This document shows, one piece after another, positions 1 to 64,000 of a stretch of DNA of 64,000 bases. The position numbers and the translations under genes were made by a program. Position 1 is the stretch's first letter. Every line of letters begins with the position of its first letter. Below the pieces are notes generated by a model that was not told the origin of the DNA, did no database searches, and worked only from the letters and a program-made list of their open reading frames with translations. The DNA is taken from positions 20 through 64,019 of the forward strand of contig MGUG01000044.1 of NCBI GenBank assembly GCA_001799845.1, in the 5' to 3' direction. The DNA is from Elusimicrobia bacterium GWC2_64_44. Its GTDB lineage: Bacteria > Elusimicrobiota > Elusimicrobia > Elusimicrobiales > UBA9959.

Positions 1-406
1 CCTTGGTGGCCTGGCGCTGGTTGTCGTTGAAGTAGGCGGGCACGGTGATGACGGCCTTCTCCACCTTCTCGCCGAGGAACGCCTCGGCGTCGCGCTTGAC
101 CTTCTGCAGCAGGAACGCCGCCAGCTGCTGGGGCGTGAACTCCTTGCCGGCTATCTTGTATTTGTACTCAGTGCCCATCTTGCGTTTGAACGCGGCGACG
201 GTGCCTTCCGGGTTGGCGACGGCCTGCCGGCGGGCGGGCTCGCCGACGAGCATCTGCCCGTCCTTGGCGAAAGCCACGTAGGACGGGAAAGCCTTCCCGC
301 CGAGGCTCGTGCCTTCGGCCGAGGGGATGATGGTGACTTTGCCGCCTTCCATCACCGCCGCGGCTGTGTTGGATGTACCGAGGTCTATTCCGATTATCTT
401 TGCCAT
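1..406 (-). CDS. dnaK: Chaperone DnaK (Hsp70), N-terminal ~135 aa; gene runs off the window edge
   Basis: Reverse-strand translation from the ATG at 406-404 reads [18 protein letters not shown]...; the window edge reads ...[23 protein letters not shown]. These are Hsp70 ATPase-domain signatures. Lies downstream of hrcA-grpE. Not in the ORF track because it has no stop inside the window. Confidence 0.9.
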
Positions 407-440
407 TTTAGTGTCCTCCAAAAATAAGTAACCGCTAAAT

Positions 441-1061
441 TCACTCTCCCGAGCCTTCCGCCGGCCGCTCCGGCTCCGGTCCCGGCTCCGCCGCGGGCGC
501 GGGGGCCGCCTTCTTTTTCGCTATCTTCACCCGGGCGGGGCGCAGGATCTTGTCGCCGTACCAGAAGCCCTTCTGCAGCTCTTCCGTCACCAGCCCGTCG
601 TTCTCCTCGGTACCCTCCGTCACCCCCAGGATCTCCGAGGCCATTGGGTCGTAGGGCTTGCCCAGCGGCTCCATCGGGCGTATGCCCTCGGCCTCGAACA
701 CCTTGGAGAACTCCTTGAAGATCATCTCCAGGCCCTTGAGCACCTCGTCGGAGTTGCCGGCCTCTTTGCTGCCGTTGACGTGGGAGTGGGCCGCCTGCAG
801 CAGGTCGTAGAGCGGCAGCAGCCTGAGCAGGATCTCGCCCTTGCCCCACTTCACCCACTCCGGCTTTTCCTTGTCCACGCGCTTGCGGTAATTCTCGAAG
901 TCGGCCTGCAGGCGCAGCAGCTGGTTATAGTAATCCTCCGCCTGCTTCTTCTGCTTCTCAAGCTCGCCGGCCTCGGCGGCCGGCGCCGCGGCGCCGACGG
1001 CGCCTTCGGGGGCTTCGTGCTCGGATTTCGCTTTCTTGTCTTCGGCCTTATGGTTTTTCAT
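441..1061 (-). CDS. grpE: Nucleotide exchange factor GrpE
   Basis: 206 aa. Contains [22 protein letters not shown] and LLPLYDLL motifs typical of GrpE. Sits between hrcA and dnaK. Confidence 0.9.
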
Positions 1062-1065
1062 ATGC

Positions 1066-2175
1066 TCACTCTTCGAAATCTATCTTTTCCCACTCGCCCA
1101 GCATGTCCTCCATCATGGAGCTGACCGTGTCCACGAGCGAGATCATGCGCGGGTACTCCATACGCTTGTAGCCCAGTATCCCCACCAGCCCCACGGCCTT
1201 GTCGTTCATGCAGTAGGAGCTCGACACCAGGCTGAAATTCTTGAATTCCTTGATGCTGTTCTCAGAGCCTATGGTCACGTCCACGATGTGGCGTTTGCCG
1301 GGCTCGGGCAGGGCCTTGGCCTTCAGCGAGGAATCGCGCAGGCGTTCGCGCAGCAGGCCGGAGAAGCGCTCCTTCTCCTCGAGGAGGCGGGCGATGTTGC
1401 GCATGTCCTCCATGCTGCCGCCCTCGAGGTTGGAGAAGATGCGGCTGAGGCCCTCCAGGTACAGCGCGTCCTCGCTGCGGGCGAGGCCCTTGAAATATTC
1501 TATGAGCTTTTTGAGCAGCTCCTCGAGGCCCTTGTCCTTTTCTTTGGCGAGGAACTCCTTGAACAGCACCTGCGGCAGGTCGGCTATGGGCAAATCCTTC
1601 ACGCGCTTGTTGAGGCGGGAAGAAAGGGCCTTCACGGCGGCCTTGTCTGCGGGCCGCTCCAGCGAGAAGGCCGCGTGCTTGATGAGGCCGGAATGGGCGA
1701 ACATCATGGACAGCACGCTGTGCGGCCCCATCGAGAGCAGGTCCAGGCGCTTGATGCTGTCGAGGTCCAGGTCGGCGCTCATCACGAAGCCGGCCCACTG
1801 CGACATGTCGGAGAGCATCCGGGAGGTGTGCTTGAGGAAGCCGTCGAGCTGCTCTATGCGGTTGTCGTACTCGCGCTCGAGGCGCTCTTTCTCCCCGGCG
1901 GCCATGCGCTGCATGCGCATGATATTGTCCACGTAGGCGCGGTAGCCCTTGTCGCTAGGCACGCGCCCGCCGGAGGTGTGCGGCTGCACCAGGTAGCCCT
2001 CGGTCTCCAGCTCTTTTAAGATATTCCTTATAGTTGCGCTGGAGACGTTGAAGCGGCCTTCCTCGGCTATCAGGTCGGAACTGACCGGGCGGCCCGTGCT
2101 GACAAAGTTGTAGATGACCCAGTTAAGGATCTTCTCTTTCCTGTCCTGCGCGACTTCCGGTTTAAGTACCCTCAT
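1066..2175 (-). CDS. hrcA: Heat-inducible transcription repressor HrcA
   Basis: N-terminal winged-helix region RKEKILNWVIYNFVSTGRPVSSDLI...SSATIRNILKELETEGYLVQPHTSGGRVPSDKGYR. The ORF-track start is a TTG at 2190. The ATG at 2175 (MRVLKPE...) is preferred and leaves room for CIRCE. Confidence 0.9.
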   Translation of the reverse strand: MRVLKPEVAQDRKEKILNWVIYNFVSTGRPVSSDLIAEEGRFNVSSATIRNILKELETEGYLVQPHTSGGRVPSDKGYRAYVDNIMRMQRMAAGEKERLEREYDNRIEQLDGFLKHTSRMLSDMSQWAGFVMSADLDLDSIKRLDLLSMGPHSVLSMMFAHSGLIKHAAFSLERPADKAAVKALSSRLNKRVKDLPIADLPQVLFKEFLAKEKDKGLEELLKKLIEYFKGLARSEDALYLEGLSRIFSNLEGGSMEDMRNIARLLEEKERFSGLLRERLRDSSLKAKALPEPGKRHIVDVTIGSENSIKEFKNFSLVSSSYCMNDKAVGLVGILGYKRMEYPRMISLVDTVSSMMEDMLGEWEKIDFEE

Positions 2176-2196
2176 AAATTTTCCCGCCAAGTTTAA

Positions 2197-2223
2197 TTAG
2201 CACTCAAAAGCAATGTCTGCCAG
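2197..2223 (-). promoter_or_regulatory. CIRCE-like HrcA operator (one perfect half-site, one degenerate)
   Basis: Plus strand TTAGCACTC-N9-GTCTGCCAG. In gene orientation this is CTGGCAGAC-N9-GAGTGCTAA, against the consensus TTAGCACTC-N9-GAGTGCTAA. The promoter-distal half matches 9/9 and the other 5/9. Located between the -10 box and the hrcA start. Confidence 0.6.
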
Positions 2224-2227
2224 AAAT

Positions 2228-2256
2228 ATTATACACCCTTGCCCCATAATTGTCAA
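2228..2256 (-). promoter_or_regulatory. Sigma70-type promoter of hrcA-grpE-dnaK (TTGACA-17-TATAAT)
   Basis: Minus strand has TTGACA (2256-2251), a 17-nt spacer and TATAAT (2233-2228). Both hexamers match the consensus exactly, and the site lies immediately upstream of CIRCE. Confidence 0.6.
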
Positions 2257-2405
2257 TACCGCCTCCTGACTGCTAATAATAGGATCATACGCCCGTGTCC
2301 CCCTCGGGACGCGGGCGCAGTCCCCATATGACCGCCGTCAAAGCGCTCACGGGCAGGTGTTTGGTAAAATAGAGGCGGTTAGGGAACGAGGGTGAGGAGA
2401 GACAA

Positions 2406-3002
2406 GTGAAAATTTCAGCCATGATCAGTGCCGCAGCGTTCACGCTGGCCCCCGCTTACGCGGCGGCCTGGGCGCCGGAAGTAAACCTCGAAACGATAAC
2501 GGTTACGGAAGTCCCCGCGCCCGTGCGGGCGGAGATCTCCGGCCCCCGCGACGGACAGAATTATTCCGGCGCCGAGGAACTCCTGATCAAGGAATTCGCC
2601 GTCACCGAGATAGGCCTGGACATCCCCGAGTCCGAGGTGATGCGCCAGACCTCCTACGACAACGCCTTCTGCTTCGAGCACGCGCTGCGCCTGGCGCTGA
2701 CCGCGCTGCTGGAGGACCACAGCGACCGCACGAGCCCGCTGGCCAAAGAGCTGGCGGCCATCGGCGCGCCGGAGAAGCCCTCCAAGTCGGACCTGAAGCG
2801 GGCCCGCCAGCGCCTGCTGGAGGCCCTGAACCGCCGCGACTCTTTCCTCTCCATGGTGCACCCCTACAAGCAGTACCAGCCCTTGAACGGCGAGCTGGTG
2901 GAAAAGAACTGGGTCTTCTTCCTGCGACTCTCCGGCAAGTCCTACTGGGCCGTAGTCGACCGCTCCGGCGAAAAACCCGCCTACGTCTACGGCATGAACT
3001 GA
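2406..3002 (+). CDS. Hypothetical secreted protein (signal peptide), no family recognised
   Basis: 198 aa. GTG start 8 nt after a GAGGAG RBS. N-terminus MKISAMISAAAFTLAPAYAAAW looks like a signal peptide. Followed by a clear terminator. Confidence 0.55.
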   Translation: MKISAMISAAAFTLAPAYAAAWAPEVNLETITVTEVPAPVRAEISGPRDGQNYSGAEELLIKEFAVTEIGLDIPESEVMRQTSYDNAFCFEHALRLALTALLEDHSDRTSPLAKELAAIGAPEKPSKSDLKRARQRLLEALNRRDSFLSMVHPYKQYQPLNGELVEKNWVFFLRLSGKSYWAVVDRSGEKPAYVYGMN

Positions 3003-3019
3003 CCGCCGCTCACGCAGCA

Positions 3020-3050
3020 AAAACCCCGGCCCTCGCCGGGGTTTTTATTT
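3020..3050 (+). terminator. Rho-independent terminator
   Basis: AAAACCCCGGC-CCTC-GCCGGGGTTTTTATTT: a GC stem followed by a T-run directly after the stop at 3002. Confidence 0.75.
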
Positions 3051-3059
3051 ATTTCCTTA

Positions 3060-3352
3060 TACCACGGAACCGCGAGATGCCAAGTCGGGGGCCAGCCGGG
3101 GAGGGGCCCCGTGCTCCTGGACTGCAGGGAACCGTTGCGCGGTTCCCCCCGCCCTTGGGAAATTATGGGCGGGGCCCCCTTCCCCAAAGTCGCACGGAAC
3201 CCCTCCCCGGCCGTCCCCTCCGCATCCTCTGTCAGTCTATTCCAAGCGAGCCACCAGCGGAGACCGCAGGGGTAGGACAAGCAAAACCGTCGCGAGCCCG
3301 ACGCTTGCGTAGCGCGGAGGGCGAGTGCCGAGTGAGCGCACGGTAGGCCGCC
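3060..3352. repeat. Structured GC-rich intergenic element; its right part (3250-3352) is a copy of the repeat family also found at 59105-59498
   Basis: Nested hairpins seen by eye. GCCGGGGAGGGG (3095-3106) pairs with CCCCTCCCCGGC (3200-3211). GGGAACCG/CGGTTCCC lies at 3127-3147. CCCCGCCC/GGGCGGGG lies at 3147-3174. The 3' part CAGCGGAGACCGCAGGGGTAGG...AAAACCGTCGCGAGCCCGACGCTTGCGTAGCGCGGAGGGCGAGTG...CACGGTAGGCCGCC aligns with 59367-59498. Confidence 0.55.
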
Positions 3353-3368
3353 GGAATCGATACAGTTC

Positions 3369-4187
3369 TTATATTTTAAGTGCGGTGCGCAGGGCCCAGT
3401 CGAGGACGCGGTCGGGGAGCAGCCACTTCATAAAGATTATTAACGAGGCCGTGAAAGGGACCGGGTAGCGGGCCGCGGGGGAAGACGAGCGCAGCGCCTT
3501 CAGGATCACGGCGGCCACGGCCTCGGGGCCCGGGGCGCCGCTGCGGTAGCCGGCGCGGAACTTCTCGGTGACGCGCTTCACCAGCGGGCCGTAGGGGCCG
3601 GAGCCGGAATACTTCTCCAGGTTCACCAGCGCCGTATTGTCCCACTCGGTCCTTATAGGGCCGGGCTCTATCAGGATCACCTTTATGCCGAACTGCGCCG
3701 TCTCCAGGCGCAGCGCGTCGGAGTAGGCCTCCAGCGCGTGCTTGCTGGCGTGGTACCAGCCGCCGGTCGGCGTGGTGATCTTGCCCGCTATCGAAGAGAT
3801 ATTGACTATGGCCCCCCCGCCCGCCGCCCGCATATGCGGCAGCGCCAGCTGCGTCAGCCGCGCCAGACCGAACAGGTTCACCTCGAACTGCCGCCGGGCC
3901 TCCGCCAGCGGCACGTCCTCCACCGCCCCGTGCGCGCCATAGCCCGCGTTGTTCACCAGCGCATCCAGCGAGCCGCCGTCCTTCAGCACAAAGTCCACGG
4001 CGCTTGCCAGCGAATCCTCGTCCGTCACGTCCAGCGCGAAGATCTTGGCGCCCTGGTACTCCAGCCCGCGCATCTTCTCCACGCGCCGGGCGCCGGCGTA
4101 GACCTTGTACCCGCTCTTCAGCAGCAGTTCCGCGGTCGCGTAGCCGATGCCGGCCGAAGCGCCAGTGATCAAGACAGTTTTAGCCAT
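3369..4187 (-). CDS. Short-chain dehydrogenase/reductase (SDR) family oxidoreductase
   Basis: 272 aa. TGASAGIGYA cofactor motif, NNAG, and the YHASK catalytic Tyr-x3-Lys. Confidence 0.85.
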   Translation of the reverse strand: MAKTVLITGASAGIGYATAELLLKSGYKVYAGARRVEKMRGLEYQGAKIFALDVTDEDSLASAVDFVLKDGGSLDALVNNAGYGAHGAVEDVPLAEARRQFEVNLFGLARLTQLALPHMRAAGGGAIVNISSIAGKITTPTGGWYHASKHALEAYSDALRLETAQFGIKVILIEPGPIRTEWDNTALVNLEKYSGSGPYGPLVKRVTEKFRAGYRSGAPGPEAVAAVILKALRSSSPAARYPVPFTASLIIFMKWLLPDRVLDWALRTALKI

Positions 4188-4243
4188 ACCTCTTTTGTAG
4201 GAAATTAAGCGGCCCGGCGCAATATTTTTGATAATATAGGGGC

Positions 4244-4651
4244 ATGGAAAGTAAGCGCGTTTACCTGCGGCCGGGCTCCTACGAGGAGAAGTTCGTCAGG
4301 AGCGGCGGCCACGGCGGCCAGAACGTAAACAAAGTGGCCACCGCCGTACAGCTGCGCTTTTTCCCCGCGCTGTCGGGCCTGCCCTGGGCCGCTATCGAGC
4401 GGCTCAAGGCGCTGGCCGGCTCCAGGCTGACGGCGGAGGGCGATATCATGATAGTCGCCAGCGAGTACCGCACGCAGGAGCAGAACCGGCAGGCCGCGCG
4501 GGCGCGCCTGGAGGAACTGCTGGCCCGCGCGCTGCGCCCGCCCAAGAACAGGCGGGCGACAAAACCCTCCTACGGGTCCAAGCTGCGGCGGCTGGAAGGC
4601 AAGAAGCGCCATTCCGACATCAAGCGCGACAGGCGCCCCGATTTTGAGTAA
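4244..4651 (+). CDS. arfB: Alternative ribosome-rescue factor ArfB (YaeJ-type peptidyl-tRNA hydrolase)
   Basis: 135 aa. GGQ motif in SGGHGGQNVNKVATAV and a basic C-terminal tail (KKRHSDIKRDRR). Confidence 0.85.
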   Translation: MESKRVYLRPGSYEEKFVRSGGHGGQNVNKVATAVQLRFFPALSGLPWAAIERLKALAGSRLTAEGDIMIVASEYRTQEQNRQAARARLEELLARALRPPKNRRATKPSYGSKLRRLEGKKRHSDIKRDRRPDFE

Positions 4652-4660
4652 AATATTTTT

Positions 4661-5242
4661 ATGGAAACACCTTACCTGCTGACCACCCTCGCCGCCGCGC
4701 TGGCCGGCGGCGTGCTGCTGTTCTCTTACCTGCGCCGCGGCAACGCCGGGGCGGCCGTGCCGGCCGAGGGCAGCGCCCTGAGCGCCCTGGGCGTGAACGT
4801 GCGCCTGCGGGACGTGTTCCGCGTGGCGGTGCTGATAGAGGAGAAGGGCAAGGAATTTTACCTGAAACTGGAAGCCCGGGCCGCCGAGCCCGCTACCAAG
4901 AAGCTCTGTGCCTGGCTGGCCGAAGAGGAAGAGCAGCACCGGCGGTTCGCGCAGGACCACCTGGACAAATGGCGCCCGCTCGGCACGCACCTGACCGAGT
5001 GGCCGCTTATTCTTGAAAGGGTAAAGCAGGAGGGCTTCTTCGCGGAACCGCCCCCCTACACCGCCCCGGAAGCCGAGCTGGCGGCTTTCGCGATAAAGCA
5101 GGAAATAAAGTCAGCGGAATTTTACCGGCTCTTCGAACAGGCCTTTCCCGAGGCCTGGAAGCGCTCGCGCCTGGACCGCCTGGTGCAGGAGGAGCGCGCC
5201 CACGAGGCCAAGCTCCGCGCCGCCTATCCCGGGCTGAAGTAG
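4661..5242 (+). CDS. Membrane-anchored ferritin-like/rubrerythrin-like diiron domain protein
   Basis: 193 aa. N-terminal hydrophobic helix, then two E..H helices (AEEEEQHRRF and QEERAHEAKL) typical of the ferritin-like superfamily. Confidence 0.55.
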   Translation: METPYLLTTLAAALAGGVLLFSYLRRGNAGAAVPAEGSALSALGVNVRLRDVFRVAVLIEEKGKEFYLKLEARAAEPATKKLCAWLAEEEEQHRRFAQDHLDKWRPLGTHLTEWPLILERVKQEGFFAEPPPYTAPEAELAAFAIKQEIKSAEFYRLFEQAFPEAWKRSRLDRLVQEERAHEAKLRAAYPGLK

Positions 5243-5244
5243 CC

Positions 5245-7188
5245 CTACCGGCAGCCGCCGGGCGGCAGTTCGAATTCCAGCGTCACCGTCTGGCGGGCCT
5301 GCGCCTCGGCCTCCGCGGCTGGCGCGCCGCAGGGCGCGGTACCTTCGGCCCTCGCGCCGCCGGCGCTCACCTTTACCGCCCCTATCTCCCAGTCAAGCAC
5401 ATCCCCCGCGCCGGTATACCCGGGGCCGGACCCGCCCCAGCCGGCGTAAATTTTTTCTCCGGCCTCCGCCGCTTCGCCGGGCCAAAGCCGCCGCACCTGG
5501 GTGCCCTTGCCCTCCAGCCCGGCCAGGGCGCGGGCCAGCGCCGGCGGCCGCGGGCCGCAGGGCAGCAGGATCCTCCTGATCTTCACCAGCCGCCCCAGCT
5601 CCTCTAAACCGCTGAAATTCTTTTCCTCCAGCGATGTCAGCAGCACGGCGTCGAGCGAAGCCCGGCCCGCGGTCAGCACCGAGTCGGCCGCCTTGCGCCC
5701 GTTCACGCCGGGGTTCACGAGGTACAGCCCGCCCGGCGCGCTCACCAGCGCGGCGGCGGTGTCGGAATCGCCGAACAGCTGCGCCCTGTAGCGCGCCGGC
5801 GCTTCGGGCGCCGCGCCGCCGAAGTAGCCGCCAGACGCCACGCCGAGCCCGAGACCGGCCGCCAGGTACAGGCGCCGCCGCCGGAAACCCAGCAGCGGCG
5901 CGTGCAGCAGGGCCAGCGCCAGAATGAAGAAGCCGGCCACGAACCAGGCCGAGGGCTGCGCCACGCTGACCGAAGCGTAGGGCAGCCCGGCGAAGAAGCG
6001 CACCGTCCAGAGAAAGACGTCCATGAAGAGCCCTGCCGCCCGGGCCAGCGCGGCGAAGAGGAACCCGCCGGAGAGCGCCAGCCCGAAGCCGAGCCCCATC
6101 GCCACCCCGGACGCCGGCACCAGCGCCATGTTGGAGAGCAGCGAGACCAGGGAGATCTTATGGAAGTAGACCGCGAGCACCGGGTAGAGGCAGAGCTGCG
6201 CGAAGAAGCTGACCGCCAGCACGCCCAGCACCGCGCCCGCCGGGCCGCCGGTCTTCAGGTAGCGCCCCCACAGGGCTAACCCCACCGTCAGCCCGTAGGC
6301 GGCCAGGAAGGACATCTGGAACCCCGCGTCGAACAGCGAGCGCGGCGACAGCAGCAGGATCAGCAGCGCCGCGGCGGCCAGCGCCTGGAAGGCTCCGCTC
6401 TCGCGGCGCAGCAGCCAGGCCAGCAGCCCGGCCGCGAACATCAGGTAGGCCCGCACCAGCGGCGCGTCCAGCCCCGCCGCCAGCACGTAGAAACCGGCCA
6501 GCGCCAGGGCGGCCCCTCCGGAATAACGCCGGCCGAGGCCCAGCCGCGAGCACAGGAAATAGACCACCGCCACCACGAAGCCCACATTGGAGCCGGAAGC
6601 CACAAGCAAATGCATCGCGCCCGAATCCTGGAAGACTTCCTTCAGCTCCGGCGGCACGCTCTTCTTTTCTCCCAGCACCACGCCGCCCAGCACCGCCGCC
6701 CCTTCCGGGGGCAGGGCCGCGCGGAAAGAGGCCAGCGCCGACTCGCGCGCCCGGCGCGCCAGCAGCAGGAGCGGCCCCGCCCGGCGCTTCACCGCCACCT
6801 CGCGGGCGCGCAGCTGTGCGGCAATGCCTCGCCGGGCCAGGAAGTCGGCCCAGTCCAGGCTGCCCGGCACCGAAGCCCCCGGCGGCAGCTCCAGGTCCCC
6901 GAACAGCTCCACGGTGTCGCCGTAGGAGAAATCGCCCGGCTTGGCGTAGACCATCAGCCCAGCCGCGGCCGGGCGCCCGTAAAATGCGGAGGCCTCGAGC
7001 GCGAAGCGCACCCCGCCGGGCACCAGCACCGGGTACTCGGCTATGCGGCCTTCGGCCACCGCCCCGGCGCGGGGCAGGGCGAAGGGCAACGGCGCTGGCG
7101 TGAGCAGGCGCTCCCGGAAAATAAAAAGGCCCCCGGCGTAAACCAGGAGCAGCAAAAACAGCGGCCGTCGGTAATAGGAAAGGAGCAT
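5245..7188 (-). CDS. comEC: ComEC/Rec2 family DNA-uptake channel protein (C-terminal MBL domain degenerate)
   Basis: 647 aa and polytopic. Competence-domain motif GAMHLLVASGSNVGFV. The N-terminal DUF4131-like region and C-terminal region align with the lactamase-B domain, but TSLEEKNFSG stands where THxHxDHxGG is expected. Confidence 0.75.
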   Translation of the reverse strand: MLLSYYRRPLFLLLLVYAGGLFIFRERLLTPAPLPFALPRAGAVAEGRIAEYPVLVPGGVRFALEASAFYGRPAAAGLMVYAKPGDFSYGDTVELFGDLELPPGASVPGSLDWADFLARRGIAAQLRAREVAVKRRAGPLLLLARRARESALASFRAALPPEGAAVLGGVVLGEKKSVPPELKEVFQDSGAMHLLVASGSNVGFVVAVVYFLCSRLGLGRRYSGGAALALAGFYVLAAGLDAPLVRAYLMFAAGLLAWLLRRESGAFQALAAAALLILLLSPRSLFDAGFQMSFLAAYGLTVGLALWGRYLKTGGPAGAVLGVLAVSFFAQLCLYPVLAVYFHKISLVSLLSNMALVPASGVAMGLGFGLALSGGFLFAALARAAGLFMDVFLWTVRFFAGLPYASVSVAQPSAWFVAGFFILALALLHAPLLGFRRRRLYLAAGLGLGVASGGYFGGAAPEAPARYRAQLFGDSDTAAALVSAPGGLYLVNPGVNGRKAADSVLTAGRASLDAVLLTSLEEKNFSGLEELGRLVKIRRILLPCGPRPPALARALAGLEGKGTQVRRLWPGEAAEAGEKIYAGWGGSGPGYTGAGDVLDWEIGAVKVSAGGARAEGTAPCGAPAAEAEAQARQTVTLEFELPPGGCR

Positions 7189-7278
7189 TTCGTTAATTCA
7201 ATAGATCAGGGCCGGCCGCTGCCGGACTGCGCTCTTTGGAAGTCTGAACTGTCTTGAATTAACGAAGAGCGTCCCCTG

Positions 7279-7872
7279 TCAGATCTTGATACGGCCCTTC
7301 AGCGCGTAACCCAGCGTCACTTCGTCCATGTAGTCTATGTCGCCGCCCAGCGGCACGCCGTAGGCGATGCGGGTGATCTTCTCCACGTAGGGCTTGACCA
7401 GGCGCGTCAGGTACATGGCCGTGGCTTCGCCGTCGGCGTCGGGGTTGGTGGCGATGATGAGCTCTTTGACGCCCCCGTCGGCCGCGCGCACGCGCTCCAC
7501 CAGTTCCTTTAGCTTGATCTGCTCCGGCAGCACGCCGGCCGCCGGCGAGACCGCGCCGTGCAGCACGTGGTAAACCCCGGAAAAGCTCTTGGCCTTCTCG
7601 ATGGCCGCCAGGTCCTGCGGGCGCTCCACCGCGCAGATCACGGAGCGGTCTCGCCCTTGGTCCGCGCAGATGGGGCAGAGGTCGCCCTCGGCGTAGTTGA
7701 AGCACTCGGAGCAGTATTTCACCGAGGCCTTCACCTCGCGCAGGGCCGCAACCAGGCCCTCCACCTCTGGCGCCGAGGCGCGCACCACGTACATGGCGAA
7801 GCGCTCGGCCTGCTTGGGGCCGACGCCGGGGAATTTGCGGAATACCCCTATGATCTTTTCCAGCGCCTTCAT
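7279..7872 (-). CDS. recR: Recombination protein RecR
   Basis: 197 aa. FPGVGPKQAERF helix-hairpin-helix, a C4 zinc finger CSECFNYAEGDLCPIC, and a Toprim region. Its ATG overlaps the dnaX stop (ATGA). Confidence 0.95.
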   Translation of the reverse strand: MKALEKIIGVFRKFPGVGPKQAERFAMYVVRASAPEVEGLVAALREVKASVKYCSECFNYAEGDLCPICADQGRDRSVICAVERPQDLAAIEKAKSFSGVYHVLHGAVSPAAGVLPEQIKLKELVERVRAADGGVKELIIATNPDADGEATAMYLTRLVKPYVEKITRIAYGVPLGGDIDYMDEVTLGYALKGRIKI

Positions 7873-9572
7873 TTTATTTTATTGATCTTGGTGATGCGGC
7901 CGTGGAATACCTTGGTCAAATGCTTGAGCTCGGGCTCGGTCTCGGCGCCCACCGCTTTGGGGGCGTGCTGGGCCGTGGGGCGGGCCGCTGACGGCGCGGC
8001 GTCGGGCGGCTCTACCAGCGTCTCGGCGTCGCCCGCGTCCATCGGGGCTTCGGGAATATCGGCGGGAGACTCGACGGCGGCTTGCGGCGCGTGCTCGGGC
8101 TGCAGGATCAGCTTGCGGCCGGCCAGCCTGGCCAGCGTCTCTTCCAGCTCGCCCTTGGCCGTCTCCATCATGGTGACTTCGAACTTGTTGGAGGTGAGCA
8201 GGCGCAGCTTGTCGGCGCCTTCCGGCACTATGCGCACCGAGAGCAGCACGTTGTAAAGGGAGGGACGGCTGGAGGAGACCTGGCCCAGCAGGCGCTTCCA
8301 GGCCTCGGCCGGGGCCGCCGCAGGAGCGGCGGCGGAGGCGGTGACGGGAGCGGGGGCCGGGCCGGGAGCGGGCCGGATAGCGGCAGGCGGCGGGGACGCT
8401 ATCTCATTTTTTTTTTGAGCGCCGGTCTGCGGCGCGGGCGGGGTATAGTCCCCCCCTGAGCCCAGGCGGGCCTCCAACACTTCGAGCTTGCGCACCAGGG
8501 CGTCCAGGTCCTGCGGCACTTCCAGCAGCGTATACAGCGCCACCTCGGCGGCGAGCGCCGGGGAATCGGAGAACTTGATCTCTTCTATAACGACATTGAG
8601 CTTGCGCGCGAGGCGCGCCAGCGCCAGGGGCTGCGTGTCCTTGGGCAGGCCCTTTATCTCCTCGCCGCCGGCAAAGCCCTGGGAGGCCAGGTAGGCCCCG
8701 GCGAACAGGTTGCGCAGCTCGCGCAGCGCGGCCAGCGGGTCGTAGCCGTCGGCCGAGAGCGAATCGAAAGCCTTGTGCAGGGCGGCCGCGTCGCGGCCCA
8801 GCAGCGCGAGCGCCATGGAATTTATCAGCTCGCCGCCGGGCTGGCCCAGCAGCTCGCTTATGACGGAGGCTTTGATATCTCCGTGCGCGAACGAGGCCGC
8901 GCGGTCGAGCATGGTCAGCGCGTCGCGCATGGCCCCGCCGGCCGAGCGGGCTATCAGGCGCAGGGCCTCGGGCTCGGCCTTGAGCTTCTCGGCCGCCGTC
9001 ACCTCGGTGAGGCGGGCTACGATGTCACCTTCGGAGATGGGGCGGAAGCGGAAGCACTGGGAGCGGGAAAGGATGGTGGGCGGCACCTTGTTCTGCTCGG
9101 TGGTGGCCATGATGAACACCACGTGCGCCGGCGGCTCCTCCACGGTCTTGAGCAGCGCGTTGAAGGCGCCCTTGGAGAGCATGTGCACTTCGTCTAGGAT
9201 GTAGATCTTGTACTTGTCGCGCGAGGGCGCAAAATCGACGTGGTCGATGATGACGCCGCGCACGTCGTCCACGCCGGTGTTGGAGGCCGCGTCAATCTCT
9301 ATGACGTCTATGGACTTGCTCTCGGCTATCTCGGTGCAGGACGGGCACTTGCCGCAGGGCCCGCCGTCCTTGGGCTTGTGGCAGTTGAGGGTCTTCGCGA
9401 GGATGCGGGCGATGGTGGTCTTGCCGCAGCCGCGCTGCCCGTAGAACACGTAGGAGTGGGCCACGCGGCCCAGCTTCACGGCGTTCTGCAGCGTGGTCTT
9501 GACGGTTTCCTGCCCCAGCACCTCGGTGAGGTTGCCGGGCCGGTACTTGGTGCCGAGGTTTTCGTATGACAT
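7869..9572 (-). CDS. dnaX: DNA polymerase III subunit tau (and probable gamma)
   Basis: 567 aa. Walker A GQRGCGKTT, zinc module CGKCPSCTEI, DEVHML, SRSQCFRF sensor motif, and an Ala/Pro-rich tau-specific C-terminal part. Confidence 0.95.
   Translation of the reverse strand: MSYENLGTKYRPGNLTEVLGQETVKTTLQNAVKLGRVAHSYVFYGQRGCGKTTIARILAKTLNCHKPKDGGPCGKCPSCTEIAESKSIDVIEIDAASNTGVDDVRGVIIDHVDFAPSRDKYKIYILDEVHMLSKGAFNALLKTVEEPPAHVVFIMATTEQNKVPPTILSRSQCFRFRPISEGDIVARLTEVTAAEKLKAEPEALRLIARSAGGAMRDALTMLDRAASFAHGDIKASVISELLGQPGGELINSMALALLGRDAAALHKAFDSLSADGYDPLAALRELRNLFAGAYLASQGFAGGEEIKGLPKDTQPLALARLARKLNVVIEEIKFSDSPALAAEVALYTLLEVPQDLDALVRKLEVLEARLGSGGDYTPPAPQTGAQKKNEIASPPPAAIRPAPGPAPAPVTASAAAPAAAPAEAWKRLLGQVSSSRPSLYNVLLSVRIVPEGADKLRLLTSNKFEVTMMETAKGELEETLARLAGRKLILQPEHAPQAAVESPADIPEAPMDAGDAETLVEPPDAAPSAARPTAQHAPKAVGAETEPELKHLTKVFHGRITKINKIK
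8407..8416 (-). promoter_or_regulatory. A10 slippery run inside dnaX (candidate gamma-subunit recoding site)
   Basis: The minus strand reads CAA AAA AAA AAT GAG ATA G at codons 386-389. The -1 frame reads AAA TGA. The +1 frame reads ATG AGA TAG. Both alternative frames therefore stop within 1-3 codons. Confidence 0.5.
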
Positions 9573-9650
9573 AAAGCGGTGGTTAGAGAACTGCGTCAGG
9601 TCCCCCGGCCTCGCCCGGGTAGGCCGGGCGGGCCGCGGAACGGGCGGACT

Positions 9651-10523
9651 TTAGAACTTCAGGCCGGCGCCGATGGACACGAAGCTGTTGTTCTCGTCGG
9701 CGTAGTTGAAGATCTGGTAAGTCACGTTGGCGACCACCATGTTCAGGTCCACGTAGCCGCCGAGCATGATGGCGGAGCTCTCGTCGGTCTTGAGGGCGGA
9801 GGAGCCGTTCTTGTACTTGGTCATGGTGTAGCCGGCGAACGGCGTCACCATGGGCAGGGTGGACGGGATGTCCACGCGGGCGTTCACGCTGGAGCGGGGC
9901 ATGTTGGCCGTCAGGAAGGTGTGGCCGGTCACGAAGCCCTGGGGCGTCGCGTCCTCGTCGCCGTAGCTGTAGCCGGTGAAAGAGGCGGAGAGGTTGAGCA
10001 TCAGCACCTTCGCGCCGGCGAACAGCGTGGCCGCCGTCTGCGTGGTGTCGAGGTCCGAGGTCCCGGCGGAGTTGGTGTGGATGGTATGCTTCAGGGCCGC
10101 GCCCACGTCCACGCGGGTCACGCCTTCACCGCCGCGGGCCATGCCGCGCGAGCCGGGGCCGGCCAGGCGGGACTTGCCGCCGGAGGTCGGGGTCAGGCTG
10201 AAGGTGATGTCGGCGCCGACGTATTTATTGGTGTAGTTGTTCACCTCGGGGGTGGTACCCACCTCGCCGCCGACGGTGTACTTCTCGGTCTCCAGCGCGC
10301 CGCGCAGGCCGATGGTGCTGTAGTCCTTGTCCAGGGCGTCCGAGGTATAGCGGGTCAGCGAGGGCTCGAAGGCCAGGTTCTCATGGCCGATGAGCACGTT
10401 CAGTTTATAGGAACTGTAGCCGTCCGGGCCGGTGGTGCCGGTCAGGCCGCCGTCGAAATACCAGGCGGAGGCATTGAGGCCGAGCCCGGCCACCAGCGCC
10501 AGCGAAACAATGAGTTTTTTCAT
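9651..10523 (-). CDS. Outer-membrane beta-barrel protein (signal peptide, C-terminal Phe)
   Basis: Preferred start is MKKLIVSLALVAGLGLNASA (an RBS AAAGGGGA lies upstream). Alternating hydrophobic beta-strand pattern. Ends ...SIGAGLKF, as classical OMPs do. Confidence 0.6.
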   Translation of the reverse strand: MKKLIVSLALVAGLGLNASAWYFDGGLTGTTGPDGYSSYKLNVLIGHENLAFEPSLTRYTSDALDKDYSTIGLRGALETEKYTVGGEVGTTPEVNNYTNKYVGADITFSLTPTSGGKSRLAGPGSRGMARGGEGVTRVDVGAALKHTIHTNSAGTSDLDTTQTAATLFAGAKVLMLNLSASFTGYSYGDEDATPQGFVTGHTFLTANMPRSSVNARVDIPSTLPMVTPFAGYTMTKYKNGSSALKTDESSAIMLGGYVDLNMVVANVTYQIFNYADENNSFVSIGAGLKF

Positions 10524-10581
10524 CTTTAATCCCCTTTTATTACCGTTTTTCTCTAACCTAAAGCCGTTAAATCTCCCCATC

Positions 10582-10610
10582 ATTATACGATTTTTGCCTC
10601 CGCCCCATAA
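10582..10610 (-). promoter_or_regulatory. Possible promoter of the OMP gene (TTATGG-17-TATAAT)
   Basis: Minus strand has TATAAT at 10587-10582 with a weak -35 TTATGG at 10610-10605 and 17-nt spacing. Lies just after the gene F terminator. Confidence 0.35.
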
Positions 10611-10612
10611 AT

Positions 10613-10645
10613 AAAAAACGCCCCCGGGGAGCCGGGGGCGTTTTT
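10613..10645 (-). terminator. Rho-independent (bidirectional-looking) terminator after island gene F
   Basis: AAAAAACGCCCCCGG-GGAG-CCGGGGGCGTTTTT: a 9-bp GC stem flanked by A- and T-runs. Confidence 0.75.
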
Positions 10646-10664
10646 CATGGTTTATGGAACTGCT

Positions 10665-13600
10665 TTAGTTCTCGCAGGTGCCGACCGCGGTGCGGTAGTT
10701 GGCCGGGACGGTGCCCATGAAGGCCGCGCAGTCGCTCTTCTTCTGGCGCACGTACTGGATGCGGCTGTTTGCGGACTGGTTGGCCTGGGTGAAGGCCTGG
10801 TTCTTGGCGTCGAACCTGGTCTCCACCTTGCAGACGGCCCAGCAGGCGTTCTCGCCTATCACGCCGTCGCAGCGGTCGTCGCACTTTTTAAAGGCCGCGT
10901 CGAAGGTGGCTTTGGCCCTGTGTGAGGCGGCCACGGCCACGTCCATCTCCCTGCGGGCGTCCTGTATGGCCTGGTTCTTGGTCTGCAGGGTGGCCCGGAA
11001 GGCAGCCGCGCGCTGCGGATCTATGCCGCTGGTGCCGGAACCCGTGCTGGTGCCGGTGTTCGTGCCGGTGTTCGGCTTGGTGTTGTGGCCGGTGTTAGGA
11101 TGGCTGGGGATGCCTTCGAGGCGCTTCACGGTAGCAGCCGCGGGGGCGAACTGCGCGTGGGCGTTGTTGAAGGCGGCCTGCTTCTCGTCTATCTGCCGCT
11201 GTATGGCGGGCACGTCGGCGCCGGGCCTGGCGGCGGACTCACGCAGCGCGCCTACTTCGGAGCGCAGGGTGTTCATCCGCTGCATCTGCTCGCCGGCTAC
11301 CCGCAGGTTGGAGGTGCAGGTAGTGGAGGTGCAGTTGCGGCGGCCGGCCCAGATCTCGTTATAGAGCGGCTGGTCCACGGCTATGGTCGCGTCCATGGCG
11401 CGCAGGGCTTCTACGCCGGCGTTGGAGGCGGACATCACGCCAGCGCCAGTGCCCGTGCCGGCCCCAGTGCCGGTCCCGGAGCCAGTGCCCGTGCCGGTAG
11501 CGGCGCCAGTGCCAGTACCGGTGCCCGTGCCGGTGGCGGAACCCGTGCCGGTGCCGGTGTTAGCGGCGCCGCCGGTGGGGTTGGCCAGGTCTATCTTCCA
11601 GGTATCCGCAAGGACTTTGCGGATCTGGTCCATCTCAGTCTTGACGGCGTTCATCTGGCTGACCGCAGTACCGGGGTCTACGGTGGCGTTCTTGGCGTCG
11701 TTCTTGACCTCGTCGCCGCCGCGCATGGAGGCGCCCAGCAGGCTTGCCGGCGCCAGGTTCTTAAGGTCTACTACGGAGGCGGCCACGCCGCCCTTGGTGG
11801 CGGGAGAGGTCTCGCCCCAGGCGGTGGCCTCGGCGCCGCGGCCTTCCGCGTCGTTGGGGCCCTTGGCATCGAAGGGCGTTTCCTGATTAAGGCCGCGCCA
11901 GGTGACGGGCTTTGATATCAGGGGCCCGGAAGTGCCACCCACGGCCGTCCGCAGGTCGGCAGGGGGCGCGCTGACTATGATAGTCCCGGCCGGCTGCACG
12001 GGCTGCGCCGGAGGCGTAGCCACTTTGGAATCGGCGCCTGACAGGGCCAGGAACTTTTCCTTTATCTTCGTGACCTGCTCGGCGTTAGGCTGGGCGCCTG
12101 CCAGTTCGCCCTTCAGGGTGTTCAGCTCTCCAAGTATTCCGTTGGCGGAGCCCAGCACACTGCCGGTATAGTCCTCGCTCACGCCGGCGGCCAGGGTTTT
12201 CACCTGCCCGAGCTGGCTGTTATAGACCGGCACGGCGCGCTCGTGGAAGGCTATCTTGGCGTCGGCCTTGGCTATGAAGTCCCGCTCTAACAGGGCCAAA
12301 GTGGACATGGAGCTTTCCAGATACGGCTTAACTGCCTGGCTGGTGTCGGCTGAAACGCCGTTCACGGAGCCGGCGACCAGGGTGTTGTTATTAGCAGCGT
12401 CCAGGGTCTTCTGCAGCTGGGTCTTGAACAGCCGGTACTGTGACTTCTCGGCCTCCAGCTCGCGCTTGGCCGTTACTACGGCGCGCTCATAGGCGCCCAC
12501 CTCGCCGCTCTTGCTGGCGTCGGTGCGGTTGTTGATCTCTATGACCACCCTGTCTACCTTGAGGTTAGAGAAACCGCCGGCCACAGCTATGGAATAGTCC
12601 AGCAGTTTGACCGCGTCATCTGTAGCCGCGCCGTCCTTAACATCCATCAGCATCTTTTTCAGGGTTTCGTCGTAGTCCTTGAAGACCGCGGCTATGGCCG
12701 GGGCATTGCCCGAGCCGCCGCCTGTCTCGGTGCCAGTGCCGCCTCCAGTGGTGGTTCCGGTGCCGCCTCCAGTGGTGGTACCGGTATCGCCGCCAGTGGT
12801 GGTGCCGGTGCCGCCTCCAGTGGTGGTGCCGCCGCCAAGCGCTCCGGCGAATTCATCTGCAGGCAGCACACCGCAGGGGCAGGTGTTCTGGTTGCTCTTC
12901 CAAGAGTCCACCGTCTTCTCATCGCTTGAGCGCAGGTTTTCTTTGAAGTTGCTCCTCTCGCACGGCAAGTCCTTGTTCAGTTTGCCGATACAAACATAGC
13001 TCGTAGGACCAGCGCCGGGGCCGTTGAGGGCGCGGCCAACCTGGCCGCCGAACCACTCGGCCACCTTGCCTACCACGGCGTTGATGATCTGCTTGGGGAT
13101 CTCGTATTTCTTGAAGAACTCCCACTCCAGCGCCTTGTTCATGCGCTGCTTGGCGGCCATTTCCGCCAGCGTCTCGCCCGAGCGGTTGTGCTCGTACTTA
13201 TTGTTAGAGTTGGAAGGCTTCGTGGTCTTGTCCCCGTCGCCCAGGCCGCCGGCGCCGCCGGCGCCCGCGCCTACGTTAACGGCCTCTGCCGCGGCCTTGT
13301 CCAGGGAGTTCATGGCCGAGCCGCCGGTGAAGTAGCCGGCCGACTTGTCGCTCTGGGCGCGGAGCTTTTCGAAGGCGCCCTTGGAGGAGCTGTTAGGGGT
13401 GTTGGAGGCTACGCCCTTGTAGCCGGCCATCGCGACCGGGCCCACCATGGAGCGCTTGGCAGCCGATTTGGAGGCCGACTGGGCGTCCTGGATGATCTTG
13501 CCGCCGCTCAGGCCGCCGGAGCTGCGGGAGCTCTCGCCGCCGCCGAACAGGCCGCGCATGCCGGACTGCATCTTAGGTATAGGGGTAGGGGCGCCGGCCG

Positions 13601-14102
13601 ACTTGGCGGCCGCGGAGAAGGCCTCGCGGCCCGCGTCCTTTACGGAGTCGCGCCAGCTGCTCTGCGGCGGGGGCGCCGAGGCGGGAGGCATGACGGGCTG
13701 CGCGGGCTGGGAGCCCAGGATCAGCGAGGCGGGGTCGCGGGAGCTCAGCGGGGTAATGACCTCGCCGGAGCCGTCGGACGAGCCGGTGCTGAGGCCGCCC
13801 ATGCCCAGGTCGTTCGGGCCCTCGCCGCGCTTGCCCTTGAATTCGTCGCCGGTGAGCATGTTGGTCTCGGCCGGCTGGCTCATCATGTACTCGGCGACGG
13901 GAGCCATCACCAGGACGCTGAGGCCTATGCCAACGAAAGCCATGTCCTTGCGCGACAGGTTCTTGAGCCTGTCGAAAATGCTCCCCGCGGCGCGGGAGAA
14001 CATCGGGGATTTGCCGAAAGCCGAGGTTTTCTTGAACGGCGATGCCGCTCCCGGTATTACCGGCGCCCCTGCTTTTTTGTCGTCGTCATTATAGAAGTTC
14101 AT
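10665..14102 (-). CDS. Island protein F: 1145-aa N-terminally anchored modular protein (G/S-rich region, GT-repeat linkers, long helical segments, Cys-rich modules); no family recognised
   Basis: A GGAGG RBS precedes the ATG. MNFYNDDDKK... then a TM helix MAFVGIGLSVLVMAPVAEYMM. Has a (TGTTTGGG)n tract, a GTGTGS/A tract and an NTGxNTG tract. The C-terminus is rich in Cys (KKCDDRCDGVIGENACWAVCK...TCEN). Confidence 0.75.
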   Translation of the reverse strand: MNFYNDDDKKAGAPVIPGAASPFKKTSAFGKSPMFSRAAGSIFDRLKNLSRKDMAFVGIGLSVLVMAPVAEYMMSQPAETNMLTGDEFKGKRGEGPNDLGMGGLSTGSSDGSGEVITPLSSRDPASLILGSQPAQPVMPPASAPPPQSSWRDSVKDAGREAFSAAAKSAGAPTPIPKMQSGMRGLFGGGESSRSSGGLSGGKIIQDAQSASKSAAKRSMVGPVAMAGYKGVASNTPNSSSKGAFEKLRAQSDKSAGYFTGGSAMNSLDKAAAEAVNVGAGAGGAGGLGDGDKTTKPSNSNNKYEHNRSGETLAEMAAKQRMNKALEWEFFKKYEIPKQIINAVVGKVAEWFGGQVGRALNGPGAGPTSYVCIGKLNKDLPCERSNFKENLRSSDEKTVDSWKSNQNTCPCGVLPADEFAGALGGGTTTGGGTGTTTGGDTGTTTGGGTGTTTGGGTGTETGGGSGNAPAIAAVFKDYDETLKKMLMDVKDGAATDDAVKLLDYSIAVAGGFSNLKVDRVVIEINNRTDASKSGEVGAYERAVVTAKRELEAEKSQYRLFKTQLQKTLDAANNNTLVAGSVNGVSADTSQAVKPYLESSMSTLALLERDFIAKADAKIAFHERAVPVYNSQLGQVKTLAAGVSEDYTGSVLGSANGILGELNTLKGELAGAQPNAEQVTKIKEKFLALSGADSKVATPPAQPVQPAGTIIVSAPPADLRTAVGGTSGPLISKPVTWRGLNQETPFDAKGPNDAEGRGAEATAWGETSPATKGGVAASVVDLKNLAPASLLGASMRGGDEVKNDAKNATVDPGTAVSQMNAVKTEMDQIRKVLADTWKIDLANPTGGAANTGTGTGSATGTGTGTGTGAATGTGTGSGTGTGAGTGTGAGVMSASNAGVEALRAMDATIAVDQPLYNEIWAGRRNCTSTTCTSNLRVAGEQMQRMNTLRSEVGALRESAARPGADVPAIQRQIDEKQAAFNNAHAQFAPAAATVKRLEGIPSHPNTGHNTKPNTGTNTGTSTGSGTSGIDPQRAAAFRATLQTKNQAIQDARREMDVAVAASHRAKATFDAAFKKCDDRCDGVIGENACWAVCKVETRFDAKNQAFTQANQSANSRIQYVRQKKSDCAAFMGTVPANYRTAVGTCEN
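11027..11098 (-). repeat. Coding tandem repeat in gene F (NTG/TGT-type, encodes NTGHNTKPNTGTNTGTSTGSGTSG)
   Basis: Reiterated GGTGCC/GGTGTT-type units are visible in the DNA. In frame. Confidence 0.6.
11441..11560 (-). repeat. Coding hexanucleotide repeat in gene F (encodes ~40 aa of GTGTGSATGTGTGTGTGAATGTG...)
   Basis: Runs of GTGCCG/GTGCCA units on the plus strand. In frame. Confidence 0.7.
12711..12835 (-). repeat. Coding 24-bp tandem repeat in gene F (encodes (TGTTTGGG)x~4.5)
   Basis: GGTGCCGCCTCCAGTGGTGGTNCC is repeated head to tail. Confidence 0.7.
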
Positions 14103-14175
14103 AACCGCCTCCGATCGCTAATTTAAAATCCGCCGAACGATGATATCGCGTAAAAACCGCGTATATAGTTCTCCG

Positions 14176-14209
14176 ATTATAATCTACCTGATACAGCAAC
14201 CGCTTCCAA
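14176..14209 (-). promoter_or_regulatory. Probable promoter of gene F
   Basis: Minus strand has TTGGAA (14209-14204), 17 nt, then TAGATT overlapping TATAAT (14186-14176), about 75 nt upstream of the ATG. The exact -10 choice is ambiguous. Confidence 0.4.
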
Positions 14210-14252
14210 GTGCCCTTGGACCCCTATACCGCTGGGCCCTTTGGCCCGGGCC

Positions 14253-14293
14253 GCAAAAAACCCGCCGGTAAAACCAGGCCGCCTACCGGGCGG
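14253..14293 (-). terminator. Rho-independent terminator after island gene E
   Basis: Minus strand CCGCCCGGTA-loop-TACCGGCGGG followed by TTTTTT. The stem is 9 bp with one bulge. Confidence 0.5.
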
Positions 14294-14441
14294 ACCCGGA
14301 GGAAAGTTCCGCAAAAAACGCGTTCGATGAGATGCGCACTGTGTTGCCTAAGTTTTTTAACACCGGAACTATCCTCCGAACAGGCTTTAACCGCGGGCTT
14401 AAGAAAACGCAGCAAACTTAAACCGCCGCCGCAGGGTGGCT

Positions 14442-15950
14442 TTATTCCCCTCCGGCTACCTTGCTGATAAATCCGCTGACCATATCGCCGATGGGGCCGA
14501 ACATGCTGCCGTTGCCCAGTACCGAGCCGATAGCCAGCACGCCCACTATGACGGCGCCCAATATGCCGAACAGGCCGCCCAGCAATATCATCAGGATGAT
14601 GGCCAGCCAGCACTTCCACTTGGAGCAGGGCTTGATCTTCATCTTGTTGTAGCCGGCGCAGTTCATGGGGCTGCTCTTGTTCTGGCAGGCGGCGGCGAGC
14701 TGCACCTCGTGGCCGTTATAATCGTTGCAGTAGCCGATAATCCGGTCTATCTTGCCGTTCCAGGCGCCCACGCCGCTGCTGCAGCACTTGGGCGGCTTGC
14801 CCAGCGTCTTGCCGACGTCTTCCATCTTCTTGCCGTCGTCGGACATGGCCGCGCCGTGCGTGCCGGAGGCTTCGGAGCAGGCCTTGGCCTGGTTCTGCAG
14901 GTCGCCGGCCCCGGAAATGAGGTCCCCGGTGAACGAAGTGTCGGGCACGCTGGGCGGCGACCCGGCGTCGGTCTGTATCACGTCGAGGTTGGCGTCGTTG
15001 CCGTCGTAAGTGGTGCCGGTATAGGAAGCCTGGTACTCGAGCGCCGACTCCTTGGACTTGAAGGCCGCGCCGGTCATGGCGAAGGTTTCGGCCAGCTGGA
15101 ACATGGGCTTCTTGGAGTTCAGCTTGATGTTCATCTTGGCGCTGCTGGTCTTATAGCCCACGTTCTTCCAGGAGAAGCCGGAGACGCGGCCCATGGTCTT
15201 GGTGTTGACCTTCTGCGGGGAGCCCGGCACGGGCACCTTGGAGGCCGACTGGCCCATGACCTTGCTGTACATGCCCGCCGCGCGCCCGCCGCCGGTGCCG
15301 CCGGGCCCGCTCAGCAGCGTGCGGTTGGCGTAGGGGCCGCCGCCGGAGGCGGAGCCGCCGCCGAAATTGCCCGCGAGGTTCTGGCCCATCAGGTCGCCGT
15401 AGAGGCCGCCGCCGCCCTGGCCGGCGTTCGCCAGCAGGCCCTGCAGGTCTACGCCGTCGGCGCCCTGGCCGTTGGCCTGTTCCTCGTCGTTAACCGCGCC
15501 CTTCACCTGGCCCGCGCCGCGCTTGGCGTCCTTGCCGTCCTTCAACACCGGGGGCCCGAAGATATCGTCGGCCCCGCCCCGCAGCATGGCGATGGAAGAC
15601 GGCCCGCCGCCGGGAGGCATGGTGGCGTTGATGCTCTTGAGGAACTTGGCCCAATAGGAATTCTGAGCGCTGTCCTCCGCGGCTTTGTCCATCGCCGCGC
15701 GCAGGAGGTCGTTTGAATACTTGGGGTTGATGGTGGATACGATGCTGCCCAGGCCCACCGTCCTCAGGAACGAGGCCACCGGGCCCAGCTCGAGGATCCT
15801 GCCCAAGGTCTCTCCGGAGATCACGAAGGGCACGGAAAGGATGGTGAGGATGAGCAGGATGCCCACGTATTTGGTCCTGCCCTGGAAAATAAAGAGCAGG
15901 GCCGCCAGGACCGATTTCCGTTTATGTTTTTCTACGAATTTGCTGCCCAT
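14442..15950 (-). CDS. Island protein E: two N-terminal TM helices, G-rich disordered region, 9-Cys module, C-terminal TM helix; no family recognised
   Basis: Preferred start is MGSKFVEKHKRK, after a GGAGG RBS. Cys-rich stretch KACSE...KCCSSGVGAWNGKIDRIIGYCNDYNGHEVQLAAACQNKSSPMNCAGYNKMKIKPCSKWKCW, then LAIILMILLGGLFGILGAVIVGVLAI. Confidence 0.7.
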   Translation of the reverse strand: MGSKFVEKHKRKSVLAALLFIFQGRTKYVGILLILTILSVPFVISGETLGRILELGPVASFLRTVGLGSIVSTINPKYSNDLLRAAMDKAAEDSAQNSYWAKFLKSINATMPPGGGPSSIAMLRGGADDIFGPPVLKDGKDAKRGAGQVKGAVNDEEQANGQGADGVDLQGLLANAGQGGGGLYGDLMGQNLAGNFGGGSASGGGPYANRTLLSGPGGTGGGRAAGMYSKVMGQSASKVPVPGSPQKVNTKTMGRVSGFSWKNVGYKTSSAKMNIKLNSKKPMFQLAETFAMTGAAFKSKESALEYQASYTGTTYDGNDANLDVIQTDAGSPPSVPDTSFTGDLISGAGDLQNQAKACSEASGTHGAAMSDDGKKMEDVGKTLGKPPKCCSSGVGAWNGKIDRIIGYCNDYNGHEVQLAAACQNKSSPMNCAGYNKMKIKPCSKWKCWLAIILMILLGGLFGILGAVIVGVLAIGSVLGNGSMFGPIGDMVSGFISKVAGGE

Positions 15951-16035
15951 ATAACCTCCATTGGCGAACTGCGCCGCTGGAAAAACTCCGTACACCTATT
16001 TAACGCCTTAAAATCCGCTTCCCGTTACGTCCGGT

Positions 16036-16060
16036 GCCGCCGGGCTTTAAACCCGGCGGC
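16036..16060 (-). other. Perfect 9-bp GC hairpin between island genes D and E (no T-run)
   Basis: GCCGCCGGG-CTTTAAA-CCCGGCGGC in the 136-nt D-E spacer. Could act as an mRNA stabiliser, processing site or attenuator. Confidence 0.4.
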
Positions 16061-16086
16061 AGCCGCTCTACCCCTCAAAAGACCGC

Positions 16087-17619
<1,533 letters not shown>

Positions 17620-17644
17620 AACGCCTCCCAAATATCCCTCGAAA

Positions 17645-19111
17645 CTATATACCGCTCATGATACCGCCAACAGACGACAGGCCGCTGCCGATAGACGACA
17701 GCGTGCCGCCAGCCGAACCCAGTACGCCGGGGGTAGTGACGCTGGTGGCGGGCGTCGTGCCGGAAGCCGCGGTGGTAGTAGTGGTGCTGCCCGCGCCACC
17801 TGCGTCGGAGCAGGCGCCGCCCAGGGCCTTTATGGCCTCGAGCATCAGCATCACACCGGTCAGGATGTAGATGCCGCCCATCATCTTCTGGTCGAACTTG
17901 CTGTACATCGCGAAACCGGCCATGATAACGGTGATAGCCTTAATGATGGCGAAGATGGCCGCTGCGGCCGCCAGCGCGGCGAAGATGACCTTGCCCCACG
18001 GGCCGCACATGTTGCCGATCTTGGAGAAGAGCTTGGCGAGCAGGATGGCGCCCAGGGCCCACATCATGCCGTTCATGGCCTTGTCTTCTTCGGCCTGCCA
18101 GGGGTCCACGTCCTCGGGCTTAGGCACCTTGGGGGGCGTGTACTCGTTGGAGCTCAGGCTGGGGTCGTTGCCCTTGAGGCCCGCGCCGTTGGACACGCCA
18201 GCGCCGCCCAGGCCCGCGCCGGCCGCGGGAGACCCGCTGTCGCCGCCGCTGGTCTCGCCGGTGAAGGCTTCGGTGGCGCTGGTGCGCGCGCCCGCGCCGT
18301 CGGCCGAGTAGGCCGCCTTGGCGCCCATCTTGCCGGCGAACTTGGCCTGGCCGTAAGCGCCCTTCTTATTGACGTTCGGAACCGCGTACTTAGGAGAGCT
18401 CTTGACCCGCGCCGCCGAGGCGGTCATGGCCGAGGTCTTGCCGGCGTTGGCCTGGGCCGGGGCCCTGTAAACAGGCTGGAACTGGGCGCCTATGCCGCCG
18501 GCCAGGCCGGCGCCGCCCTGCAGTTTGGGCATGGAGGACCCGCCGCCCGCGCCGCCGCCCTTGCTGCCGAAGCCGGCGTTAGCCTGCAGTTTGGGGCCGC
18601 CCGCGGCCGCCCCGCCCATGGCGGCGTCGCCGCCGGGAGCCGAAGGAGCCTCGGCAGAAGCGTCGGCGGAGGAATTGGCGGGATCGCCGGCCTCCGCGGA
18701 ACCGCTGCCCTCGCCGCCCTCGCCGCCGAGGCCGAGCCCGTCTTTCTTGGCCTGTTCCTTGAACATGTCGAGGGTTGAGGAAGCCGCGGCGGAAGCGTCG
18801 CGCGACTGCGCCCGCTCGACGCTGGCCCGGGAAGCCTCTTCTTCTATGTAAGTGTTCTGGAAGAGGTCGGGGTTATAAACCGGCTTGGAGGAGGGGCCCA
18901 CGAAGTTGTAGACCACGCCCACGCCCGCGGCAAGCGTAGCGCCGCCGAGCACCATGCCCAGTATGCCGGCTTTGCTGGCGAAAAGACCCGCGAGGCCGCC
19001 GCCGGAACCCAGCCCGGAGGAGGCGCCGCCGCCCACGACGGACGAGCCGCCGCTGCCGAAGAGCCCGCCTACGCCGGCTTTCTTTTCTTTTTTCTCGTTA
19101 TAATCGTTCAT
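17645..19111 (-). CDS. Island protein C: N-terminal anchor, G/S/A-rich loop, polytopic C-terminal membrane domain, Thr/Ser-rich tail; paralog of D
   Basis: An ATG follows the RBS GGGAGG (TTGGGAGGAGTTATGAACGA). MNDYNEKKEKK, TM ILGMVLGGATLAAGVGVVYNFV, motifs SSTLDMFKE, SSMPKLQGGAG and NDPSLSSNEYTPPKVPKPEDVDPW, then hydrophobic helices. Confidence 0.75.
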   Translation of the reverse strand: MNDYNEKKEKKAGVGGLFGSGGSSVVGGGASSGLGSGGGLAGLFASKAGILGMVLGGATLAAGVGVVYNFVGPSSKPVYNPDLFQNTYIEEEASRASVERAQSRDASAAASSTLDMFKEQAKKDGLGLGGEGGEGSGSAEAGDPANSSADASAEAPSAPGGDAAMGGAAAGGPKLQANAGFGSKGGGAGGGSSMPKLQGGAGLAGGIGAQFQPVYRAPAQANAGKTSAMTASAARVKSSPKYAVPNVNKKGAYGQAKFAGKMGAKAAYSADGAGARTSATEAFTGETSGGDSGSPAAGAGLGGAGVSNGAGLKGNDPSLSSNEYTPPKVPKPEDVDPWQAEEDKAMNGMMWALGAILLAKLFSKIGNMCGPWGKVIFAALAAAAAIFAIIKAITVIMAGFAMYSKFDQKMMGGIYILTGVMLMLEAIKALGGACSDAGGAGSTTTTTAASGTTPATSVTTPGVLGSAGGTLSSIGSGLSSVGGIMSGI

Positions 19112-19136
19112 AACTCCTCCCAATTTAAATACGGGG

Positions 19137-20075
19137 CTAGACAGCGGCGCCGAGGGGCCCGAAGACGGCGCCCAGGGCCATCTTCAGCACCATCTGTATT
19201 ATCATCATCTTTATCTGCTTCTTCATCTCTTCGCTTTCATCGGTAGCGTCCTCCGGCTTGGAGGGCGGGGTGATCTTGGTCTTGCTCAGGCTGGGATCGT
19301 TCTTCTTGAGATCCTGGGCGGTCTGGCCCATCTGCAGGCCGGCCAGCGCGGTGTTCTGCTCCATCTGGCCGTTGAGGTTCTCGCCGGTGGGGCCCTTGGC
19401 CGAGTTGGCGAAGGCCGAAGCCGCCCCGCCCTTGGCCTGGTCCATGTTGCCGGTCTTCACGGCGGACTCGCTCTTCTGGGCGCTGTTGCCGAGCATGGCC
19501 ACCAGGGAATTCTTTTTGTCCACCGCGGCCGGCTTCAGGTCGGCTTTGGTCGTGGGGGCGAACTCGGCCTTCTGGGCGCCGGAGCCGAAGAACTTGTTAT
19601 GCATGCCGCCGGCCGTCATGGAATTGGAGTTGCCGCCGGTGATGGAGGCCGCTGAGGCCAGCTTGCCGCCCTTGGGGCCAGCGGCCGAAGGGGCGCCGGC
19701 GGAGCCGGAAGGAGGCGGCGCCACGGGAGCGGAGGCCGAAGCGTCGGAAGAGGCGGCGGCGTCCGCGGTCTCCTCTTCGAGGGGGCCTGACTGGAAGAGG
19801 GAGGAAGCTATGTTCTCGCCGGAGGTGGCGGGGTTGTTTATCATCTCGCCGGAGAGCGGGGAACCGGGGGCGCCGCCCTCGGAAGAGATGTCGCTGCCCA
19901 GCATGCCGATGTCGGCCACCTTGGAGCGGAACGGGTTGCCGGCCGAAACGTTAGAATCCAGAGAGGAGCCGCTCATCAGGGGGAGGCCTATCCAGAGCGC
20001 GAGCATAATGACCGCCACAGTGCCGCCGATAGCATACTGCGTCGACTTGCTCTTTTTGTTTTGGAATTTCATCAT
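19137..20075 (-). CDS. Island protein B: N-terminal TM, S/A/G-rich loop, single C-terminal hydrophobic helix; related to C/D
   Basis: 312 aa. MMKFQNKKSKS, then TM GGTVAVIMLALWIGLPL. Motif KKNDPSLSKTKITPPSKPED, then MMIIQMVLKMALGAVFGPLGAAV. Confidence 0.7.
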   Translation of the reverse strand: MMKFQNKKSKSTQYAIGGTVAVIMLALWIGLPLMSGSSLDSNVSAGNPFRSKVADIGMLGSDISSEGGAPGSPLSGEMINNPATSGENIASSLFQSGPLEEETADAAASSDASASAPVAPPPSGSAGAPSAAGPKGGKLASAASITGGNSNSMTAGGMHNKFFGSGAQKAEFAPTTKADLKPAAVDKKNSLVAMLGNSAQKSESAVKTGNMDQAKGGAASAFANSAKGPTGENLNGQMEQNTALAGLQMGQTAQDLKKNDPSLSKTKITPPSKPEDATDESEEMKKQIKMMIIQMVLKMALGAVFGPLGAAV

Positions 20076-20173
20076 AACCCCGCCTCTTTATCCCGTTCGC
20101 CGCACCCAAAATAACTTTAAACTTTTCCTGACACAGCCCCCGGGGCGTTCAGGTCAAAGTTGATTACAGTGAT

Positions 20174-20202
20174 GTTATAGCAGACAAAAGTTGACTTGTC
20201 AA
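20174..20202 (-). promoter_or_regulatory. Sigma70-type promoter upstream of island gene B (TTGACA-17-TATAAC, extended -10 TGc)
   Basis: Minus strand TTGACAagtcaacttttgtcTGcTATAAC. Shares the 12-nt block TTTTGTCTGCTA with the gene A promoter. Confidence 0.55.
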
Positions 20203-20224
20203 GGGCACCGCTCACAGCCGGCCC

Positions 20225-21475
20225 TTACTTCGGCTTCTCCGTCACCAGCAGGTCCATGACATTTCCTTTCTCGTCATAGGTGACCTTATCATTATAAGAG
20301 ATAACAGTGCCGTCAGCGTTGGTCTGCTCTCCCTTGAATTCGCAGGTGAAAGTGGGCGGCGGCCCCTGGTTGACGGTAATGGCCCGGCTGGAGTCCTTGT
20401 ACTTGTCCCCGCCCTCGGTGGTGCAGCCCTGCCCGCAGGTCACATCGTTTATGGAATTCTGCACACCCTCCGGCAGCTGGTCCATGCCATTGCCGGTGCC
20501 GGTGCCGGTGCCAGCTCCGGTGCCGGTGCCGGCGCCCGTGCCGGTGCCGCCCTTGCCCATGGCGTCTTCCGCAGCTTTGATCGCGGCCGCGGCGGCTTCT
20601 TTCTTCATATCAGCTTCGGCCTTGTCTTTGGCGGACTGCTGAACCTTGGCGTCCTCGCCCAGGGCTTTCTTGGTGCCGTCCTCGTCCTTCACAGGGTTGC
20701 TTACCTCGGTAGTTTTCAGGCCGCCCTTCTTATCCATCTTCAGGTCGGCTATGTCGCCGCTCTTGATCTTGTCCAGGTTCACCAGGCCGCTCTTGTAGGA
20801 CATGTCGCCGCCGCCGCGGTTGCTGCCGCTGCCCAGGCCGAAGCTCTGGTTCCATTTGGCGCTGGCGGTCATGGCCGAGCCGGAGCGGAGGCCTTCGCCC
20901 AGCAGCGCCCGCGTATTCTTCAGGGTAGCCAGCGTGCCTTTGCCTTCGCCGCCGCCGGCGCCGGACTGGGATTTATTGGAAATCGAGGTGGTACCGGCCG
21001 CCGAGCCTTCGCCGAACCTGGTAGCCGAGCCGGCGGACTTGGAGCCGCCGCCGCCCCCACCGGCCAGGCCGGAGCCCCCGCCGCCCTGCATCTTGGGCAC
21101 CACGGCAGGAGAGGCGGACCGGGAAGAACTGCCGGAGGCCGAGGCCGCCGGGGCTTTGTCCATCCAGTCGGACATGTCGGGGTTGGTGGCCGCTATCCCC
21201 AGCTCGTCCAGCGGCAGGCCGCGGCTGGCGTTGCGGGCCAAGGCCGCTTCGGAAAGCTTGGGTTCATCTTCCGGAATGACGCCCATGGACTTGAAGAAAG
21301 AAGTCACGCCTTCCCTGGCGGCGCTGCCGTAAGTGAAGTTCTGGTTCTTGCCGGCCCTGGTCAGGTCGTTGGAACCCTGCACGATGAAGAAGAGGAAGAT
21401 GCCGCCGCCGGCGAAAAGGAAGGCCAGCACTGAAACTATCAGCGTCTTCCTCCGGTTGCTGGAATTGTCCTGCAT
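20225..21475 (-). CDS. Island protein A: N-terminal TM anchor, G/S/A-rich disordered region with (GT)n tract, small 4-Cys C-terminal domain; no family recognised
   Basis: Preferred start is MQDNSSNRRKTLIVSVLAFLFAGGGIFLFFIV. Has the VVPKMQGGGGSGLAGGG motif and a GTGTGAGTGTGAGTGTGTGNG tract. C-terminus ...VTCGQGCTTEGG...FTCEFKGEQTNADGTVISYNDKVTYDEKGNVM. Confidence 0.7.
   Translation of the reverse strand: MQDNSSNRRKTLIVSVLAFLFAGGGIFLFFIVQGSNDLTRAGKNQNFTYGSAAREGVTSFFKSMGVIPEDEPKLSEAALARNASRGLPLDELGIAATNPDMSDWMDKAPAASASGSSSRSASPAVVPKMQGGGGSGLAGGGGGGSKSAGSATRFGEGSAAGTTSISNKSQSGAGGGEGKGTLATLKNTRALLGEGLRSGSAMTASAKWNQSFGLGSGSNRGGGDMSYKSGLVNLDKIKSGDIADLKMDKKGGLKTTEVSNPVKDEDGTKKALGEDAKVQQSAKDKAEADMKKEAAAAAIKAAEDAMGKGGTGTGAGTGTGAGTGTGTGNGMDQLPEGVQNSINDVTCGQGCTTEGGDKYKDSSRAITVNQGPPPTFTCEFKGEQTNADGTVISYNDKVTYDEKGNVMDLLVTEKPK
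20489..20549 (-). repeat. Coding hexanucleotide (GGTGCC)n repeat in gene A encoding (GT)n
   Basis: TGCCGGTGCCGGTGCCGGTGCCAGCTCCGGTGCCGGTGCCGGCGCCCGTGCCGGTGCC. In frame. Confidence 0.7.
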
Positions 21476-21570
21476 AACGGCCCCCTGTCTGTATATGAGC
21501 AAAAAATAGATTCCCGTTTTTCACCCTTCCCTTGGCCGGGAAACTGAAAAAGCAGGTTTCTTACACTTAG

Positions 21571-21599
21571 AGTGTAGCAGACAAAACCGCTATTTTCAA
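21571..21599 (-). promoter_or_regulatory. Sigma70-type promoter upstream of island gene A (TTGAAA-17-TACACT, extended -10 TGc)
   Basis: Minus strand TTGAAAatagcggttttgtcTGcTACACT, directly after the fprA terminator. Confidence 0.5.
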
Positions 21600-21613
21600 G
21601 GGGTGCCGGAAAA

Positions 21614-21646
21614 GAAAAAAAACCCCGGCTGACCGGGGCTTTTTTA
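21614..21646 (-). terminator. Rho-independent terminator after the flavodiiron gene (bidirectional-looking)
   Basis: AAAAAAAACCCCGG-CTGA-CCGGGGCTTTTTT. Confidence 0.75.
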
Positions 21647-21678
21647 CGCTTCGAGGCCCTCTAGCGGCACGACGGACG

Positions 21679-22866
21679 CTAGCTCACGGCCGAGCAGGAC
21701 TGCAGGGCCTTGTGCTTCTCCGCTATTGTGGCGGCCAACTCGTCAACCAACTGCAGGTCGGCCTCCGTGGGCAGGCCTTTTACCAGCACCGGCTTGAGCA
21801 CCTCGGCCTTGATATTGGGGATGAGCCCGGCTATGGTCTCCACGGCCCTGCCGCCCCAGCCGTAAGAACCGATGACGGACACATACTTGGCCTTGGGGCG
21901 CAGGAGGTTGGCCAGGTGCGCCGCGTAAACGGCCTTCGGGTGCGCGCCGGCCAGCACGGTCGGCGTGCCGATGACGATGGTCGCCGCGTCCACCAGCGAC
22001 ATCGCCACGCGGCCCTCGTCGAACTGGTCCAGGTTGAGCTTCTCCACGCAGACCCCGGCCTCCTGCAGGCGGCTGACCAGCCGGTTGACCAGCATATAGG
22101 TGCTGCCGTGCATGGAGATGTAGGCCACTACCGCCTTGTTGAGCGGCTCGCTGACGGCCCAATCCCTGTAAATATCCATGATGAACTTCGGGTTCTGGTG
22201 CACCGGGCCATGGCTCGGGGCGATGAACCGGATGTCGTACTTCGCCAGCTTTTCCAGGTGGCTCTTTATGTTGGAGCGGAACGGCATCATGATCTCGGCG
22301 AAATAGCGCTTCATGGGCTCGTAGACCACGTGCTCTTCCGAGAACAGCGCGCTCGTAGCGAGGTGCGAGCCGAAGAAGTCGCAGGAAAAAAGGACTTTTT
22401 CCTCGCGCAGGTAAGTGCCCATCGTCTCGGGCCAGTGCACCCAGGGCAGGTAGACGAACTCCAGCGTATGGCCTCCCAGCGAGAGCGTCTCCCCGTCCTT
22501 CACCTCTATGAATTTGTCGGCCGGGATGTGCAGGTGCGTCATCAGGAACTCTTTGCACTTGGGGTTGGTGACCACCTTGGCGGCCGGGTATTTCTCCAGC
22601 ACCAGCGGGATAGAACCGGAATGGTCCTGCTCGGCGTGGTGGGAGATCACGTAATCTATCTTCTTTTCGTCCTTGAGGTAGTCGAACAGGGCCGCCGCTT
22701 TCTCCGGGTCGGCCGAGTCGAACAGCGCGGTCTTCTCCGTGCCTTTAACGAGGTAGGCGTTGTAGCTGGTCCCCTCGGGCAGCGGGATCAGCGAGTCGAA
22801 GAGCCGCCGGTTGAAGTGGTTCACGCGCAGCGAGTACACGTCGTTGGTTATTAGTTCAGGTTTCAT
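21679..22866 (-). CDS. fprA: Flavodiiron protein (FprA-type; metallo-beta-lactamase-like plus flavodoxin-like domains)
   Basis: 395 aa. Diiron motif HHAEQDHSG. The C-terminal flavodoxin-like part reads AVVAYISMHGSTY. Confidence 0.85.
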   Translation of the reverse strand: MKPELITNDVYSLRVNHFNRRLFDSLIPLPEGTSYNAYLVKGTEKTALFDSADPEKAAALFDYLKDEKKIDYVISHHAEQDHSGSIPLVLEKYPAAKVVTNPKCKEFLMTHLHIPADKFIEVKDGETLSLGGHTLEFVYLPWVHWPETMGTYLREEKVLFSCDFFGSHLATSALFSEEHVVYEPMKRYFAEIMMPFRSNIKSHLEKLAKYDIRFIAPSHGPVHQNPKFIMDIYRDWAVSEPLNKAVVAYISMHGSTYMLVNRLVSRLQEAGVCVEKLNLDQFDEGRVAMSLVDAATIVIGTPTVLAGAHPKAVYAAHLANLLRPKAKYVSVIGSYGWGGRAVETIAGLIPNIKAEVLKPVLVKGLPTEADLQLVDELAATIAEKHKALQSCSAVS

Positions 22867-22886
22867 GAATACCTCCGTCTGCAGCT

Positions 22887-24242
22887 TCAGGGAAGGGCCG
22901 CCAGCAGCTGGCCGGCGAACTCCGCCAGCGTGGCGTCGCGCGCGCCGATCACGGCCACTATGTCGCCGGGGCGCGCGGTCTTCGAGATCACGGCGGGAAT
23001 GTCCGCGCGGCTCTCGTAGAAAGCGGCCTTGTGGCCGCGGGCCGCTACCGCGTCGGCGATGTCCTTCGAGGAAATGTTCTTGGTCACGGTGCCGCCGGCG
23101 TAATAGATCTCGGGCATGATCAGCTGGTCGCCGGGGTTCAGCCCGGCGGCGAAGCTCTCTATCAGCTCGGCCTTCAGGTGCCGCGTCGGGGTGAAGCCGT
23201 GGGGCTGGTAGACGGCCAGCACGCGCCGGCCCGGGGCCTGGTGCAACGCCGTCAGCAGCGCGGCTATCTTGGCGGGGTTGTGGGCGTAATCGTCTATGAC
23301 GGTCACGCCGTTCTTCTCCCCCACCAGCACGAAGCGCCGTTCTACGCCGCGGAAATTCTTCAGCCCGGCGGCGCAGGCCTGCAGGGACACGCCGTAGCCG
23401 GCGGCCGCAGCGCAGGCGGCCAGGGCGTTCTCGATATTATAGCGGCCGGGCGCGGGCAGCTCGAAGGGCACGCCGTTGACGCTGAAGGAAGAGGAGAAAG
23501 GCGCCAGCTTTACATCCGAGACCTTCCAGCCGCCGGCGTCGAAACCGAACTTCTCGGCCCCGGGCAGCACGGCCAGCGCGGGGGCGTCGTCGGCGTTGAC
23601 CAGGACGCGGCCGCAGTGGGATGCGAACTCGGCGAAGATCCCGTTAAGCACCTCCACGTCCTTGTGGTCTTTGCTGATATTGAGGAGCACTCCCGTCCTG
23701 GGGCGGTAGCGCACGATGGTGCCGTCGGACTCGTCCGCCTCCACCACCAGCAGCCGGCCCTTGCCGCGGAAGGCGTTGCCGATCAGGCCCCGCTCCTGCA
23801 GCGCCACCAGCGCCCCGCCGGTGATGATGGAAGGCTCCAGGCCGCCGGCCTCCAGCGCCGCGAACAGCAAGGCGGCGACGGTGGATTTGCCGCTGGTGCC
23901 GGCCACGGCTATGGTGTCGAGATCGTTGACGCGCGCGGCCAGCAGCTCTGAGCGGTGGCTGATCTTCACGCCGAACTCTTTGGCGCGGAGAACTTCCGGA
24001 TTGGTATCCTCTATGGCGGTGGAGAGCGCGAGTTCCGCGGTGCCGGGGCCTACGCCCGAGCCGTCCTGCGGGAATATCTTCACGCCGAGCTTCAGCAGGG
24101 CCTCTTTCACGCCCAGGTTGCGGCCGCGGTCGAAGTCGCGGTCCGAGCCGCTGACGGCGCGGCCCTCCATGGCCGAGGCCTGCGCCAGCGCGCTCATGCC
24201 TACGCCGCCGATGCCGGAAAAATGCATGGTCCCTGTTGTCAC
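22887..24242 (-). CDS. murC: Mur ligase family protein, MurC-like (UDP-N-acetylmuramate--L-alanine ligase or Mpl-type)
   Basis: N-terminus MHFSGIGGVGMSALA...GRAVSGSD and P-loop GTSGKSTV. The start may be the ATG at 24227 rather than the GTG at 24242. MurC and Mpl cannot be separated by eye. Confidence 0.7.
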   Translation of the reverse strand: MTTGTMHFSGIGGVGMSALAQASAMEGRAVSGSDRDFDRGRNLGVKEALLKLGVKIFPQDGSGVGPGTAELALSTAIEDTNPEVLRAKEFGVKISHRSELLAARVNDLDTIAVAGTSGKSTVAALLFAALEAGGLEPSIITGGALVALQERGLIGNAFRGKGRLLVVEADESDGTIVRYRPRTGVLLNISKDHKDVEVLNGIFAEFASHCGRVLVNADDAPALAVLPGAEKFGFDAGGWKVSDVKLAPFSSSFSVNGVPFELPAPGRYNIENALAACAAAAGYGVSLQACAAGLKNFRGVERRFVLVGEKNGVTVIDDYAHNPAKIAALLTALHQAPGRRVLAVYQPHGFTPTRHLKAELIESFAAGLNPGDQLIMPEIYYAGGTVTKNISSKDIADAVAARGHKAAFYESRADIPAVISKTARPGDIVAVIGARDATLAEFAGQLLAALP

Positions 24243-24329
24243 AAGGTAATTATTGATAATTATGCGCTGGCAGGCAAGACGCCGGCCCGTTACCGCGCCG
24301 CGGCCGGGCGGCCGCGGCGGAAGGCAGCC

Positions 24330-25985
24330 CTAAACCCACATCGTGCCGTCTTCGGACCCCTGCGTGTCGCCGCCGTCATCGGGATCTTCTCCCTGCTGGT
24401 CTTCTGCAGGGGTCTCGGGCGGGGCGGCCGGCTTGGGCATCTTGATGGTCTCGCCGAAGGAGACCGTGTAGGGAACCCATTTCTTATCGACGTATTTCAG
24501 CGACAGCTGCACCCTGGCTCCGTCGGCCGTGTGCATGGTGATGTAGCCCATCTTGATCTCGTGGTCGGCGCAGACCTCCCTGGCCTTGCTGCAGGGCGTG
24601 AACAGCATGTCGGTCATGCCGCCGTACTGGTTCTCTACCTGCCGCAGGAAGGTGTGCACTTCGGTCTTGAGCTCCTTCTTGCGGTCCGCTGAAAGTTTGG
24701 AGAACTTCTCCGGGTCAGGCTTTTCCTCAGGCTGCTCCTCTCCGTCGGCCAGCGCCATCTTCAGCTGGGGCGGCTTGATAAGGGCGCCGGAGCGCAGCTG
24801 CGCCGCCGGCGGCTTTGCCGCGGCGTCCTCCTCCCTGATAAAACTGGTCTCGGCACCCTTCTGGCGCTCGTTCATCAGCGTCTTCAGGAAGTCCGGCTCT
24901 TCTTCCGCCGGAGGCGCGGCGGCGGCCGTGACCACGGCTCCGCGGGAGGAGGAGGGCCGAAAATTCCAGCCGGAAGACTTGGAGGAGTCGGAAGAGGAAG
25001 CGTCCTTAGTGTCCTTAGCGTCCTTCGCGTCCTTCCCGCCGGCCGCCGCGTCGCCGCTCTTGCCGTCGGCCCCCACTTCCTTGGCGGCGGAAGCCGCGGG
25101 CACGCCGCCGCCGCCGGCGGCAGAAGCGCCGGCCGCGGCCGCCGCGGAGGCGCCGCCCGACATCTTGGAATTATAGCTGCCCTCGGCGCCGGTGCGGGCC
25201 TGCTCCGACGCGCCGTTCAGGTCGACCGCGCCCTTCTGGCCGGGCATCTCGGACAGGCTGCCGCCTTTTCCCGGCTTCTCGCCCTGGGTCAACGGATTGG
25301 AAAACGGTCCGTCGGGAGAGCCGCCGGAAGGCAGGGAGGCCAGCTGCGGGCCGGCTGCGTCCTGCTTGCCGCCCTTGCGGCCGGGATACTTTACCCAGTC
25401 GCCGGAGGCGTCCTCCACAGAGGGGCGGGCGGGCCTGGGAGCGCGGCCCGCGGCCGCCTCTTCCCCGGCGCTTTCCTTTGCGGAAGCCTTGGGCGCAGAG
25501 CCGCCGCCGGAAGGGAGGCCGTCGTCGCCGCCGCCCCCGCCGCCGGAACTGCCCCAGGAGCCGCCCGAGGAACCGCCGAAGCCGCCGAAGCCGCCGCCCG
25601 AAGAGGCGGAGGCGCCGGTACCCTTGCCGTAGTTGCGGTTATAGAAATCCTCGAAAGGGTCTTTCTCGTCGGCCTCTTCGCCGGGCGCGTCCTGGCCGGC
25701 GGAAGCTGTCAGCGGCCCGGCCGCGGGCGCGTCGTCGCCCCAGGAAAAGAGATCGTCCACCAGGCCGCCGGTCTTGTCGGCTATGCTCTGTGCCCCGCGC
25801 TTGAAGTTGGCGGCCAGGCCCGGCTCGGGCGGCGGCTCCGGCGCTTTGCGCGAGCCGAAGCCGTACTCCATGCCGCGGACCTGGCGCTTGGCCGTGCCCA
25901 CGTGGGCCACGGCAAAGAAGCTGGCGACCAGCATGGCGCACAAGCCCAGGACTATCATGTGCGTAGGCTGTAAAGTGTTCTTCAT
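24330..25985 (-). CDS. Island-like protein G: N-terminal TM anchor, ~400 aa G/S/A/P/D-rich disordered region, ~120-aa folded C-terminal domain; no family recognised
   Basis: Preferred start is MKNTLQPTHMIVLGLCAMLVASFFAV. Contains GGGFGGFGGSSGGSWGSSGGGGGGDD and KDAKDAKDTKD tracts. The C-terminal part reads ...HTFLRQVENQYGGMTDMLFTPCSKAREVCADHEIKMGYITMHTADGARVQLSLKYVDKKWVPYTVSFGE. Confidence 0.65.
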   Translation of the reverse strand: MKNTLQPTHMIVLGLCAMLVASFFAVAHVGTAKRQVRGMEYGFGSRKAPEPPPEPGLAANFKRGAQSIADKTGGLVDDLFSWGDDAPAAGPLTASAGQDAPGEEADEKDPFEDFYNRNYGKGTGASASSGGGFGGFGGSSGGSWGSSGGGGGGDDGLPSGGGSAPKASAKESAGEEAAAGRAPRPARPSVEDASGDWVKYPGRKGGKQDAAGPQLASLPSGGSPDGPFSNPLTQGEKPGKGGSLSEMPGQKGAVDLNGASEQARTGAEGSYNSKMSGGASAAAAAGASAAGGGGVPAASAAKEVGADGKSGDAAAGGKDAKDAKDTKDASSSDSSKSSGWNFRPSSSRGAVVTAAAAPPAEEEPDFLKTLMNERQKGAETSFIREEDAAAKPPAAQLRSGALIKPPQLKMALADGEEQPEEKPDPEKFSKLSADRKKELKTEVHTFLRQVENQYGGMTDMLFTPCSKAREVCADHEIKMGYITMHTADGARVQLSLKYVDKKWVPYTVSFGETIKMPKPAAPPETPAEDQQGEDPDDGGDTQGSEDGTMWV

Positions 25986-26133
25986 AGGATCCCTCTGTGC
26001 GCGGGGGCCGTCCCTCCGCAAGGATAGTATAGACGCTTTTTGCGCTTTTCGCCAGTCCCCCCCTCTGATTATCCGTACGGGGCACGGGCGGCGCTACTTC
26101 GTAATTTGATAATATATTTACAGGGTAGGCCCC

Positions 26134-26331
26134 ATGGACTGCAATAAAAACTCGAACACAAAGAACTGTTCCTGCACCTACGAGCCCTGTTCGCGCAAGG
26201 GCGTCTGCTGCGACTGCGTGGCCTACCACCGCGGCAACGGCGAACTGCCCGGCTGCTTCTTTACCCCGGCCGGGGAGCGCACCTACGACCGCTCCGTGGA
26301 AAATTTCATCCGCACGCACAAAAAGGACTGA
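26134..26331 (+). CDS. Small cysteine-rich protein (65 aa, 7 Cys); resembles a conserved uncharacterised Cys-rich family
   Basis: MDCNKNSNTKNCSCTYEPCSRKGVCCDCVAYHRGNGELPGCFF... The stop lies 2 nt before the ridA start. Confidence 0.55.
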   Translation: MDCNKNSNTKNCSCTYEPCSRKGVCCDCVAYHRGNGELPGCFFTPAGERTYDRSVENFIRTHKKD

Positions 26332-26333
26332 CC

Positions 26334-26711
26334 ATGAAAAAGATCATTTCCACCCGTAACGCCCCGGCCGCCATCGGCCCCTACTCCCAGGCCGTGGAGG
26401 CCGGCGGCCTGCTCTTCATCTCCGGCCAGCTGCCGCTGGACCCGGCGACGGGGACCATGGCCCCGGCCGAGATCAAGGCCCAGACCGAGGCCGTGCTGAA
26501 GAACCTGGAGGGAGTCCTCAAGTCCGAGGGCCTCTCGCTGGAGCACGTTTTGAAGACCACCGTCTTCATGGCCGACCTCGGCCAATTCGCCGCGATGAAC
26601 GAGGTCTACGGCAAATTCTTTTCAGCCAACCCGCCGGCGCGCGCCACGGTGGAGGTCAAAGCCCTCCCCAAGGCCGCCCTGGTGGAGATCGAGGCGGTCG
26701 CCGCGCGCTGA
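26334..26711 (+). CDS. ridA: RidA/YjgF family reactive-intermediate deaminase
   Basis: 125 aa. APAAIGPYSQAV...ISGQLPLDP...ARATVEVKALPKAALVEIEAVA. Confidence 0.9.
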   Translation: MKKIISTRNAPAAIGPYSQAVEAGGLLFISGQLPLDPATGTMAPAEIKAQTEAVLKNLEGVLKSEGLSLEHVLKTTVFMADLGQFAAMNEVYGKFFSANPPARATVEVKALPKAALVEIEAVAAR

Positions 26712-26734
26712 GGCCGGAGAAGGCGCAAGGACCT

Positions 26735-28294
26735 ATGCACCCTTTACTGCAAAAAAAACACACCGGCACCCTGTTTCCCCTGTTCTCGATGCGCCACAAA
26801 CAGGACTGGGGCATCGGCGACACGCGCTCCATGACCCTCTGGTTCGACGCCATGAAAGCGCTGGACCTGGACCTGCTGCAGGTGCTGCCCATCAACGAGA
26901 TGCCGCCCGGCGTCTCCTGCCCTTACACGGCGCTGTCCGCTTTCGCGCTGGACCCCATCTACATCGCCGTAGGCGAACTGCCGGAGCTCAAAGAATCCCC
27001 CGCGCTGTCGGAGGAGATCAGTTCCCGCCGCTTCCAGGCCGGCCTGCGCCGCCTGCGCGCCGCCAAGACCGTCCTCTACAACGAGGTGCGCCACCTGAAG
27101 TTCAGCACGCTCTGGAAGGTCTACACTCACTTCCACCAGAACCATGTGCTCAAAGATTCCCCGCTCGCCGCCGAGTTCCGCGCCTTCTGCCGCGCCAACG
27201 CCGGCTGGCTCGACGACTACGCCGTCTTCCGCCGCCTGAAGGACACGCACGACTGGACCTCCTGGACGCACTGGGAAGCCCCGCTCAGGGAGCGCGGCCA
27301 CGAAGCGCTGAAGGAGCTGCACCAGCGCGAAGAGAACCAGATCCTCTTCTTCAAGTACCTGCAGTGGGCCATCCACCGGCAGTGGACCGCCGCCCGCGCC
27401 CGCGCCGCAGAGCTCGACATCAAGCTGCTGGGCGACCTGCCGTTCATGGTCAACCAGGAAAGCTCCGACGTGTGGGCCCGCCAGGCCGAGTTCGACATCA
27501 ACCGCGAGATCGGCGCGCCGCCCGACGCTTTCAGCGAGACCGGCCAGCGCTGGGGCCTGCCCGCCTATAACTGGGACGTGATAGAAGGCAACAATTTCGA
27601 CTGGTGGCGCTCCAAGGTGAAGAAGGCGGCCGAGTTCTACGACCTGTTCCGCATAGACCACATGGTGGGCTTTTTCCGCACCTGGGTCATCCCGCGCGAC
27701 ACGGCCCTCAAGCCCGATTTCGACATCAAGGACGAGGCCTGCCAGCGCGAGCGCGGCAAACGCTTCCTGCAGGCCGTCTCCGCCGCCAGCCCCATGCTGC
27801 CGGTGGCCGAGGACCTCGGGCTCATCCCGCCTTACGTCGGGGAAGTCCTGGCAGAACTCAATATCCCCGGCTACAAGGTCATGCGCTGGGAGAAGGCCAA
27901 GGACGGCAATTACGCCGACCCGCAGGCGTACCACCCGGTGTCGCTGGCCACCTCCTCCACGCACGACAACGAGCCGCTGGCCGACTGGTGGGACACCGTG
28001 GACGGCGTCGAGAAAAAGCTTTTCTGGAAGCTGGTCTCCGGCGAGGAGGGCAAGCCGCCCGTCTTCTCCAAGGCCCGCGAAAAAGCGCTCGGGTCGCTGC
28101 TCGGCGCCGGTTCGCGCATAGTCATCCTGCCCATCCAGGACATCTTCGGCACCAAGGACCGCGTGAACACGCCCGGCACGCTGGGCGACCACAACTGGAC
28201 CTGGCGCTTCCCCACCCCGGCGGAGGACTTCCTGAAAAAGCACGCCGAAACCGCCGAGAGCTTCTCCGCGATAGTCAGGGAAAAACGCAAATGA
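26735..28294 (+). CDS. malQ: 4-alpha-glucanotransferase (amylomaltase, GH77)
   Basis: 519 aa. GIGD, LQVLPINE, YTALSAFALDPIYI, FRIDHMVGF and STHDNEP motifs. Confidence 0.9.
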   Translation: MHPLLQKKHTGTLFPLFSMRHKQDWGIGDTRSMTLWFDAMKALDLDLLQVLPINEMPPGVSCPYTALSAFALDPIYIAVGELPELKESPALSEEISSRRFQAGLRRLRAAKTVLYNEVRHLKFSTLWKVYTHFHQNHVLKDSPLAAEFRAFCRANAGWLDDYAVFRRLKDTHDWTSWTHWEAPLRERGHEALKELHQREENQILFFKYLQWAIHRQWTAARARAAELDIKLLGDLPFMVNQESSDVWARQAEFDINREIGAPPDAFSETGQRWGLPAYNWDVIEGNNFDWWRSKVKKAAEFYDLFRIDHMVGFFRTWVIPRDTALKPDFDIKDEACQRERGKRFLQAVSAASPMLPVAEDLGLIPPYVGEVLAELNIPGYKVMRWEKAKDGNYADPQAYHPVSLATSSTHDNEPLADWWDTVDGVEKKLFWKLVSGEEGKPPVFSKAREKALGSLLGAGSRIVILPIQDIFGTKDRVNTPGTLGDHNWTWRFPTPAEDFLKKHAETAESFSAIVREKRK

Positions 28295-29097
28295 AAAAGC
28301 TCCTCCTGCTGACGCTGCTGCTGCCGCTGGCGGCCTGTACCCTGAACAAGACCGCGGCCCGCGTCACCTCGGGCGTGGTAGACGCCGGCCTGCCCGCCGT
28401 CTTCTCCCAGTCCGACCCTCAATACGTGAAAGAGGCGCTGCCCGGCAATTTGCAGCTGATGGAGATCCTGCTCGCGAGCGACCCGCACAACAAGGGCATG
28501 CTGGTCAACGCCGCCCAGGGCTTCTGCGGCTACGCCTTCATGTTCCTGGAAGAGGACTCTCCCGAGCGCGCCTCCGTTTTCTACCTGAAGGGCCAGGGCT
28601 ACGCCGAGCGCGCGCTGCGCGGGGCCACCGTGGAGACCGCGAAGAAGAAGGACGCGCACCCGCTGTTCTGGCACACCTTCTGCAAGGCCCTCTACATGAA
28701 CATCAACCGCGACAAGCCCGAGGCCATCGCGGAGATACCGACGCTGGAGCCGGCCGCGCTGAAGCTGCTGCAACTGGACCCCGGCTACTACTATAACGCC
28801 GCCGAGGTCATCCTCGGCGCCTACCACGCCATACGCCCGCGCATGCTGGGCGGCAGCCCGGAGAAGGCGGCCGAGCACTTCGAACTGGCGCTGAAGGGGC
28901 ACGGGGCGGACTTCCACCTGAGCCGCTACCTCTACGCCAAGATGGCCGCCGTGGCCGCGCAGGACGCGGACCTTTTCGAGCGGCTGCTGGGCGAGATAAT
29001 TTCCGCCGAGCTCAAGGACGGGGACACCCGCCTGGCCAACGAAGTGGCCAAACAGAAAGCCCAAAGACTGCTGGAGAAAAAAGATGAACTTTTCTAA
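28291..29097 (+). CDS. TatT-like TPR lipoprotein associated with TRAP transporters
   Basis: The ATG overlaps the malQ stop (ATGA). Lipobox LLPLAAC. Helical-repeat body resembles the TRAP-associated TatT family. Confidence 0.65.
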   Translation: MKKLLLLTLLLPLAACTLNKTAARVTSGVVDAGLPAVFSQSDPQYVKEALPGNLQLMEILLASDPHNKGMLVNAAQGFCGYAFMFLEEDSPERASVFYLKGQGYAERALRGATVETAKKKDAHPLFWHTFCKALYMNINRDKPEAIAEIPTLEPAALKLLQLDPGYYYNAAEVILGAYHAIRPRMLGGSPEKAAEHFELALKGHGADFHLSRYLYAKMAAVAAQDADLFERLLGEIISAELKDGDTRLANEVAKQKAQRLLEKKDELF

Positions 29098-30100
29098 AAG
29101 ACTGACGATATTCGCCGCCCTGCTGTCCCTGGCCCTGCCGCTCGCGGCCCAGGCCCCGGCGCCCGTGATCATCAAGTTCGCTACGCTGGCGCCGGACGGC
29201 TCCACGTGGATGAAGGCGATGAAGAAGTTCACCGACGAAGTGACCGTTAAGACGGCCGGCCGGGTGAAGTTCAAGACCTACGCCGGCGGCGTCTCCGGCG
29301 ACGAGAAGGACGTGGTGCGCAAGATCCGCCTGGGCCAGCTGCACGCCGGCGGCTTTACCGGCGTCGGCATAGGCGAGATGGCCGCCGAGGCGCGCCTGCT
29401 CGACACCCCCTTCCTCTTCAAGAACGCCCGCGAGATAGACCACGTCTACAAGACGATGGACGCGGACTTCCGCAAGATCTTCGAGAGCCGCGGCTACGTA
29501 CTGCTGGGCTGGGCCGAGGTCGGCAACGTCAACATCTTCTCCAACGCGCCGGTCACCCAGCCCGGGGACCTCAAGAACGTCAAGATGTGGATCTGGGAAG
29601 GCGACCCCATCGCCGAGGCCACCTTCGAGGCGCTGCACATAAAACCGATCCCGCTGTCCATCACCGACGTGATGACCTCGCTGCAGACCGGCATGATCAA
29701 CGGCGTCTACGGCTCCCCCCTCTCCGTCATAGCGCTGCAGTGGTTCGCGCGCATGAAGTACGTCTTCTCGCTGCCCCTGACCAACGCCTCAGGCGCGGTG
29801 GTGATCTCCAAGAAGATGTTCGACACGCTGACCCCGGAAGACCAGAAGACCATGCTGGCGCTGGGCGACAGGTATTTCCGCGAGCTGACGCTGCAGAGCC
29901 GCAAAGAGAACGAGCAGTCCGTCGGCATCCTGAAGAAGAAGGGCCTGACCTTCACCGACCCGGCCAGCCCGGCGGTGACCGCAGAGCTGGAGAAGGCCGG
30001 CGAGAGCGCCCGCCAGGCCCTCGTGGGCAAGCTCTATTCCAGGGAACTGCTGGTGAAAGTGGAAAACGCCCTCAAGGCCTTCCGCGCCGCCAAGAAGTAG
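29084..30100 (+). CDS. dctP: TRAP transporter substrate-binding protein (DctP family)
   Basis: 338 aa. Signal peptide, then KFATLAPDGSTWMKAMKKF...GQLHAGGFTGVG. Overlaps the preceding gene by 14 nt. Confidence 0.85.
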   Translation: MNFSKRLTIFAALLSLALPLAAQAPAPVIIKFATLAPDGSTWMKAMKKFTDEVTVKTAGRVKFKTYAGGVSGDEKDVVRKIRLGQLHAGGFTGVGIGEMAAEARLLDTPFLFKNAREIDHVYKTMDADFRKIFESRGYVLLGWAEVGNVNIFSNAPVTQPGDLKNVKMWIWEGDPIAEATFEALHIKPIPLSITDVMTSLQTGMINGVYGSPLSVIALQWFARMKYVFSLPLTNASGAVVISKKMFDTLTPEDQKTMLALGDRYFRELTLQSRKENEQSVGILKKKGLTFTDPASPAVTAELEKAGESARQALVGKLYSRELLVKVENALKAFRAAKK

Positions 30101-30170
30101 TATAATTCAGTTACCGGCGATGATGTCCGCCGCCCCGGCCGCCCGGGGGAACCGCCCGCAGGGGCTGATG

Positions 30171-30205
30171 ACCTCTACCCCACAAGGTAGAGGTCTTTGT
30201 TTTTA
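30171..30205 (+). terminator. Rho-independent terminator after dctP
   Basis: GACCTCTACC-CCACAA-GGTAGAGGTC followed by TTTGTTTTT. Confidence 0.8.
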
Positions 30206-30217
30206 TACGGAGCTGCT

Positions 30218-31351
30218 ATGGAACCTGACAAGATACCTGTTATAGCGGGGCTGCTGATCTTCGCAGCGAGCGTCCTGAGCCTGCGGCTGGGCCTCTCGGT
30301 GGCCATCTTCGAAATACTGCTGGGGGTCGGCGCGGGGCAGTTCGGCCTGCGGGCCGAAGAGTGGATGGTCTATATCGCCGGCTTCGGCGGCATAGTGCTC
30401 ACGTTCCTGGCCGGGGCCGAGGTGGACGTGAAGCTGCTCAGGGACAATTTCCGCGGCGCCGCCGTCGTAAGCCTCGCCTCTTTCGCCGCGCCGCTCGCGG
30501 CCGGCTACCTCTTCTGCCGCTATCTCGCCGGCTGGAGCCCCCAGGCCTCCCTGATCACAGGCATTGCGCTCTCCGAAACCTCCCTGGCGGTGGTGTATTC
30601 GGTGCTGGCTGAAACCGGCCGCTCCGGCAACGCTGCCGGCAAACTGCTGATGGCCTGCACCTTCCTCACCAACACCCTCACCGCGCTGGCGCTCAGCCTG
30701 GTCTTCCTCAAGCCCAACCTGTACACCCTCCTGTTCCTCACCGTCTCCGGCCTCTTCCTCGCCTTCGCCGGACGCTTCTCCCTGGGCCTTCTCCGCGACC
30801 CGGCCTTAGCCGGCAAGGTGGCCGAGCCGGAGATAAAATATATCTTCTTCATCCTGCTCGCTTTCGTCTACCTGGCCGACCTCGGCTCCAGCCAGGCCAT
30901 ATTGCCGGCCTTTATCTTCGGCCTGCTGATGAGCCGCCACTTCAAAACGCAGCGCAGGACCGCCGGCGTGAAGACGCGCCTGCGCACCGTGGCCTACGCC
31001 TTCATCACCCCGTTCTTCTTCATCGTGGCCGGGCTGAAGGTCTCCCTCGCCGCGCTGTGGGCGGCCCCGCTGCTGTTCGCCGGACTGTTCGCGGCCAAGC
31101 AGCTCTCCAAGTTCGCGGGCGTGCATTTCCTGATGAAGAAGTATTTTCCCACGGCCGGGATGTACTCCACGCTGCTGATGTCCACCGGCCTCACCTTCGG
31201 CCTGATGGCCGTGCTGGCGGGCGTCCGGGCGGGCTATCTCGACGACGCGCAGTACTCGGTACTGACCGGGGTGCTGATAGCCAGCGCCGTGCTGCCCACC
31301 TTCGCGGCCCAGCGCTGGTTCGCGCCAAAAGAAGACGAGGACTTGGCCTGA
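30218..31351 (+). CDS. Cation:proton antiporter (CPA family, Kef/NapA-like membrane domain)
   Basis: Polytopic. The ATG at 30218 (MEPDKIPVIAG...) is preferred because the track start at 30197 lies inside the terminator. Typical Na+/H+ exchanger helices. Confidence 0.8.
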   Translation: MEPDKIPVIAGLLIFAASVLSLRLGLSVAIFEILLGVGAGQFGLRAEEWMVYIAGFGGIVLTFLAGAEVDVKLLRDNFRGAAVVSLASFAAPLAAGYLFCRYLAGWSPQASLITGIALSETSLAVVYSVLAETGRSGNAAGKLLMACTFLTNTLTALALSLVFLKPNLYTLLFLTVSGLFLAFAGRFSLGLLRDPALAGKVAEPEIKYIFFILLAFVYLADLGSSQAILPAFIFGLLMSRHFKTQRRTAGVKTRLRTVAYAFITPFFFIVAGLKVSLAALWAAPLLFAGLFAAKQLSKFAGVHFLMKKYFPTAGMYSTLLMSTGLTFGLMAVLAGVRAGYLDDAQYSVLTGVLIASAVLPTFAAQRWFAPKEDEDLA

Positions 31352-31385
31352 CGGCGGCAGCCGGAGTATAATTGGGCTGTAGCTT

Positions 31386-32360
31386 ATGAAGATACCCGCC
31401 GCGCTGCGCGAAAGATTTTACCGGTTCATCCGGCGGCTGCCGTTCCCGCTGCGGCGCGGCCTGCTGCTGCGCCCCGACTGCTACTTCCCCATGGGCGCCA
31501 CCGTCTGCGTGGAGATAGCCCAGTGCAATTTAAAATGCGTCATGTGCCCCAGGGGCGGCATGCACGGCCTGAAGAACGAGCGGCGCGGGCAGATGGCCCC
31601 GGCGCTGTTCAGGCGCATCCTGGATAAATTCCTCGCTGAGAAGGTGGAGGTGGCCGAGCTGTGGTTCGCCGACTGGGGAGAGCCGCTGCTCAACCCGGAT
31701 TTTCCTGAAATGGCCCGCTGCGCCAGGGCCCTGCTGCCCGGCGCAAAACTGACGCTCTTCACCAACCTGACCTGCCTGCCCGACCCGGAGGCCGTGGCCG
31801 GCGCGGGCCTGGACATCATAGAAGTCTCGCTGTCCGGCATGACACAGGAAGTTTACGGGCGCAACCACGTGGGCGGCGACCTGAGCAAAGTGCTCGCCCA
31901 CCTCGACGCGCTCGACGCGGCCCGCAAGCGCCTGGGCAGCGCCACGGAGATAGCGCTGAAGTTCCACCAGTACGTCTACAACGCCGCCGACGCCGCGCAG
32001 GCGGAGGCGCTAGCCCGCGCGCGCGGCTTTATCTTCAAGCCGATACGCTGCTATATCTCCAGCGTAGAAGGCAACGCGGCCTTCCAGAAGGAAAAAGAGA
32101 AATTTTCGGAGTTTTACGCCGGGTTCATCGACATGGCGCGCGAGCGGGCCATGACCCGGACGCTGCCGGGCCCGCGCGACTGCATCATGAAGCGCAGCAT
32201 GGTGACCATAGATTTCGACGGCCGCCTGTACCCCTGCTGCGGCGTCTACGAAGAAAAAAACCTCATGGGATCCATCTTCGACGTGAAGATCCTCGACATC
32301 CCCGCCCTGACCCCGCCCGTCTGCCGCGTCTGCTCCGCCACCCCCATCAGCTGGCGCTGA
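31386..32360 (+). CDS. Radical SAM protein with Cys-rich C-terminal (SPASM/twitch-like) region
   Basis: CNLKCVMC (Cx3Cx2C) near the N-terminus. The C-terminal part has YPCCGV...PPVCRVC. Confidence 0.75.
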   Translation: MKIPAALRERFYRFIRRLPFPLRRGLLLRPDCYFPMGATVCVEIAQCNLKCVMCPRGGMHGLKNERRGQMAPALFRRILDKFLAEKVEVAELWFADWGEPLLNPDFPEMARCARALLPGAKLTLFTNLTCLPDPEAVAGAGLDIIEVSLSGMTQEVYGRNHVGGDLSKVLAHLDALDAARKRLGSATEIALKFHQYVYNAADAAQAEALARARGFIFKPIRCYISSVEGNAAFQKEKEKFSEFYAGFIDMARERAMTRTLPGPRDCIMKRSMVTIDFDGRLYPCCGVYEEKNLMGSIFDVKILDIPALTPPVCRVCSATPISWR

Positions 32361-32368
32361 GCGCGCGG

Positions 32369-34042
32369 CTAGAACAGGCCGGTGATGTTGCCTTGCTCGT
32401 CGATGTCTATGTTCTCCGACGCCGGGTGCTCTGGCAGGCCGGGCATGCGCATGATATCGCCGGTTATCGGGATGATGAAGCCCGCGCCTGACGCTATCTC
32501 TATCTCACGCACCGTCACCACGAAATCCTTCGGCCGCCCTATCAGGTCCGGGTTGTCCGACAGCGACTTCTGCGTCTTGGCGATGCAGACCGGCAGCTTG
32601 TCGAGGCCCAGGTTGTTTATCTTCTCCAGGTCCTTCCTGGCCCTGGCGGTGTAGTCTATGTGGGCCGCGCCGTACATCTTGGAGGCTATGGCCTCTATCT
32701 TCTTCTCGACGGGCCACTCCCACTCGTAGACGGGTTTGAAACCGCAGACGCCCCGGGCTTCCACGGCACCGGCCACCAGGCCGGCCAGTTCCTCCGCGCC
32801 GGCGCCGCCCTGGCCCCAGACGTCGGCCACGGCCACCGGCACGCCGAGCTCCGCGCACCTGGCCTTCACCACGGCGATCTCTTCGTCGGTGTCGGAGGCG
32901 AATTTATTGAGCGCTATCACGGGCGACAGCTCGAACTGTTTCATGTTCTCCACGTGCTTCTCGAGGTTCTCGAGGCCGCGCTTTACCGCCGCCGGGTCCG
33001 GCTTGCCCAGCTCCTTCAGCCCCACGCCGCCGTGGTATTTGAGGGCGCGCACGGTGGCCACCAGCACGGCCGCGCTGGGGCAGAGCCCGGCGTAGCGGCA
33101 CTTGATGTCCAGGAATTTCTCGGCGCCCAGCTCGAAGGCGAAACCCGCCTCGGTGACGACGTACTCCGACAGCGAGAGGCCCATGCGGGTGGCTATGATG
33201 GAATTGCAGCCGTGGGCGATATTGGCGAAAGGCCCGCCGTGGATGATGGCCGGCGTGCCCTCGGAAGTCTGCACCAGGTTCGGCATCAGCGCGTCCTTGA
33301 GCAGGGCGGCCATAGCGCCGTGGGCCTTCAGGTCGCGGGCGTAGACGGGCCTCCTGTCGTAGGTATACCCGACGAAGATATTACCCAGCTTTTCCTTGAG
33401 GTGCTTCAGATCGTTGGAGAGGCAGAAGATAGCCATCACTTCGGAGGCGGCCACGATGTCGAAGCCGGTCTCGCGCGGCACGCCGCTCATGGTGCCGCCA
33501 AGCCCTACGATGATCTTGCGCAGCGAGCGGTCGTTCATGTCCATCACGCGCTTCCAGGTGACGGTCCGCGGGTCCAGCCCCAAATTGTTCTTCTTATTCT
33601 GGATATTGTTGTCGATGATGGCGGCCAGCAGGTTATGCGCCTTCTCTATGGCGGCGAAGTCGCCGGTAAAATGCAGGTTGATGTCCTCCATGGGCAGCAC
33701 CTGGGAGCGCCCGCCGCCGGTGGCGCCGCCCTTGATGCCGAATACCGGGCCGAGCGAAGGCTCGCGCAGCACGACGGTGGTCTTCTTGCCCAGCCGGTTG
33801 AGGCCCAGCGTGAGGCCGATGGAAACGGTGGTCTTGCCCTCGCCGGCCGGCGTGGGCGAGATGGCGGAGACGAGGACAAGCTTGCTCTTTTTTGCCTTCC
33901 CCAGGTCTATCAGCTTAAGCGGCAGCTTGGCCTTGTACTTGCCGAAATGGTGCAGATCGTCCGACGGCACGCCGAGGCGCTCCGCTATCTCGTTGATATG
34001 CTTGAGCTTGATGGTCCTGGCTATCTCTATATCGGTAGGCAT
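32369..34042 (-). CDS. fhs: Formate--tetrahydrofolate ligase
   Basis: 557 aa. SDIEIA-like N-terminus (PTDIEIARTIKLKHI) and TPAGEGKTT P-loop. Confidence 0.95.
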   Translation of the reverse strand: MPTDIEIARTIKLKHINEIAERLGVPSDDLHHFGKYKAKLPLKLIDLGKAKKSKLVLVSAISPTPAGEGKTTVSIGLTLGLNRLGKKTTVVLREPSLGPVFGIKGGATGGGRSQVLPMEDINLHFTGDFAAIEKAHNLLAAIIDNNIQNKKNNLGLDPRTVTWKRVMDMNDRSLRKIIVGLGGTMSGVPRETGFDIVAASEVMAIFCLSNDLKHLKEKLGNIFVGYTYDRRPVYARDLKAHGAMAALLKDALMPNLVQTSEGTPAIIHGGPFANIAHGCNSIIATRMGLSLSEYVVTEAGFAFELGAEKFLDIKCRYAGLCPSAAVLVATVRALKYHGGVGLKELGKPDPAAVKRGLENLEKHVENMKQFELSPVIALNKFASDTDEEIAVVKARCAELGVPVAVADVWGQGGAGAEELAGLVAGAVEARGVCGFKPVYEWEWPVEKKIEAIASKMYGAAHIDYTARARKDLEKINNLGLDKLPVCIAKTQKSLSDNPDLIGRPKDFVVTVREIEIASGAGFIIPITGDIMRMPGLPEHPASENIDIDEQGNITGLF

Positions 34043-34077
34043 ATTCCCCCTCCTCGCTGAAACTATTCCGCGCCGGC

Positions 34078-34881
34078 TCAGCCGGGCAGGCGCACCGCGC
34101 CTATGCCCATGCCGTCCTGCGCCCTGTCCTTCACGTACTCGGCGCGCGTGCCCGGCAGCTGGTAGTCGCGCCAGAAGCGGCTGACCTCCACGCCCGGCCG
34201 CGCCGCGCAGGGCTGTATATCATGAAAAGCTATCACGCCGCCCGGCCGCACGAAACCGGAATAGCGCTCGAAGTCCGCCTTGACCCCGTCGTAGCTGTGA
34301 TCCCCGTCGATAAAGAGCAGGTCCAGCCGCCGGCCGCCCAGGGCCTCCGCGAAGCGCCGCAGCGACTCGGGCGAGCGCGAATCCCCGTCTATCAGTTCAA
34401 GTCTGCGGCCGGGGCCTTTCATGGCCCGCAGCAGCGGGCGCCGCCAGAAAGCTTTATTAAAGGAGGACAGCTCCCCGCTGAAAGCGCCGCCCGGCAGGTC
34501 GAGGCTTATCACCAGCGCGTCGGGGGCCGCGGCGGAGCAGAGCAGGGCCAGCGTGCCGCCCTGCGCCCGGCCTATCTCCGCCACCGCGCGCGGGGGCTCG
34601 GGAAAACTCTTGATAAAGGGCAGGATCTCCTCGCGGTGCTGCAGCGCGCCGGCCAGCCAGGCGCCCGTGCCGAAGACGAAGTCAGCGGCCGCTTCGGGGC
34701 CCCGCGCCGCCAGCGCCCGCAGGCGCAGGAGGCAGTAGAAGTAATACCCGGCGGGCAGCAGCGCCAGCAGTACCGCCAGAACGGCGGCCGCGGCCCACTG
34801 GCCCGCCAGCGCCGCGGCCAGCGCCGCCAGCAGCAGCGCCAGCGCGGCCTGTATGCCCCGTACCAGGAACTTTACCGCCAC
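34078..34881 (-). CDS. Membrane-anchored class I SAM-dependent methyltransferase
   Basis: N-terminal hydrophobic helices. Motif I VAEIGRAQGGT. LLFIDGDHSYDGVKADFE...GGVIAFHDI. Confidence 0.65.
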   Translation of the reverse strand: MAVKFLVRGIQAALALLLAALAAALAGQWAAAAVLAVLLALLPAGYYFYCLLRLRALAARGPEAAADFVFGTGAWLAGALQHREEILPFIKSFPEPPRAVAEIGRAQGGTLALLCSAAAPDALVISLDLPGGAFSGELSSFNKAFWRRPLLRAMKGPGRRLELIDGDSRSPESLRRFAEALGGRRLDLLFIDGDHSYDGVKADFERYSGFVRPGGVIAFHDIQPCAARPGVEVSRFWRDYQLPGTRAEYVKDRAQDGMGIGAVRLPG

Positions 34882-34893
34882 TTGAATTTGGCG

Positions 34894-35424
34894 TCAGGCC
34901 TGCGCGCCGCCGGCGGGCTGAGTGCTGTCCACGAACACGCGGGTGGAAAGATCCTTGTCCAGCATGAAGAGGCCTTCTTTGGAGTCGCCGATGAGCTTGA
35001 GCTTGTCGGCTATCTCGGAAGAGTTAGCTTCCTCCTCCACCTGCTCGTCCACGAACCAGTTGAGCATGCTGGCGGTGGCGTGGTCGCGCTCGGCCAGAGC
35101 TATGTCCATTATATTGTTGATCATCGCGCTGACTTTCTGCTCGTGCTCGTAGGCAGCCTCGAACATGGCGAGCGGGCTCTTCCATTCGGTGGTAACGCCC
35201 TCGATGGCGGGCATAACGGAGTGGCCGCCCCGCTCCAGCACGAACTTGTAGAACTTCATGGCGTGGGTCATCTCCTCCTGCGCCTGCACGTACAGCCAGT
35301 TGGCCAGGCCCTTCAGGTTCAGCTCGGTGCACTTGGCCGACATGCCCAGGTACAGGTAGGCCGAATACAGCTCGGCGTTGACCTGCTTGTTGATGGCTTC
35401 TTCCACTTTTTTGTTGATCTTCAT
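34894..35424 (-). CDS. ftn: Ferritin
   Basis: 176 aa. INKQVNAELYSAYLYLGMS...AQEEMTHAMKFY...YEHEQ ferroxidase-centre residues. Confidence 0.9.
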   Translation of the reverse strand: MKINKKVEEAINKQVNAELYSAYLYLGMSAKCTELNLKGLANWLYVQAQEEMTHAMKFYKFVLERGGHSVMPAIEGVTTEWKSPLAMFEAAYEHEQKVSAMINNIMDIALAERDHATASMLNWFVDEQVEEEANSSEIADKLKLIGDSKEGLFMLDKDLSTRVFVDSTQPAGGAQA

Positions 35425-35544
35425 GAAGTTACCTCCTGACTTTTCTTAAAGCGTTCCGGGCCGGGCCCGACGCCTTTATAATACAAAAATAGCCGCGCGC
35501 TTTCCCAAGAGGCGGCTCAGGCGGCATTTTGGTATCATAGACGC

Positions 35545-36432
35545 ATGGAAAAAGCCGCCAACGGGGCCGCCACGCTCAGCGTGATAGTGCCGGTCTACAG
35601 CCGCGACGCCTACCTCTCGGAAATGCTGGAGAAGCTGTTCCTCCCCGGCATCCGGGCCAACTGCCCGGCCGGGACGGAACTGGTCATCGTGGACGACTGC
35701 TCCCCGCTCAAGGCGGAAACGGCCGCGCTGGCCGCGGCCGCCGGGCAGTGGGCGGACGTCAAGTTTTTGCGGAATACTGAAAACCTTGGCTACCTGCGCT
35801 CCATCAACGCGGGGCTGGGCCTGGCCACGGGCCGGCGCCTGCTGCTCTGCAACAGCGATACGCGCCTGGCACCCGGCGCCCTGGAGCGGCTGGGAGCCGC
35901 GCTGGACTCCGAGCCGCGGCTGGGCATAGCGGGGCCGGTGTCCAACGGGGCCTACAATTCAGTCATGCAGGCCGCGCCCGGCCTGCCGGAGCCGCTCGTT
36001 TCTTTCGCTCCGGAAGAGCTGGCCCGCTTCGACGCTTACGGCGCGGCGCTCTCCGCCCGCGCCCTGCCCCACGCCGAGGCAGGCTGGCTGCTCGGCTTCT
36101 GCACGCTGATGAAGCGCGAGGTGCTGAGCGATATCGGGTTATTCGACGAGGGCTTCGGCTTCGGCTACCTGGAAGAGCTGGACTACGCCATCAGGGCCCG
36201 ACGCGCCGGCTGGAAGCTGGCCGTGGCGCCCGACGCTTTCGTCTTCCACGGCGGGCTGCGCAAGGGCCTGCAGTTCGCCGGCGCCAACGCCGGCTCCCAG
36301 ACCGGCCGCTCCGCGCCGGTGAAGACTTTCTTCCGCATCATGCACGGTTTGTCCTACCTGAAAAAGAAATACGGCAAAGACGTAGTCGGCATTCCGCAGG
36401 ACGCGGAAGGCGCGGCTAAAAAAGGTTTCTAA
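35545..36432 (+). CDS. Glycosyltransferase family 2
   Basis: LSVIVPVYSRDAYL...IVDDCSP and the later DTRL motif of GT-A fold enzymes. Confidence 0.8.
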   Translation: MEKAANGAATLSVIVPVYSRDAYLSEMLEKLFLPGIRANCPAGTELVIVDDCSPLKAETAALAAAAGQWADVKFLRNTENLGYLRSINAGLGLATGRRLLLCNSDTRLAPGALERLGAALDSEPRLGIAGPVSNGAYNSVMQAAPGLPEPLVSFAPEELARFDAYGAALSARALPHAEAGWLLGFCTLMKREVLSDIGLFDEGFGFGYLEELDYAIRARRAGWKLAVAPDAFVFHGGLRKGLQFAGANAGSQTGRSAPVKTFFRIMHGLSYLKKKYGKDVVGIPQDAEGAAKKGF

Positions 36433-36439
36433 AAAAATA

Positions 36440-37822
36440 TTAAAACGGCGGGCAGTCCGGGTCGTTGGTGCGCGGCGAGACCGCCAGCGGCTTGCTGCGC
36501 CCGGCGTTCACCGCGGCCACGGCCTTGAGCGTCAGCCCGTAGGCGCCGCGGTAATCCAGCCCGTCGCAGCGCCAGCCCTTCACCGGCGTCCCGGCCAGGT
36601 TCAGGTAGCGCGCCGGCTCCCGGGCGGCCAGGTCCAGCATCTCGCGCGAAGCCCCGAAGGTGCAGAAATAAGCGCTGTGAAAAGGCCGCGCGCGCACGAA
36701 GGCCGCTGTCTCCAGGGCCGTGGCTTCCGTCTCGCCGGGAAAGCCTATGATGAAGTTGCCGTGCACGCTTATCCCCGCCTCGAAAGCCCGCGCCAGCCCC
36801 AGCTCCACCGCCGCCCTGTCCATGCCGCGGCGCATGGCCGCCAGCAGGCCGTCGTGGATGGATTCTATGCCCATGAAGATCTCAGTACAGCCCGCGGCCG
36901 CCATCTCGCGGGCGAGCCCCGCGTCGCGGGCGAAGGCGTCGGGCCTGGCGAAGCACTTCCACTTTACGCGCAGGCCGGCGGCCCGCATCTCGGCGCAGAG
37001 CTGCCGGACGAAGGCGGGGTCCGAGGTGAGCGAGGAATCCACGAACTCGAATTTTTTTACGCCGCGCTCCCGCCGCACCGCGGCCAGCTCGGCCGCCACG
37101 TCGGCGGCGGGGCGGAACGCCTGGCAGCCGCGGCCGGGGAAATCGCAGAAGGCGCAGTTGAACCGGCAGCCGCGCGAGGCCTCCACCGGGTAGCTGCGCG
37201 CCAGCGTGGACGCGGCGGACCAGTCTGGCGGCAGCACGCGGGGTATGCCCTCGTAGCGCAGGCTGCCGGCCGCGCTGAGCCCGCCGCCGGGCACGGCCGT
37301 GACCCCGGGAACCTGCGGCAGCGGCACGCCTTTCTTAAGCTCAAGCACCACCTCGGCCAGGCGGCGCTCGCCGTGGCCGGTTATCCACAGGTCGCCCTGC
37401 GCCCGTATTTCCGCGGAGGCGGCCGCGCCGTGGCCGCCCAGTATGATGACGGTGCCGGGGCTCAGGCGCCTGATCTCGGAGGTGATGCGCGCCAGGAAAA
37501 CAGGGTCGAAGATGGCCACGGTGGTGACGGCGGCGGCCAGCGGGCGGCGCGCCAGCAGCCGGCGCAAGCGCGGGCCCTGCCAGGGCAGCGTCGGCCTGCA
37601 GACGGTCTCCACGGAGAGCCCCGCGGCCTTGGCCTGCGCGGAGAGCAGCGGCACAGCCAGCTTGGGCGGCACCACCGCCCAGCGCAGCAAAGCCATGCCC
37701 AGGTTGAAGAGGGCGCTGTTGGGATTGTAGACCCCGGCCGAGCCGCGCGGGGGCTGCGACGGGCGGAAGATCTCCTCCTCGTCGTCTATCAGCAGCAGGT
37801 CCAGCGCGTTAGCGGGAGTCAT
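36440..37822 (-). CDS. B12-binding-domain radical SAM protein
   Basis: 460 aa. N-terminal Rossmann-like region VIILGGHGAA. Cluster motif ASRGCRFNCAFCDF. Confidence 0.75.
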   Translation of the reverse strand: MTPANALDLLLIDDEEEIFRPSQPPRGSAGVYNPNSALFNLGMALLRWAVVPPKLAVPLLSAQAKAAGLSVETVCRPTLPWQGPRLRRLLARRPLAAAVTTVAIFDPVFLARITSEIRRLSPGTVIILGGHGAAASAEIRAQGDLWITGHGERRLAEVVLELKKGVPLPQVPGVTAVPGGGLSAAGSLRYEGIPRVLPPDWSAASTLARSYPVEASRGCRFNCAFCDFPGRGCQAFRPAADVAAELAAVRRERGVKKFEFVDSSLTSDPAFVRQLCAEMRAAGLRVKWKCFARPDAFARDAGLAREMAAAGCTEIFMGIESIHDGLLAAMRRGMDRAAVELGLARAFEAGISVHGNFIIGFPGETEATALETAAFVRARPFHSAYFCTFGASREMLDLAAREPARYLNLAGTPVKGWRCDGLDYRGAYGLTLKAVAAVNAGRSKPLAVSPRTNDPDCPPF

Positions 37823-37906
37823 CTACCCGTATTATAGCCCACGCCGCGGGGCCGCGCAACCCCCGCGCCCTTGCGGAGCGTGGCGGGCATTTAGGATAAT
37901 GAAAAC

Positions 37907-38407
37907 ATGCGAAGAGTGTTCAAAGCCGAGGAATACCTCGTCAAGACCGAGAAGGCGGCCGTCGTGACGCTGATCTTCGCCATGGTGGCGCTGTCCTTCA
38001 TGCAGGTGCTGCTGCGGCTGCTCTTCCACTCGGGCATAGTCTGGCTGGACCCGCTGCTGCGGCATATGGTGCTGTGGGCCGGGCTCATCGGCGCGGCGCT
38101 GTCGGCGCGCTACGCGCACCACTTCGCGCTCGAGGCCTTCGTCAAATTCGCCCCCAAGTACATGCACCGCCCGCTCGACGTCTTCGCGGCCCTGTTCACC
38201 ACGGCGGCCTCGGCGCTGCTGTTCTACGCCTCCTACAAATTCATCCGCGACGAGTTCACGGCCGGCGCGGTGGCCTTCTACATAAACAGGTTCACGGTCA
38301 AGGCCGGCTGGGCCGAGCTGATCATCCCCATTTCTTTCGCCCTCATCGGCCTCCATACCCTGATAGGAATTTTCCGGCCCAAAGACCACCAGGAAGGACC
38401 CTTCTGA
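37907..38407 (+). CDS. dctQ: TRAP transporter small permease (DctQ family)
   Basis: 166 aa with four hydrophobic helices. Its stop overlaps the dctM start. Confidence 0.75.
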   Translation: MRRVFKAEEYLVKTEKAAVVTLIFAMVALSFMQVLLRLLFHSGIVWLDPLLRHMVLWAGLIGAALSARYAHHFALEAFVKFAPKYMHRPLDVFAALFTTAASALLFYASYKFIRDEFTAGAVAFYINRFTVKAGWAELIIPISFALIGLHTLIGIFRPKDHQEGPF

Positions 38408-39666
38408 TGGGCTTCGTAATAGGCCTGCTGATAGTCCTGCTAGCCTTCCTGGGCTCGCCGGTGTTCACGCTCATCGGCGGCGGGGCCATCTTCCTCTTCG
38501 CCGCGGCCGGCATAGACTCTTCCGCCGTCATCGTGGAGATGCTGCGCCTGGCCTCCCTGCCCGCGCTCATCGCCATCCCGCTGTTCACTTTCTCCGGCTA
38601 TATCCTGGCCGAGAGCAAGGCGCCGCACCGCATGCTGAACCTGGCCGAGGCGCTGTTCGGCACCATGCCCGGCGGCCTCGCCATCGTGGCGCTGTTCACC
38701 ACGGCGCTGTTCACGGCCTTCACCGGCGCCTCCGGCGTCACCATCATAGCGCTGGGCGGCCTGCTCTACCCGATGCTGTCCAAGCAGGGCTACCCGGAAA
38801 AGTTCACGCTGGGCCTGCTCACCACCACCGGCAGCCTGGGCCTGTTGTTCCCTCCCAGCCTGCCCATCATCCTCTACGGCATAGTGGCCAAGATCGACAT
38901 AGACCGCCTGTTCCGCGCCGGCCTGCTGCCTGGCCTGCTGCTGCTGGCCGCGCTATCGGTCTACGCCTTCTTCACCGCCCGGAAGGCCGGGGTCAAGAGC
39001 ATCCCTTTCTCCAAGGCGGCGCTCAAGAAAGCGGTGAGGGAGATAGCCTGGGAGCTGCCGCTGCCCTTCCTTATAATAGGGGGCATTTACCGCGGCCTGT
39101 TCACCGCCAGCGAAGCCGCGAGCGTAATGGCCTTCTACGTCATCATCACGGAAGTCTTCATCTATAAGGACCTGCACTTCTTCCGCGACATCCCACGCGT
39201 GGCCGTAAAGAGCATGCTGCTGGTGGGCGCCATCTTCATGGTTCTGGGCACCGCGCTCGGCTTCACCAATTACCTGATAGACGCGCAGATCCCCGACCAG
39301 ATCTTTGCCTGGCTGCACACCTACGTCTCGAGCAAGGTGGTCTTCCTCATCCTGCTCAACGCCTTCCTGCTCGTCATCAACATGATAGAGATCTTCTCGG
39401 CGATAATCATCGTCGTGCCGATCATAGTGCCGGTGGCCTCGCAGTACGGCATAGACCCGGTGCACCTGGGCGTCATCTTCCTGCTGAACCTGGAGATCGG
39501 CTACATGCTGCCGCCGCTGGGGCTGAACCTCTTCCTCGCCAGTTCGCGCTTCCACAAAAAGCTGCCCACCCTCTACCGGGCCACCGGCCCCTTCCTGCTG
39601 ATCCTGCTGGCCATGCTGGCCCTCGTGACCTATCTGCCCTCGCTGAGCCTGCTGGGCGCTAACTGA
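38407..39666 (+). CDS. dctM: TRAP transporter large permease (DctM family)
   Basis: Starts MGFVIGLLIVLLAFLGSPVFTLIGG at the in-frame ATG at 38407. Polytopic, 419 aa. Confidence 0.9.
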   Translation: MGFVIGLLIVLLAFLGSPVFTLIGGGAIFLFAAAGIDSSAVIVEMLRLASLPALIAIPLFTFSGYILAESKAPHRMLNLAEALFGTMPGGLAIVALFTTALFTAFTGASGVTIIALGGLLYPMLSKQGYPEKFTLGLLTTTGSLGLLFPPSLPIILYGIVAKIDIDRLFRAGLLPGLLLLAALSVYAFFTARKAGVKSIPFSKAALKKAVREIAWELPLPFLIIGGIYRGLFTASEAASVMAFYVIITEVFIYKDLHFFRDIPRVAVKSMLLVGAIFMVLGTALGFTNYLIDAQIPDQIFAWLHTYVSSKVVFLILLNAFLLVINMIEIFSAIIIVVPIIVPVASQYGIDPVHLGVIFLLNLEIGYMLPPLGLNLFLASSRFHKKLPTLYRATGPFLLILLAMLALVTYLPSLSLLGAN

Positions 39667-39704
39667 CGCCGGGCGCCGCCCGACGCCGCGGCCTGAGGAG
39701 TTTT

Positions 39705-40538
39705 GTGACAAGTTCACCCGCAAACCTGTACCTGGACCTGCTGAAAAAAACCCTGACGTTCACCCTTTGGCCCGAGCCGCCGGCCCCGGCGGCAGATCCC
39801 GGCGCGCGGCTTTCGCTCCTCGAGCGGGCGGCTTTGGGCTATGTATCGGGCGCGCTGGAGCGCGCCGAGATAGGCCTTTTCTCCACCCGCCAGCCCTCGG
39901 AGGAGGCCCGCCGCGAGGGTCGTACCTGGCCCGCTGCCGCGCATACCATGATAGGCCTGCTCCGGCTGGACAATCTGCAGGCCTGCGTGGAGACGGCGCT
40001 GAAAGAGGGCGTGGAAGGCGACCTGATAGAGACCGGCGTCTGGCGCGGCGGCGCCAGCATCTTCATGAAGGGCGTGCTGGCCGCGCACGAGTCCACGGGC
40101 AGGAAGGTCTTCGTCGCGGACTCGTTTCGGGGCTTGCCGGAACCGGACCCAAAATACCCGGCGGACCGGGACTCCAATTTTCACACTTTTCCCGCCCTGG
40201 CAGTGCCGCTGGAGGAAGTGAAGGAAAACTTCCGCAAATACGGCCTGCTCGACGAAGGCGTCGTCTTCCTGCCGGGCTGGTTCAAGGACACGCTGTCCGA
40301 TCCCGCCATAAACAAGCTGGCCGTGATGCGCCTCGACGGCGACATGTACGGCTCCACGCTGGAAGCGCTCAACGCGCTCTACCCCAAACTCTCTCCCGGC
40401 GGCTTCTGCATCATAGACGATTACACCCTGCCCGGCTGCCGCAGGGCCGTGGACGATTTCAGGGCGGCGCACGCCGTCACCGAGGGTGTGCACGCCATAG
40501 ACTGGGCGGGCGCCTTCTGGAGAAAAGCCAAAGCCTAG
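39705..40538 (+). CDS. TylF/MycF/NovP-family O-methyltransferase
   Basis: LYLDLLKKTLT..., GDLIETGVWRGGASIFM, VADSFRGLPEP, MRLDGDMYGST and IIDDY. Confidence 0.8.
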   Translation: MTSSPANLYLDLLKKTLTFTLWPEPPAPAADPGARLSLLERAALGYVSGALERAEIGLFSTRQPSEEARREGRTWPAAAHTMIGLLRLDNLQACVETALKEGVEGDLIETGVWRGGASIFMKGVLAAHESTGRKVFVADSFRGLPEPDPKYPADRDSNFHTFPALAVPLEEVKENFRKYGLLDEGVVFLPGWFKDTLSDPAINKLAVMRLDGDMYGSTLEALNALYPKLSPGGFCIIDDYTLPGCRRAVDDFRAAHAVTEGVHAIDWAGAFWRKAKA

Positions 40539-40564
40539 CCCGAAGCCGGGCCAGACAGGAAACC

Positions 40565-41749
40565 ATGAAAATAGAAATCAGCGACAAGCTTAAATCCTTC
40601 CCGCCCTTCCTCTTCGAGGAGCTTTACCGCAAGGAGCGCGCCGAGCGCGCCAAGGGCCGGGACATCATCAGCCTGGCCGTGGGAGACCCGGACATTCCCA
40701 CCGACCGGCGCATAGTGGCCGACGCGGTGAGCGAGATAAAGAAAGCGCCCAACCACCGATATCCCAACACCAAGGGCAACGAGAACCTGCGCCGGGAGAT
40801 CTCCGCCTGGCATAAGCGGCGCTTCGGCCTGGACTTCCATCCCTCCGACGAGGTTTCCATCCTCATCGGCTCCAAGGAGGGCATAGCGCATCTGCCCTTC
40901 GTGCTGCTGAACGCGGGCGACTACTGCCTGATCCCGGACCCTACCTATCCCACCTACCGCACGGGCGTCATACTGGCGGGCGGGCGCATACACGACGTGC
41001 CGCTCGAAGAAAAGAACGGCTTCCTGCCGGACCTGGGCCGCATCCCGCGGAAGGTGCTGGAGAAGACCAAGCTGTTCTTCCTCAATTACCCCAACAACCC
41101 CACCGGCGCGGGCGCCACCCTGGCTTTCTACAAAGACCTGGTAAAGTGGGCCAGGAAGCACGGCGTGGTCATAGCGCAGGACGCGGCCTACTGCGACATC
41201 TATTTCGGCGAGCCGGCCCCGAGCCTCCTGCAGGTGCCGGGCGCGCGCGACGTGGCGGTGGAATTCTATTCCTCGTCGAAGACCTACTGCATGGCCGGCT
41301 GGCGCATAGGCTGGGTGGTGGGCAACTCCAAGGTGGTCTGCGCGCTCAACCAGGTGAAGGAGAACATAGATTCGGGCCCGTTCAACGCCATCCAGAACGC
41401 CGTGGCCTACGCGCTGAAGCACCACGAGCAGATAGTCCCCCCCATACGGGAGCATTTCAAGAAGCGGGCGGAGCTTTTCTGCCGGACGCTGCACGAGACC
41501 GGCTGGCGGTTCCCGGACCCGCGGGGCAGCTGCTTCGTCTGGGCGCGGCCGCCGGTGAACTGCTCCTCGCTGGACGCGGTGTATTTCATGCTCGAGCACG
41601 CGCATATCCTGACCGCGCCGGGCTCCGGCTTCGGCCGCTACGGAGAGGGCTTCGTGCGCTTCTCCCTGACCGAGCCCGACGCCAGGCTGGCCGAGGCCGC
41701 GCGCAGGGTGCGCGCGCTGGACTGGAAGAAATTAAAGGCCGGGAAATAA
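40565..41749 (+). CDS. Class I/II PLP-dependent aminotransferase (LL-diaminopimelate/aspartate aminotransferase-like)
   Basis: Starts MKIEISDKLKSFPPFLFEEL. GDPDIPT, NYPNNPTG and YSSSKTYCMAGWRIG (PLP lysine). Confidence 0.8.
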   Translation: MKIEISDKLKSFPPFLFEELYRKERAERAKGRDIISLAVGDPDIPTDRRIVADAVSEIKKAPNHRYPNTKGNENLRREISAWHKRRFGLDFHPSDEVSILIGSKEGIAHLPFVLLNAGDYCLIPDPTYPTYRTGVILAGGRIHDVPLEEKNGFLPDLGRIPRKVLEKTKLFFLNYPNNPTGAGATLAFYKDLVKWARKHGVVIAQDAAYCDIYFGEPAPSLLQVPGARDVAVEFYSSSKTYCMAGWRIGWVVGNSKVVCALNQVKENIDSGPFNAIQNAVAYALKHHEQIVPPIREHFKKRAELFCRTLHETGWRFPDPRGSCFVWARPPVNCSSLDAVYFMLEHAHILTAPGSGFGRYGEGFVRFSLTEPDARLAEAARRVRALDWKKLKAGK

Positions 41750-41794
41750 TTAGGTAGAATAACCCTGTCAGCCAGCCGGCTGACGGGGGACCTT

Positions 41795-42520
41795 ATGCGC
41801 GGCAAGATACTGCTGGTTGACGACGACAAAGCGCTTCGTACCGATTTCACGCTCTGGTACGAGGAATACGACATCACGCCCGTAGGCAGCGCCGCGGAAG
41901 GCCTGGCCCTCCTCAAGAAACCCAACGAATTCGACCTCGTCATAATGGACGTGCAGATGCCGGGCATGGACGGCCTGACCGCGCTGGAGCGCATCAAGGC
42001 CGCGGCTCCCGGCCGCAGCGTCATCATCATGACCGGCTACAGTTCCAAGGACGCCGCGATCCGCGCGCTGAAGGCCAAGGCCGACAACTTCATCGAGAAG
42101 CCCTTCGACCTCAAGACCATGCGCGCCGCCATAGAGCGGGAGCTGTCGCGCAGCCGCGGCGAGGCCAGCCCGGAAGAGATGGACCTGCCGGGCAAGGTGG
42201 ATCACGTCCGCTGGTTCCTCGAGGGCAACTGCTTCAAGAAGATCTCGCTCGACGACGCGGCCGCCACGGTCTACCTGACCCCCAAGTACCTCAGCCGCGT
42301 GTTCAGGGAGCAGACCGGCATGGGCTTCAACGAGTACCGCCTGAAGGTCAAGATGGCGCAGGCCAAGAAACTGCTGAAGACCACCGGCGTCACCGTAAAG
42401 CAGGTCTCCGCCAAGCTAGGATACGCCAACGCCGAGTCCTTCATCCGCCAGTTCGAAAAGATAACTGGCACCTCCCCGTCCGCCTACCGCCGCGGCCAGC
42501 GGCCCCCGAAAAAACGATAG
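41795..42520 (+). CDS. Response regulator with AraC-type HTH output domain
   Basis: REC domain with LLVDDD, DLVIMDVQMPGMDG and EKP. The C-terminal part has YLSRVFREQTGMGFNEYR...GYANAESFIRQFEKITGTSPSAYRR. Confidence 0.85.
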   Translation: MRGKILLVDDDKALRTDFTLWYEEYDITPVGSAAEGLALLKKPNEFDLVIMDVQMPGMDGLTALERIKAAAPGRSVIIMTGYSSKDAAIRALKAKADNFIEKPFDLKTMRAAIERELSRSRGEASPEEMDLPGKVDHVRWFLEGNCFKKISLDDAAATVYLTPKYLSRVFREQTGMGFNEYRLKVKMAQAKKLLKTTGVTVKQVSAKLGYANAESFIRQFEKITGTSPSAYRRGQRPPKKR

Positions 42521-42554
42521 TGGAAACAAGTCAGTAAAAGAGGGAGCCCGCCAA

Positions 42555-42583
42555 TTGTAACCGGCGGCCCCCGGGGCTATACT
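42555..42583 (+). promoter_or_regulatory. Sigma70-type promoter upstream of the REC-GspE gene (TTGTAA-17-TATACT)
   Basis: TTGTAA at 42555-42560, a 17-nt spacer and TATACT at 42578-42583, about 60 nt before the ATG. Confidence 0.45.
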
Positions 42584-42646
42584 ATGAGTGTAGGAAGCCG
42601 GGGGACGGCAAGCACCTGACCCTGGCAGGCGGTTGAAGGCGGGGTT

Positions 42647-44752
42647 ATGGAAAAGCATGCTCTGACAAATCCGGGCGCGGCCATCGACTCGACGTACGGC
42701 GAGCCGCGCCCCAACATTCCGGCCCGGGTCCAGTCGCCCCCCGCCGCTGGACCCGCGCCGGCTGTTCTGCGGCAGCCGGTCCCCTCGAGGACGGTGCTGG
42801 TGGTGGACGACAACAAGGACTACAGGGAGCTGGTCAAGCACCTGCTCAGCGTCCACCACTACAGCGTCCTCGAGGCGGCCAACGGCCAGGAGGCGCTCTC
42901 TGTCATAGGCCGGCAGATGCCCGACCTGGTGCTGGTGGATTTCAACATGCCCAAGATGAACGGGTATGAGATGATACAGGAAGTCCGCAGCAATTACGAG
43001 ACCCGCAAGCTGAAGATCATCATGTTCACCGGCGCCACCAACCGGCAGCACCTGCGCTCGCTGAACATGGACATCACCGATTTCCTGGAGAAGCCGGTCT
43101 CCAACTCCAAACTGCTGGAGAGCATCTCCAAAGCTTTCGGCGGCGGCGCTCCCGCCGCGCCCCCCAAGCCCCAGCCCAGGCCGGAAGTCAGGCCAGAGGC
43201 CAGGCCCGTGCCCGCCCCCGAACCCGAGGTCCTGGAGCCCGAGCCGCCCGCGCTGGCCATAGAGCGCTTCGAGACCAGCGAGCCATCGGCCCGCCCCGAG
43301 GCGCGTTACACGCCGCAGGTGGAACTGCCCCCGGAGGCCCTGCAGCCTGAGCCCGAGGCGCCGCCTGAGCCGCAGGCCGAGCCCGAACAGCAGCCGATCA
43401 CCCTCCCCGAAGCGCCGTCCGAACCGGCGCCCGAAGCCGTCCCAGAAGCGGAAGCTGTCCCCGAGCCGGAAGCGGAAACCCCGGACATGGACCTTATGCT
43501 GGGCGAGGACAACGCCGAACTGGAGATCCTGGAGAGCGGCGCCCCCCGCAAGGAAGACAAGCAGGACGCCATAGGCCTGGAGAACCTCTCCCACGACTCC
43601 CCCCTCATACAGCGCGTCAACAAGATCCTGATGGCCGCGGTGGAGATGCGCGCCTCCGACATCCACATAGAGCCCTTCGAGAACAAAGTGATGGTCCGCG
43701 TGCGCGTAGACGGCGTGCTGCGCCTGCTGACCACGCTGCCCATCGCTATCCACCAGCGGCTGACCGCCCGCATCAAGATCATGAGCAGCCTGGTCATAAC
43801 CGAGCGCCGCCTGCCGCAGGACGGCCAGTTCCGCGTGCAGATCCGCGGCAACCGCATAGAGTTCCGCGTGAGCACCCTGCCGTGCATCAAGGGCGAGAAG
43901 ATCGTCATGCGCGTGCTGGGCCAGAGCAAGCTCAACAGCAGCCTCTCGCAGCTGACCCTGACGCCGCGCGAGCTGACCGCCGTGCAGGGCTCGCTGAAGA
44001 GCTCCAACGGGCTGGTACTGGTGACCGGGCCCACCGGCAGCGGCAAGACCACCACGCTCTACACCATGATCAACGTGCTCAACAAGCCCGACGTCAATAT
44101 CATGACGGCCGAAGACCCCGTGGAGTACGAGGTCCCCAACGTCAACCAGGTGAAGATCCTCTCCAGCATCGGCCTCACCTTCGAGTCCACCCTGCGCGCC
44201 TTCCTGCGCCAGGACCCGGACATCATGCTCGTCGGCGAGATCCGCGACATGGAGACCGCCGAGATAGCCATCAAGGCCTCCATCACCGGCCACCTGGTCT
44301 TTTCCACGCTGCATACCAACAGCGCGCCGGCCACCATAGTGCGCCTCACGCACATGGGCGTGGCGCCATACCTGGTGGCGGCCAGCGTGCGGCTGGTGGT
44401 GGCCCAGCGCCTGGTGCGCACGCTTTGCCAGCACTGCCGCGGCGCGGGCGCCGTGACCCAGGAGGACAGGCAATTCCTGACCGATAAAGAGATAGCCTCC
44501 CTGAAGACCGTTTACCACCCGGTGGGCTGCAAGCACTGCAGCGGCGGCTACTCCGGGCGCAGGGCCGTTTTTGAGATCATGCCGGTGGAGACTTCGGCCA
44601 TGAGGCAGCTCATCACCACCAGCAACGACGTGGACAAACTGACCGCGCTGGCCGTCAGCGAGGGAATGACCTCGCTGCGCCAGTCGGCCCTTGACGCGGT
44701 CCGGCGGGGAGAGACCTCCCTGCAGGAAGCGTTCAAGATCATGATGGGGTGA
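42647..44752 (+). CDS. GspE/PilB-family secretion ATPase with an N-terminal response-regulator receiver domain
   Basis: 701 aa. REC domain with VVDDN, DLVLVDFNMPKMNG and EKP. A Pro/Glu-rich linker of about 130 aa. The ATPase part has RASDIHIEP, LPQDGQF, Walker A GPTGSGKTTT, AEDPVEY, LRQDPDIMLVGEIRD and the tetracysteine CQHC...CKHC. Confidence 0.9.
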   Translation: MEKHALTNPGAAIDSTYGEPRPNIPARVQSPPAAGPAPAVLRQPVPSRTVLVVDDNKDYRELVKHLLSVHHYSVLEAANGQEALSVIGRQMPDLVLVDFNMPKMNGYEMIQEVRSNYETRKLKIIMFTGATNRQHLRSLNMDITDFLEKPVSNSKLLESISKAFGGGAPAAPPKPQPRPEVRPEARPVPAPEPEVLEPEPPALAIERFETSEPSARPEARYTPQVELPPEALQPEPEAPPEPQAEPEQQPITLPEAPSEPAPEAVPEAEAVPEPEAETPDMDLMLGEDNAELEILESGAPRKEDKQDAIGLENLSHDSPLIQRVNKILMAAVEMRASDIHIEPFENKVMVRVRVDGVLRLLTTLPIAIHQRLTARIKIMSSLVITERRLPQDGQFRVQIRGNRIEFRVSTLPCIKGEKIVMRVLGQSKLNSSLSQLTLTPRELTAVQGSLKSSNGLVLVTGPTGSGKTTTLYTMINVLNKPDVNIMTAEDPVEYEVPNVNQVKILSSIGLTFESTLRAFLRQDPDIMLVGEIRDMETAEIAIKASITGHLVFSTLHTNSAPATIVRLTHMGVAPYLVAASVRLVVAQRLVRTLCQHCRGAGAVTQEDRQFLTDKEIASLKTVYHPVGCKHCSGGYSGRRAVFEIMPVETSAMRQLITTSNDVDKLTALAVSEGMTSLRQSALDAVRRGETSLQEAFKIMMG

Positions 44753-47016
44753 TCTATATGGAAACGCCCGACCAGGAAACACTTAACCAGGACGGCGACC
44801 CGTACGCGCCCGAATACGGCAAGTACGAGCTGTCCTACCCGGAGCTCTGCTCCGAGTTCCTGACGGCGCTCGCGAAGTCCGTCAAGAACGCGGCCCTCTA
44901 CGGCCTGGCCCACCCGCTGGTGATAGAGGCCGTGCGCAAGGACGCCTCGCTGCTGGGCCTGATCTTCAGGGCCAAGAAAGAAGAGTCGCTGACCGTCTCG
45001 TTCATGAACGACGCCTGGCTCTTCAACGAGACCGCCGTCCCGGCGGTGACGCAGGAATCGCAGAACATGAACGCCTTCTTCAAGGCCCGCCGCATTACCG
45101 GGCTCACCTTCCTGGCCGGCATCCAGTCTTTCGAGCTCGCCGCTCTCTGTGAATTCCTCGCCGCTCCGGCCAAGAACCGCCCCGATAACTTCATGGAGGA
45201 GTTTTTCGCAGGCAAAGGGGTCACCAACATCAAAGCCGAGGCCGTGCGCTACGTCAAAGAAGGCGGCTTCGCCAGGCAGGACCCCTACAGGGCCGCCCAG
45301 GAGGCGCACGAACAGGCCCGACAGCAGGCTCCCGCGCGGGAGCCGGTCAGAGCGGCCCAGGCGGCGCGCCCTGCCCCGCTGCAGCAGCGGCCCGCGCCAG
45401 CGCCGCAGCCCCGCCCGGCGCCACAGGCCCGGCCGGCCCCGGCCCCCCAGCCCCGGCCGCAGCAGCCCGCGCAGCAGCGCCCGGCGCGCTTCGAAGAATT
45501 AAAAAGAGCGGCGGCGCAGCCTGTACAGGCCGCCATCCAGCAGGCTCCCAGGCCGGCCGCTGCCCCCCAGCGGCCTGCCCTCCAGCCTGCGCCGGCCAAG
45601 CCGGCCCCCACGGCGGCCGCCGCGCTATTCGGCGCGGGGACAGGCTCCGGCGGCGGTTCCGGCAAAGGCAGTGGCAGGGGGTCCGGAGGCGCGGGAGACG
45701 CGCTCTTCGGCTCGCCGGCGCCCGCGCCTGCGCCCTCCCCGGAACCCGAGCCGGCCGCGCAGCCCAGCGCGCTGGCCGCCATGAGCTTCGGCGGCATCCT
45801 GAAGGGCCTGGTGGAATCCGCCGTGAAGGATCCCAAGGACCGCGTGCGCGCCTACGAAGACGCCATGAAGATGATCAAGGATACGATGGAGCAGCAGATA
45901 GCCGACTCCACCAAGGCGATAGCGGCCGAGAAAGAGCAGGCCATCAAGACCCGCAGCCGCACCGAGCAGGTACTGTCCCACGTGGCGGAAGGCAAGGTCA
46001 TCGTGGACAAGCAGGGCAAGATCCTGATGATGAACCCGGCCGCCGAGGAGATAGCCGGCACCAAGCTCGCCGACGCCGTGGGCCGGCATATCTCGGAGCA
46101 CATGCGCCCCGGGGAGCATTTCCTGACCCTGTCCAAGGACATGGACCTCACCGGCAACAACCAGCTCTCCGGCGAGGTGAACCAGCAGGGCGACGAGCAC
46201 ATGGGCCGCGCGCTGCGCCGCTCCATGGCTTTGCTGGAAGACGACGAGGGCCGCGTGCTGGGCACCTACACCACGCTGCCAGAGATCAGCAAGTACCGGG
46301 AAGCCCAGAAACTGCAGGAGGAGTTCCTGTCGCGCATCACGCACGACCTGCAGTCGCCGCTGTCCTCCATCACCTCGGCGCTGGAGATGCTCACCGACGC
46401 GGCCGGCAACAAGCTGGACACTACGGAGAACAAGTTCCTGGACATCAGCATCCGCAACAGCCACCGCCTGAGCCAGATGATAAAAGGCATCCTGGACTTC
46501 TCCAAGCTGCAGTCGGGCAAGCTGGACATGCACCCGCAGCCCACGCTGATGGCGCCGATAGTGGCGGAGGCGACCGAAGGCCTGATGCCCTGGGCCAAGA
46601 CCAAGAACATCACGCTGAGCGTCCGGCCCGTACCGGAAGACCTCTCCGCGCTGGCGGACGCGCCGCGCATAGTGCAGGTGCTGACCAACCTGATCTCCAA
46701 CGCCATCAAGGCCACGCCGGAGGGCGGCACCGTCACCGTGGCCGCCGCGTGCAACCCAGGCGAAGAGGGCGGCGTGCTGTTCGGCGTGCGCGACACCGGG
46801 CACGGCATTCCCAAGGAAGACCTGGACAAGCTCTTCCACAAGTTCGTGCAGCTCTCGTCCTACGACACGCAGGAGGGCGTGGGCCTGGGGCTTGCGATAG
46901 TCAGCGATTTCGTGAAGCTGCACGGCGGCAGGGTGTGGGTGGAGAGCGAAGAGGGCAAAGGCGCCACCTTCTACTTCACGCTGCAGCCCGCCGATGCGTC
47001 CTGCCCCGTTTTCTAA
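44749..47016 (+). CDS. Cytoplasmic sensor histidine kinase (unknown N-terminal domain, P/A/Q-rich linker, PAS, HisKA, HATPase_c)
   Basis: The GTG at 44749 overlaps the upstream stop (an alternative ATG lies at 44758). H-box ITHDLQSPL, N-box NLISNAIKAT, G-boxes RDTGHGI and GVGLGLAI. PAS-like GKVIVDKQGKILMMNPAAEEI. No TM helix seen. Confidence 0.85.
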   Translation: MIYMETPDQETLNQDGDPYAPEYGKYELSYPELCSEFLTALAKSVKNAALYGLAHPLVIEAVRKDASLLGLIFRAKKEESLTVSFMNDAWLFNETAVPAVTQESQNMNAFFKARRITGLTFLAGIQSFELAALCEFLAAPAKNRPDNFMEEFFAGKGVTNIKAEAVRYVKEGGFARQDPYRAAQEAHEQARQQAPAREPVRAAQAARPAPLQQRPAPAPQPRPAPQARPAPAPQPRPQQPAQQRPARFEELKRAAAQPVQAAIQQAPRPAAAPQRPALQPAPAKPAPTAAAALFGAGTGSGGGSGKGSGRGSGGAGDALFGSPAPAPAPSPEPEPAAQPSALAAMSFGGILKGLVESAVKDPKDRVRAYEDAMKMIKDTMEQQIADSTKAIAAEKEQAIKTRSRTEQVLSHVAEGKVIVDKQGKILMMNPAAEEIAGTKLADAVGRHISEHMRPGEHFLTLSKDMDLTGNNQLSGEVNQQGDEHMGRALRRSMALLEDDEGRVLGTYTTLPEISKYREAQKLQEEFLSRITHDLQSPLSSITSALEMLTDAAGNKLDTTENKFLDISIRNSHRLSQMIKGILDFSKLQSGKLDMHPQPTLMAPIVAEATEGLMPWAKTKNITLSVRPVPEDLSALADAPRIVQVLTNLISNAIKATPEGGTVTVAAACNPGEEGGVLFGVRDTGHGIPKEDLDKLFHKFVQLSSYDTQEGVGLGLAIVSDFVKLHGGRVWVESEEGKGATFYFTLQPADASCPVF

Positions 47017-47025
47017 GGGCGGCGC

Positions 47026-48033
47026 TCAGGGCTCGCAGATGGTGCGGTCGAAGCGGATCTCGGAGTTCTCCCCGACGTTAAGCTGGTCCTTGCGCCCTAT
47101 CACCGTGGCGCTGGGGCCCACCAGCGAGCCGCCCAGGTTGATGTTCCTGATCTGGGCGTTCTCGTTGACTATGGAGTCGGAGATGATGGAGGAATCTATC
47201 CTGGCCCCGTCGCCGATGGAGGCGTAGGGCCCGACGATGGAGTTCTCCACCCGCGCCGTGGGCGAGATGTAGACCGGCGGGATGATGAGCGAGTTCTTGG
47301 CCTTGGGCGAGAACTTCTTCTTGTCGAGGATATGGCGGTTGGTCTCCAGCAGGGTCTCGGGCTTGCCGCAGTCGTACCAGCCTTCTATCGGCACGGGCCT
47401 GAGCTTGTGCCCACCCTTCACCAGCAGCGACAGCGCGTCGGTGAACTGGATCTCGCCCTTGGTGGTGCGGCCGGATTCCACCAGGCGTTCCAGGCTGTTG
47501 TAGAGCAGCGCCGAGTTGCGGAAAGAATAGATGCCGACGATGGCCAGGTTGGTCTTCGGGTGCTCGGGCTTCTCGACCATGGCCGAGATATAGCCGCCCT
47601 TGGTCTCCACCACGCCGAAGCGGCGCGGGTCCGCCACTTCCTTCACGGCGATGCAGTCCTCTTTGGAAGTCAGGAACTTGGAGAGGTCGGCGTCGAGCAC
47701 GGTGTCGCCCAGCATCACCACCACCGGGCCGCTCACGGCGCGGCGCGTCAGCCAGATGGCGTGGCCCAGGCCCTTCTGCTCGGCCTGCTCTACGTAAGAG
47801 ACCTCCAGGCCTTTGTAATTCTTCGCCACGTACTCGCGGATCTTCTCGCCCAGGTAGCCCACCACCAGGCAGACCTTCTTGATGCCGGCGCCGGAGAGGT
47901 CGTCGAGGATATGGCCTATGATCGGCTTGTCGCCCACGGTCAGCAGCACCTTGGGATAGGTGTGCGTGTGCGGCCGCAGCCGCGTCCCCGTTCCCGCCAC
48001 CGGCACCACCGCTGTAAATTCGATTTTAGCCAT
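47026..48033 (-). CDS. Sugar-phosphate nucleotidyltransferase with C-terminal left-handed beta-helix
   Basis: VPVAGTGTRLRPHTHTYPKVLL (the GxGTRL motif). Hexapeptide repeats at the C-terminus. Confidence 0.8.
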   Translation of the reverse strand: MAKIEFTAVVPVAGTGTRLRPHTHTYPKVLLTVGDKPIIGHILDDLSGAGIKKVCLVVGYLGEKIREYVAKNYKGLEVSYVEQAEQKGLGHAIWLTRRAVSGPVVVMLGDTVLDADLSKFLTSKEDCIAVKEVADPRRFGVVETKGGYISAMVEKPEHPKTNLAIVGIYSFRNSALLYNSLERLVESGRTTKGEIQFTDALSLLVKGGHKLRPVPIEGWYDCGKPETLLETNRHILDKKKFSPKAKNSLIIPPVYISPTARVENSIVGPYASIGDGARIDSSIISDSIVNENAQIRNINLGGSLVGPSATVIGRKDQLNVGENSEIRFDRTICEP

Positions 48034-48060
48034 AGAGCACCTCTTTAAGGATTATAGAAT

Positions 48061-49290
48061 TTAGTCCACCGTCATCTGGCGGTAGACTTCTTTGTAGTCG
48101 GGCGGGGACTTCAGGCCGGCCCTGGCGTATTTTTTAGAGTCCCAGAAATTGGGGCGGGCCTCCGCGCGGCGGTAGTCGGCTCTCGCGTCCAGGCGGCGGC
48201 CCAGCAGGTCCAGGGCCTGCGCGCGCCGCAGGTAGCAGTAGGTCACCCAGCCCTTCGCCGGGTAACCGGTCTTCTCTATGCCCGTAGTGAGCCAGGCCAC
48301 GGCCTCGTCGTAGCGCTTCAGCGCTATCAGGGCGTCGCCGGCGGACAGGTAGATCATGGCAAGCTGCTGCTCCAGGCCTTTCTGAGGCCGCATCTGCCAC
48401 GCGCCCAGGAAGGCCTCGCACTCGGCCAGCACGCCCTGCCAGTCCTCGGCCTGGATATGGGTCATGATCTCGCCCACGCGGAACAGCATGTTGGACGGGT
48501 CCACGGCCTTCAGCTCCGCCGTCTCGGCGTAGGCGGCCTTGAAATCCCCCTCGTGCATGGAGTAGATCTCTATCAGGAAGAAGCGGGCCTCCATCTTGAA
48601 GAAGCGGCCCTTCTCGCGGGCCACCTTGACGTACTCCATGCCGCGCTGGCGGTCACCGCCCACGAACAGTTTGGCGCCGAGGCCCAGCGCGCCCGGCAGC
48701 GTGGCTGCGTAATAGTCGAAGATGCCGAGGCCCAGGTAGGCGTCATAGACGGCGGGGTTGATCTCCACGCATTTCTTGAGGTACTTGCGGCCTTTGCGTC
48801 CGTGCGTGTAGGCGCTCCACCAGCTGCGCTTCACTGCGTACCAACGCCCCTCCAGGCCATAGGCGCTGCCCATGAAGAAGTAGGCCTGGTCCAGGTCGCG
48901 CTCCGCCTCGATGAGGCGCTTGGAGAGCTCTATGGCCTTGTCGGCGTTGACCATGAACTCACGCTCCACCGCGTCCAGCCCGGCCTGGTTGTCGAAATTC
49001 TGCGAATAGCGCCACCAGGCGAGGGCGGCCAGCGCGAAGTAGCCGGCCGGATCTTCCGGAGACAGCCTAACTATTTCCCTGAACTCCCCCTCCGCCTTGT
49101 CGAATTCCAGGCGGTACATCTGGGCTATGCCGCGGTCGTAGCGCTCGTCGGCGCCGCGGCTCAGCGTGAACGGGCGCGTGGAGGCCTTGAGGTCCACCAG
49201 GGCCGGCCCCAGCTCGTCGTCTACGGCCGGCAGGGCCAGGGCCGACGGGGGCACGGAGCAAAGGAGGAGGAGCAGCAGGAGGTTTTTCAT
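48061..49290 (-). CDS. Secreted tetratricopeptide-repeat protein
   Basis: Signal peptide MKNLLLLLLLCSVPPSALA. Repeated TPR-like A/Y/L helices. Confidence 0.6.
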   Translation of the reverse strand: MKNLLLLLLLCSVPPSALALPAVDDELGPALVDLKASTRPFTLSRGADERYDRGIAQMYRLEFDKAEGEFREIVRLSPEDPAGYFALAALAWWRYSQNFDNQAGLDAVEREFMVNADKAIELSKRLIEAERDLDQAYFFMGSAYGLEGRWYAVKRSWWSAYTHGRKGRKYLKKCVEINPAVYDAYLGLGIFDYYAATLPGALGLGAKLFVGGDRQRGMEYVKVAREKGRFFKMEARFFLIEIYSMHEGDFKAAYAETAELKAVDPSNMLFRVGEIMTHIQAEDWQGVLAECEAFLGAWQMRPQKGLEQQLAMIYLSAGDALIALKRYDEAVAWLTTGIEKTGYPAKGWVTYCYLRRAQALDLLGRRLDARADYRRAEARPNFWDSKKYARAGLKSPPDYKEVYRQMTVD

Positions 49291-49298
49291 ATTTTCCT

Positions 49299-49574
49299 TT
49301 ATACCAGCAGCGACACGCCCAGCAGGGCCAGCACCACGAAAGAGGCCAGCGCAAAGTAATATTCTCCGCCGCGCCAGTAGCCGTAGATCAGCATGCCCAC
49401 GCGCGCGGCCGGCGTAAGCAGCAGGGCGAGCAGGCCGGCCTTCAGCAGCGGGGCGCCCGCAGGCGAGCCGGAGAGCGACAGGCCCAGGCCCGCGAGCAGC
49501 AGGAGCAGGCTGAGGAACACGCCGGAGAGCAGCGTGCGCTGTATCAGTTTAGCGAAATCTTTTTCCTGGAACAT
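49299..49574 (-). CDS. Small membrane protein (DUF1634-like), partner of the TauE/SafE permease
   Basis: 91 aa with 3 hydrophobic helices. Abuts the upstream TSUP gene, the usual DUF1634 context. Confidence 0.55.
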   Translation of the reverse strand: MFQEKDFAKLIQRTLLSGVFLSLLLLLAGLGLSLSGSPAGAPLLKAGLLALLLTPAARVGMLIYGYWRGGEYYFALASFVVLALLGVSLLV

Positions 49575-50410
49575 CAGAACGACCTCATCAGCATCTTCAC
49601 CGCCACCACCAGCGTCAGCGCCGAGAAGACCAGCTGCAATTTCTCGGACTTCACCTTGTAGAGGACGTAAATGCCGAGGAAGGACCCGCCCAGCACGCCG
49701 GCCACTATCACCGCCGTCAGTTCCAGCGGCACCAGCCCCTTGCGGAAATAGACATAGGCGCTGGCCGCGGCCGAAACACCGATGATGAAGTTGCTCGTGG
49801 CGGCCGCGGCCTTCATGGGCACGCCGCAGAGCAAATTCATAACCGGCACCTGCACGATGCCCCCGCCGATGCCGAGCAGGCCCGACAGCGAGCCGGCGAA
49901 GAAAGAGACCACCGAGGCGGGAGCCATGTTCTTAACGGCGTAAGGAGTATGGGCGCCGGCCGCCGGGTCGAAGAAGGCCGAGTCGAAGGCGGTCTTGCTC
50001 CCGCCCGCGGGGAGCGCGGCGTGGACGGCTGCCTTGCGCCCCTTCAGGAACATCAGCACGGAGACCGGGAACAGCATCAGCGCGAACAGCAGCTGCAGCA
50101 GTCCGCCCGGCAGTTTGTGGGCGACGAGCGCTCCGGCTATGGACCCCACCGCGGTGGTGACCTCCAGCGTGATGCCGAGGCGGATATTGGCGAGGCCGCG
50201 CTCCACGTTGACCGCGGCCACGGCGCTGGAGGTGGCCACTATGGCCGCGAGCGACGCGGCCACGGCCTGGTGGATGGGGAGGCCCAGCGCGAGCACGAGG
50301 AACGGCACCATGAAGATGCCCCCGCCCACGCCTAGCGCGGAGCCGAGCAGGCCGATGAACACGCCGAAGGCCAGCAGCGCCGTGAAATTGAGGGCGGTCA
50401 GTTCGAACAT
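49574..50410 (-). CDS. TauE/SafE (TSUP) family anion exporter/permease
   Basis: 278 aa and polytopic, with repeated GxGGG motifs (LGVGGGIFMVP, LGIGGGIVQVP). Confidence 0.85.
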   Translation of the reverse strand: MFELTALNFTALLAFGVFIGLLGSALGVGGGIFMVPFLVLALGLPIHQAVAASLAAIVATSSAVAAVNVERGLANIRLGITLEVTTAVGSIAGALVAHKLPGGLLQLLFALMLFPVSVLMFLKGRKAAVHAALPAGGSKTAFDSAFFDPAAGAHTPYAVKNMAPASVVSFFAGSLSGLLGIGGGIVQVPVMNLLCGVPMKAAAATSNFIIGVSAAASAYVYFRKGLVPLELTAVIVAGVLGGSFLGIYVLYKVKSEKLQLVFSALTLVVAVKMLMRSF

Positions 50411-50411
50411 A

Positions 50412-51344
50412 TCAGCCGGCGGCCTGCTCCAGCCCGCGCAGGAAGATATCGGCCTCCGCCTCGCCGATGTCGTAGGCCCTGCCGCACTTGGCCCCGTCGA
50501 ACTCCAGCAGGTTCAGGCCCAGGTCCATCGGCGGCTTTATAAAGTGCACGTCCGGCTCGGACTTCATGAAGACGCGCGACTCGTAGATCTTCTGCGTGTG
50601 GATGGACAGCATCCGGCGCGCCTTGTGCTCGAAATAGCTGAACGGGCCGCTCGAAGGGTAGTTCAGGTCCTCGTCGCGGGAGTTGCCTATCATGATCACG
50701 GTGCGGCAGCCCTCGAACAGGCTCAGGTTGATGGTGGCGATGCCAATCACGCCGCCGTCCACCAGGTGGTACTTGCGGCCGTGCTCCTCCACGTCCACCG
50801 GCGGGAAGATCATCGGGATGGAGCAGCTGGCCATCAGCGCGTCGGTGAAAGAGAGGTTGTGGCTCTGCGTGGAGCCGTCAAAGCGCACGATGTAGGGCAG
50901 CTTCATCTCCACGGCGTGGCTGATGACGTAGAACTTGATGTTGCGCGGGAACTGCGGCCCGCTGCGCGCCAGCCAGCCGTTCAGGAAATCCTTGACCCGC
51001 TCGTTGCTGAACAGCGACAGCCGCGACAGGCGGTTCTGAAAAAAGAAGTTGAGCTTGTTGGAAAAACTGCCGCCGTCCTGCTGGTAGAGCTCCAAAGGTA
51101 TATTAGAGAAGCGCGGCTTCAGGCCCAGGATGTCGGCGGGCTTCATGTTGCGCCAGATCTGGCCCAGCTCGGCGGTCTTGTTGTAGCAGTAGGCCGCGCC
51201 GTTGAGCGAGCCTATGCTGAAACCGGCCACGGCGTCGAAGTGGAGCCCCTGCCTGACCAGCTCGGCCAGCACGCCTGACTGCCACGCGCCCAGCGCGCCG
51301 CCGCCGCATAGAAAAAGACCCACCGGCCTGCGAAATTTAAACAT
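50412..51344 (-). CDS. Patatin-like phospholipase
   Basis: Oxyanion GGGALGAW, nucleophile elbow GFSIGS, and catalytic Asp in VDGGV. Confidence 0.85.
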   Translation of the reverse strand: MFKFRRPVGLFLCGGGALGAWQSGVLAELVRQGLHFDAVAGFSIGSLNGAAYCYNKTAELGQIWRNMKPADILGLKPRFSNIPLELYQQDGGSFSNKLNFFFQNRLSRLSLFSNERVKDFLNGWLARSGPQFPRNIKFYVISHAVEMKLPYIVRFDGSTQSHNLSFTDALMASCSIPMIFPPVDVEEHGRKYHLVDGGVIGIATINLSLFEGCRTVIMIGNSRDEDLNYPSSGPFSYFEHKARRMLSIHTQKIYESRVFMKSEPDVHFIKPPMDLGLNLLEFDGAKCGRAYDIGEAEADIFLRGLEQAAG

Positions 51345-51424
51345 CCGCCTTTATCGCCCCTTTATAAAATAATAGAATATTATTGTAGCAAATGGCGCGC
51401 GCCGCGCCTTGAAAGAGGAAACCT

Positions 51425-52474
51425 ATGTCAGACTACCTGATACTCGCCGGTTTAGCGGTCGTAATGGGCCTCACCCTGGTGCTTCCCTTCTCCGTAAAGC
51501 GGGTCGAGGACGACCTGGAGGCCTTCCTTTTCGTGATGGGCCTGGCGGCCGTCAGCATCTCCGGCCTGTGGAGCCTGCACCTCATCAAAGAGGCGCTGCG
51601 CGAGCCGCTGGCCATAACGGCCGCGGTCGGCATTGTAGGCTGGTTGTTCCGCTCGGTGCGCCGGCACCTCAAGGGCTGGATGGACGCCCTAACGGCGAGA
51701 GTGGGCCTGCCCTGGGCCATCTTCCTCATCGTCGTTTTGCTCGGCCTGGGCTCGAGCGTCTTCACGGCCATAGTCTCGGCCATCATGCTGGCCGAGGTGG
51801 TCACCCTCCTGAAACTTAACCGCGAGTTCGAGATAAAGCTCACGGTCTACGCCTGCTACGCCATCGGCCTGGGCGCGGCCCTCACGCCGCTGGGCGAGCC
51901 GCTCTCCACCATTGTCGTCTCCAAGCTCAAGGGCCCGCCGCACTACGCCGATTTCTTCTACCTGTTCAAGCAGATCGGCGCCTGGGTGATCCCCGGCGTG
52001 CTGCTCTGCGCCGCCATGGCGGCGCACGGCGCGCGGGGCGCCTCGGACAAGAAGGGCGGCCTGCACGAGGACGCTCACGACTCCAACAAGGTCATCCTGG
52101 TCCGCGCCGGCAAAGTCTATATCTTCGTGATGGCGCTGATCTTCCTCGGCTCCGGCCTGACGCCGCTGGCGGAGCGCTTTGTGGCGCAGATGCCTACCTG
52201 GGCCCTCTACTGGGCCAACTCGGTCTCGGCCATCCTCGACAACGCCACCCTGGCCGCGGCCGAGATCGCCCCGATCATGACGGACCGGCAGATCACCTTC
52301 ATCCTGATGGGCCTGCTCATCTCAGGGGGCATGCTGATACCCGGCAATATCCCCAATATCGTGAGCGCGGCCAAGCTCGGCATCAAGTCGCGCGAATGGG
52401 CCAAGGCGGCCCTGCCCTTCGGCGGCGCGCTGATGCTGGTCTATTTCGTACTGATGACCCTGCTGGTGAGATAA
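51425..52474 (+). CDS. Polytopic membrane protein, DUF1646-like putative cation transporter
   Basis: 349 aa with about 10 hydrophobic helices. The N-terminus ...LVLPFSVKRVEDDLEAFLFVMG resembles that family as I remember it. Confidence 0.5.
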   Translation: MSDYLILAGLAVVMGLTLVLPFSVKRVEDDLEAFLFVMGLAAVSISGLWSLHLIKEALREPLAITAAVGIVGWLFRSVRRHLKGWMDALTARVGLPWAIFLIVVLLGLGSSVFTAIVSAIMLAEVVTLLKLNREFEIKLTVYACYAIGLGAALTPLGEPLSTIVVSKLKGPPHYADFFYLFKQIGAWVIPGVLLCAAMAAHGARGASDKKGGLHEDAHDSNKVILVRAGKVYIFVMALIFLGSGLTPLAERFVAQMPTWALYWANSVSAILDNATLAAAEIAPIMTDRQITFILMGLLISGGMLIPGNIPNIVSAAKLGIKSREWAKAALPFGGALMLVYFVLMTLLVR

Positions 52475-52486
52475 AGGAGAACCCTC

Positions 52487-53872
52487 ATGGAATGGAACTG
52501 GAAGACCATAATAGAGCCGTTCAAGATCAAAAGCGTCGAGCCGCTGGGCATCACCACGCGCGAAGAGCGCAAGACCGCGCTGGAGCAGGCGCATTATAAC
52601 CTCTTCAACATCAGGGCCGAGAAGGTGCTGATAGACCTGCTGACCGACTCCGGCACCGGCGCCATGAGCGCGGCGCAGTGGGGCGGCATCATGGTAGGCG
52701 ACGAGTCCTACGCCGGCGCCCGCAGCTACTATAATTTCGAGGCCGAGATAAAGGACCTGACCGGCTTCACCGAGATCATCCCGGTGCACCAGGGCCGCGC
52801 CGCCGAGAAGATCCTGTTCGGCGCGATCGCCGGCAAGGGCAAGTGCATCATCTCCAACTCCCATTTCGACACCACCCGCGCCAACGTGGAGTTTACCGGC
52901 GCGGAGGCCATGGACTTCCCCGCGAAGGGCGCGCTGGACTTCGACAAGCCGGCCCCGTTCAAGGGTAACGCCGACGTGGAGGCGATGGCCAAATTCATCA
53001 AGGAAAGGGGCGCGAAGAACATCCCCCTCTGCGTGATGACCGTCACCAACAACTCGCTCGGCGGGCAGCCGGTCTCGATGGAGAACCTCAAGGCCGTGCA
53101 GGAACTCTGCCGCAAGAACGGCATCCCGATGTTCCTCGACTGCGCCCGCTTCGCCGAGAACGCCTATTTCATCAAGCTTCGCGAGAAAGGCTACGGCGGC
53201 TGCCCGGTGCGCGAGATAGCCGAGCAGATGTTCGAGCTGGCCGACGGGGCGTGGATGAGCTCCAAGAAGGACGCGCTGGTCAACATCGGCGGCTTCCTGG
53301 CCCTCAATAACAAGGAGTGGTCCGCGAAGGCCCGCCAGATGCTCATCCTGACCGAGGGCTTCAACACCTACGGCGGCCTGGCCGGCCGCGACCTGGAGGC
53401 CATAGCGATAGGCCTGCGCGAGGTGCTCGACGAGAATTACCTGCATTACCGCATCCGCTCTTCGGCCTACCTGGGCGAGGGCCTGCTGAAGCACGGCGTG
53501 CCGATCATCAACCCGCCCGGCGGCCACGGCGTATACGTGAACGCCAAGAAGTTCCTGCCGCACATCAAGCCGGCTAACTTCCCGGCCCAGGCCCTGGCCT
53601 GCGCGCTGTACCTGGAAGGCGGCATCCGCGGCGTGGAGATAGGCACGCTGATGTTCGGGCGTCGCGGCAAGGACGGCGTCTACCAGGCGGCCCCGATGGA
53701 GCTGGTGCGCCTGGCCATACCGCGCCGGGTTTACACGCAGAGCCACATCGATTACGTGATAGAGGTTTTCTCCTGGCTGGCCAAGCGCAAGAAGTCGATC
53801 AAGGGCCTGGAGATAGTCGAGGCCCCGGCGATACTGCCGCATTTCACCGCCAAGCTGAAGCTGGCGAAGTAG
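52487..53872 (+). CDS. Beta-eliminating lyase (tryptophanase / tyrosine phenol-lyase family)
   Basis: 461 aa. EPFKIKSVEP, DLLTDSGTGAMS, and the PLP-lysine context SSKKDALVNIGG. Confidence 0.85.
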   Translation: MEWNWKTIIEPFKIKSVEPLGITTREERKTALEQAHYNLFNIRAEKVLIDLLTDSGTGAMSAAQWGGIMVGDESYAGARSYYNFEAEIKDLTGFTEIIPVHQGRAAEKILFGAIAGKGKCIISNSHFDTTRANVEFTGAEAMDFPAKGALDFDKPAPFKGNADVEAMAKFIKERGAKNIPLCVMTVTNNSLGGQPVSMENLKAVQELCRKNGIPMFLDCARFAENAYFIKLREKGYGGCPVREIAEQMFELADGAWMSSKKDALVNIGGFLALNNKEWSAKARQMLILTEGFNTYGGLAGRDLEAIAIGLREVLDENYLHYRIRSSAYLGEGLLKHGVPIINPPGGHGVYVNAKKFLPHIKPANFPAQALACALYLEGGIRGVEIGTLMFGRRGKDGVYQAAPMELVRLAIPRRVYTQSHIDYVIEVFSWLAKRKKSIKGLEIVEAPAILPHFTAKLKLAK

Positions 53873-53902
53873 CGCCGGAAAAAGACCGCAGCGTCACGAC
53901 TT

Positions 53903-55966
53903 ATGTTCAAGAGAAAAGACAGGATCAGCGCCATCCGCAAAGAGCTCGAGGCCATAGTGGGCCCGGAGAACGTCCGCACGGAAGAAGCCGAGCTGCTGAT
54001 GTACTCCTACGATTCCGGCATGGCGCGCGCCCGGCCGGAAGCGGTGATAAACTTCACCTCCGCCGCCCAGGTAGCGCCGGTAGTGAAGATGCTCTACGGC
54101 GCGGGCGTGCCCTTCCTGCCGCGCCTCGCGGGCACCAATCTTTCCGGCGGCACCATCCCGCTGAAAGGCGGGGCGATCCTGAACCTGGCCCGGCTGAAGA
54201 AGATACGCCAGATAGACACCGCCGCCGGCCTCGCCCTCGTGGAGCCCGGCGTGGTAAACCTGGAGCTGCAGCGGGCCCTGGAGCCGTTCGGCTTCTTCTA
54301 CGCCCCGGACCCGGCCAGCCAGAAAGTTTCCACCATTGGCGGCAATATCGGCGAGAACGCCGGCGGGCCGCTGTGCCTGAAGTACGGCGTGACCGCCGAC
54401 AACGTGGAAAAGCTGGAAGTGGTCACCCCCGAGGGCGAGGTGAAGTTCTTCTCTTACTCCGACGCCGGCCCCGACCTGATGAGCGTGCTGATAGGCTCCG
54501 AGGGCACGCTCGGCATCGTGATCCACGCCTGGCTCAAGATCCTGCCGCTGCCCGCCCATATCAAGACCGCCTCCGCGGCCTTCCCCTCGCTGGACGCGGC
54601 CATCCGCGCTGTAACGCGCATCATCAGCGCCGGCATCCTGCCGCGCGCGCTGGAGGCTATGGACAAGGTTTCGCTCGACGCCGCGCTGACCGGCAAGGCC
54701 AGCCCCTTCCCCGCCGGCACCGACGCCGTGCTGATCCTGGAGCTCGACGGCGACGACCCGGTGCGGATAAAGACCGACCTGGAGACCGCGCACAAGATCT
54801 GCTCCGACAACGGCTGTGAAGCCTTCAAGGTGGCCGCCGACGAGGACGAGCGGGCGCTGCTGTGGCAGGCCCGCAAGGGCGCCTACCCCGCCATGGCCCG
54901 CCTGGCCCCCGACCTGCTGGTGGAGGACGGCGTGGTGCCGCGCCCCAAGCTGCCCGAGGCGCTGAAGGAGACCCGGGAGATAATCGCCAAGTACAAGCTG
55001 ACCGCCGGCCTGCTGTTCCACGCCGGGGACGGCAACCTGCACCCGAACGTCATCTTCGACCGGCGCGACATCGAGGAAGTGAAGCGCGTCAAGAAGGCCG
55101 GCTACGAGATGCTGAAGTCCTGCATAAAACTGGGCGGCACCATCTCCGGCGAGCACGGCATAGGCGTGGAGAAGCGCGTGGCGATGAACTGGCTTTACGG
55201 CCGCGGCGAACTGGCCTTCTTTCACTCGATCAAGCGCGCCTTCGACCCGGCGGGGCTCGCCAACCCCGACAAGATCCTGCCCGTGGCCGGCGAGAAGCCG
55301 GCCGCGAAGCCGGACCTGGCCGGCGCCTTCGTCTTCCCCGGCAAGTCCGGGCTCAGCCCAGAGGCCCGCAGCATCATCGACGAGCTGCGCCTGCGCGCGG
55401 CCTCCGGCACCCGCACGGCCGTCACCGGCCTGGGCACGCGCCTGCGGCCGGAGCGCGTCACGGAAGGCGCCCGCCCGCTGGACCTCAAATCCCTTTCCGG
55501 CCTGCTTGAGATAGACCGCGAGAACCTTACCGCGCGCGCCGAGGCGGGCCTCTCTTTCGAGGAGTTCCGCCGGCAGCTGAAAGCCGCGGGCTTCCACCTG
55601 GACCTGCCGGAGCTGAAGGGCAGCGTCGGCGGCCTGATAGCCTCCAAGGTCTGCCCGGAGATACGCGGCCTGCTGCTGGGGCTCGAGGTGGCCACCGCCG
55701 CCGGCGAGCTGCTGGAGCTGGGCGGCAAAACGGTAAAGAACGTGGCCGGCTACGACGCGGTGCGGCTGCTCTGCGGCTCGCAAGGCGCGTACGCCGTCAT
55801 CCTCTCGGCCACCTTCGCCCTCTCGGCGGGCAAGGAGCGCCAGCGCCCCCCCTTCGCGGAGCCTCCCGCCTGGGACGCTTTCGAACCGGCGGAGATCCAC
55901 CGCCGGCTCAAGAAGGAATTCGATCCGCAGAACCTGCTGAACCCGTGGATTTACAGGGGAGTTTAG
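53903..55966 (+). CDS. glcD: FAD-linked oxidase, GlcD-like with a fused GlcE-like C-terminal extension
   Basis: 687 aa. FAD-binding PCMH domain and C-terminal GEHGIG, followed by about 220 extra residues resembling the GlcE subunit. Confidence 0.75.
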   Translation: MFKRKDRISAIRKELEAIVGPENVRTEEAELLMYSYDSGMARARPEAVINFTSAAQVAPVVKMLYGAGVPFLPRLAGTNLSGGTIPLKGGAILNLARLKKIRQIDTAAGLALVEPGVVNLELQRALEPFGFFYAPDPASQKVSTIGGNIGENAGGPLCLKYGVTADNVEKLEVVTPEGEVKFFSYSDAGPDLMSVLIGSEGTLGIVIHAWLKILPLPAHIKTASAAFPSLDAAIRAVTRIISAGILPRALEAMDKVSLDAALTGKASPFPAGTDAVLILELDGDDPVRIKTDLETAHKICSDNGCEAFKVAADEDERALLWQARKGAYPAMARLAPDLLVEDGVVPRPKLPEALKETREIIAKYKLTAGLLFHAGDGNLHPNVIFDRRDIEEVKRVKKAGYEMLKSCIKLGGTISGEHGIGVEKRVAMNWLYGRGELAFFHSIKRAFDPAGLANPDKILPVAGEKPAAKPDLAGAFVFPGKSGLSPEARSIIDELRLRAASGTRTAVTGLGTRLRPERVTEGARPLDLKSLSGLLEIDRENLTARAEAGLSFEEFRRQLKAAGFHLDLPELKGSVGGLIASKVCPEIRGLLLGLEVATAAGELLELGGKTVKNVAGYDAVRLLCGSQGAYAVILSATFALSAGKERQRPPFAEPPAWDAFEPAEIHRRLKKEFDPQNLLNPWIYRGV

Positions 55967-55971
55967 ATCAC

Positions 55972-57414
55972 ATGAGCGAGCACAACACCGAAACAGATGA
56001 GCGCCCCGGGTTCGCCTGGGACCCGGAGCCCGAGCACGCCGTCGGCGGGGCCCATTTCCGCGCCGAACTCAACGAACTCTACGGCCACGAACAGGCGAAC
56101 CGCCACCTGGGCGCGCTGCTGACCGACCTGGGCGAGCGCAACCTCTACGACGCGGCCGCGCAGTGCAACCGCTGCGGCTACTGCGAGACCGTCTGCCCCA
56201 CCTACATGCTGACCGGCCGCGAGACGCTGTCGGGGCGCGGGCGCAACCAGTTCGTGCGCATGCTGATCGAGGGCCACGCCAAGAACACATCCGACGCGGC
56301 CGAGGCGCTGAACACCTGCCTGCTCTGCAGCGCCTGCACCAGCGTCTGCTACGCCAAGGTCCCTACGGCCGACATCGTGCTGGAGGGCCGCCGCGCGCTG
56401 ACCGGCTACGGCGACAATTTCTTCGCGCGGGCGGCGGTGAACACGCTGCTCAACGCCCCGCGGCTCTTCGCCTTCTGGCTCAAGCTGGCCTACCTGGCCA
56501 AGCGCACCGGCCTGCCGCGCCTGGCCGCCAAAATGGGGATCTACGATTTCATCGGCATGCCAGGCCTGGCCGAGGCCGAGGGCGGCGTGGACCGCGTGCC
56601 GCTGCGCTTCGCCTCGGAGATACTGAGGAAGGACCCCGAGCTCAGGCCCGAAGGCAGCAAGCAGCCGGGCTGGGCGTACTTCGCCCCCTGCGGCCCTAAC
56701 TTCCTGTTCCCCGAGGTGTCGCAGGCCACGGTCAGCATCCTGAAAAAGGCTTCCGGCCCCGGGATCTTCGCGGACAACCAGTGCTGCGGCCTGATGGCCC
56801 ACAACTACGGCCGCCTGGACGACGCGCGCGAGTTCGCCCGGCGCAATATCCTGCGCTACGAGGAACTTAAGGCGGCCCACGGCGAATTCCCGGTGATAGC
56901 CGACTGCGCCTCCTGCGCGGCGTTCATGAAGTCTTACGAGCAGCTGTTCACCGGCGACGCCGAGTGGCGCCCCCGGGCCAAAGCCTTCGCCGCGGCGGTG
57001 AAGGACATACTGGAATTCTATCCTGCCGACAAGGCGGAGCACGGCGACAAGGCCGCCCTTGAAAAAGCCGGCACCGTCACCTACCACGATTCCTGCCGGG
57101 CCTGCCACGGCCAGGGCATACGCCACGAGCCGCGCGTAGTGCTGCAGAAGCTGGCCGGCAAGCAGTACAAGGAGCTGCCGGAGAGCGACTGGTGCTGCGG
57201 CGGCGCGGGCGCCTACGCTTTCACCGAGGTGGAGCTTTCAAAGAAAGTCCTGGACCGCAAGCTGCGCAACATCGCCTCGGTGCAGGCCGGCACGGTGGTG
57301 GTCGGGGGCACTTCCTGCCTGGCGCAGATAGGCGCGGGCCTCAGGGACGCCTATCCTTCAGCGAGGGCCGTGCACTACAGCGTCTTCATTGACGAAACGA
57401 GCCCAAAAAACTGA
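55972..57414 (+). CDS. glcF: Fe-S oxidoreductase GlcF-like (two 4Fe-4S motifs plus CCG domains)
   Basis: CNRCGYCETVCP and CLLCSACTSVC ferredoxin motifs, then CCG motifs (NQCCGLM, DWCCGGAG). Confidence 0.8.
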   Translation: MSEHNTETDERPGFAWDPEPEHAVGGAHFRAELNELYGHEQANRHLGALLTDLGERNLYDAAAQCNRCGYCETVCPTYMLTGRETLSGRGRNQFVRMLIEGHAKNTSDAAEALNTCLLCSACTSVCYAKVPTADIVLEGRRALTGYGDNFFARAAVNTLLNAPRLFAFWLKLAYLAKRTGLPRLAAKMGIYDFIGMPGLAEAEGGVDRVPLRFASEILRKDPELRPEGSKQPGWAYFAPCGPNFLFPEVSQATVSILKKASGPGIFADNQCCGLMAHNYGRLDDAREFARRNILRYEELKAAHGEFPVIADCASCAAFMKSYEQLFTGDAEWRPRAKAFAAAVKDILEFYPADKAEHGDKAALEKAGTVTYHDSCRACHGQGIRHEPRVVLQKLAGKQYKELPESDWCCGGAGAYAFTEVELSKKVLDRKLRNIASVQAGTVVVGGTSCLAQIGAGLRDAYPSARAVHYSVFIDETSPKN

Positions 57415-57449
57415 CCGATTCTTGAACGCTTAATGCTACAATTATTTTT

Positions 57450-58610
57450 ATGACGCGCGCTGAAGAACTGGAAAACCGCTTGAAATTGCTGGTCAATTTC
57501 GGCGGCTCCGTTTCCAAGGAGACCAACCTCAGCAAACTGCTCGAGCTCATCGCCGAGCAGGTCAGGACCATTCTGGTCTGCGACCGCTGCAGCGTCTTCA
57601 TCATGGACCGGCAGACCAACGAGCTCTGGTCCAAGGTGACGCTGGGGCTGCAGCACACCGAGATCCGCGTCCCCCTCGGCAAGGGCATCGTGGGCCACGT
57701 GGCCTCCTCGGGCACGACGCTCAATATCCAGGACGCCTACCAGGACAACCGCTTTACCCACGACATAGACCGCCTGACCGGCTACCGCACGCGCAGCATC
57801 CTCGCCGTGCCGCTCAAGAACGTCAGCGGCCACATCATAGGCGTGTTCGAGGCCATGAACAAGGGGAGCGGCCCCTTCAACGTGGACGACGAGGGCATAC
57901 TGCAGCTCATCAGTTCGCTCGCGGCCTCGGGCATCGAGAACGCCCAGCTCTACGAGAGCCTCTCCAAGTCCCAGCTCGAGACCATTTACCGCCTGGCCGT
58001 CACGGCCGAGTACCGCGACCAGCAGGACACGGCCATCCACCTGCGCCACATCAGCGAGTATTCCGCGCTGATAGCGCAGGGTCTGGGCCTGCCCGAGCGC
58101 GAGATAGAGAATATCCGCTACGCGAGCCCCCTGCACGACATCGGCAAGGTGGGCATCGCCGACGCCATCCTGCTCAAGCCGGGCAAGCTGACGGCGGAAG
58201 AGTTCGAAGAGATGAAGAAGCACACGGTCTACGGCGCCAAGATCCTCTGCAACGCCGAGAGCCACCTGCTGCAGGTGGCCTGCAAGGTGGCGGGCTCGCA
58301 CCACGAGCGCTTCGACGGCACCGGCTACCCGGCCCGCCTGAAGGCCGAACAGATCCCGATCTACGCGCGCATCGTGTCGGTGGCGGACGTGTTCGACGCG
58401 CTGTGCGCGCAGCGCGTCTACAAGCCCAAGTGGGACCCGCAGAAGGCGCGCGAGTACATCATGGAAGAGAACGGCAAGGCCTTCGACCCGAACGTGGTGC
58501 AGGCCTTCGACCGGGTCTTCGGCGAGATCCTGAAGATGCAGGCCCTGGGCGACGGTAAGAGCACTATCATCCCCGGCATCACCAGGGAAATGAACCGCCA
58601 CAACTTCTGA
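57450..58610 (+). CDS. GAF-domain HD-GYP phosphodiesterase (c-di-GMP)
   Basis: The GAF region has CSVFIMDRQTNELWS. The HD-GYP region has HDIGKVGI and HHERFDGTGYP. Confidence 0.85.
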   Translation: MTRAEELENRLKLLVNFGGSVSKETNLSKLLELIAEQVRTILVCDRCSVFIMDRQTNELWSKVTLGLQHTEIRVPLGKGIVGHVASSGTTLNIQDAYQDNRFTHDIDRLTGYRTRSILAVPLKNVSGHIIGVFEAMNKGSGPFNVDDEGILQLISSLAASGIENAQLYESLSKSQLETIYRLAVTAEYRDQQDTAIHLRHISEYSALIAQGLGLPEREIENIRYASPLHDIGKVGIADAILLKPGKLTAEEFEEMKKHTVYGAKILCNAESHLLQVACKVAGSHHERFDGTGYPARLKAEQIPIYARIVSVADVFDALCAQRVYKPKWDPQKAREYIMEENGKAFDPNVVQAFDRVFGEILKMQALGDGKSTIIPGITREMNRHNF

Positions 58611-58631
58611 GCGGTCAGTCGCGCATCCTGT

Positions 58632-58660
58632 AAGGCCTGAAACTTTTCAGGCCTTTTTTG
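58632..58660 (+). terminator. Rho-independent terminator
   Basis: AAGGCCTGAAA-CT-TTTCAGGCCTTTTTTG. Confidence 0.8.
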
Positions 58661-58705
58661 CATCTAATTTTTGGAAGGGCAATACGGTTCTACAAGGAGA
58701 CTACC

Positions 58706-59095
58706 ATGAGCGATATGAAAATAACTTTTCCCGGCAACAAGAAGGTGAGCGCCAATTGGCACGGCTTCGAGATAGCCACCGACCAGCCCTCCCCGTCAGG
58801 CGACGGCTCGGCCCCGACGCCCTTCGACCTGTTCCTCGCGTCGCTGGGCACCTGCGCGGGCATCTTCGCGCTGGGCTTTATCCAGAGCCGCGGCCTCAGC
58901 TCCGAGGGCCTGGGCATCGACGTCTCCTTCGAGGTCAGCCCTGAGACCCACCTGCTCTCAAAGGCCGTCATGAAGATCACCCCCCCGAAGGACTTCCCCG
59001 CCAAGTACCTCCCGGCCCTCGTCAAAGCCGCCGAGCAGTGCCTCGTCAAACGCACCATGGACAATCCCCCCAAGTTCGAGATCACCGCGGGTTAA
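58706..59095 (+). CDS. OsmC/Ohr family protein
   Basis: The ATG follows an AAGGAG RBS. PTPFDLFLASLGTCAGI is the family motif with the reactive Cys. Confidence 0.8.
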   Translation: MSDMKITFPGNKKVSANWHGFEIATDQPSPSGDGSAPTPFDLFLASLGTCAGIFALGFIQSRGLSSEGLGIDVSFEVSPETHLLSKAVMKITPPKDFPAKYLPALVKAAEQCLVKRTMDNPPKFEITAG

Positions 59096-59104
59096 TAACT
59101 CCGG

Positions 59105-59498
59105 GCGGCCTAGCGCGGGCACAGGGTCCCAAAAACCGCGGTCTCGCACACAGTGCTCGCCGCTGCCCGTCTCGGCCCTCGCGCTACGCAAGCTCGGGCC
59201 TCCGACATGCTTTTTGTGACCCTGCACCCGCGCTCTCCGCCTGTCCCCTACTAAAACAAAACCGCCGGGCTTCCCCGGCGGCATATTTAGGAATTTAGGA
59301 ACCAGCGTCCCCTATGGGCTCTTAATTTACTTATTGCCGAGCCGTACCGGGTTGAGACCGGCGGAGACCGTGGGGATGGGTCCGACAAAACCGTCACGGA
59401 AGCCCGAGCTTGCGTAAGCGCGAGGGCTGAGTGGCGAGGGCCGAGCACTGTGTGCGAGAGCCCGGGTTTTGACGGGCCCGTCCCCACGGTAGGCCGCC
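59105..59498. repeat. Large imperfect inverted repeat (arms ~59105-59253 and ~59350-59498) with a central GC hairpin; member of the repeat family also at 3250-3352
   Basis: Perfect 18-bp cores TCTCGCACACAGTGCTCG (59142-59159) and CGAGCACTGTGTGCGAGA (59442-59459). Second cores GCCCTCGCGCTACGCAAGCTCGGGC (59175-59199) and GCCCGAGCTTGCGTAAGCGCGAGGGC (59402-59427). Termini GGCGGCCTA...TAGGCCGCC. Central hairpin CCGCCGGG-CTTC-CCCGGCGG. Confidence 0.7.
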
Positions 59499-59511
59499 CG
59501 ATGTCAGAAAA

Positions 59512-60549
59512 CTATATTTTTATCTTAGCGATGGCGAGGCTGAAGAGGAGGAACTCGGCGAGGAGGAAAACGATGATGACGAGGCCCCAGGGGAGGGTGA
59601 CCTGGGTGACGAGCCAGGCGAAGACGGAGAGGCCGAGCGTGGTGATGGAGGCGAGGCCTACGATGCGGCGGCGCGACAGGCCCAGCTTCTCCAGCCGCAG
59701 CGCGAAGTGGTCCTTGCTGCCCACGAACGGAGACAGCCCCCGGCGCAACCGCATGAACGAGACGAAGAAAGTATCGTAGATAGGCACCGCCAGGATGAAC
59801 AGCGGCGCGTAGACGCCCAGCGGGTTCACGTCGGTGTAGCGCGTCCCCAGCGCCAGCACCGCCAGCAGGTAGCCGCACACCAGGCTGCCCGAGTCCCCCA
59901 TGAAGATCTTGAACTTCTTAGAGAAATTGTATGGCAGAAAGCCCGCCGCTGCGCCCGCCAGCGCCGCCGCCGCGAAGTTCACATAGATAGATTCCGACGG
60001 CAGCGCTATCAGCAGGAAGCCGAAGGCCGCCAGCGCCGCCTGACCCGCCGAGAGCCCGTCCATGATGTCCACGATATTAAAAGCGTTGGACACGCCCACT
60101 ATCCAGATCACGCTGAGCACGAAATTCAGGTAATCCGGGTGGATGAAGTGCAGCCTGATGCCGTAATAGACCGTAAATATCGCCACCGCGAACTGCACCA
60201 CGAACTTCACCCGCACGCCCAGGCCGTTGGGCTTGCGGAAGTCGTCTATCAGGCCCAGCGCGAACATCACCGCGCCGCCGAAGAGGAGCACCCGCAGGTC
60301 GCGCAGCGTGCCGGTGGGGAAAGAGGTGACCAGGCGCATGACCACCAGCGAGGCCGCGAACGCCAGGAACACCGCGGCCCCGCCCAGCAGCGGCGTCGGG
60401 ATCTTATGCGTCTTGATATGCGTGGGCTTGTCCAGGTGGCCGAAGCGCAGCGCCAGCGCGCGCAGCAGCGGCGTCAGCGCCAGCGACAGCCCCAGCGGCA
60501 GCAGGAAGGCCAGCAGGTAGAGCTTGAAATTATCAGTCACGTCATTCAT
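59512..60549 (-). CDS. wecA: Polyprenyl-phosphate N-acetylhexosamine-1-phosphate transferase (WecA/MraY GT4 family)
   Basis: 345 aa and polytopic. HLDKPTHIKTHKIPTPLLGG, NAFNIVDIMDGL and MGDSGSL motifs. Confidence 0.85.
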   Translation of the reverse strand: MNDVTDNFKLYLLAFLLPLGLSLALTPLLRALALRFGHLDKPTHIKTHKIPTPLLGGAAVFLAFAASLVVMRLVTSFPTGTLRDLRVLLFGGAVMFALGLIDDFRKPNGLGVRVKFVVQFAVAIFTVYYGIRLHFIHPDYLNFVLSVIWIVGVSNAFNIVDIMDGLSAGQAALAAFGFLLIALPSESIYVNFAAAALAGAAAGFLPYNFSKKFKIFMGDSGSLVCGYLLAVLALGTRYTDVNPLGVYAPLFILAVPIYDTFFVSFMRLRRGLSPFVGSKDHFALRLEKLGLSRRRIVGLASITTLGLSVFAWLVTQVTLPWGLVIIVFLLAEFLLFSLAIAKIKI

Positions 60550-61411
60550 ATTGCTTCAAGATGGCGGCTATCTTGCCCAGGCTCTCGGCGGCAGGCGGCA
60601 GCGCATGCCCCAGTTTTTTAGCCAGCTTCTCCGTCTTCAGCCCGGCGCGCAGCGGGCGGGCAGCCGCCTGGCCCAGCTCCGAGGTGAGCTTGGGCTCCAG
60701 GAAGTCGGGCGCGAAGCCGAAAGCCTCGCAGGCCTTCAGCGCGAACTCGTAGCGGCTCAGCCAGTCCGGCCCTACTACATTATAGATCCCCGTGGCGTCC
60801 GCGGCGGCCAGGTCCAGCACGGCCGCGGCCAGCTCGGGCGCGTAGGTGGGGTTGGAATACTGGTCCGACGGCACGCGCATCTTAACCCCGGCGCGGCGGT
60901 TGCCGATGAGCTGCATGATGAAATTCCTGGAAGCCGGGTTGTGGCTGTAGACCACCGTAGTGCGCACCGACAGCGCGCCCTTCACCGCCAGGCAGGCCTG
61001 CTCGCCCTCCAGCTTGGTGCGGCCGTAGACGCTCACCGGGCTCGGCGCGTCGTCCTCGCCGTAAGGCCCGGCCTTCCCGTCGAAAACGTACTCCGTGGAA
61101 AAATAGACCAGTTTGGCGCCGGCCTTGGCGCATTCCGCCGCCACCAGCGCGGGGCCCTCGGCGTTGATGCGGCGCGCCAGCGCCGGGTCGCGCTCGCAGT
61201 TGTCCACGTGCGTCAGCGCGGAGGTCAGCAGCACCAGGTCGGGACGGGACTTCTCGAAGGTGTCCGGTATGGTCTCGGGCGAGGCGAGGTCCAGGTACAG
61301 GAAGCCCTGCCCCTTGCGGGAGGTGCCGTAGACCTCTATCTTGCGCCGGACGCAGAGCGAGGCCAGCGCGCCGCCCACCTGCCCCGAGGCGCCGATTATG
61401 AGGGCTTTCAT
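60542..61411 (-). CDS. rfbD: dTDP-4-dehydrorhamnose reductase (RmlD/RfbD family)
   Basis: 289 aa. IIGASGQVG and YGRTKLEGE (YxxxK). Confidence 0.8.
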   Translation of the reverse strand: MKALIIGASGQVGGALASLCVRRKIEVYGTSRKGQGFLYLDLASPETIPDTFEKSRPDLVLLTSALTHVDNCERDPALARRINAEGPALVAAECAKAGAKLVYFSTEYVFDGKAGPYGEDDAPSPVSVYGRTKLEGEQACLAVKGALSVRTTVVYSHNPASRNFIMQLIGNRRAGVKMRVPSDQYSNPTYAPELAAAVLDLAAADATGIYNVVGPDWLSRYEFALKACEAFGFAPDFLEPKLTSELGQAAARPLRAGLKTEKLAKKLGHALPPAAESLGKIAAILKQYE

Positions 61412-62124
61412 CAGTTGAAATCCGAGGCGCGCAGCGCGAGGCGCAGTTTGAGGATCTTCAGCACGCCCTTCACGGCGTCCTTGTAATTTATCTTCTTCCC
61501 CTCCTGCCGGGAGCGGGAGGTGTACTTTATCGGCAGCTCCAGGAAGCGCAGGCCCAGGAAGGCCGTTTTGCAGGAGAGCTCGGCCTCTATTTCGAAGCCG
61601 GTGGAAACCAGCTTCATCCGGCGCAGCACCGGCGTGCGGAAGGCCTTGTAGCAGGTATAAGAATCGGTTACCTTCAGCCCGAACAGCAGGTGCACCAGGA
61701 AGGTGAGCAGCTTGTTGCCGGCCAGGTAGATGCGGCTGTAGGTGTAGGTCCGTGCCGTCAGCATCCGCGAACCGAAGACCGCGTCGGCGCGGTCCTCCTC
61801 TATGGGCCGGACGATCCCGGGGATCTGCGCGGGGTCGTACTCCAGGTCCGCGTCCTGCACTATCACGATGTCCCCGGCGGCGGCGGTAAAGCCGGTGATC
61901 AGCGCGCCGCCCTTGCCCTTGTTCGCCGCGTGCTTTACCAGCTTAATGTCGCAGGGGAATTCCTTGTCCGCTATGGCCTTTTCAAGCCACTCGCGCGTGC
62001 CGTCCCGGGAGCCGTCGTCCACCACTATGACTTCCTTGTCCAGGGGGATGGCGGACACCGCCTTCAGCACGGCCGGCAGCGTCTTCATCTCGTTGTAGGA
62101 CGGGATCACTATGGTGGTTTTCAT
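61411..62124 (-). CDS. Glycosyltransferase family 2 (polyprenol-phosphate sugar synthase-like)
   Basis: Preferred start is MKTTIVIPSYNEMKTL. VIVVDDGSRDGT and QDADLEYDP. Confidence 0.8.
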   Translation of the reverse strand: MKTTIVIPSYNEMKTLPAVLKAVSAIPLDKEVIVVDDGSRDGTREWLEKAIADKEFPCDIKLVKHAANKGKGGALITGFTAAAGDIVIVQDADLEYDPAQIPGIVRPIEEDRADAVFGSRMLTARTYTYSRIYLAGNKLLTFLVHLLFGLKVTDSYTCYKAFRTPVLRRMKLVSTGFEIEAELSCKTAFLGLRFLELPIKYTSRSRQEGKKINYKDAVKGVLKILKLRLALRASDFN

Positions 62125-62253
62125 CGCTTTGAAATTATAACAAAGATAGGAAAGACAAAAGAAGGCGGGCGCGGCCGGCCGGCGCACACGCCCTTCCTCC
62201 GCGGCCCGTCTTTTAATATAATAGATATCATTCAGCGGTTAATGGAGGAACTC

Positions 62254-64000
<1,747 letters not shown>

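Follow-up and report, generated by a model that had tools for sequence, protein, structure and literature searches.

TolA and TonB have a single N-terminal transmembrane (TM) anchor with the N-terminus inside, a role in the envelope, no enzymatic domain, and a long non-globular periplasmic part that is helical in TolA domain II and Pro-rich in TonB. Among divisome and Tol components one typically finds bitopic proteins whose periplasmic linkers are disordered. FtsN, DamX, DedD, ZipA and RodZ are bitopic, have low-complexity linkers, and carry short conserved motifs within the disorder that fold on partners. FimV/HubP proteins are large, membrane-anchored and of low complexity with lineage-specific repeats; their LysM domain is periplasmic and their acidic region cytoplasmic. 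The phylum Elusimicrobiota is widespread, only few of its members have been cultivated, and next to nothing is known of its cell biology. Here we analyze six genes of this phylum, A–F, which probably encode a new kind of cell-envelope complex. A full-text literature search found no papers describing this cluster.

Proteins A–F share with TolA and TonB the N-terminal anchor, the predicted N-in orientation, the probable envelope role, the lack of an enzymatic domain and the long non-globular part. This part is predicted to be helical in F, as in TolA domain II, and is Pro- or Gly-rich in A–E, comparable to the Pro-rich part of TonB. However, the TolA/TonB C-terminal domain is missing, no TolQR/ExbBD genes lie nearby, B–E have an anchor at either end, and the non-globular part is here the most conserved one, not the least. 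The six proteins resemble FtsN, DamX, DedD, ZipA and RodZ in being bitopic and in having low-complexity linkers whose short conserved motifs may fold on partners, but they have no SPOR, HTH or FtsZ-binding domain and no sequence similarity to these proteins, and their genes form a cluster of six with paralog expansion outside the dcw cluster. FimV/HubP are comparable in size, membrane anchoring, low complexity and lineage-specific repeats, whereas the bulk of A–F is predicted to be periplasmic and contains neither LysM nor the FimV C-terminal motif. Residues 339–437 of E and 1086–1103 of F are predicted Cys-braced helix-loop-helix units, as in the twin-CX3C/CHCH proteins of the mitochondrial intermembrane space (small Tims, Mia40 substrates), and units of this kind typically occur in oxidising compartments. 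The likeness is a structural analogy with predicted disulfides, and no sequence or Foldseek match accompanies it. Finally, Gly/Ser/Asn-rich spacers, conserved Phe/Tyr and tethering to a membrane-embedded scaffold recall FG-nucleoporins, but we rejected FG-nucleoporin-like repeats as a description, since FG/GF dipeptides are sparse (2–8 per protein) and the motifs are unique and conserved in position, not repeated.

The window, that is, the whole stretch of 64,000 nucleotides analyzed, comes from Elusimicrobia bacterium GWC2_64_44, and protein D is 100% identical to A2X32_11960 of this genome. The features of the locus are collected in Table 1. The six minus-strand reading frames proposed by the first-pass annotation were called in the same way by public gene callers.

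Table 1. Genes and transcription signals of the A–F locus (positions within the window)
Feature	Position	Strand	Length	Basis or remark
Gene A	20225–21475	−	416 aa	ORF list and public gene callers
Gene B	19137–20075	−	311–312 aa	ORF list and public gene callers
Gene C	17645–19111	−	488 aa	ORF list and public gene callers
Gene D	16087–17619	−	510 aa	ORF list and public gene callers
Gene E	14442–15950	−	502 aa	ORF list and public gene callers
Gene F	10665–14102	−	1145 aa	ORF list and public gene callers
Presumed OMP gene (neighbour)	9651–10523	−	290 aa	Signal peptide, barrel-like features
E–F intergenic region	14103–14441	−		Terminator-like hairpins and TATAAT box
Terminator-like hairpin and sigma-70-like promoter, 5′ of A	21571–21645	−		
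Bidirectional hairpin with T-runs, 3′ of F	10614–10645	.		Likely intrinsic terminator
Protein Z, seventh similar protein	24330–25985			

The flavodiiron protein gene upstream of A ends in a terminator-like hairpin (21645–21616), and a sigma-70-like promoter (21599–21571) lies before A. At the other end, immediately 3′ of F, there is a GC-rich 14-bp hairpin which likely acts as an intrinsic terminator, closing the module and separating it from the OMP gene; the only match in an Rfam scan, a weak sub-threshold "Thr_leader", is this same hairpin. The promoter and terminators noticed at first reading were thus found again. The gap between E and F, whose size of 180–360 bp is retained among relatives, contains two hairpins resembling terminators (14429–14409 and 14293–14265) as well as a TATAAT box some 70 nt before F, which suggests that F is transcribed apart from A–E. 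Shine-Dalgarno-like sites precede all six genes; C, D, E and F have an exact GGAGG, A has GGGGG and B has GAGG.

GC3 of the six genes is 0.82–0.90, and dN/dS against the closest relative ranges from 0.05 to 0.27 (A 0.14, B 0.13, E 0.05). Long ORFs are also present on the opposite strand, a rival that the first reading had itself named; they are poorly kept, with only 9–46% of orthologs free of stops over 80% or more of the gene, so the minus-strand frames stand. By these coding measures A–F are real genes under purifying selection, and the predicted expression signals agree with this.

How widely is this block distributed? It is collinear in about 50 Elusimicrobia species, and the order is also found in distant Elusimicrobiota. 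Locus L063 has A-B-C-D-E-F, with an A-like gene standing first, among unrelated flanks, and locus L062 has the order B-C-D-D′-E-F. The N-terminal module of F is present in 315 representative clusters. The profile search with D gave 151 clusters, and among the 120 listed all the named ones are Elusimicrobia. In tblastn, B matched at 33–94% identity and over nearly its full length at most loci. Every named homolog of the module belongs to Elusimicrobia/Elusimicrobiota, as had been expected of a lineage-specific system. On the evidence of these searches, A–F is a conserved six-gene module specific to Elusimicrobiota, and the order kept where the flanks differ supports a functional linkage of its genes. 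The designation "orphan island" did not survive: GC of the block (0.61–0.68) equals that of the rest of the window, and the block is present in many Elusimicrobiota lineages. A horizontally acquired genomic island was likewise rejected, given the normal GC, the collinearity and the absence of any integrase or transposase at the block.

In all six proteins the N-terminus is rich in Lys/Arg and precedes a hydrophobic helix, and B–E have hydrophobic helices also at the C-terminus, with GxxxG spacing visible in C, D and E. Their GSATN content is 43–55%. Cysteines number 3 in A, 8 in E and 12 in F, compared with 0–2 in B–D, and are absent from the cytoplasmic tails. In outline the body plan is that described in the first-pass annotation. 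From two features, the positive-inside rule and the invariant even-numbered Cys (8 in E, twin CX3C in F), we infer an N-in topology with periplasmic loops, which agrees with the side proposed earlier. The host is an anaerobe, and the periplasmic disulfides of E and F are predicted ones. The reading of N-tail plus TM1 as a long cleavable signal peptide was rejected: judged by eye, there is no acceptable AxA-type site after TM1, and F has a conserved Pro at position −3 of the would-be cleavage site.

The loops are 230–300 residues long and Gly/Ser/Ala-rich. AlphaFold leaves them unfolded, which is no proof of disorder, and we call them predicted-disordered. The first reading took them for low-complexity sequence; the composition is indeed such, but they are not generic filler, being the best-conserved parts of the proteins, above the folded or TM parts. 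Phe and Tyr rank among the best preserved residues of the loops: their identity is 0.70–0.95 in the loops of A–E, and in the F loop it is 0.83 for Phe and only 0.51 for Tyr. Several conserved loop motifs are weakly predicted as amphipathic helices.

Comparison by hhalign indicates that A–D are paralogs; E and F are distinct families. C and D are full-length paralogs (E 3e-40), B aligns with C at a probability of 95% (E 3e-8), and A, at 78% with B (E 2e-5), is a distant paralog of the latter. Protein A has one N-terminal TM helix (13–33) and none at the C-terminus; its conserved Gly/Ser-rich segment extends to about residue 270 and is followed by a variable C-terminal domain with the three Cys. 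In B, the N-terminal TM helix (16–34) precedes a conserved loop of 250 aa (identity 0.57) and a C-terminal hydrophobic helix at about 284–312. Protein C starts with a cytoplasmic tail of 48 aa, beginning MNDYNEKKEKK, and TM1 (49–69). Then come a conserved 275-aa loop with the terminal motif KxNDPSLS..PP..PEDVxPW, about three TM helices near the C-terminus and a Thr-rich tail that varies; identity is 0.62 in the loop versus 0.39 in the C-terminal TMs. Protein D opens with a cytoplasmic tail of 66 aa and TM1 (67–89); its conserved loop contains several F-G/G-F dipeptides, and its C-terminal multi-TM region is glycine-zipper-like.

In E, the N-terminal TM helix and a helical juxtamembrane part are followed by a conserved predicted-disordered loop of 230 aa with the motif GRVSGFSWKNVGYKT…PMFQLAETFAMTG…EYQAxYTGxTYDGN, then by a helical hairpin with 8 invariant Cys (339–443) and a glycine-zipper-like TM helix (444–477). 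The AlphaFold model shows the Cys-braced hairpin, and pLDDT exceeds 90 only at about 350–445. F begins with a conserved cytoplasmic tail (1–54) and a TM helix (55–75). Its highly conserved predicted-disordered segment (76–311) contains the motifs VITPLSSRDPASLILG, GPVAxAGYKGVA, KGAFEKLR and LEWEFFKKYEI. A helix (312–360), a small Cys domain (365–422) and a Thr/Gly linker lead to the fast-evolving part (468–1140), which consists of elongated helical bundles with the twin CX3C motif (C-x3-C-x8-C-x3-C) and a near-terminal Cys. In the AlphaFold model the bundles comprise about 650 residues after the Cys domain, with helices of up to 81 residues. Identity is 62% in the F loop versus 14–18% in the helical ectodomain.

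We found no known family for these proteins, in line with the first-pass annotation. Pfam and NCBIfam gave none for the seven proteins (A–F and the OMP), and Pfam searches with each ortholog of E, C/D and the OMP gave nothing consistent. Profile searches against PDB with C/D, E, F and the OMP found nothing specific, F yielding generic coiled-coil matches only and the OMP nothing below E 1; Foldseek of the E and F models against PDB gave no match with E <0.1. The folded parts of these models are all-helical except for the small Cys domain. The only match to TolA TIGR02794 was an Ala/Lys/Glu-rich stretch of A (residues 268–313) with 20 bits against a cutoff of 59.45, and Pfam found no TolA domain. 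There were no MotA_ExbB or ExbD motor families in the module genes or their neighbours, and no components of secretins, T2SS, T4P, T4SS or T9SS by Pfam, NCBIfam or Foldseek. Regex search for the prepilin motif G|[FM]T[LI]xE in A–F, Z and the OMP was negative, as were Pfam searches for pilins and for SLH, Ig-like, beta-helix and adhesin domains. NCBIfam gave no PEP-CTERM match, and LPXTG is absent; PEP occurs once, in D, 10–20 residues before the multi-TM region, which runs for another 140 aa. No protein has a lipobox [LVI][ASTVI][GAS]C within the first 40 residues or a Tat signal.

The gene following F encodes a presumed outer-membrane beta-barrel that has a signal peptide, ends in Phe and shows 10 beta-amphipathic segments (2.9±1.6 in shuffles), which fits the earlier description; none of its 30 orthologs matches any Pfam family at E≤0.05. 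At first reading it was noted as following the six genes directly. However, the strong terminator after F, the other genes lying between F and the OMP gene in 25 of 41 relatives (a deoxyhypusine-synthase gene intervenes there), and its absence beside distant clusters make it probably a syntenic neighbour and not a module component. On the other side, the window lineage has a Mur ligase gene just upstream of the module and protein Z beyond it. No homology of Z to A–F was detectable, and a metagenome scan found no relatives of Z.

What could such a module do? Our main reading, to which we give a probability of roughly 0.4, is that A–F form a hetero-oligomeric complex or scaffold with a structural role at the periplasmic face of the inner membrane. 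Each protein would be anchored N-in by one helix, with B–E re-anchored by their C-terminal glycine-zipper-like helices. The conserved loop motifs would fold on binding each other, the membrane surface or the cell wall, so that the loops together would make a membrane-tethered meshwork, while the F rod, about 30 nm long with its bundles end to end, would project across the periplasm. Since the module contains no ATPase, motor or enzyme domain, its role would be structural, for example in envelope spacing, tethering or organisation, and neither enzymatic nor energised. A bolder version, which we consider rather doubtful, sees in A–F a new envelope structure: conserved unfolded loops, pinned to the inner membrane at both ends, would fold jointly or stick together via aromatic "sticker" motifs and so form a gel or membrane skeleton on the outer side of that membrane, with the F rod pointing toward the outer membrane. 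If true, this would be the first multi-protein envelope system with conserved disorder, and not folded domains, as its functional core.

The genes that follow F elsewhere point in another direction. In all four distant loci with a shorter form of F (L060, L062, L064 and L065), F is directly followed by two genes, the first for a product of about 900–1250 aa and the second for a giant one of about 2500–2900 aa. Three of the products were inspected, namely the 898-aa protein of L062 and, at L060, the 1021-aa protein and the giant one; an N-terminal signal peptide was read in each. Pfam found no domains in the proteins following F at the two loci scanned (L060 and L062). The module could then be a platform for assembly, export or anchoring of very large secreted envelope proteins, with the loops as docking sites or conduit and F as adaptor. 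The glycine-zipper-like TM helices of C, D and E, of a kind typical of oligomeric channels, would fit this, as would weak glycine-zipper matches in a few E orthologs (PF13488 in 2 of 54, PF13441 in 1 of 54; E 0.003–0.005). We nevertheless consider it rather unlikely: no giant gene lies beside F in the window or in about 50 close relatives within flanks of up to 10 kb, an ATPase, a secretin and any other energising or outer-membrane component are missing from the module, and the searches revealed no resemblance to a secretion system. An accessory function in cell-wall growth, division or morphogenesis, analogous to FtsN, ZipA, RodZ or TolA and with tails possibly phosphorylated on Ser/Thr, accords with the body plan, with the conserved Ser/Thr-rich cytoplasmic tails of C, D and F, and with the Mur ligase gene and Z in the window lineage. 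A membrane-anchored Hanks-type Ser/Thr kinase also adjoins the module in 2 of 5 distant loci inspected, two of the five ending just upstream of F. But the kinase is absent from the window, the Mur ligase linkage is lost in distant lineages, and neither Pfam nor NCBIfam found SPOR, LysM, PASTA, FHA or TolA C-terminal domains, which leaves this explanation unlikely. Still, the secreted proteins of about 1000 and 2800 aa after F, together with the sometimes adjacent kinase, hint at a role more specific than that of a passive scaffold, e.g., export, anchoring or regulated growth.

The topology itself might be inverted or mixed, with cytoplasmic loops forming a membrane-bound landmark or condensate like FimV/HubP; the sticker-and-spacer composition with conserved aromatics and the Gly-rich N-tails of C, D and F with GLFG-like motifs are compatible with this. 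Every N-tail is strongly Lys/Arg-rich, though, which argues for N-in, the even-numbered conserved Cys in the helical hairpins of E and F (twin CX3C) fit extracytoplasmic disulfides, and FG-type dipeptides are few, so such an arrangement appears very improbable. Hardly credible is the idea of no functional unit at all, with unrelated hypothetical genes on a syntenic backbone or partly spurious GC-rich ORFs. It could appeal to the long antisense ORFs and to the flanking genes, as Mur ligase, flavodiiron protein, OMP, dnaX and recR are equally collinear in close relatives, but the distant loci, where A–F order survives while all flanks differ, largely refute it, and the paralogy of A–D, the purifying selection on all six genes and the lack of conservation of the antisense ORFs also speak against it.

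The module has a wider meaning. Disordered low-complexity segments usually evolve fastest, and the module contradicts this rule, its disordered-looking segments being the most constrained. These loops therefore lend themselves to testing whether conserved disorder is functional in the bacterial periplasm. Conservation over hundreds of lineages, the order kept amid changed flanks and the absence of a known family strongly recommend A–F as a candidate envelope structure that defines its lineage. The module is also present in related MAGs that are placed in the genus Elusimicrobium, and experiments in the cultivated E. minutum may therefore be feasible.

Genes A to F were found on the minus strand where the first-pass annotation had placed them, and independent public annotations of identical contigs call the same genes. 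The window comes from a groundwater Elusimicrobia MAG, Elusimicrobia bacterium GWC2_64_44, whose protein A2X32_11960 matches D with 100% identity. GC3 of the minus-strand frames is 0.82–0.90. Against the closest relative, locus L005, dN/dS is 0.14 for A, 0.13 for B, 0.14 for C, 0.09 for D, 0.05 for E and 0.27 for F, and this range of 0.05–0.27 confirms purifying selection on all six. The antisense strand is free of stops over at least 80% of gene length in just 9–46% of the A–F orthologs. Taken together, these data establish the minus strand as the one read in coding frames. The plus-strand ORFs of 300–500 aa, which lie opposite the genes from OMP (the presumed outer-membrane beta-barrel gene next to F) through B, are by-products of high GC3. 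They are not kept in orthologs, were rejected as true genes and could mislead automatic annotation.

A purine-rich Shine-Dalgarno sequence precedes all six genes, and the GGAGG type claimed earlier for every one of them is exact only in C, D, E and F. The predicted promoters and terminators were recovered as a promoter-like site, a TATAAT box and hairpins, and the E–F gap of 340 bp contains both hairpins and the TATAAT box. The hairpin after F also gave a sub-threshold match to the Rfam family Thr_leader (29.6 bits, gathering score 55), which was rejected as almost certainly a chance resemblance of the terminator.

Positions of the A–F genes, associated signals and neighbouring features in the window and in relatives' loci (L numbers)
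Feature	Position	Strand	Remark
Gene A	20225–21475	minus	416 aa
Gene B	19137–20075	minus	311 aa in public call
Gene C	17645–19111	minus	488 aa
Gene D	16087–17619	minus	510 aa
Gene E	14442–15950	minus	502 aa
Gene F	10665–14102	minus	1145 aa
OMP gene	9651–10523	minus	
Terminator-like hairpin	21645–21616	minus	upstream of promoter-like site before A
Promoter-like site	21599–21571	minus	before A, 3′ of hairpin 21645–21616
Strong bidirectional hairpin/terminator	10614–10645		directly after F, ahead of OMP gene
Thr_leader match (rejected)	10611–10670	minus	at hairpin after F
ORFs opposite OMP–B (rejected)	9579–20163	plus	
Protein Z	24330–25985	minus	551 aa
T2SSE fusion	41795–47016	plus	
Ser/Thr kinases	L060:7002-8495, L062:1091-2140		
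Mid-sized and giant proteins after F	L060:12838-22733, L062:12587-22517, L064:3782-13664, L065:3790-13727		

The body plan described earlier for these proteins is correct: a Lys/Arg-rich N-terminus and a hydrophobic helix are followed by a low-complexity stretch of hundreds of residues, in which Gly, Ser, Ala, Thr and Asn together make up 43–55%. The C-terminal hydrophobic helices of B–E are present and show GxxxG spacing, and the enrichment in Cys holds for A (3 residues), E (8) and F (12). In profile-profile comparison C and D were full-length paralogs (E 3e-40), B was related to C (E 3e-8) and A to B (E 2e-5), while E and F formed two separate families; judged by these profiles, four of the six module proteins, A–D, are shown as paralogs. 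The N-terminal motif MN(D/F)YN..(E/D)KK.G is common to C, D and F. AlphaFold confidently modelled in E a helical hairpin (residues 339–437, pLDDT above 90) bearing eight invariant Cys and followed by a TM helix. The confident parts of the F model are a small alpha/beta domain with Cys (365–422) and, after it, four helical-bundle regions within 468–1140, where individual helices are up to 81 residues or about 12 nm long. Placed end to end, these modelled bundles would by our estimate cover roughly 30 nm. A twin CX3C motif (C1086, C1090, C1099, C1103; C-x3-C-x8-C-x3-C) is present in F too. The C-terminal halves of F orthologs are unalignable, except that almost all of them have a Cys among their final 1–4 residues (position 1143 in F of the window; alignment A1, the set with F orthologs).

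The most unexpected result is that the segments of low-complexity appearance, the loops, are the best-conserved parts of the proteins. Identity is 0.62 in the F loop (76–311) against 0.14–0.18 in its helical ectodomain, 0.62 in the C loop against 0.39 in the C-terminal TM region, and 0.54 against 0.34 in the same parts of D. In the loops of A–E, Phe and Tyr are at or near the top rank (identity 0.70–0.95); in the F loop Phe reaches 0.83 and Tyr only 0.51, with Arg and Ile ranking higher. The least conserved loop residues include Ser, Thr and Gln. AlphaFold left the loop regions of E and F unfolded (pLDDT below 50), with low-confidence short helices, for example at F 241–256, F 263–274 and E 280–298, that overlap several conserved motifs. 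Segments that fold on partner binding typically have short helical elements inside disorder. Six clustered envelope proteins whose "disordered" segments are more constant across a phylum than their folded domains would surprise a specialist.

How widely is this gene set distributed? The first-pass annotation had called it an orphan island, and neither word was borne out: its GC content equals that of the rest of the window, and homologs together with the collinear block occur in many Elusimicrobia loci. We found 109 homolog clusters for F, 125 for E and 151 for the C/D profile. Among the matches listed, all named homologs are from Elusimicrobia and are annotated "hypothetical", except two E homologs called DUF456 domain-containing; a Pfam domain is missing in nearly all F, E and C/D homologs. 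The A–F proteins are already in databases as "hypothetical". Scanning one genome per GTDB species gave 51 loci, whose named lineages are all Elusimicrobia/Elusimicrobiota, the others being labelled only "bacterium". Two of these loci are MAGs labelled Elusimicrobium sp., and since MAGs of that genus carry the module, the question of its role may be testable in culture. By tblastn, nearly every sufficiently long locus has a single collinear block in the order Mur ligase, flavodiiron protein, A, B, C, D, E, F, OMP, dnaX, recR.

An exhaustive HMM search restricted to the first 365 residues of F, its conserved N-terminal part, reached 315 representative clusters at E≤1e-3, 253 of them at E≤1e-30, and the few named distant ones are "Elusimicrobiota bacterium" or "bacterium". 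The distant locus L063 (GC 56%) retains the order A-B-C-D-E-F (hhalign probabilities 98–100%) with an S41 peptidase on one side and unrelated genes on the other. In L062 (GC 68%) a Ser/Thr kinase precedes B-C-D-D'-E-F, after which come a protein of 898 aa and a giant of at least 2835 aa. The E-F pair of L060 has next to it proteins of 1021 aa and, further on, at least 2878 aa, with a D-like gene and a kinase on the opposite strand; in L064 and L065, F is followed by proteins of roughly 1000 aa and roughly 2500–2750 aa. It is decisive that distant relatives keep the order despite entirely different flanking genes: A–F make up an independent module whose gene order is constrained too, and Mur ligase, flavodiiron protein, dnaX and recR are mere backbone neighbours in the window's order.

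In agreement with the earlier failure to recognise known domains, the seven proteins (A–F and OMP) had no meaningful Pfam or NCBIfam match. The sole match with E below 0.01, of A to TolA (20 bits against a cutoff of 59), was to an Ala/Lys/Glu-rich stretch and was rejected. Scanning E, C/D and OMP ortholog by ortholog changed nothing; PDB profile searches gave no matches for these three, the F profile met only generic proteins of coiled-coil or helical-bundle type, and Foldseek with the E and F models against PDB returned nothing with E below 0.1. Prepilin, lipobox, LPXTG, PEP-CTERM and Tat motifs were sought and none is present. In architecture the closest systems include TolA and TonB, the divisome linkers FtsN, ZipA and RodZ, and FimV/HubP, but A–F lack the testable features of membership in each. 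Our literature searches found the cluster described nowhere; as far as the searches reach, the module, its conservation pattern and its paralogy are undescribed, and the module fits no known family or system.

None of the module's proteins is an enzyme, an ATPase or a motor, and we tentatively read A–F as a structural scaffold, with a probability of about 0.4. The N-terminal anchors have positive-inside tails, and four proteins are re-anchored C-terminally; the loops and Cys modules would then face the periplasm, and the inverted topology, with cytoplasmic loops, is very improbable. The conserved motifs may bind among the six proteins, to the membrane surface or to the cell wall, and the outcome would be a membrane-tethered hetero-oligomeric scaffold with the fast-evolving F rod projecting across the periplasm. 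That A–F form no functional unit whatever is scarcely credible beside the constrained gene order.

Two other roles take their cue from the distant lineages. In those inspected that have a shorter F, two proteins always come after it, a mid-sized one (about 900–1250 aa) and a giant (about 2500–2900 aa). The L060 proteins and the L062 898-aa protein have recognisable signal peptides, the mid-sized proteins look homologous to one another by eye, and no Pfam domains were found in the mid-sized and giant proteins of L060 and L062, the two loci scanned. A platform that exports or anchors these giant secreted proteins is an unlikely reading. A Hanks-type Ser/Thr kinase directly adjoins the A–F-like module in L060 and L062, with an N-terminal hydrophobic stretch in the latter suggesting a membrane anchor; the window has no kinase of that sort. 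An accessory complex for growth or division, which such a kinase might control, seems somewhat less likely still. A share of the probability similar to that of either of these two roles is left for functions outside all the readings named here. The structural scaffold remains our preferred reading.

OMP, earlier counted with the system, appears to be only a neighbour, because a terminator separates it from F, extra genes or sequence lie between them in 25 of 41 relatives, and no OMP homolog was found 3′ of F in distant clusters. In 8 of 11 such loci inspected the insertion is a gene for a deoxyhypusine-synthase-like protein of about 346 aa (L008, L009, L015, L024, L035, L046, L053 and others), absent from this place in the window; some relatives have Sel1-repeat or other genes there. 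Its sequence does look like that of a barrel: it starts with a signal peptide, ends in Phe and has 10 beta-amphipathic segments, where shuffles give 2.9±1.6. Pfam, NCBIfam and PDB profile searches matched it to no known OMP family. Its dN/dS against L005 is 0.52, compared with 0.05–0.27 in A–F, and such fast evolution between the two closest genomes would fit surface exposure and diversifying pressure.

The window encodes a seventh protein that resembles A–F in style, Z, immediately upstream of the Mur ligase and on its strand. Z combines an N-terminal TM helix with a segment rich in Gly, Ser, Ala and Pro, where GGFGGFGG runs occur, and with a Cys-containing C-terminal domain of some 90 aa; it has no Pfam match, and homology to A–F is undetectable. 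Elsewhere in the window, a type II/IV secretion ATPase (T2SSE) carries a response-regulator receiver domain fused to its N-terminus. It has a REC-AraC regulator and a PAS histidine kinase as flanking neighbours and looks like a pilus or secretion ATPase under direct two-component control.

Follow-up and report, generated by a model that had tools for sequence, protein, structure and literature searches.

A receiver domain fused to a PilB-like ATPase in Elusimicrobiota and its linked histidine kinase

Described Systems

It is still unsettled what makes a cell fire its pilus extension motor. At present, motor control is studied through c-di-GMP acting on the MshEN domain and through free-standing CheY-like proteins, which touch PilB only weakly and are difficult to capture in contact with it. 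In MshE and other MshEN ATPases, an N-terminal signalling module couples a cell signal to an extension motor, and c-di-GMP is bound non-covalently by MshEN (PMC5013675, PMC4624772). Receiver control of PilB has been described in trans. For example, PATAN-REC regulators bind PilB1 in Synechocystis (bioRxiv 10.1101/2021.06.11.447907; PMC11181946), and DrdR and EmvR control PilB in Xanthomonas (PMC13507683; PMC11973254). In these regulators, as in PilG/PilH, PixG/PixE/PixH and other PATAN-REC proteins, which act in trans on PilB/PilT, a phosphorylatable receiver modulates the pilus extension motor. Response regulators with enzymatic outputs are also familiar; in CheB, NtrC1/DctD and PleD/WspR, the output, an enzyme or an oligomeric ATPase, is gated by the receiver, which either lifts an inhibition or drives oligomerisation.

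The protein that is the subject of this report, in which a receiver (REC) domain and a long linker precede a PilB/GspE-type ATPase core, can be compared with each of these systems. Like MshE, it would couple a signal to an extension motor through an N-terminal module; however, MshEN is missing and a dedicated kinase would supply the signal by covalent phosphorylation. The receiver is proposed to modulate the motor as the CheY-like regulators do, but those are separate proteins that act on PilB, whereas in the fusion the receiver is in the same polypeptide, with one receiver per motor subunit. The fusion differs from CheB, NtrC1/DctD and PleD/WspR in that its output is a PilB-type ATPase of the secretion superfamily and in that a long, disordered linker takes the place of a defined helix. 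Finally, the PilB/PilF proteins of Myxococcus xanthus (3jc8), Geobacter (5tsg/5zfr/6olj) and Thermus (PilF, 5oiu/5it5) are 41-49% identical to the fusion core and have identical Walker A and B motifs, Asp and His boxes and Cys4 zinc motif. Compared with them, the fusion has a receiver and a disordered tether in place of MshEN/N1, is not part of a pilB-pilT-pilC cluster and has a sub-equivalog score.

A literature search found no REC-PilB or REC-GspE fusion, only regulators acting in trans, although a passing mention in a 2006 census of response regulators is possible. A characterised REC-fused relative, which an earlier note on this DNA had regarded as telling against its own reading, was not found in that literature. 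We conclude that the REC-ATPase fusion is a real, conserved and uncharacterised variant of a known motor.

Gene and Domain Layout

The host is an uncultured groundwater bacterium of the phylum Elusimicrobiota, and the window, that is, the whole stretch of DNA that was analysed, is 64 kb long. The positions of the features are listed in Table 1. The open reading frame for the fusion has a third-codon-position GC of 0.89, which is usual for the genes of this 65% GC window, and public contigs carry the identical gene call. An intergenic alignment indicates that several species share the ATGGAAA start.

Table 1. Features of the fusion gene and the adjoining genes, in window coordinates.
Feature	Position	Strand	Evidence and remarks
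Response regulator, REC + AraC-type HTH, 241 aa	41795..42520	+	First cassette gene; Pfam
Conserved upstream box GGAWAAAAGTCARYA..AAA..GGGA..CCGCCAA	42522..42554	+	Abuts -35 hexamer; 16-locus intergenic alignment
Sigma-70-like promoter TTGTAA, 17 nt spacer, TATACT	42555..42583	+	Promoter scan; cross-species conservation
REC-linker-PilB-type ATPase	42647..44752	+	701 aa, ATG start; subject of the analysis
N-terminal extension, aa 1-48	42647..42790	+	pLDDT ~40; mean conservation 0.2; predicted disordered
Receiver (REC) domain, aa 50-160	42794..43126	+	Pfam Response_reg, E 1e-25; pLDDT 93-98
Codon of D98, predicted phospho-acceptor	42938..42940	+	Matches CheY D57; invariant in 89-sequence alignment
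Pro/Glu/Ala-rich disordered linker, aa ~166-305	43142..43561	+	Composition; pLDDT 43-58 (AlphaFold2)
PilB/GspE-type ATPase core (N2 + C-terminal ATPase domain), aa 315-696	43589..44734	+	Pfam T2SSE, E 1.5e-129
Walker A (P-loop) GPTGSGKT	44027..44050	+	Read from sequence; invariant in family
Tetracysteine zinc-binding motif C594/C597/C628/C631	44426..44539	+	All four Cys in 113/113 homologues
Cytoplasmic histidine kinase	44758..47016	+	Pfam PAS, HisKA, HATPase_c; starts 5 nt after the fusion

The product consists, in order, of a disordered N-terminal tail, the receiver, a Pro/Glu-rich linker and the ATPase core; the Pfam matches and the motifs thus bear out the architecture that the earlier note had proposed. 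That note had also claimed that the usual N-terminal domain is replaced, and this holds as well: the fusion protein has no Pfam match to MshEN or T2SSE_N (N1) at E<=0.01, and disordered low-complexity sequence takes the position of that domain. The linker, put at about 130 aa in the earlier reading, is about 140 aa long and disordered in the AlphaFold2 model.

The ATPase Core

The set of ATPase motifs is complete. Walker A (GPTGSGKTT, aa 461-469), the Asp box (TAEDPVEY), Walker B (GEIRD) and the His box (GHLVFSTLHTN) are invariant in 89 aligned homologues. The Cys4 zinc site is a mark of the extension-type ATPases, since it is present in PilB and GspE and absent in PilT. These are the Walker A motif, the Asp and His boxes and the zinc site that had been noticed at first reading, and all of them are invariant in the family.

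One alternative to a PilB-class motor is that the fusion is a type II secretion ATPase (GspE), so that phosphorylation would gate secretion. Its NCBIfam GspE score (486.3 bits, cut-off 630.25) is nearly that for PilB (520.8 bits, cut-off 675.65 for the equivalog TIGR02538), and relatives are labelled GspE/PulE-like in public annotations. Both scores are below the equivalog cut-offs, in the PilB case since the match is confined to model positions 150-560 and leaves out the N-terminal third. In addition, the type II secretion system is present in many non-proteobacterial phyla according to a survey of type IV filaments (PMC6668835). However, PilB is ahead by sequence and by structure. The PDB sequence matches give 354-366 bits for PilB (Myxococcus, Geobacter), 322 for GspE and about 118 for PilT, and a Foldseek comparison of the predicted core gives TM scores of 0.91-0.94 to PilF/PilB cores and 0.57-0.82 to GspE.

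The placement of the ATPase, which the earlier note had left to a phylogeny, was taken up with a neighbour-joining (NJ) tree. The REC fusions lacking MshEN form one clade (bootstrap 69) that adjoins the type IVa PilB references, and the GspE reference pair (bootstrap 100) is elsewhere in the tree; the nodes joining the fusions to PilB have bootstraps of 0-45, and the position beside PilB is tentative. The closest unfused relatives are 565-aa MshEN-T2SSE PilB proteins, and an MshEN domain is present in two unfused PilB proteins, L062 and L042. L062 is the only unfused relative whose neighbours were examined, and its gene lies in a pilB-pilT-pilC-pilS-pilR cluster.

The genes near the fusion also speak against GspE. 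In three divergent lineages (L089, L094 and L097), pilT, which type II secretion does not use, overlaps the start of the fusion gene by 4 nt in one operon. The genes gspF, gspL, gspD and those for pseudopilins are not adjacent to the fusion, and the N1 domain is missing. We therefore consider a GspE very unlikely. Judged by the sequence and the predicted fold, the core appears to be PilB-like, that is, closest to the extension motor of type IVa pili. The GspE/PilB family named in the earlier note was correct, but its undifferentiated label can be narrowed by the scores, the Foldseek matches and the pilT linkage.

Genes for the Machine

The window contains no T2SSF/PilC, secretin or prepilin-motif genes, as judged by Pfam searches of essentially all genes and by a six-frame regular expression. 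Genes for PilC, PilM-Q, pilin, prepilin peptidase and secretin are absent from the window and from the roughly 18 kb of source contig examined beyond its ends. They are also missing from the 10 kb on either side of the fusion at 41 Elusimicrobiota loci. The PilC and PilT proteins of L062 served as tblastn queries against the window and these 41 loci; Pfam, the regular expression and tblastn agree with the earlier statement that no platform, secretin or pilin gene is in the window. Since no PilC, pilin or secretin gene occurs within about 10 kb at any locus, the machine is inferred rather than seen, and it would be a type IV pilus whose genes lie in another part of the genome.

The pilus could be of another kind. 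The fusion might power a competence (DNA-uptake) pilus or pseudopilus instead of a motility or adhesion pilus, in which case the kinase would be a competence-inducing sensor. A ComEC gene is present in the window (5245..7188), conservation and expression of competence genes and pilins have been reported for Elusimicrobia (PMC8809381), and the NCBIfam ComGA model matches the fusion with 253.7 bits. However, this score is far under the PilB score and under the model's own cut-off of 300, the ComEC gene lies at a distance of 35 kb among unrelated genes that include recR and dnaX, and no competence pilin is nearby. These observations make a competence pilus distinctly unlikely.

The Receiver Domain and the Linker

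The receiver has the alternating beta-alpha pattern and is predicted with a pLDDT of 93-98 in the AlphaFold2 model. Alignment to CheY, Spo0F and PhoB was used to assign its residues: D54, D55, D98, T128, F146 and K149 correspond to CheY D12, D13, D57, T87, Y106 and K109, respectively. In the 113 homologues, which are 47-100% identical overall, D55 and D98 are each kept in 112, T/S128 in 111 and K149 in all 113. The complete receiver that was first recognised by its acidic pocket, acceptor Asp and Lys is thus confirmed, both by the alignment and by the conservation.

It might still be argued that the domain is a degenerate pseudo-receiver that serves only for docking, so that the kinase signals solely to the AraC-type regulator encoded upstream. 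Atypical receiver domains do occur in pilus biogenesis proteins, for example, in TadZ/CpaE. However, the five residues of the phospho-chemistry and the aromatic switch residue are all present and kept in 111-113 of the 113 homologues, despite the divergence of the family, and the kinase gene remains linked to the fusion even where the AraC-type regulator is missing. The check for a pseudo-receiver to which the earlier note had pointed therefore gave a canonical domain; degeneracy of the domain was rejected because its residues are conserved, and we regard a purely docking role as extremely improbable. By its residues, the domain is a canonical receiver and not a pseudo-receiver.

Of 135 linker residues, 35 are Pro, 29 are Glu and 20 are Ala (26% Pro and 21% Glu). 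The linker keeps this composition across the family, in which it can be as short as 27 aa or as long as 178 aa (median 107), and so no fixed geometry between the receiver and the ATPase is implied. A long, disordered tether of variable length argues against rigid allosteric coupling of the two domains. In the AlphaFold2 monomer model, the individual domains are confident and nothing usable is provided on their docking.

The Three-Gene Cassette

The fusion gene lies between genes for a response regulator and a histidine kinase. In the regulator, Pfam places Response_reg (4.8e-26) over aa 5-114 and HTH_18/HTH_AraC over aa 156-233. In 28 of the 36 GTDB Elusimicrobiota loci, the gene immediately 5' of the fusion is an ortholog of this regulator, and an OmpR-type transcription factor takes its place in some lineages.

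Both promoter hexamers are kept across species at the same distance 5' of the conserved ATG, and the scan that detected the promoter gave three matches in a 6 kb region where 0.4 would be expected. An Rfam search of the sequence 5' of the gene gave no RNA element, riboswitches included. The upstream box co-occurs with the AraC-type regulator: it is present in about 25 of the 28 loci with the AraC-type regulator and in one of the eight loci without it. It occurs once in the window, compared with 0.03 times expected by chance, and a second copy that might reveal further regulon members was found neither in the window nor in the retrieved loci. This distribution would suggest that the box is a candidate binding site for the AraC-type regulator.

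The kinase consists of an N-terminal domain, a Pro/Ala/Gln-rich low-complexity stretch, PAS, HisKA and HATPase_c. No transmembrane segment was found in it, and its N-terminal ~170 aa have no match in Pfam or the PDB. An ortholog is directly 3' of the fusion in 30 of the 36 species loci and one gene farther in four, which makes 34 of 36 linked; the adjacent kinase mentioned in the earlier note is therefore a regular partner, and it stays beside the fusion even in the lineages that lack the AraC-type regulator. The genes flanking the cassette vary between genomes, and so the cassette itself (REC-AraC, REC-ATPase and kinase) is the conserved unit.

The L062 cluster likewise combines pilB with genes for a PAS histidine kinase, PilS, and a response regulator, PilR. 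However, PilS is a membrane kinase with six transmembrane segments, whereas the cassette kinase is soluble, and PilR is a sigma-54 activator that acts on transcription only, whereas the cassette has an AraC-type or, in some lineages, an OmpR-type regulator and bears a second receiver on the motor.

A Proposed Mechanism

Because the kinase is encoded next to the fusion, the motor is probably switched by phosphorylation; and because the cassette has a second, DNA-binding response regulator together with a conserved promoter and putative operator, control is probably exerted at two levels, transcription and motor activity. We think it probable, although far from certain, that the fusion is an extension ATPase of the type IVa pilus type (PilB class) under direct two-component control, with phosphorylation probably licensing the motor.

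The scheme would operate as follows. The cytoplasmic PAS kinase would sense an intracellular cue through its novel N-terminal domain and/or its PAS domain and would phosphorylate two receivers, that of the upstream REC-AraC regulator and, at D98, that of the ATPase. The phosphorylated regulator would probably activate the promoter of the ATPase-kinase operon, which would create a positive feedback. Phosphorylation of D98 would probably license the hexameric motor: a tethered inhibitory contact may be released, or the effect may come from dimerisation of REC or from recruitment to the pilus platform. As a net outcome, a single signal would cause the extension motor to be both made and switched on. 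Phosphotransfer from this kinase to D98, direct gating of the motor by it and an effect that is activating rather than inhibiting are what we infer from the arrangement of genes and domains.

The sign of the effect may be the opposite. Published work shows isolated PilB cores to be active hexamers, and the receiver could equally act negatively or on localisation only. Phosphorylation might switch the motor off or merely relocate it, for example, off the platform so that PilT retracts the pilus, and the receiver would then be a brake or an address tag. PilB cores without their N-terminal domains crystallise as hexamers (PDB 5tsg, 5it5), which means that the core may be constitutively competent. 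Furthermore, the pilT gene in the same operon in three lineages suggests a switch between extension and retraction, and the long flexible tether fits recruitment or sequestration. However, should one and the same signal also lead the AraC-type regulator to switch the operon on, the cell would be inducing and inhibiting the motor at once, which would be an incoherent design. For this reason, we consider an inhibitory or purely relocating receiver unlikely and prefer the licensing of the motor by phosphorylation.

A more specific version of the licensing scheme is put forward only tentatively. One soluble kinase with an undescribed sensor domain may form a self-contained, two-tier switch for a type IV pilus, through the AraC-type regulator and the ATPase receiver, in which control by MshEN and c-di-GMP has given way to direct control by a phosphorelay. 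If true, this would be the first type IV filament motor on which a two-component system acts in cis. The organisms are uncultured, their pilus genes are unlinked to the cassette and receiver control of PilB is already familiar, all of which limit the impact of the finding. Nevertheless, a natural fusion sets the stoichiometry of receiver and motor and names the kinase, and so it offers a simple in vitro system of three proteins and one promoter, which could be used to probe how a phosphorylation signal translates into activity of the hexamer.

Distribution and Other Receiver Fusions

At 90% identity, the proteins with the fusion architecture fall into more than 100 clusters, and those with a named source are from Elusimicrobiota throughout; about 36 GTDB species have the fusion. 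There are two other arrangements outside the Elusimicrobiota type, REC-MshEN-T2SSE and MshEN-T2SSE-REC (e.g., P0165, P0174, P0150 and P0156). As in the fusion, a receiver is joined to a PilB-like ATPase in these proteins; unlike the fusion, they have kept MshEN, with the receiver either before it or at the C-terminus. The fusion described in the earlier note is therefore real but less singular than was implied there, being common in Elusimicrobiota and having these two counterparts in other phyla. The N-terminal regulatory slot of PilB-like ATPases is thus modular, with receivers in at least three arrangements and several phyla.

The fusions lacking MshEN may or may not have been derived from the REC-MshEN-T2SSE type. 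The NJ tree places the REC-MshEN-T2SSE and MshEN-T2SSE-REC proteins outside the MshEN-less clade, with deep bootstraps near zero, and a comparison of REC HMM scores between the fusion types is biased by the choice of representatives. The MshEN-T2SSE-REC type was found in MAGs of Mariprofundaceae and Omnitrophota.

The fusion protein and its family

The fusion is a 701-aa protein with an ATG start; its third-position GC is 0.89, as in the other real genes of the window (GC content 65%), and an identical protein is called on groundwater-metagenome contigs (JGI 3300025309 Ga0209212_1000259, 110,598 bp, and ENA ERZ27254739). The earlier note described a complete receiver (REC) domain, joined by a Pro/Glu-rich linker of ~130 aa to a GspE/PilB-type ATPase and replacing the usual N-terminal domain of such motors; this description is correct in all particulars. 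Pfam places a receiver domain at aa 50-160 (E = 1e-25) and a T2SSE ATPase at aa 315-696 (E = 1.5e-129), and no Pfam match to MshEN/T2SSE_N was found in the protein. When the receiver is aligned to CheY, Spo0F and PhoB, all of the residues of the phosphorylation chemistry are present, namely the acidic pocket (D54/D55), the predicted phospho-acceptor D98, T128, the aromatic switch F146 and K149. The ATPase part has Walker A (GPTGSGKTT), the Asp box, Walker B (GEIRD), the His box and two CxxC pairs (C594/C597/C628/C631). The linker measures ~140 aa and is 26% Pro and 21% Glu. In an AlphaFold2 model built with an 89-sequence alignment, pLDDT is 93-98 for the receiver, mostly >90 for the ATPase and 43-58 for the linker and the first 41 residues.

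The fusion is a conserved family and no accident of a single contig. A word-indexed search found the Response_reg plus T2SSE architecture in >100 clusters (90% identity) that are 47-100% identical to it, all of the named ones being Elusimicrobiota MAGs, and when one genome was scanned for each GTDB species, ~36 Elusimicrobiota species proved to carry the full-length fusion. The key residues hold across the family: D55 and D98 are kept in 112 of the 113 full-length homologues, Thr/Ser128 in 111, and F146, K149 and the four cysteines in all of them. The helix-4/strand-5/helix-5 face is also conserved (R133, L136, F146, L147, N153, L156 and L157 show little or no variation) and may serve as an interaction surface. 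Linker length ranges between 27 and 178 residues (median 107) while the Pro/Glu/Ala composition is kept, as expected of a flexible tether and not of a structured coupling element.

Probable assignment to the PilB class

Among the NCBIfam models, PilB scores highest (520.8 bits, model positions 150-560), followed by GspE (486.3), TfpB (412.9), ComGA (253.7) and PilT (183.6); the fusion falls below the equivalog cut-offs of all of these models because its N-terminal part is unmatched. The PDB sequences rank in a similar way, with Myxococcus and Geobacter PilB at 354-366 bits, Vibrio GspE at 319-322, Thermus PilF at ~300 and PilT at ~118. Superposition of the predicted core gives a TM of 0.91-0.94 (~2 Å) with PilF/PilB chains and of 0.57-0.82 with GspE chains. 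The nearest unfused relatives in the species-genome scan are proteins of ~565 aa from Nitrospirota, Aquificota, Gemmatimonadota, Fibrobacterota and other phyla, which are 44-53% identical over the ATPase only. Two of them (L062 and L042) are MshEN-T2SSE proteins, and L062, the sole unfused relative whose neighbours were scanned, sits in a pilB-pilT-pilC-pilS-pilR cluster. In a neighbour-joining tree (205 ATPase domains, 388 columns, 100 bootstraps), all MshEN-less REC fusions fall together in a clade of 38 (bootstrap 69) whose neighbours are canonical PilB proteins, among them those of Myxococcus and Geobacter and Neisseria PilF; the deep joining nodes are unsupported. The two GspE references form a pair in another part of the tree (bootstrap 100).

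In three divergent Elusimicrobiota lineages (L089, L094 and L097), pilT lies immediately upstream of the fusion and overlaps its start by 4 nt. A retraction ATPase alongside the fusion would be needed by a type IV pilus, not by a type II secretion system. In line with the earlier note, which saw no platform, secretin or pilin gene adjacent to the motor in the window, genes for PilC/GspF, a secretin, PilM-Q, prepilin peptidase or a prepilin-motif protein were found neither in the window nor in the ~18 kb of the source contig examined past its two ends, nor within 10 kb of the fusion at 41 Elusimicrobiota loci. PilT is widespread in the phylum, and cultured and symbiotic Elusimicrobia genomes have been described with pilins, PilD and pilus clusters (PMC8809381; PMC6668835). 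Dispersed pilus motor genes occur again on a 2.76 Mb Elusimicrobia contig (L095): its pilT-pilT/pilU pair precedes the gene of a cNMP-binding/GAF protein, a PilZ-domain protein is encoded close by, and pilB is absent from the locus. The ComEC-type competence-channel gene of the window, beside recR and dnaX, is unlinked to the fusion and relevant only as a possible DNA-uptake partner of a pilus.

Features of the window and of comparison loci
Sequence	Coordinates	Strand	Feature
Window	5245..7188	-	ComEC-type gene (Competence + DUF4131)
Window	9651..21502	-	run of seven genes without Pfam match
Window	24330..26021	-	eighth gene without Pfam match
Window	30107..30184	+	fluoride riboswitch (Rfam RF01734)
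Window	30197..31351		Na_H_Exchanger-family gene
Window	34222..35439	+	405-aa ORF, rejected
Window	41795..42520	+	REC-AraC regulator
Window	42522..42554	+	conserved box GGAWAAAAGTCARYA..AAA..GGGA..CCGCCAA
Window	42555..42583	+	sigma-70-like promoter TTGTAA-17-TATACT
Window	42647..44752	+	fusion (REC-linker-T2SSE)
Window	44758..47016	+	PAS-HisKA-HATPase_c kinase
Window	44758..45273	+	kinase N-terminal domain
Window	57450..58610	+	GAF + HD_5/HD (HD-GYP-type) protein
L089	8925..11998		HD-GYP-like, pilT, REC-pilB, TPR, kinase
L094	10001..13350		pilT, REC-pilB, kinase
L097	10001..13101		pilT, REC-pilB, TPR, kinase
L095	10001..15943		pilT-pilT/pilU pair, cNMP-binding/GAF protein

Other receiver fusions

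Control of PilB by receivers in trans is well known, as for PilG/PilH, the cyanobacterial PATAN-REC proteins that bind PilB1 (bioRxiv 10.1101/2021.06.11.447907; PMC11181946) and DrdR and EmvR of Xanthomonas (PMC13507683; PMC11973254), whereas here the receiver is fused to the motor. The N-terminal MshEN domain couples PilB, MshE and GspE to c-di-GMP (PMC5013675; PMC4624772), and the MshEN paper gives MshEN-REC associations only in general terms. In our literature search, which had Galperin's 2006 census outside its scope, no paper turned up that describes a PilB/GspE ATPase with a fused receiver, and no such fusion of known function.

Receiver fusions to PilB-like ATPases are common in an exhaustive search of representatives. 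In the top 150 clusters at 50% identity, a ranking that favours REC-containing proteins, the receiver is N-terminal to the ATPase in 38 and C-terminal in 45; 14 are tandem double ATPases, 50 are ATPase only and two have multiple REC domains. Pfam resolves three receiver arrangements: REC-linker-T2SSE, which is that of the window's fusion; REC-MshEN-T2SSE, with an Hpt domain added in one member; and MshEN-T2SSE-(zinc ribbon)-REC, which occurs in Mariprofundaceae and Omnitrophota MAGs. The fusion is thus genuine and conserved, an uncharacterised version of a familiar motor rather than a new type of system, and it belongs to a broader, unremarked pattern of receiver fusions to these ATPases. It is valuable as a compact natural model in which to study how signals reach a pilus extension motor.

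The fusions that keep MshEN (P0150, P0156, P0152, P0165, P0174, P0192, P0143 and P0193) include MshEN-T2SSE-(double zinc ribbon)-REC, REC-MshEN-T2SSE and REC-MshEN-T2SSE-Hpt, as well as a protein whose C-terminus bears three receivers and another that carries receivers at either end. The tandem proteins (P0121, P0123 and P0126-P0142, 14 clusters, and P0122) are polypeptides of ~1000 aa with two complete PilB-like ATPase cores, both halves of which fall in one clade (bootstrap 89); the N-terminus of P0122 also has a partial T2SSF (platform) domain. A hexamer could be built from three such chains.

The cassette and its promoter

What is conserved as a unit is a cassette of three genes under a promoter of its own: a REC-AraC regulator, the fusion after a gap of 126 nt, and the adjoining kinase that the earlier note had pointed out, which begins 5 nt downstream. 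At five loci with precomputed Pfam annotation the cassette persists among wholly different flanking genes. Across the 36 species loci, a kinase ortholog directly follows the fusion in 30, lies one small gene further in four and is missing in two; the inserted gene encodes a TPR protein in the annotated relatives L005 and L089, and two of the three pilT-linked lineages have a TPR gene at this place. An AraC-type regulator directly precedes the fusion in 28 of the 36, and lineages that are more divergent carry an OmpR-type regulator in its place or no regulator at all.

Alignment of the intergenic region from 16 species shows conservation of both promoter hexamers, the ATG of the fusion and a box just upstream of the promoter. 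This box-plus-promoter pattern occurs once in the window, in ~25 of the 28 loci with an AraC-type regulator and in only one of the eight without it. We infer that the regulator binds the candidate box and drives the ATPase-kinase operon.

No transmembrane segment was found in the kinase. Its N-terminal ~170 aa are conserved among the orthologs, have no Pfam or PDB sequence match, and could be a new type of cytoplasmic sensor domain; they are followed by ~160 aa of low-complexity sequence rich in Pro, Ala and Gln.

How the system may work

The earlier interpretation, in which phosphorylation would gate the motor directly, is partly supported. We consider it probable that the fusion is a PilB-class extension ATPase of a type IVa pilus under direct two-component control by the linked kinase. 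Judged from their residues, the receiver is chemically competent and the ATPase catalytically competent and of the extension type; a soluble kinase is obligately linked to them, and a DNA-binding regulator with a matching, conserved candidate operator-promoter is linked as well. The simplest model would be a branched two-component system with one signal, sensed in the cytoplasm: the kinase would phosphorylate the transcription factor, giving more motor and more kinase, and also the receiver on the motor.

As to the direction of control, we lean slightly toward activation by phosphorylation, because induction together with activation makes a coherent design; the main rival is the opposite polarity, in which phosphorylation turns the motor off. 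In CheB and NtrC1 a receiver gates the enzyme by lifting a tethered inhibitory contact, and in NtrC and PleD by phospho-dependent dimerisation or recruitment; activation of the motor could follow either route. A tether so variable and disordered speaks against rigid allostery and would equally suit a receiver that works by localising the motor. The HD-GYP-type proteins, one in the window (seen through its annotated twin contig, L085) and an HD_5 protein directly upstream of pilT-REC-pilB in L089, hint that cyclic-nucleotide signalling may still touch the system.

Other features of the window

The 405-aa ORF is almost certainly not a gene: it has a third-position GC of 0.67 where real genes have ~0.88, Pfam gives no match, and it is antisense to methyltransferase and ferritin genes called on a public contig. 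Eight genes have no Pfam match at E<=0.001, seven in one run (309, 1144, 516, 513, 491, 311 and 424 aa) and one apart (562 aa). A hydrophobic anchor at the N-terminus and Gly/Ser/Ala-rich tracts recur in several, two neighbours share the N-terminal start GGVMND..EKKEKK, and the eight could form an uncharacterised cluster of envelope or surface genes. The fluoride riboswitch scores 45.3 bits, above its gathering score, and lies directly upstream of the exchanger gene.
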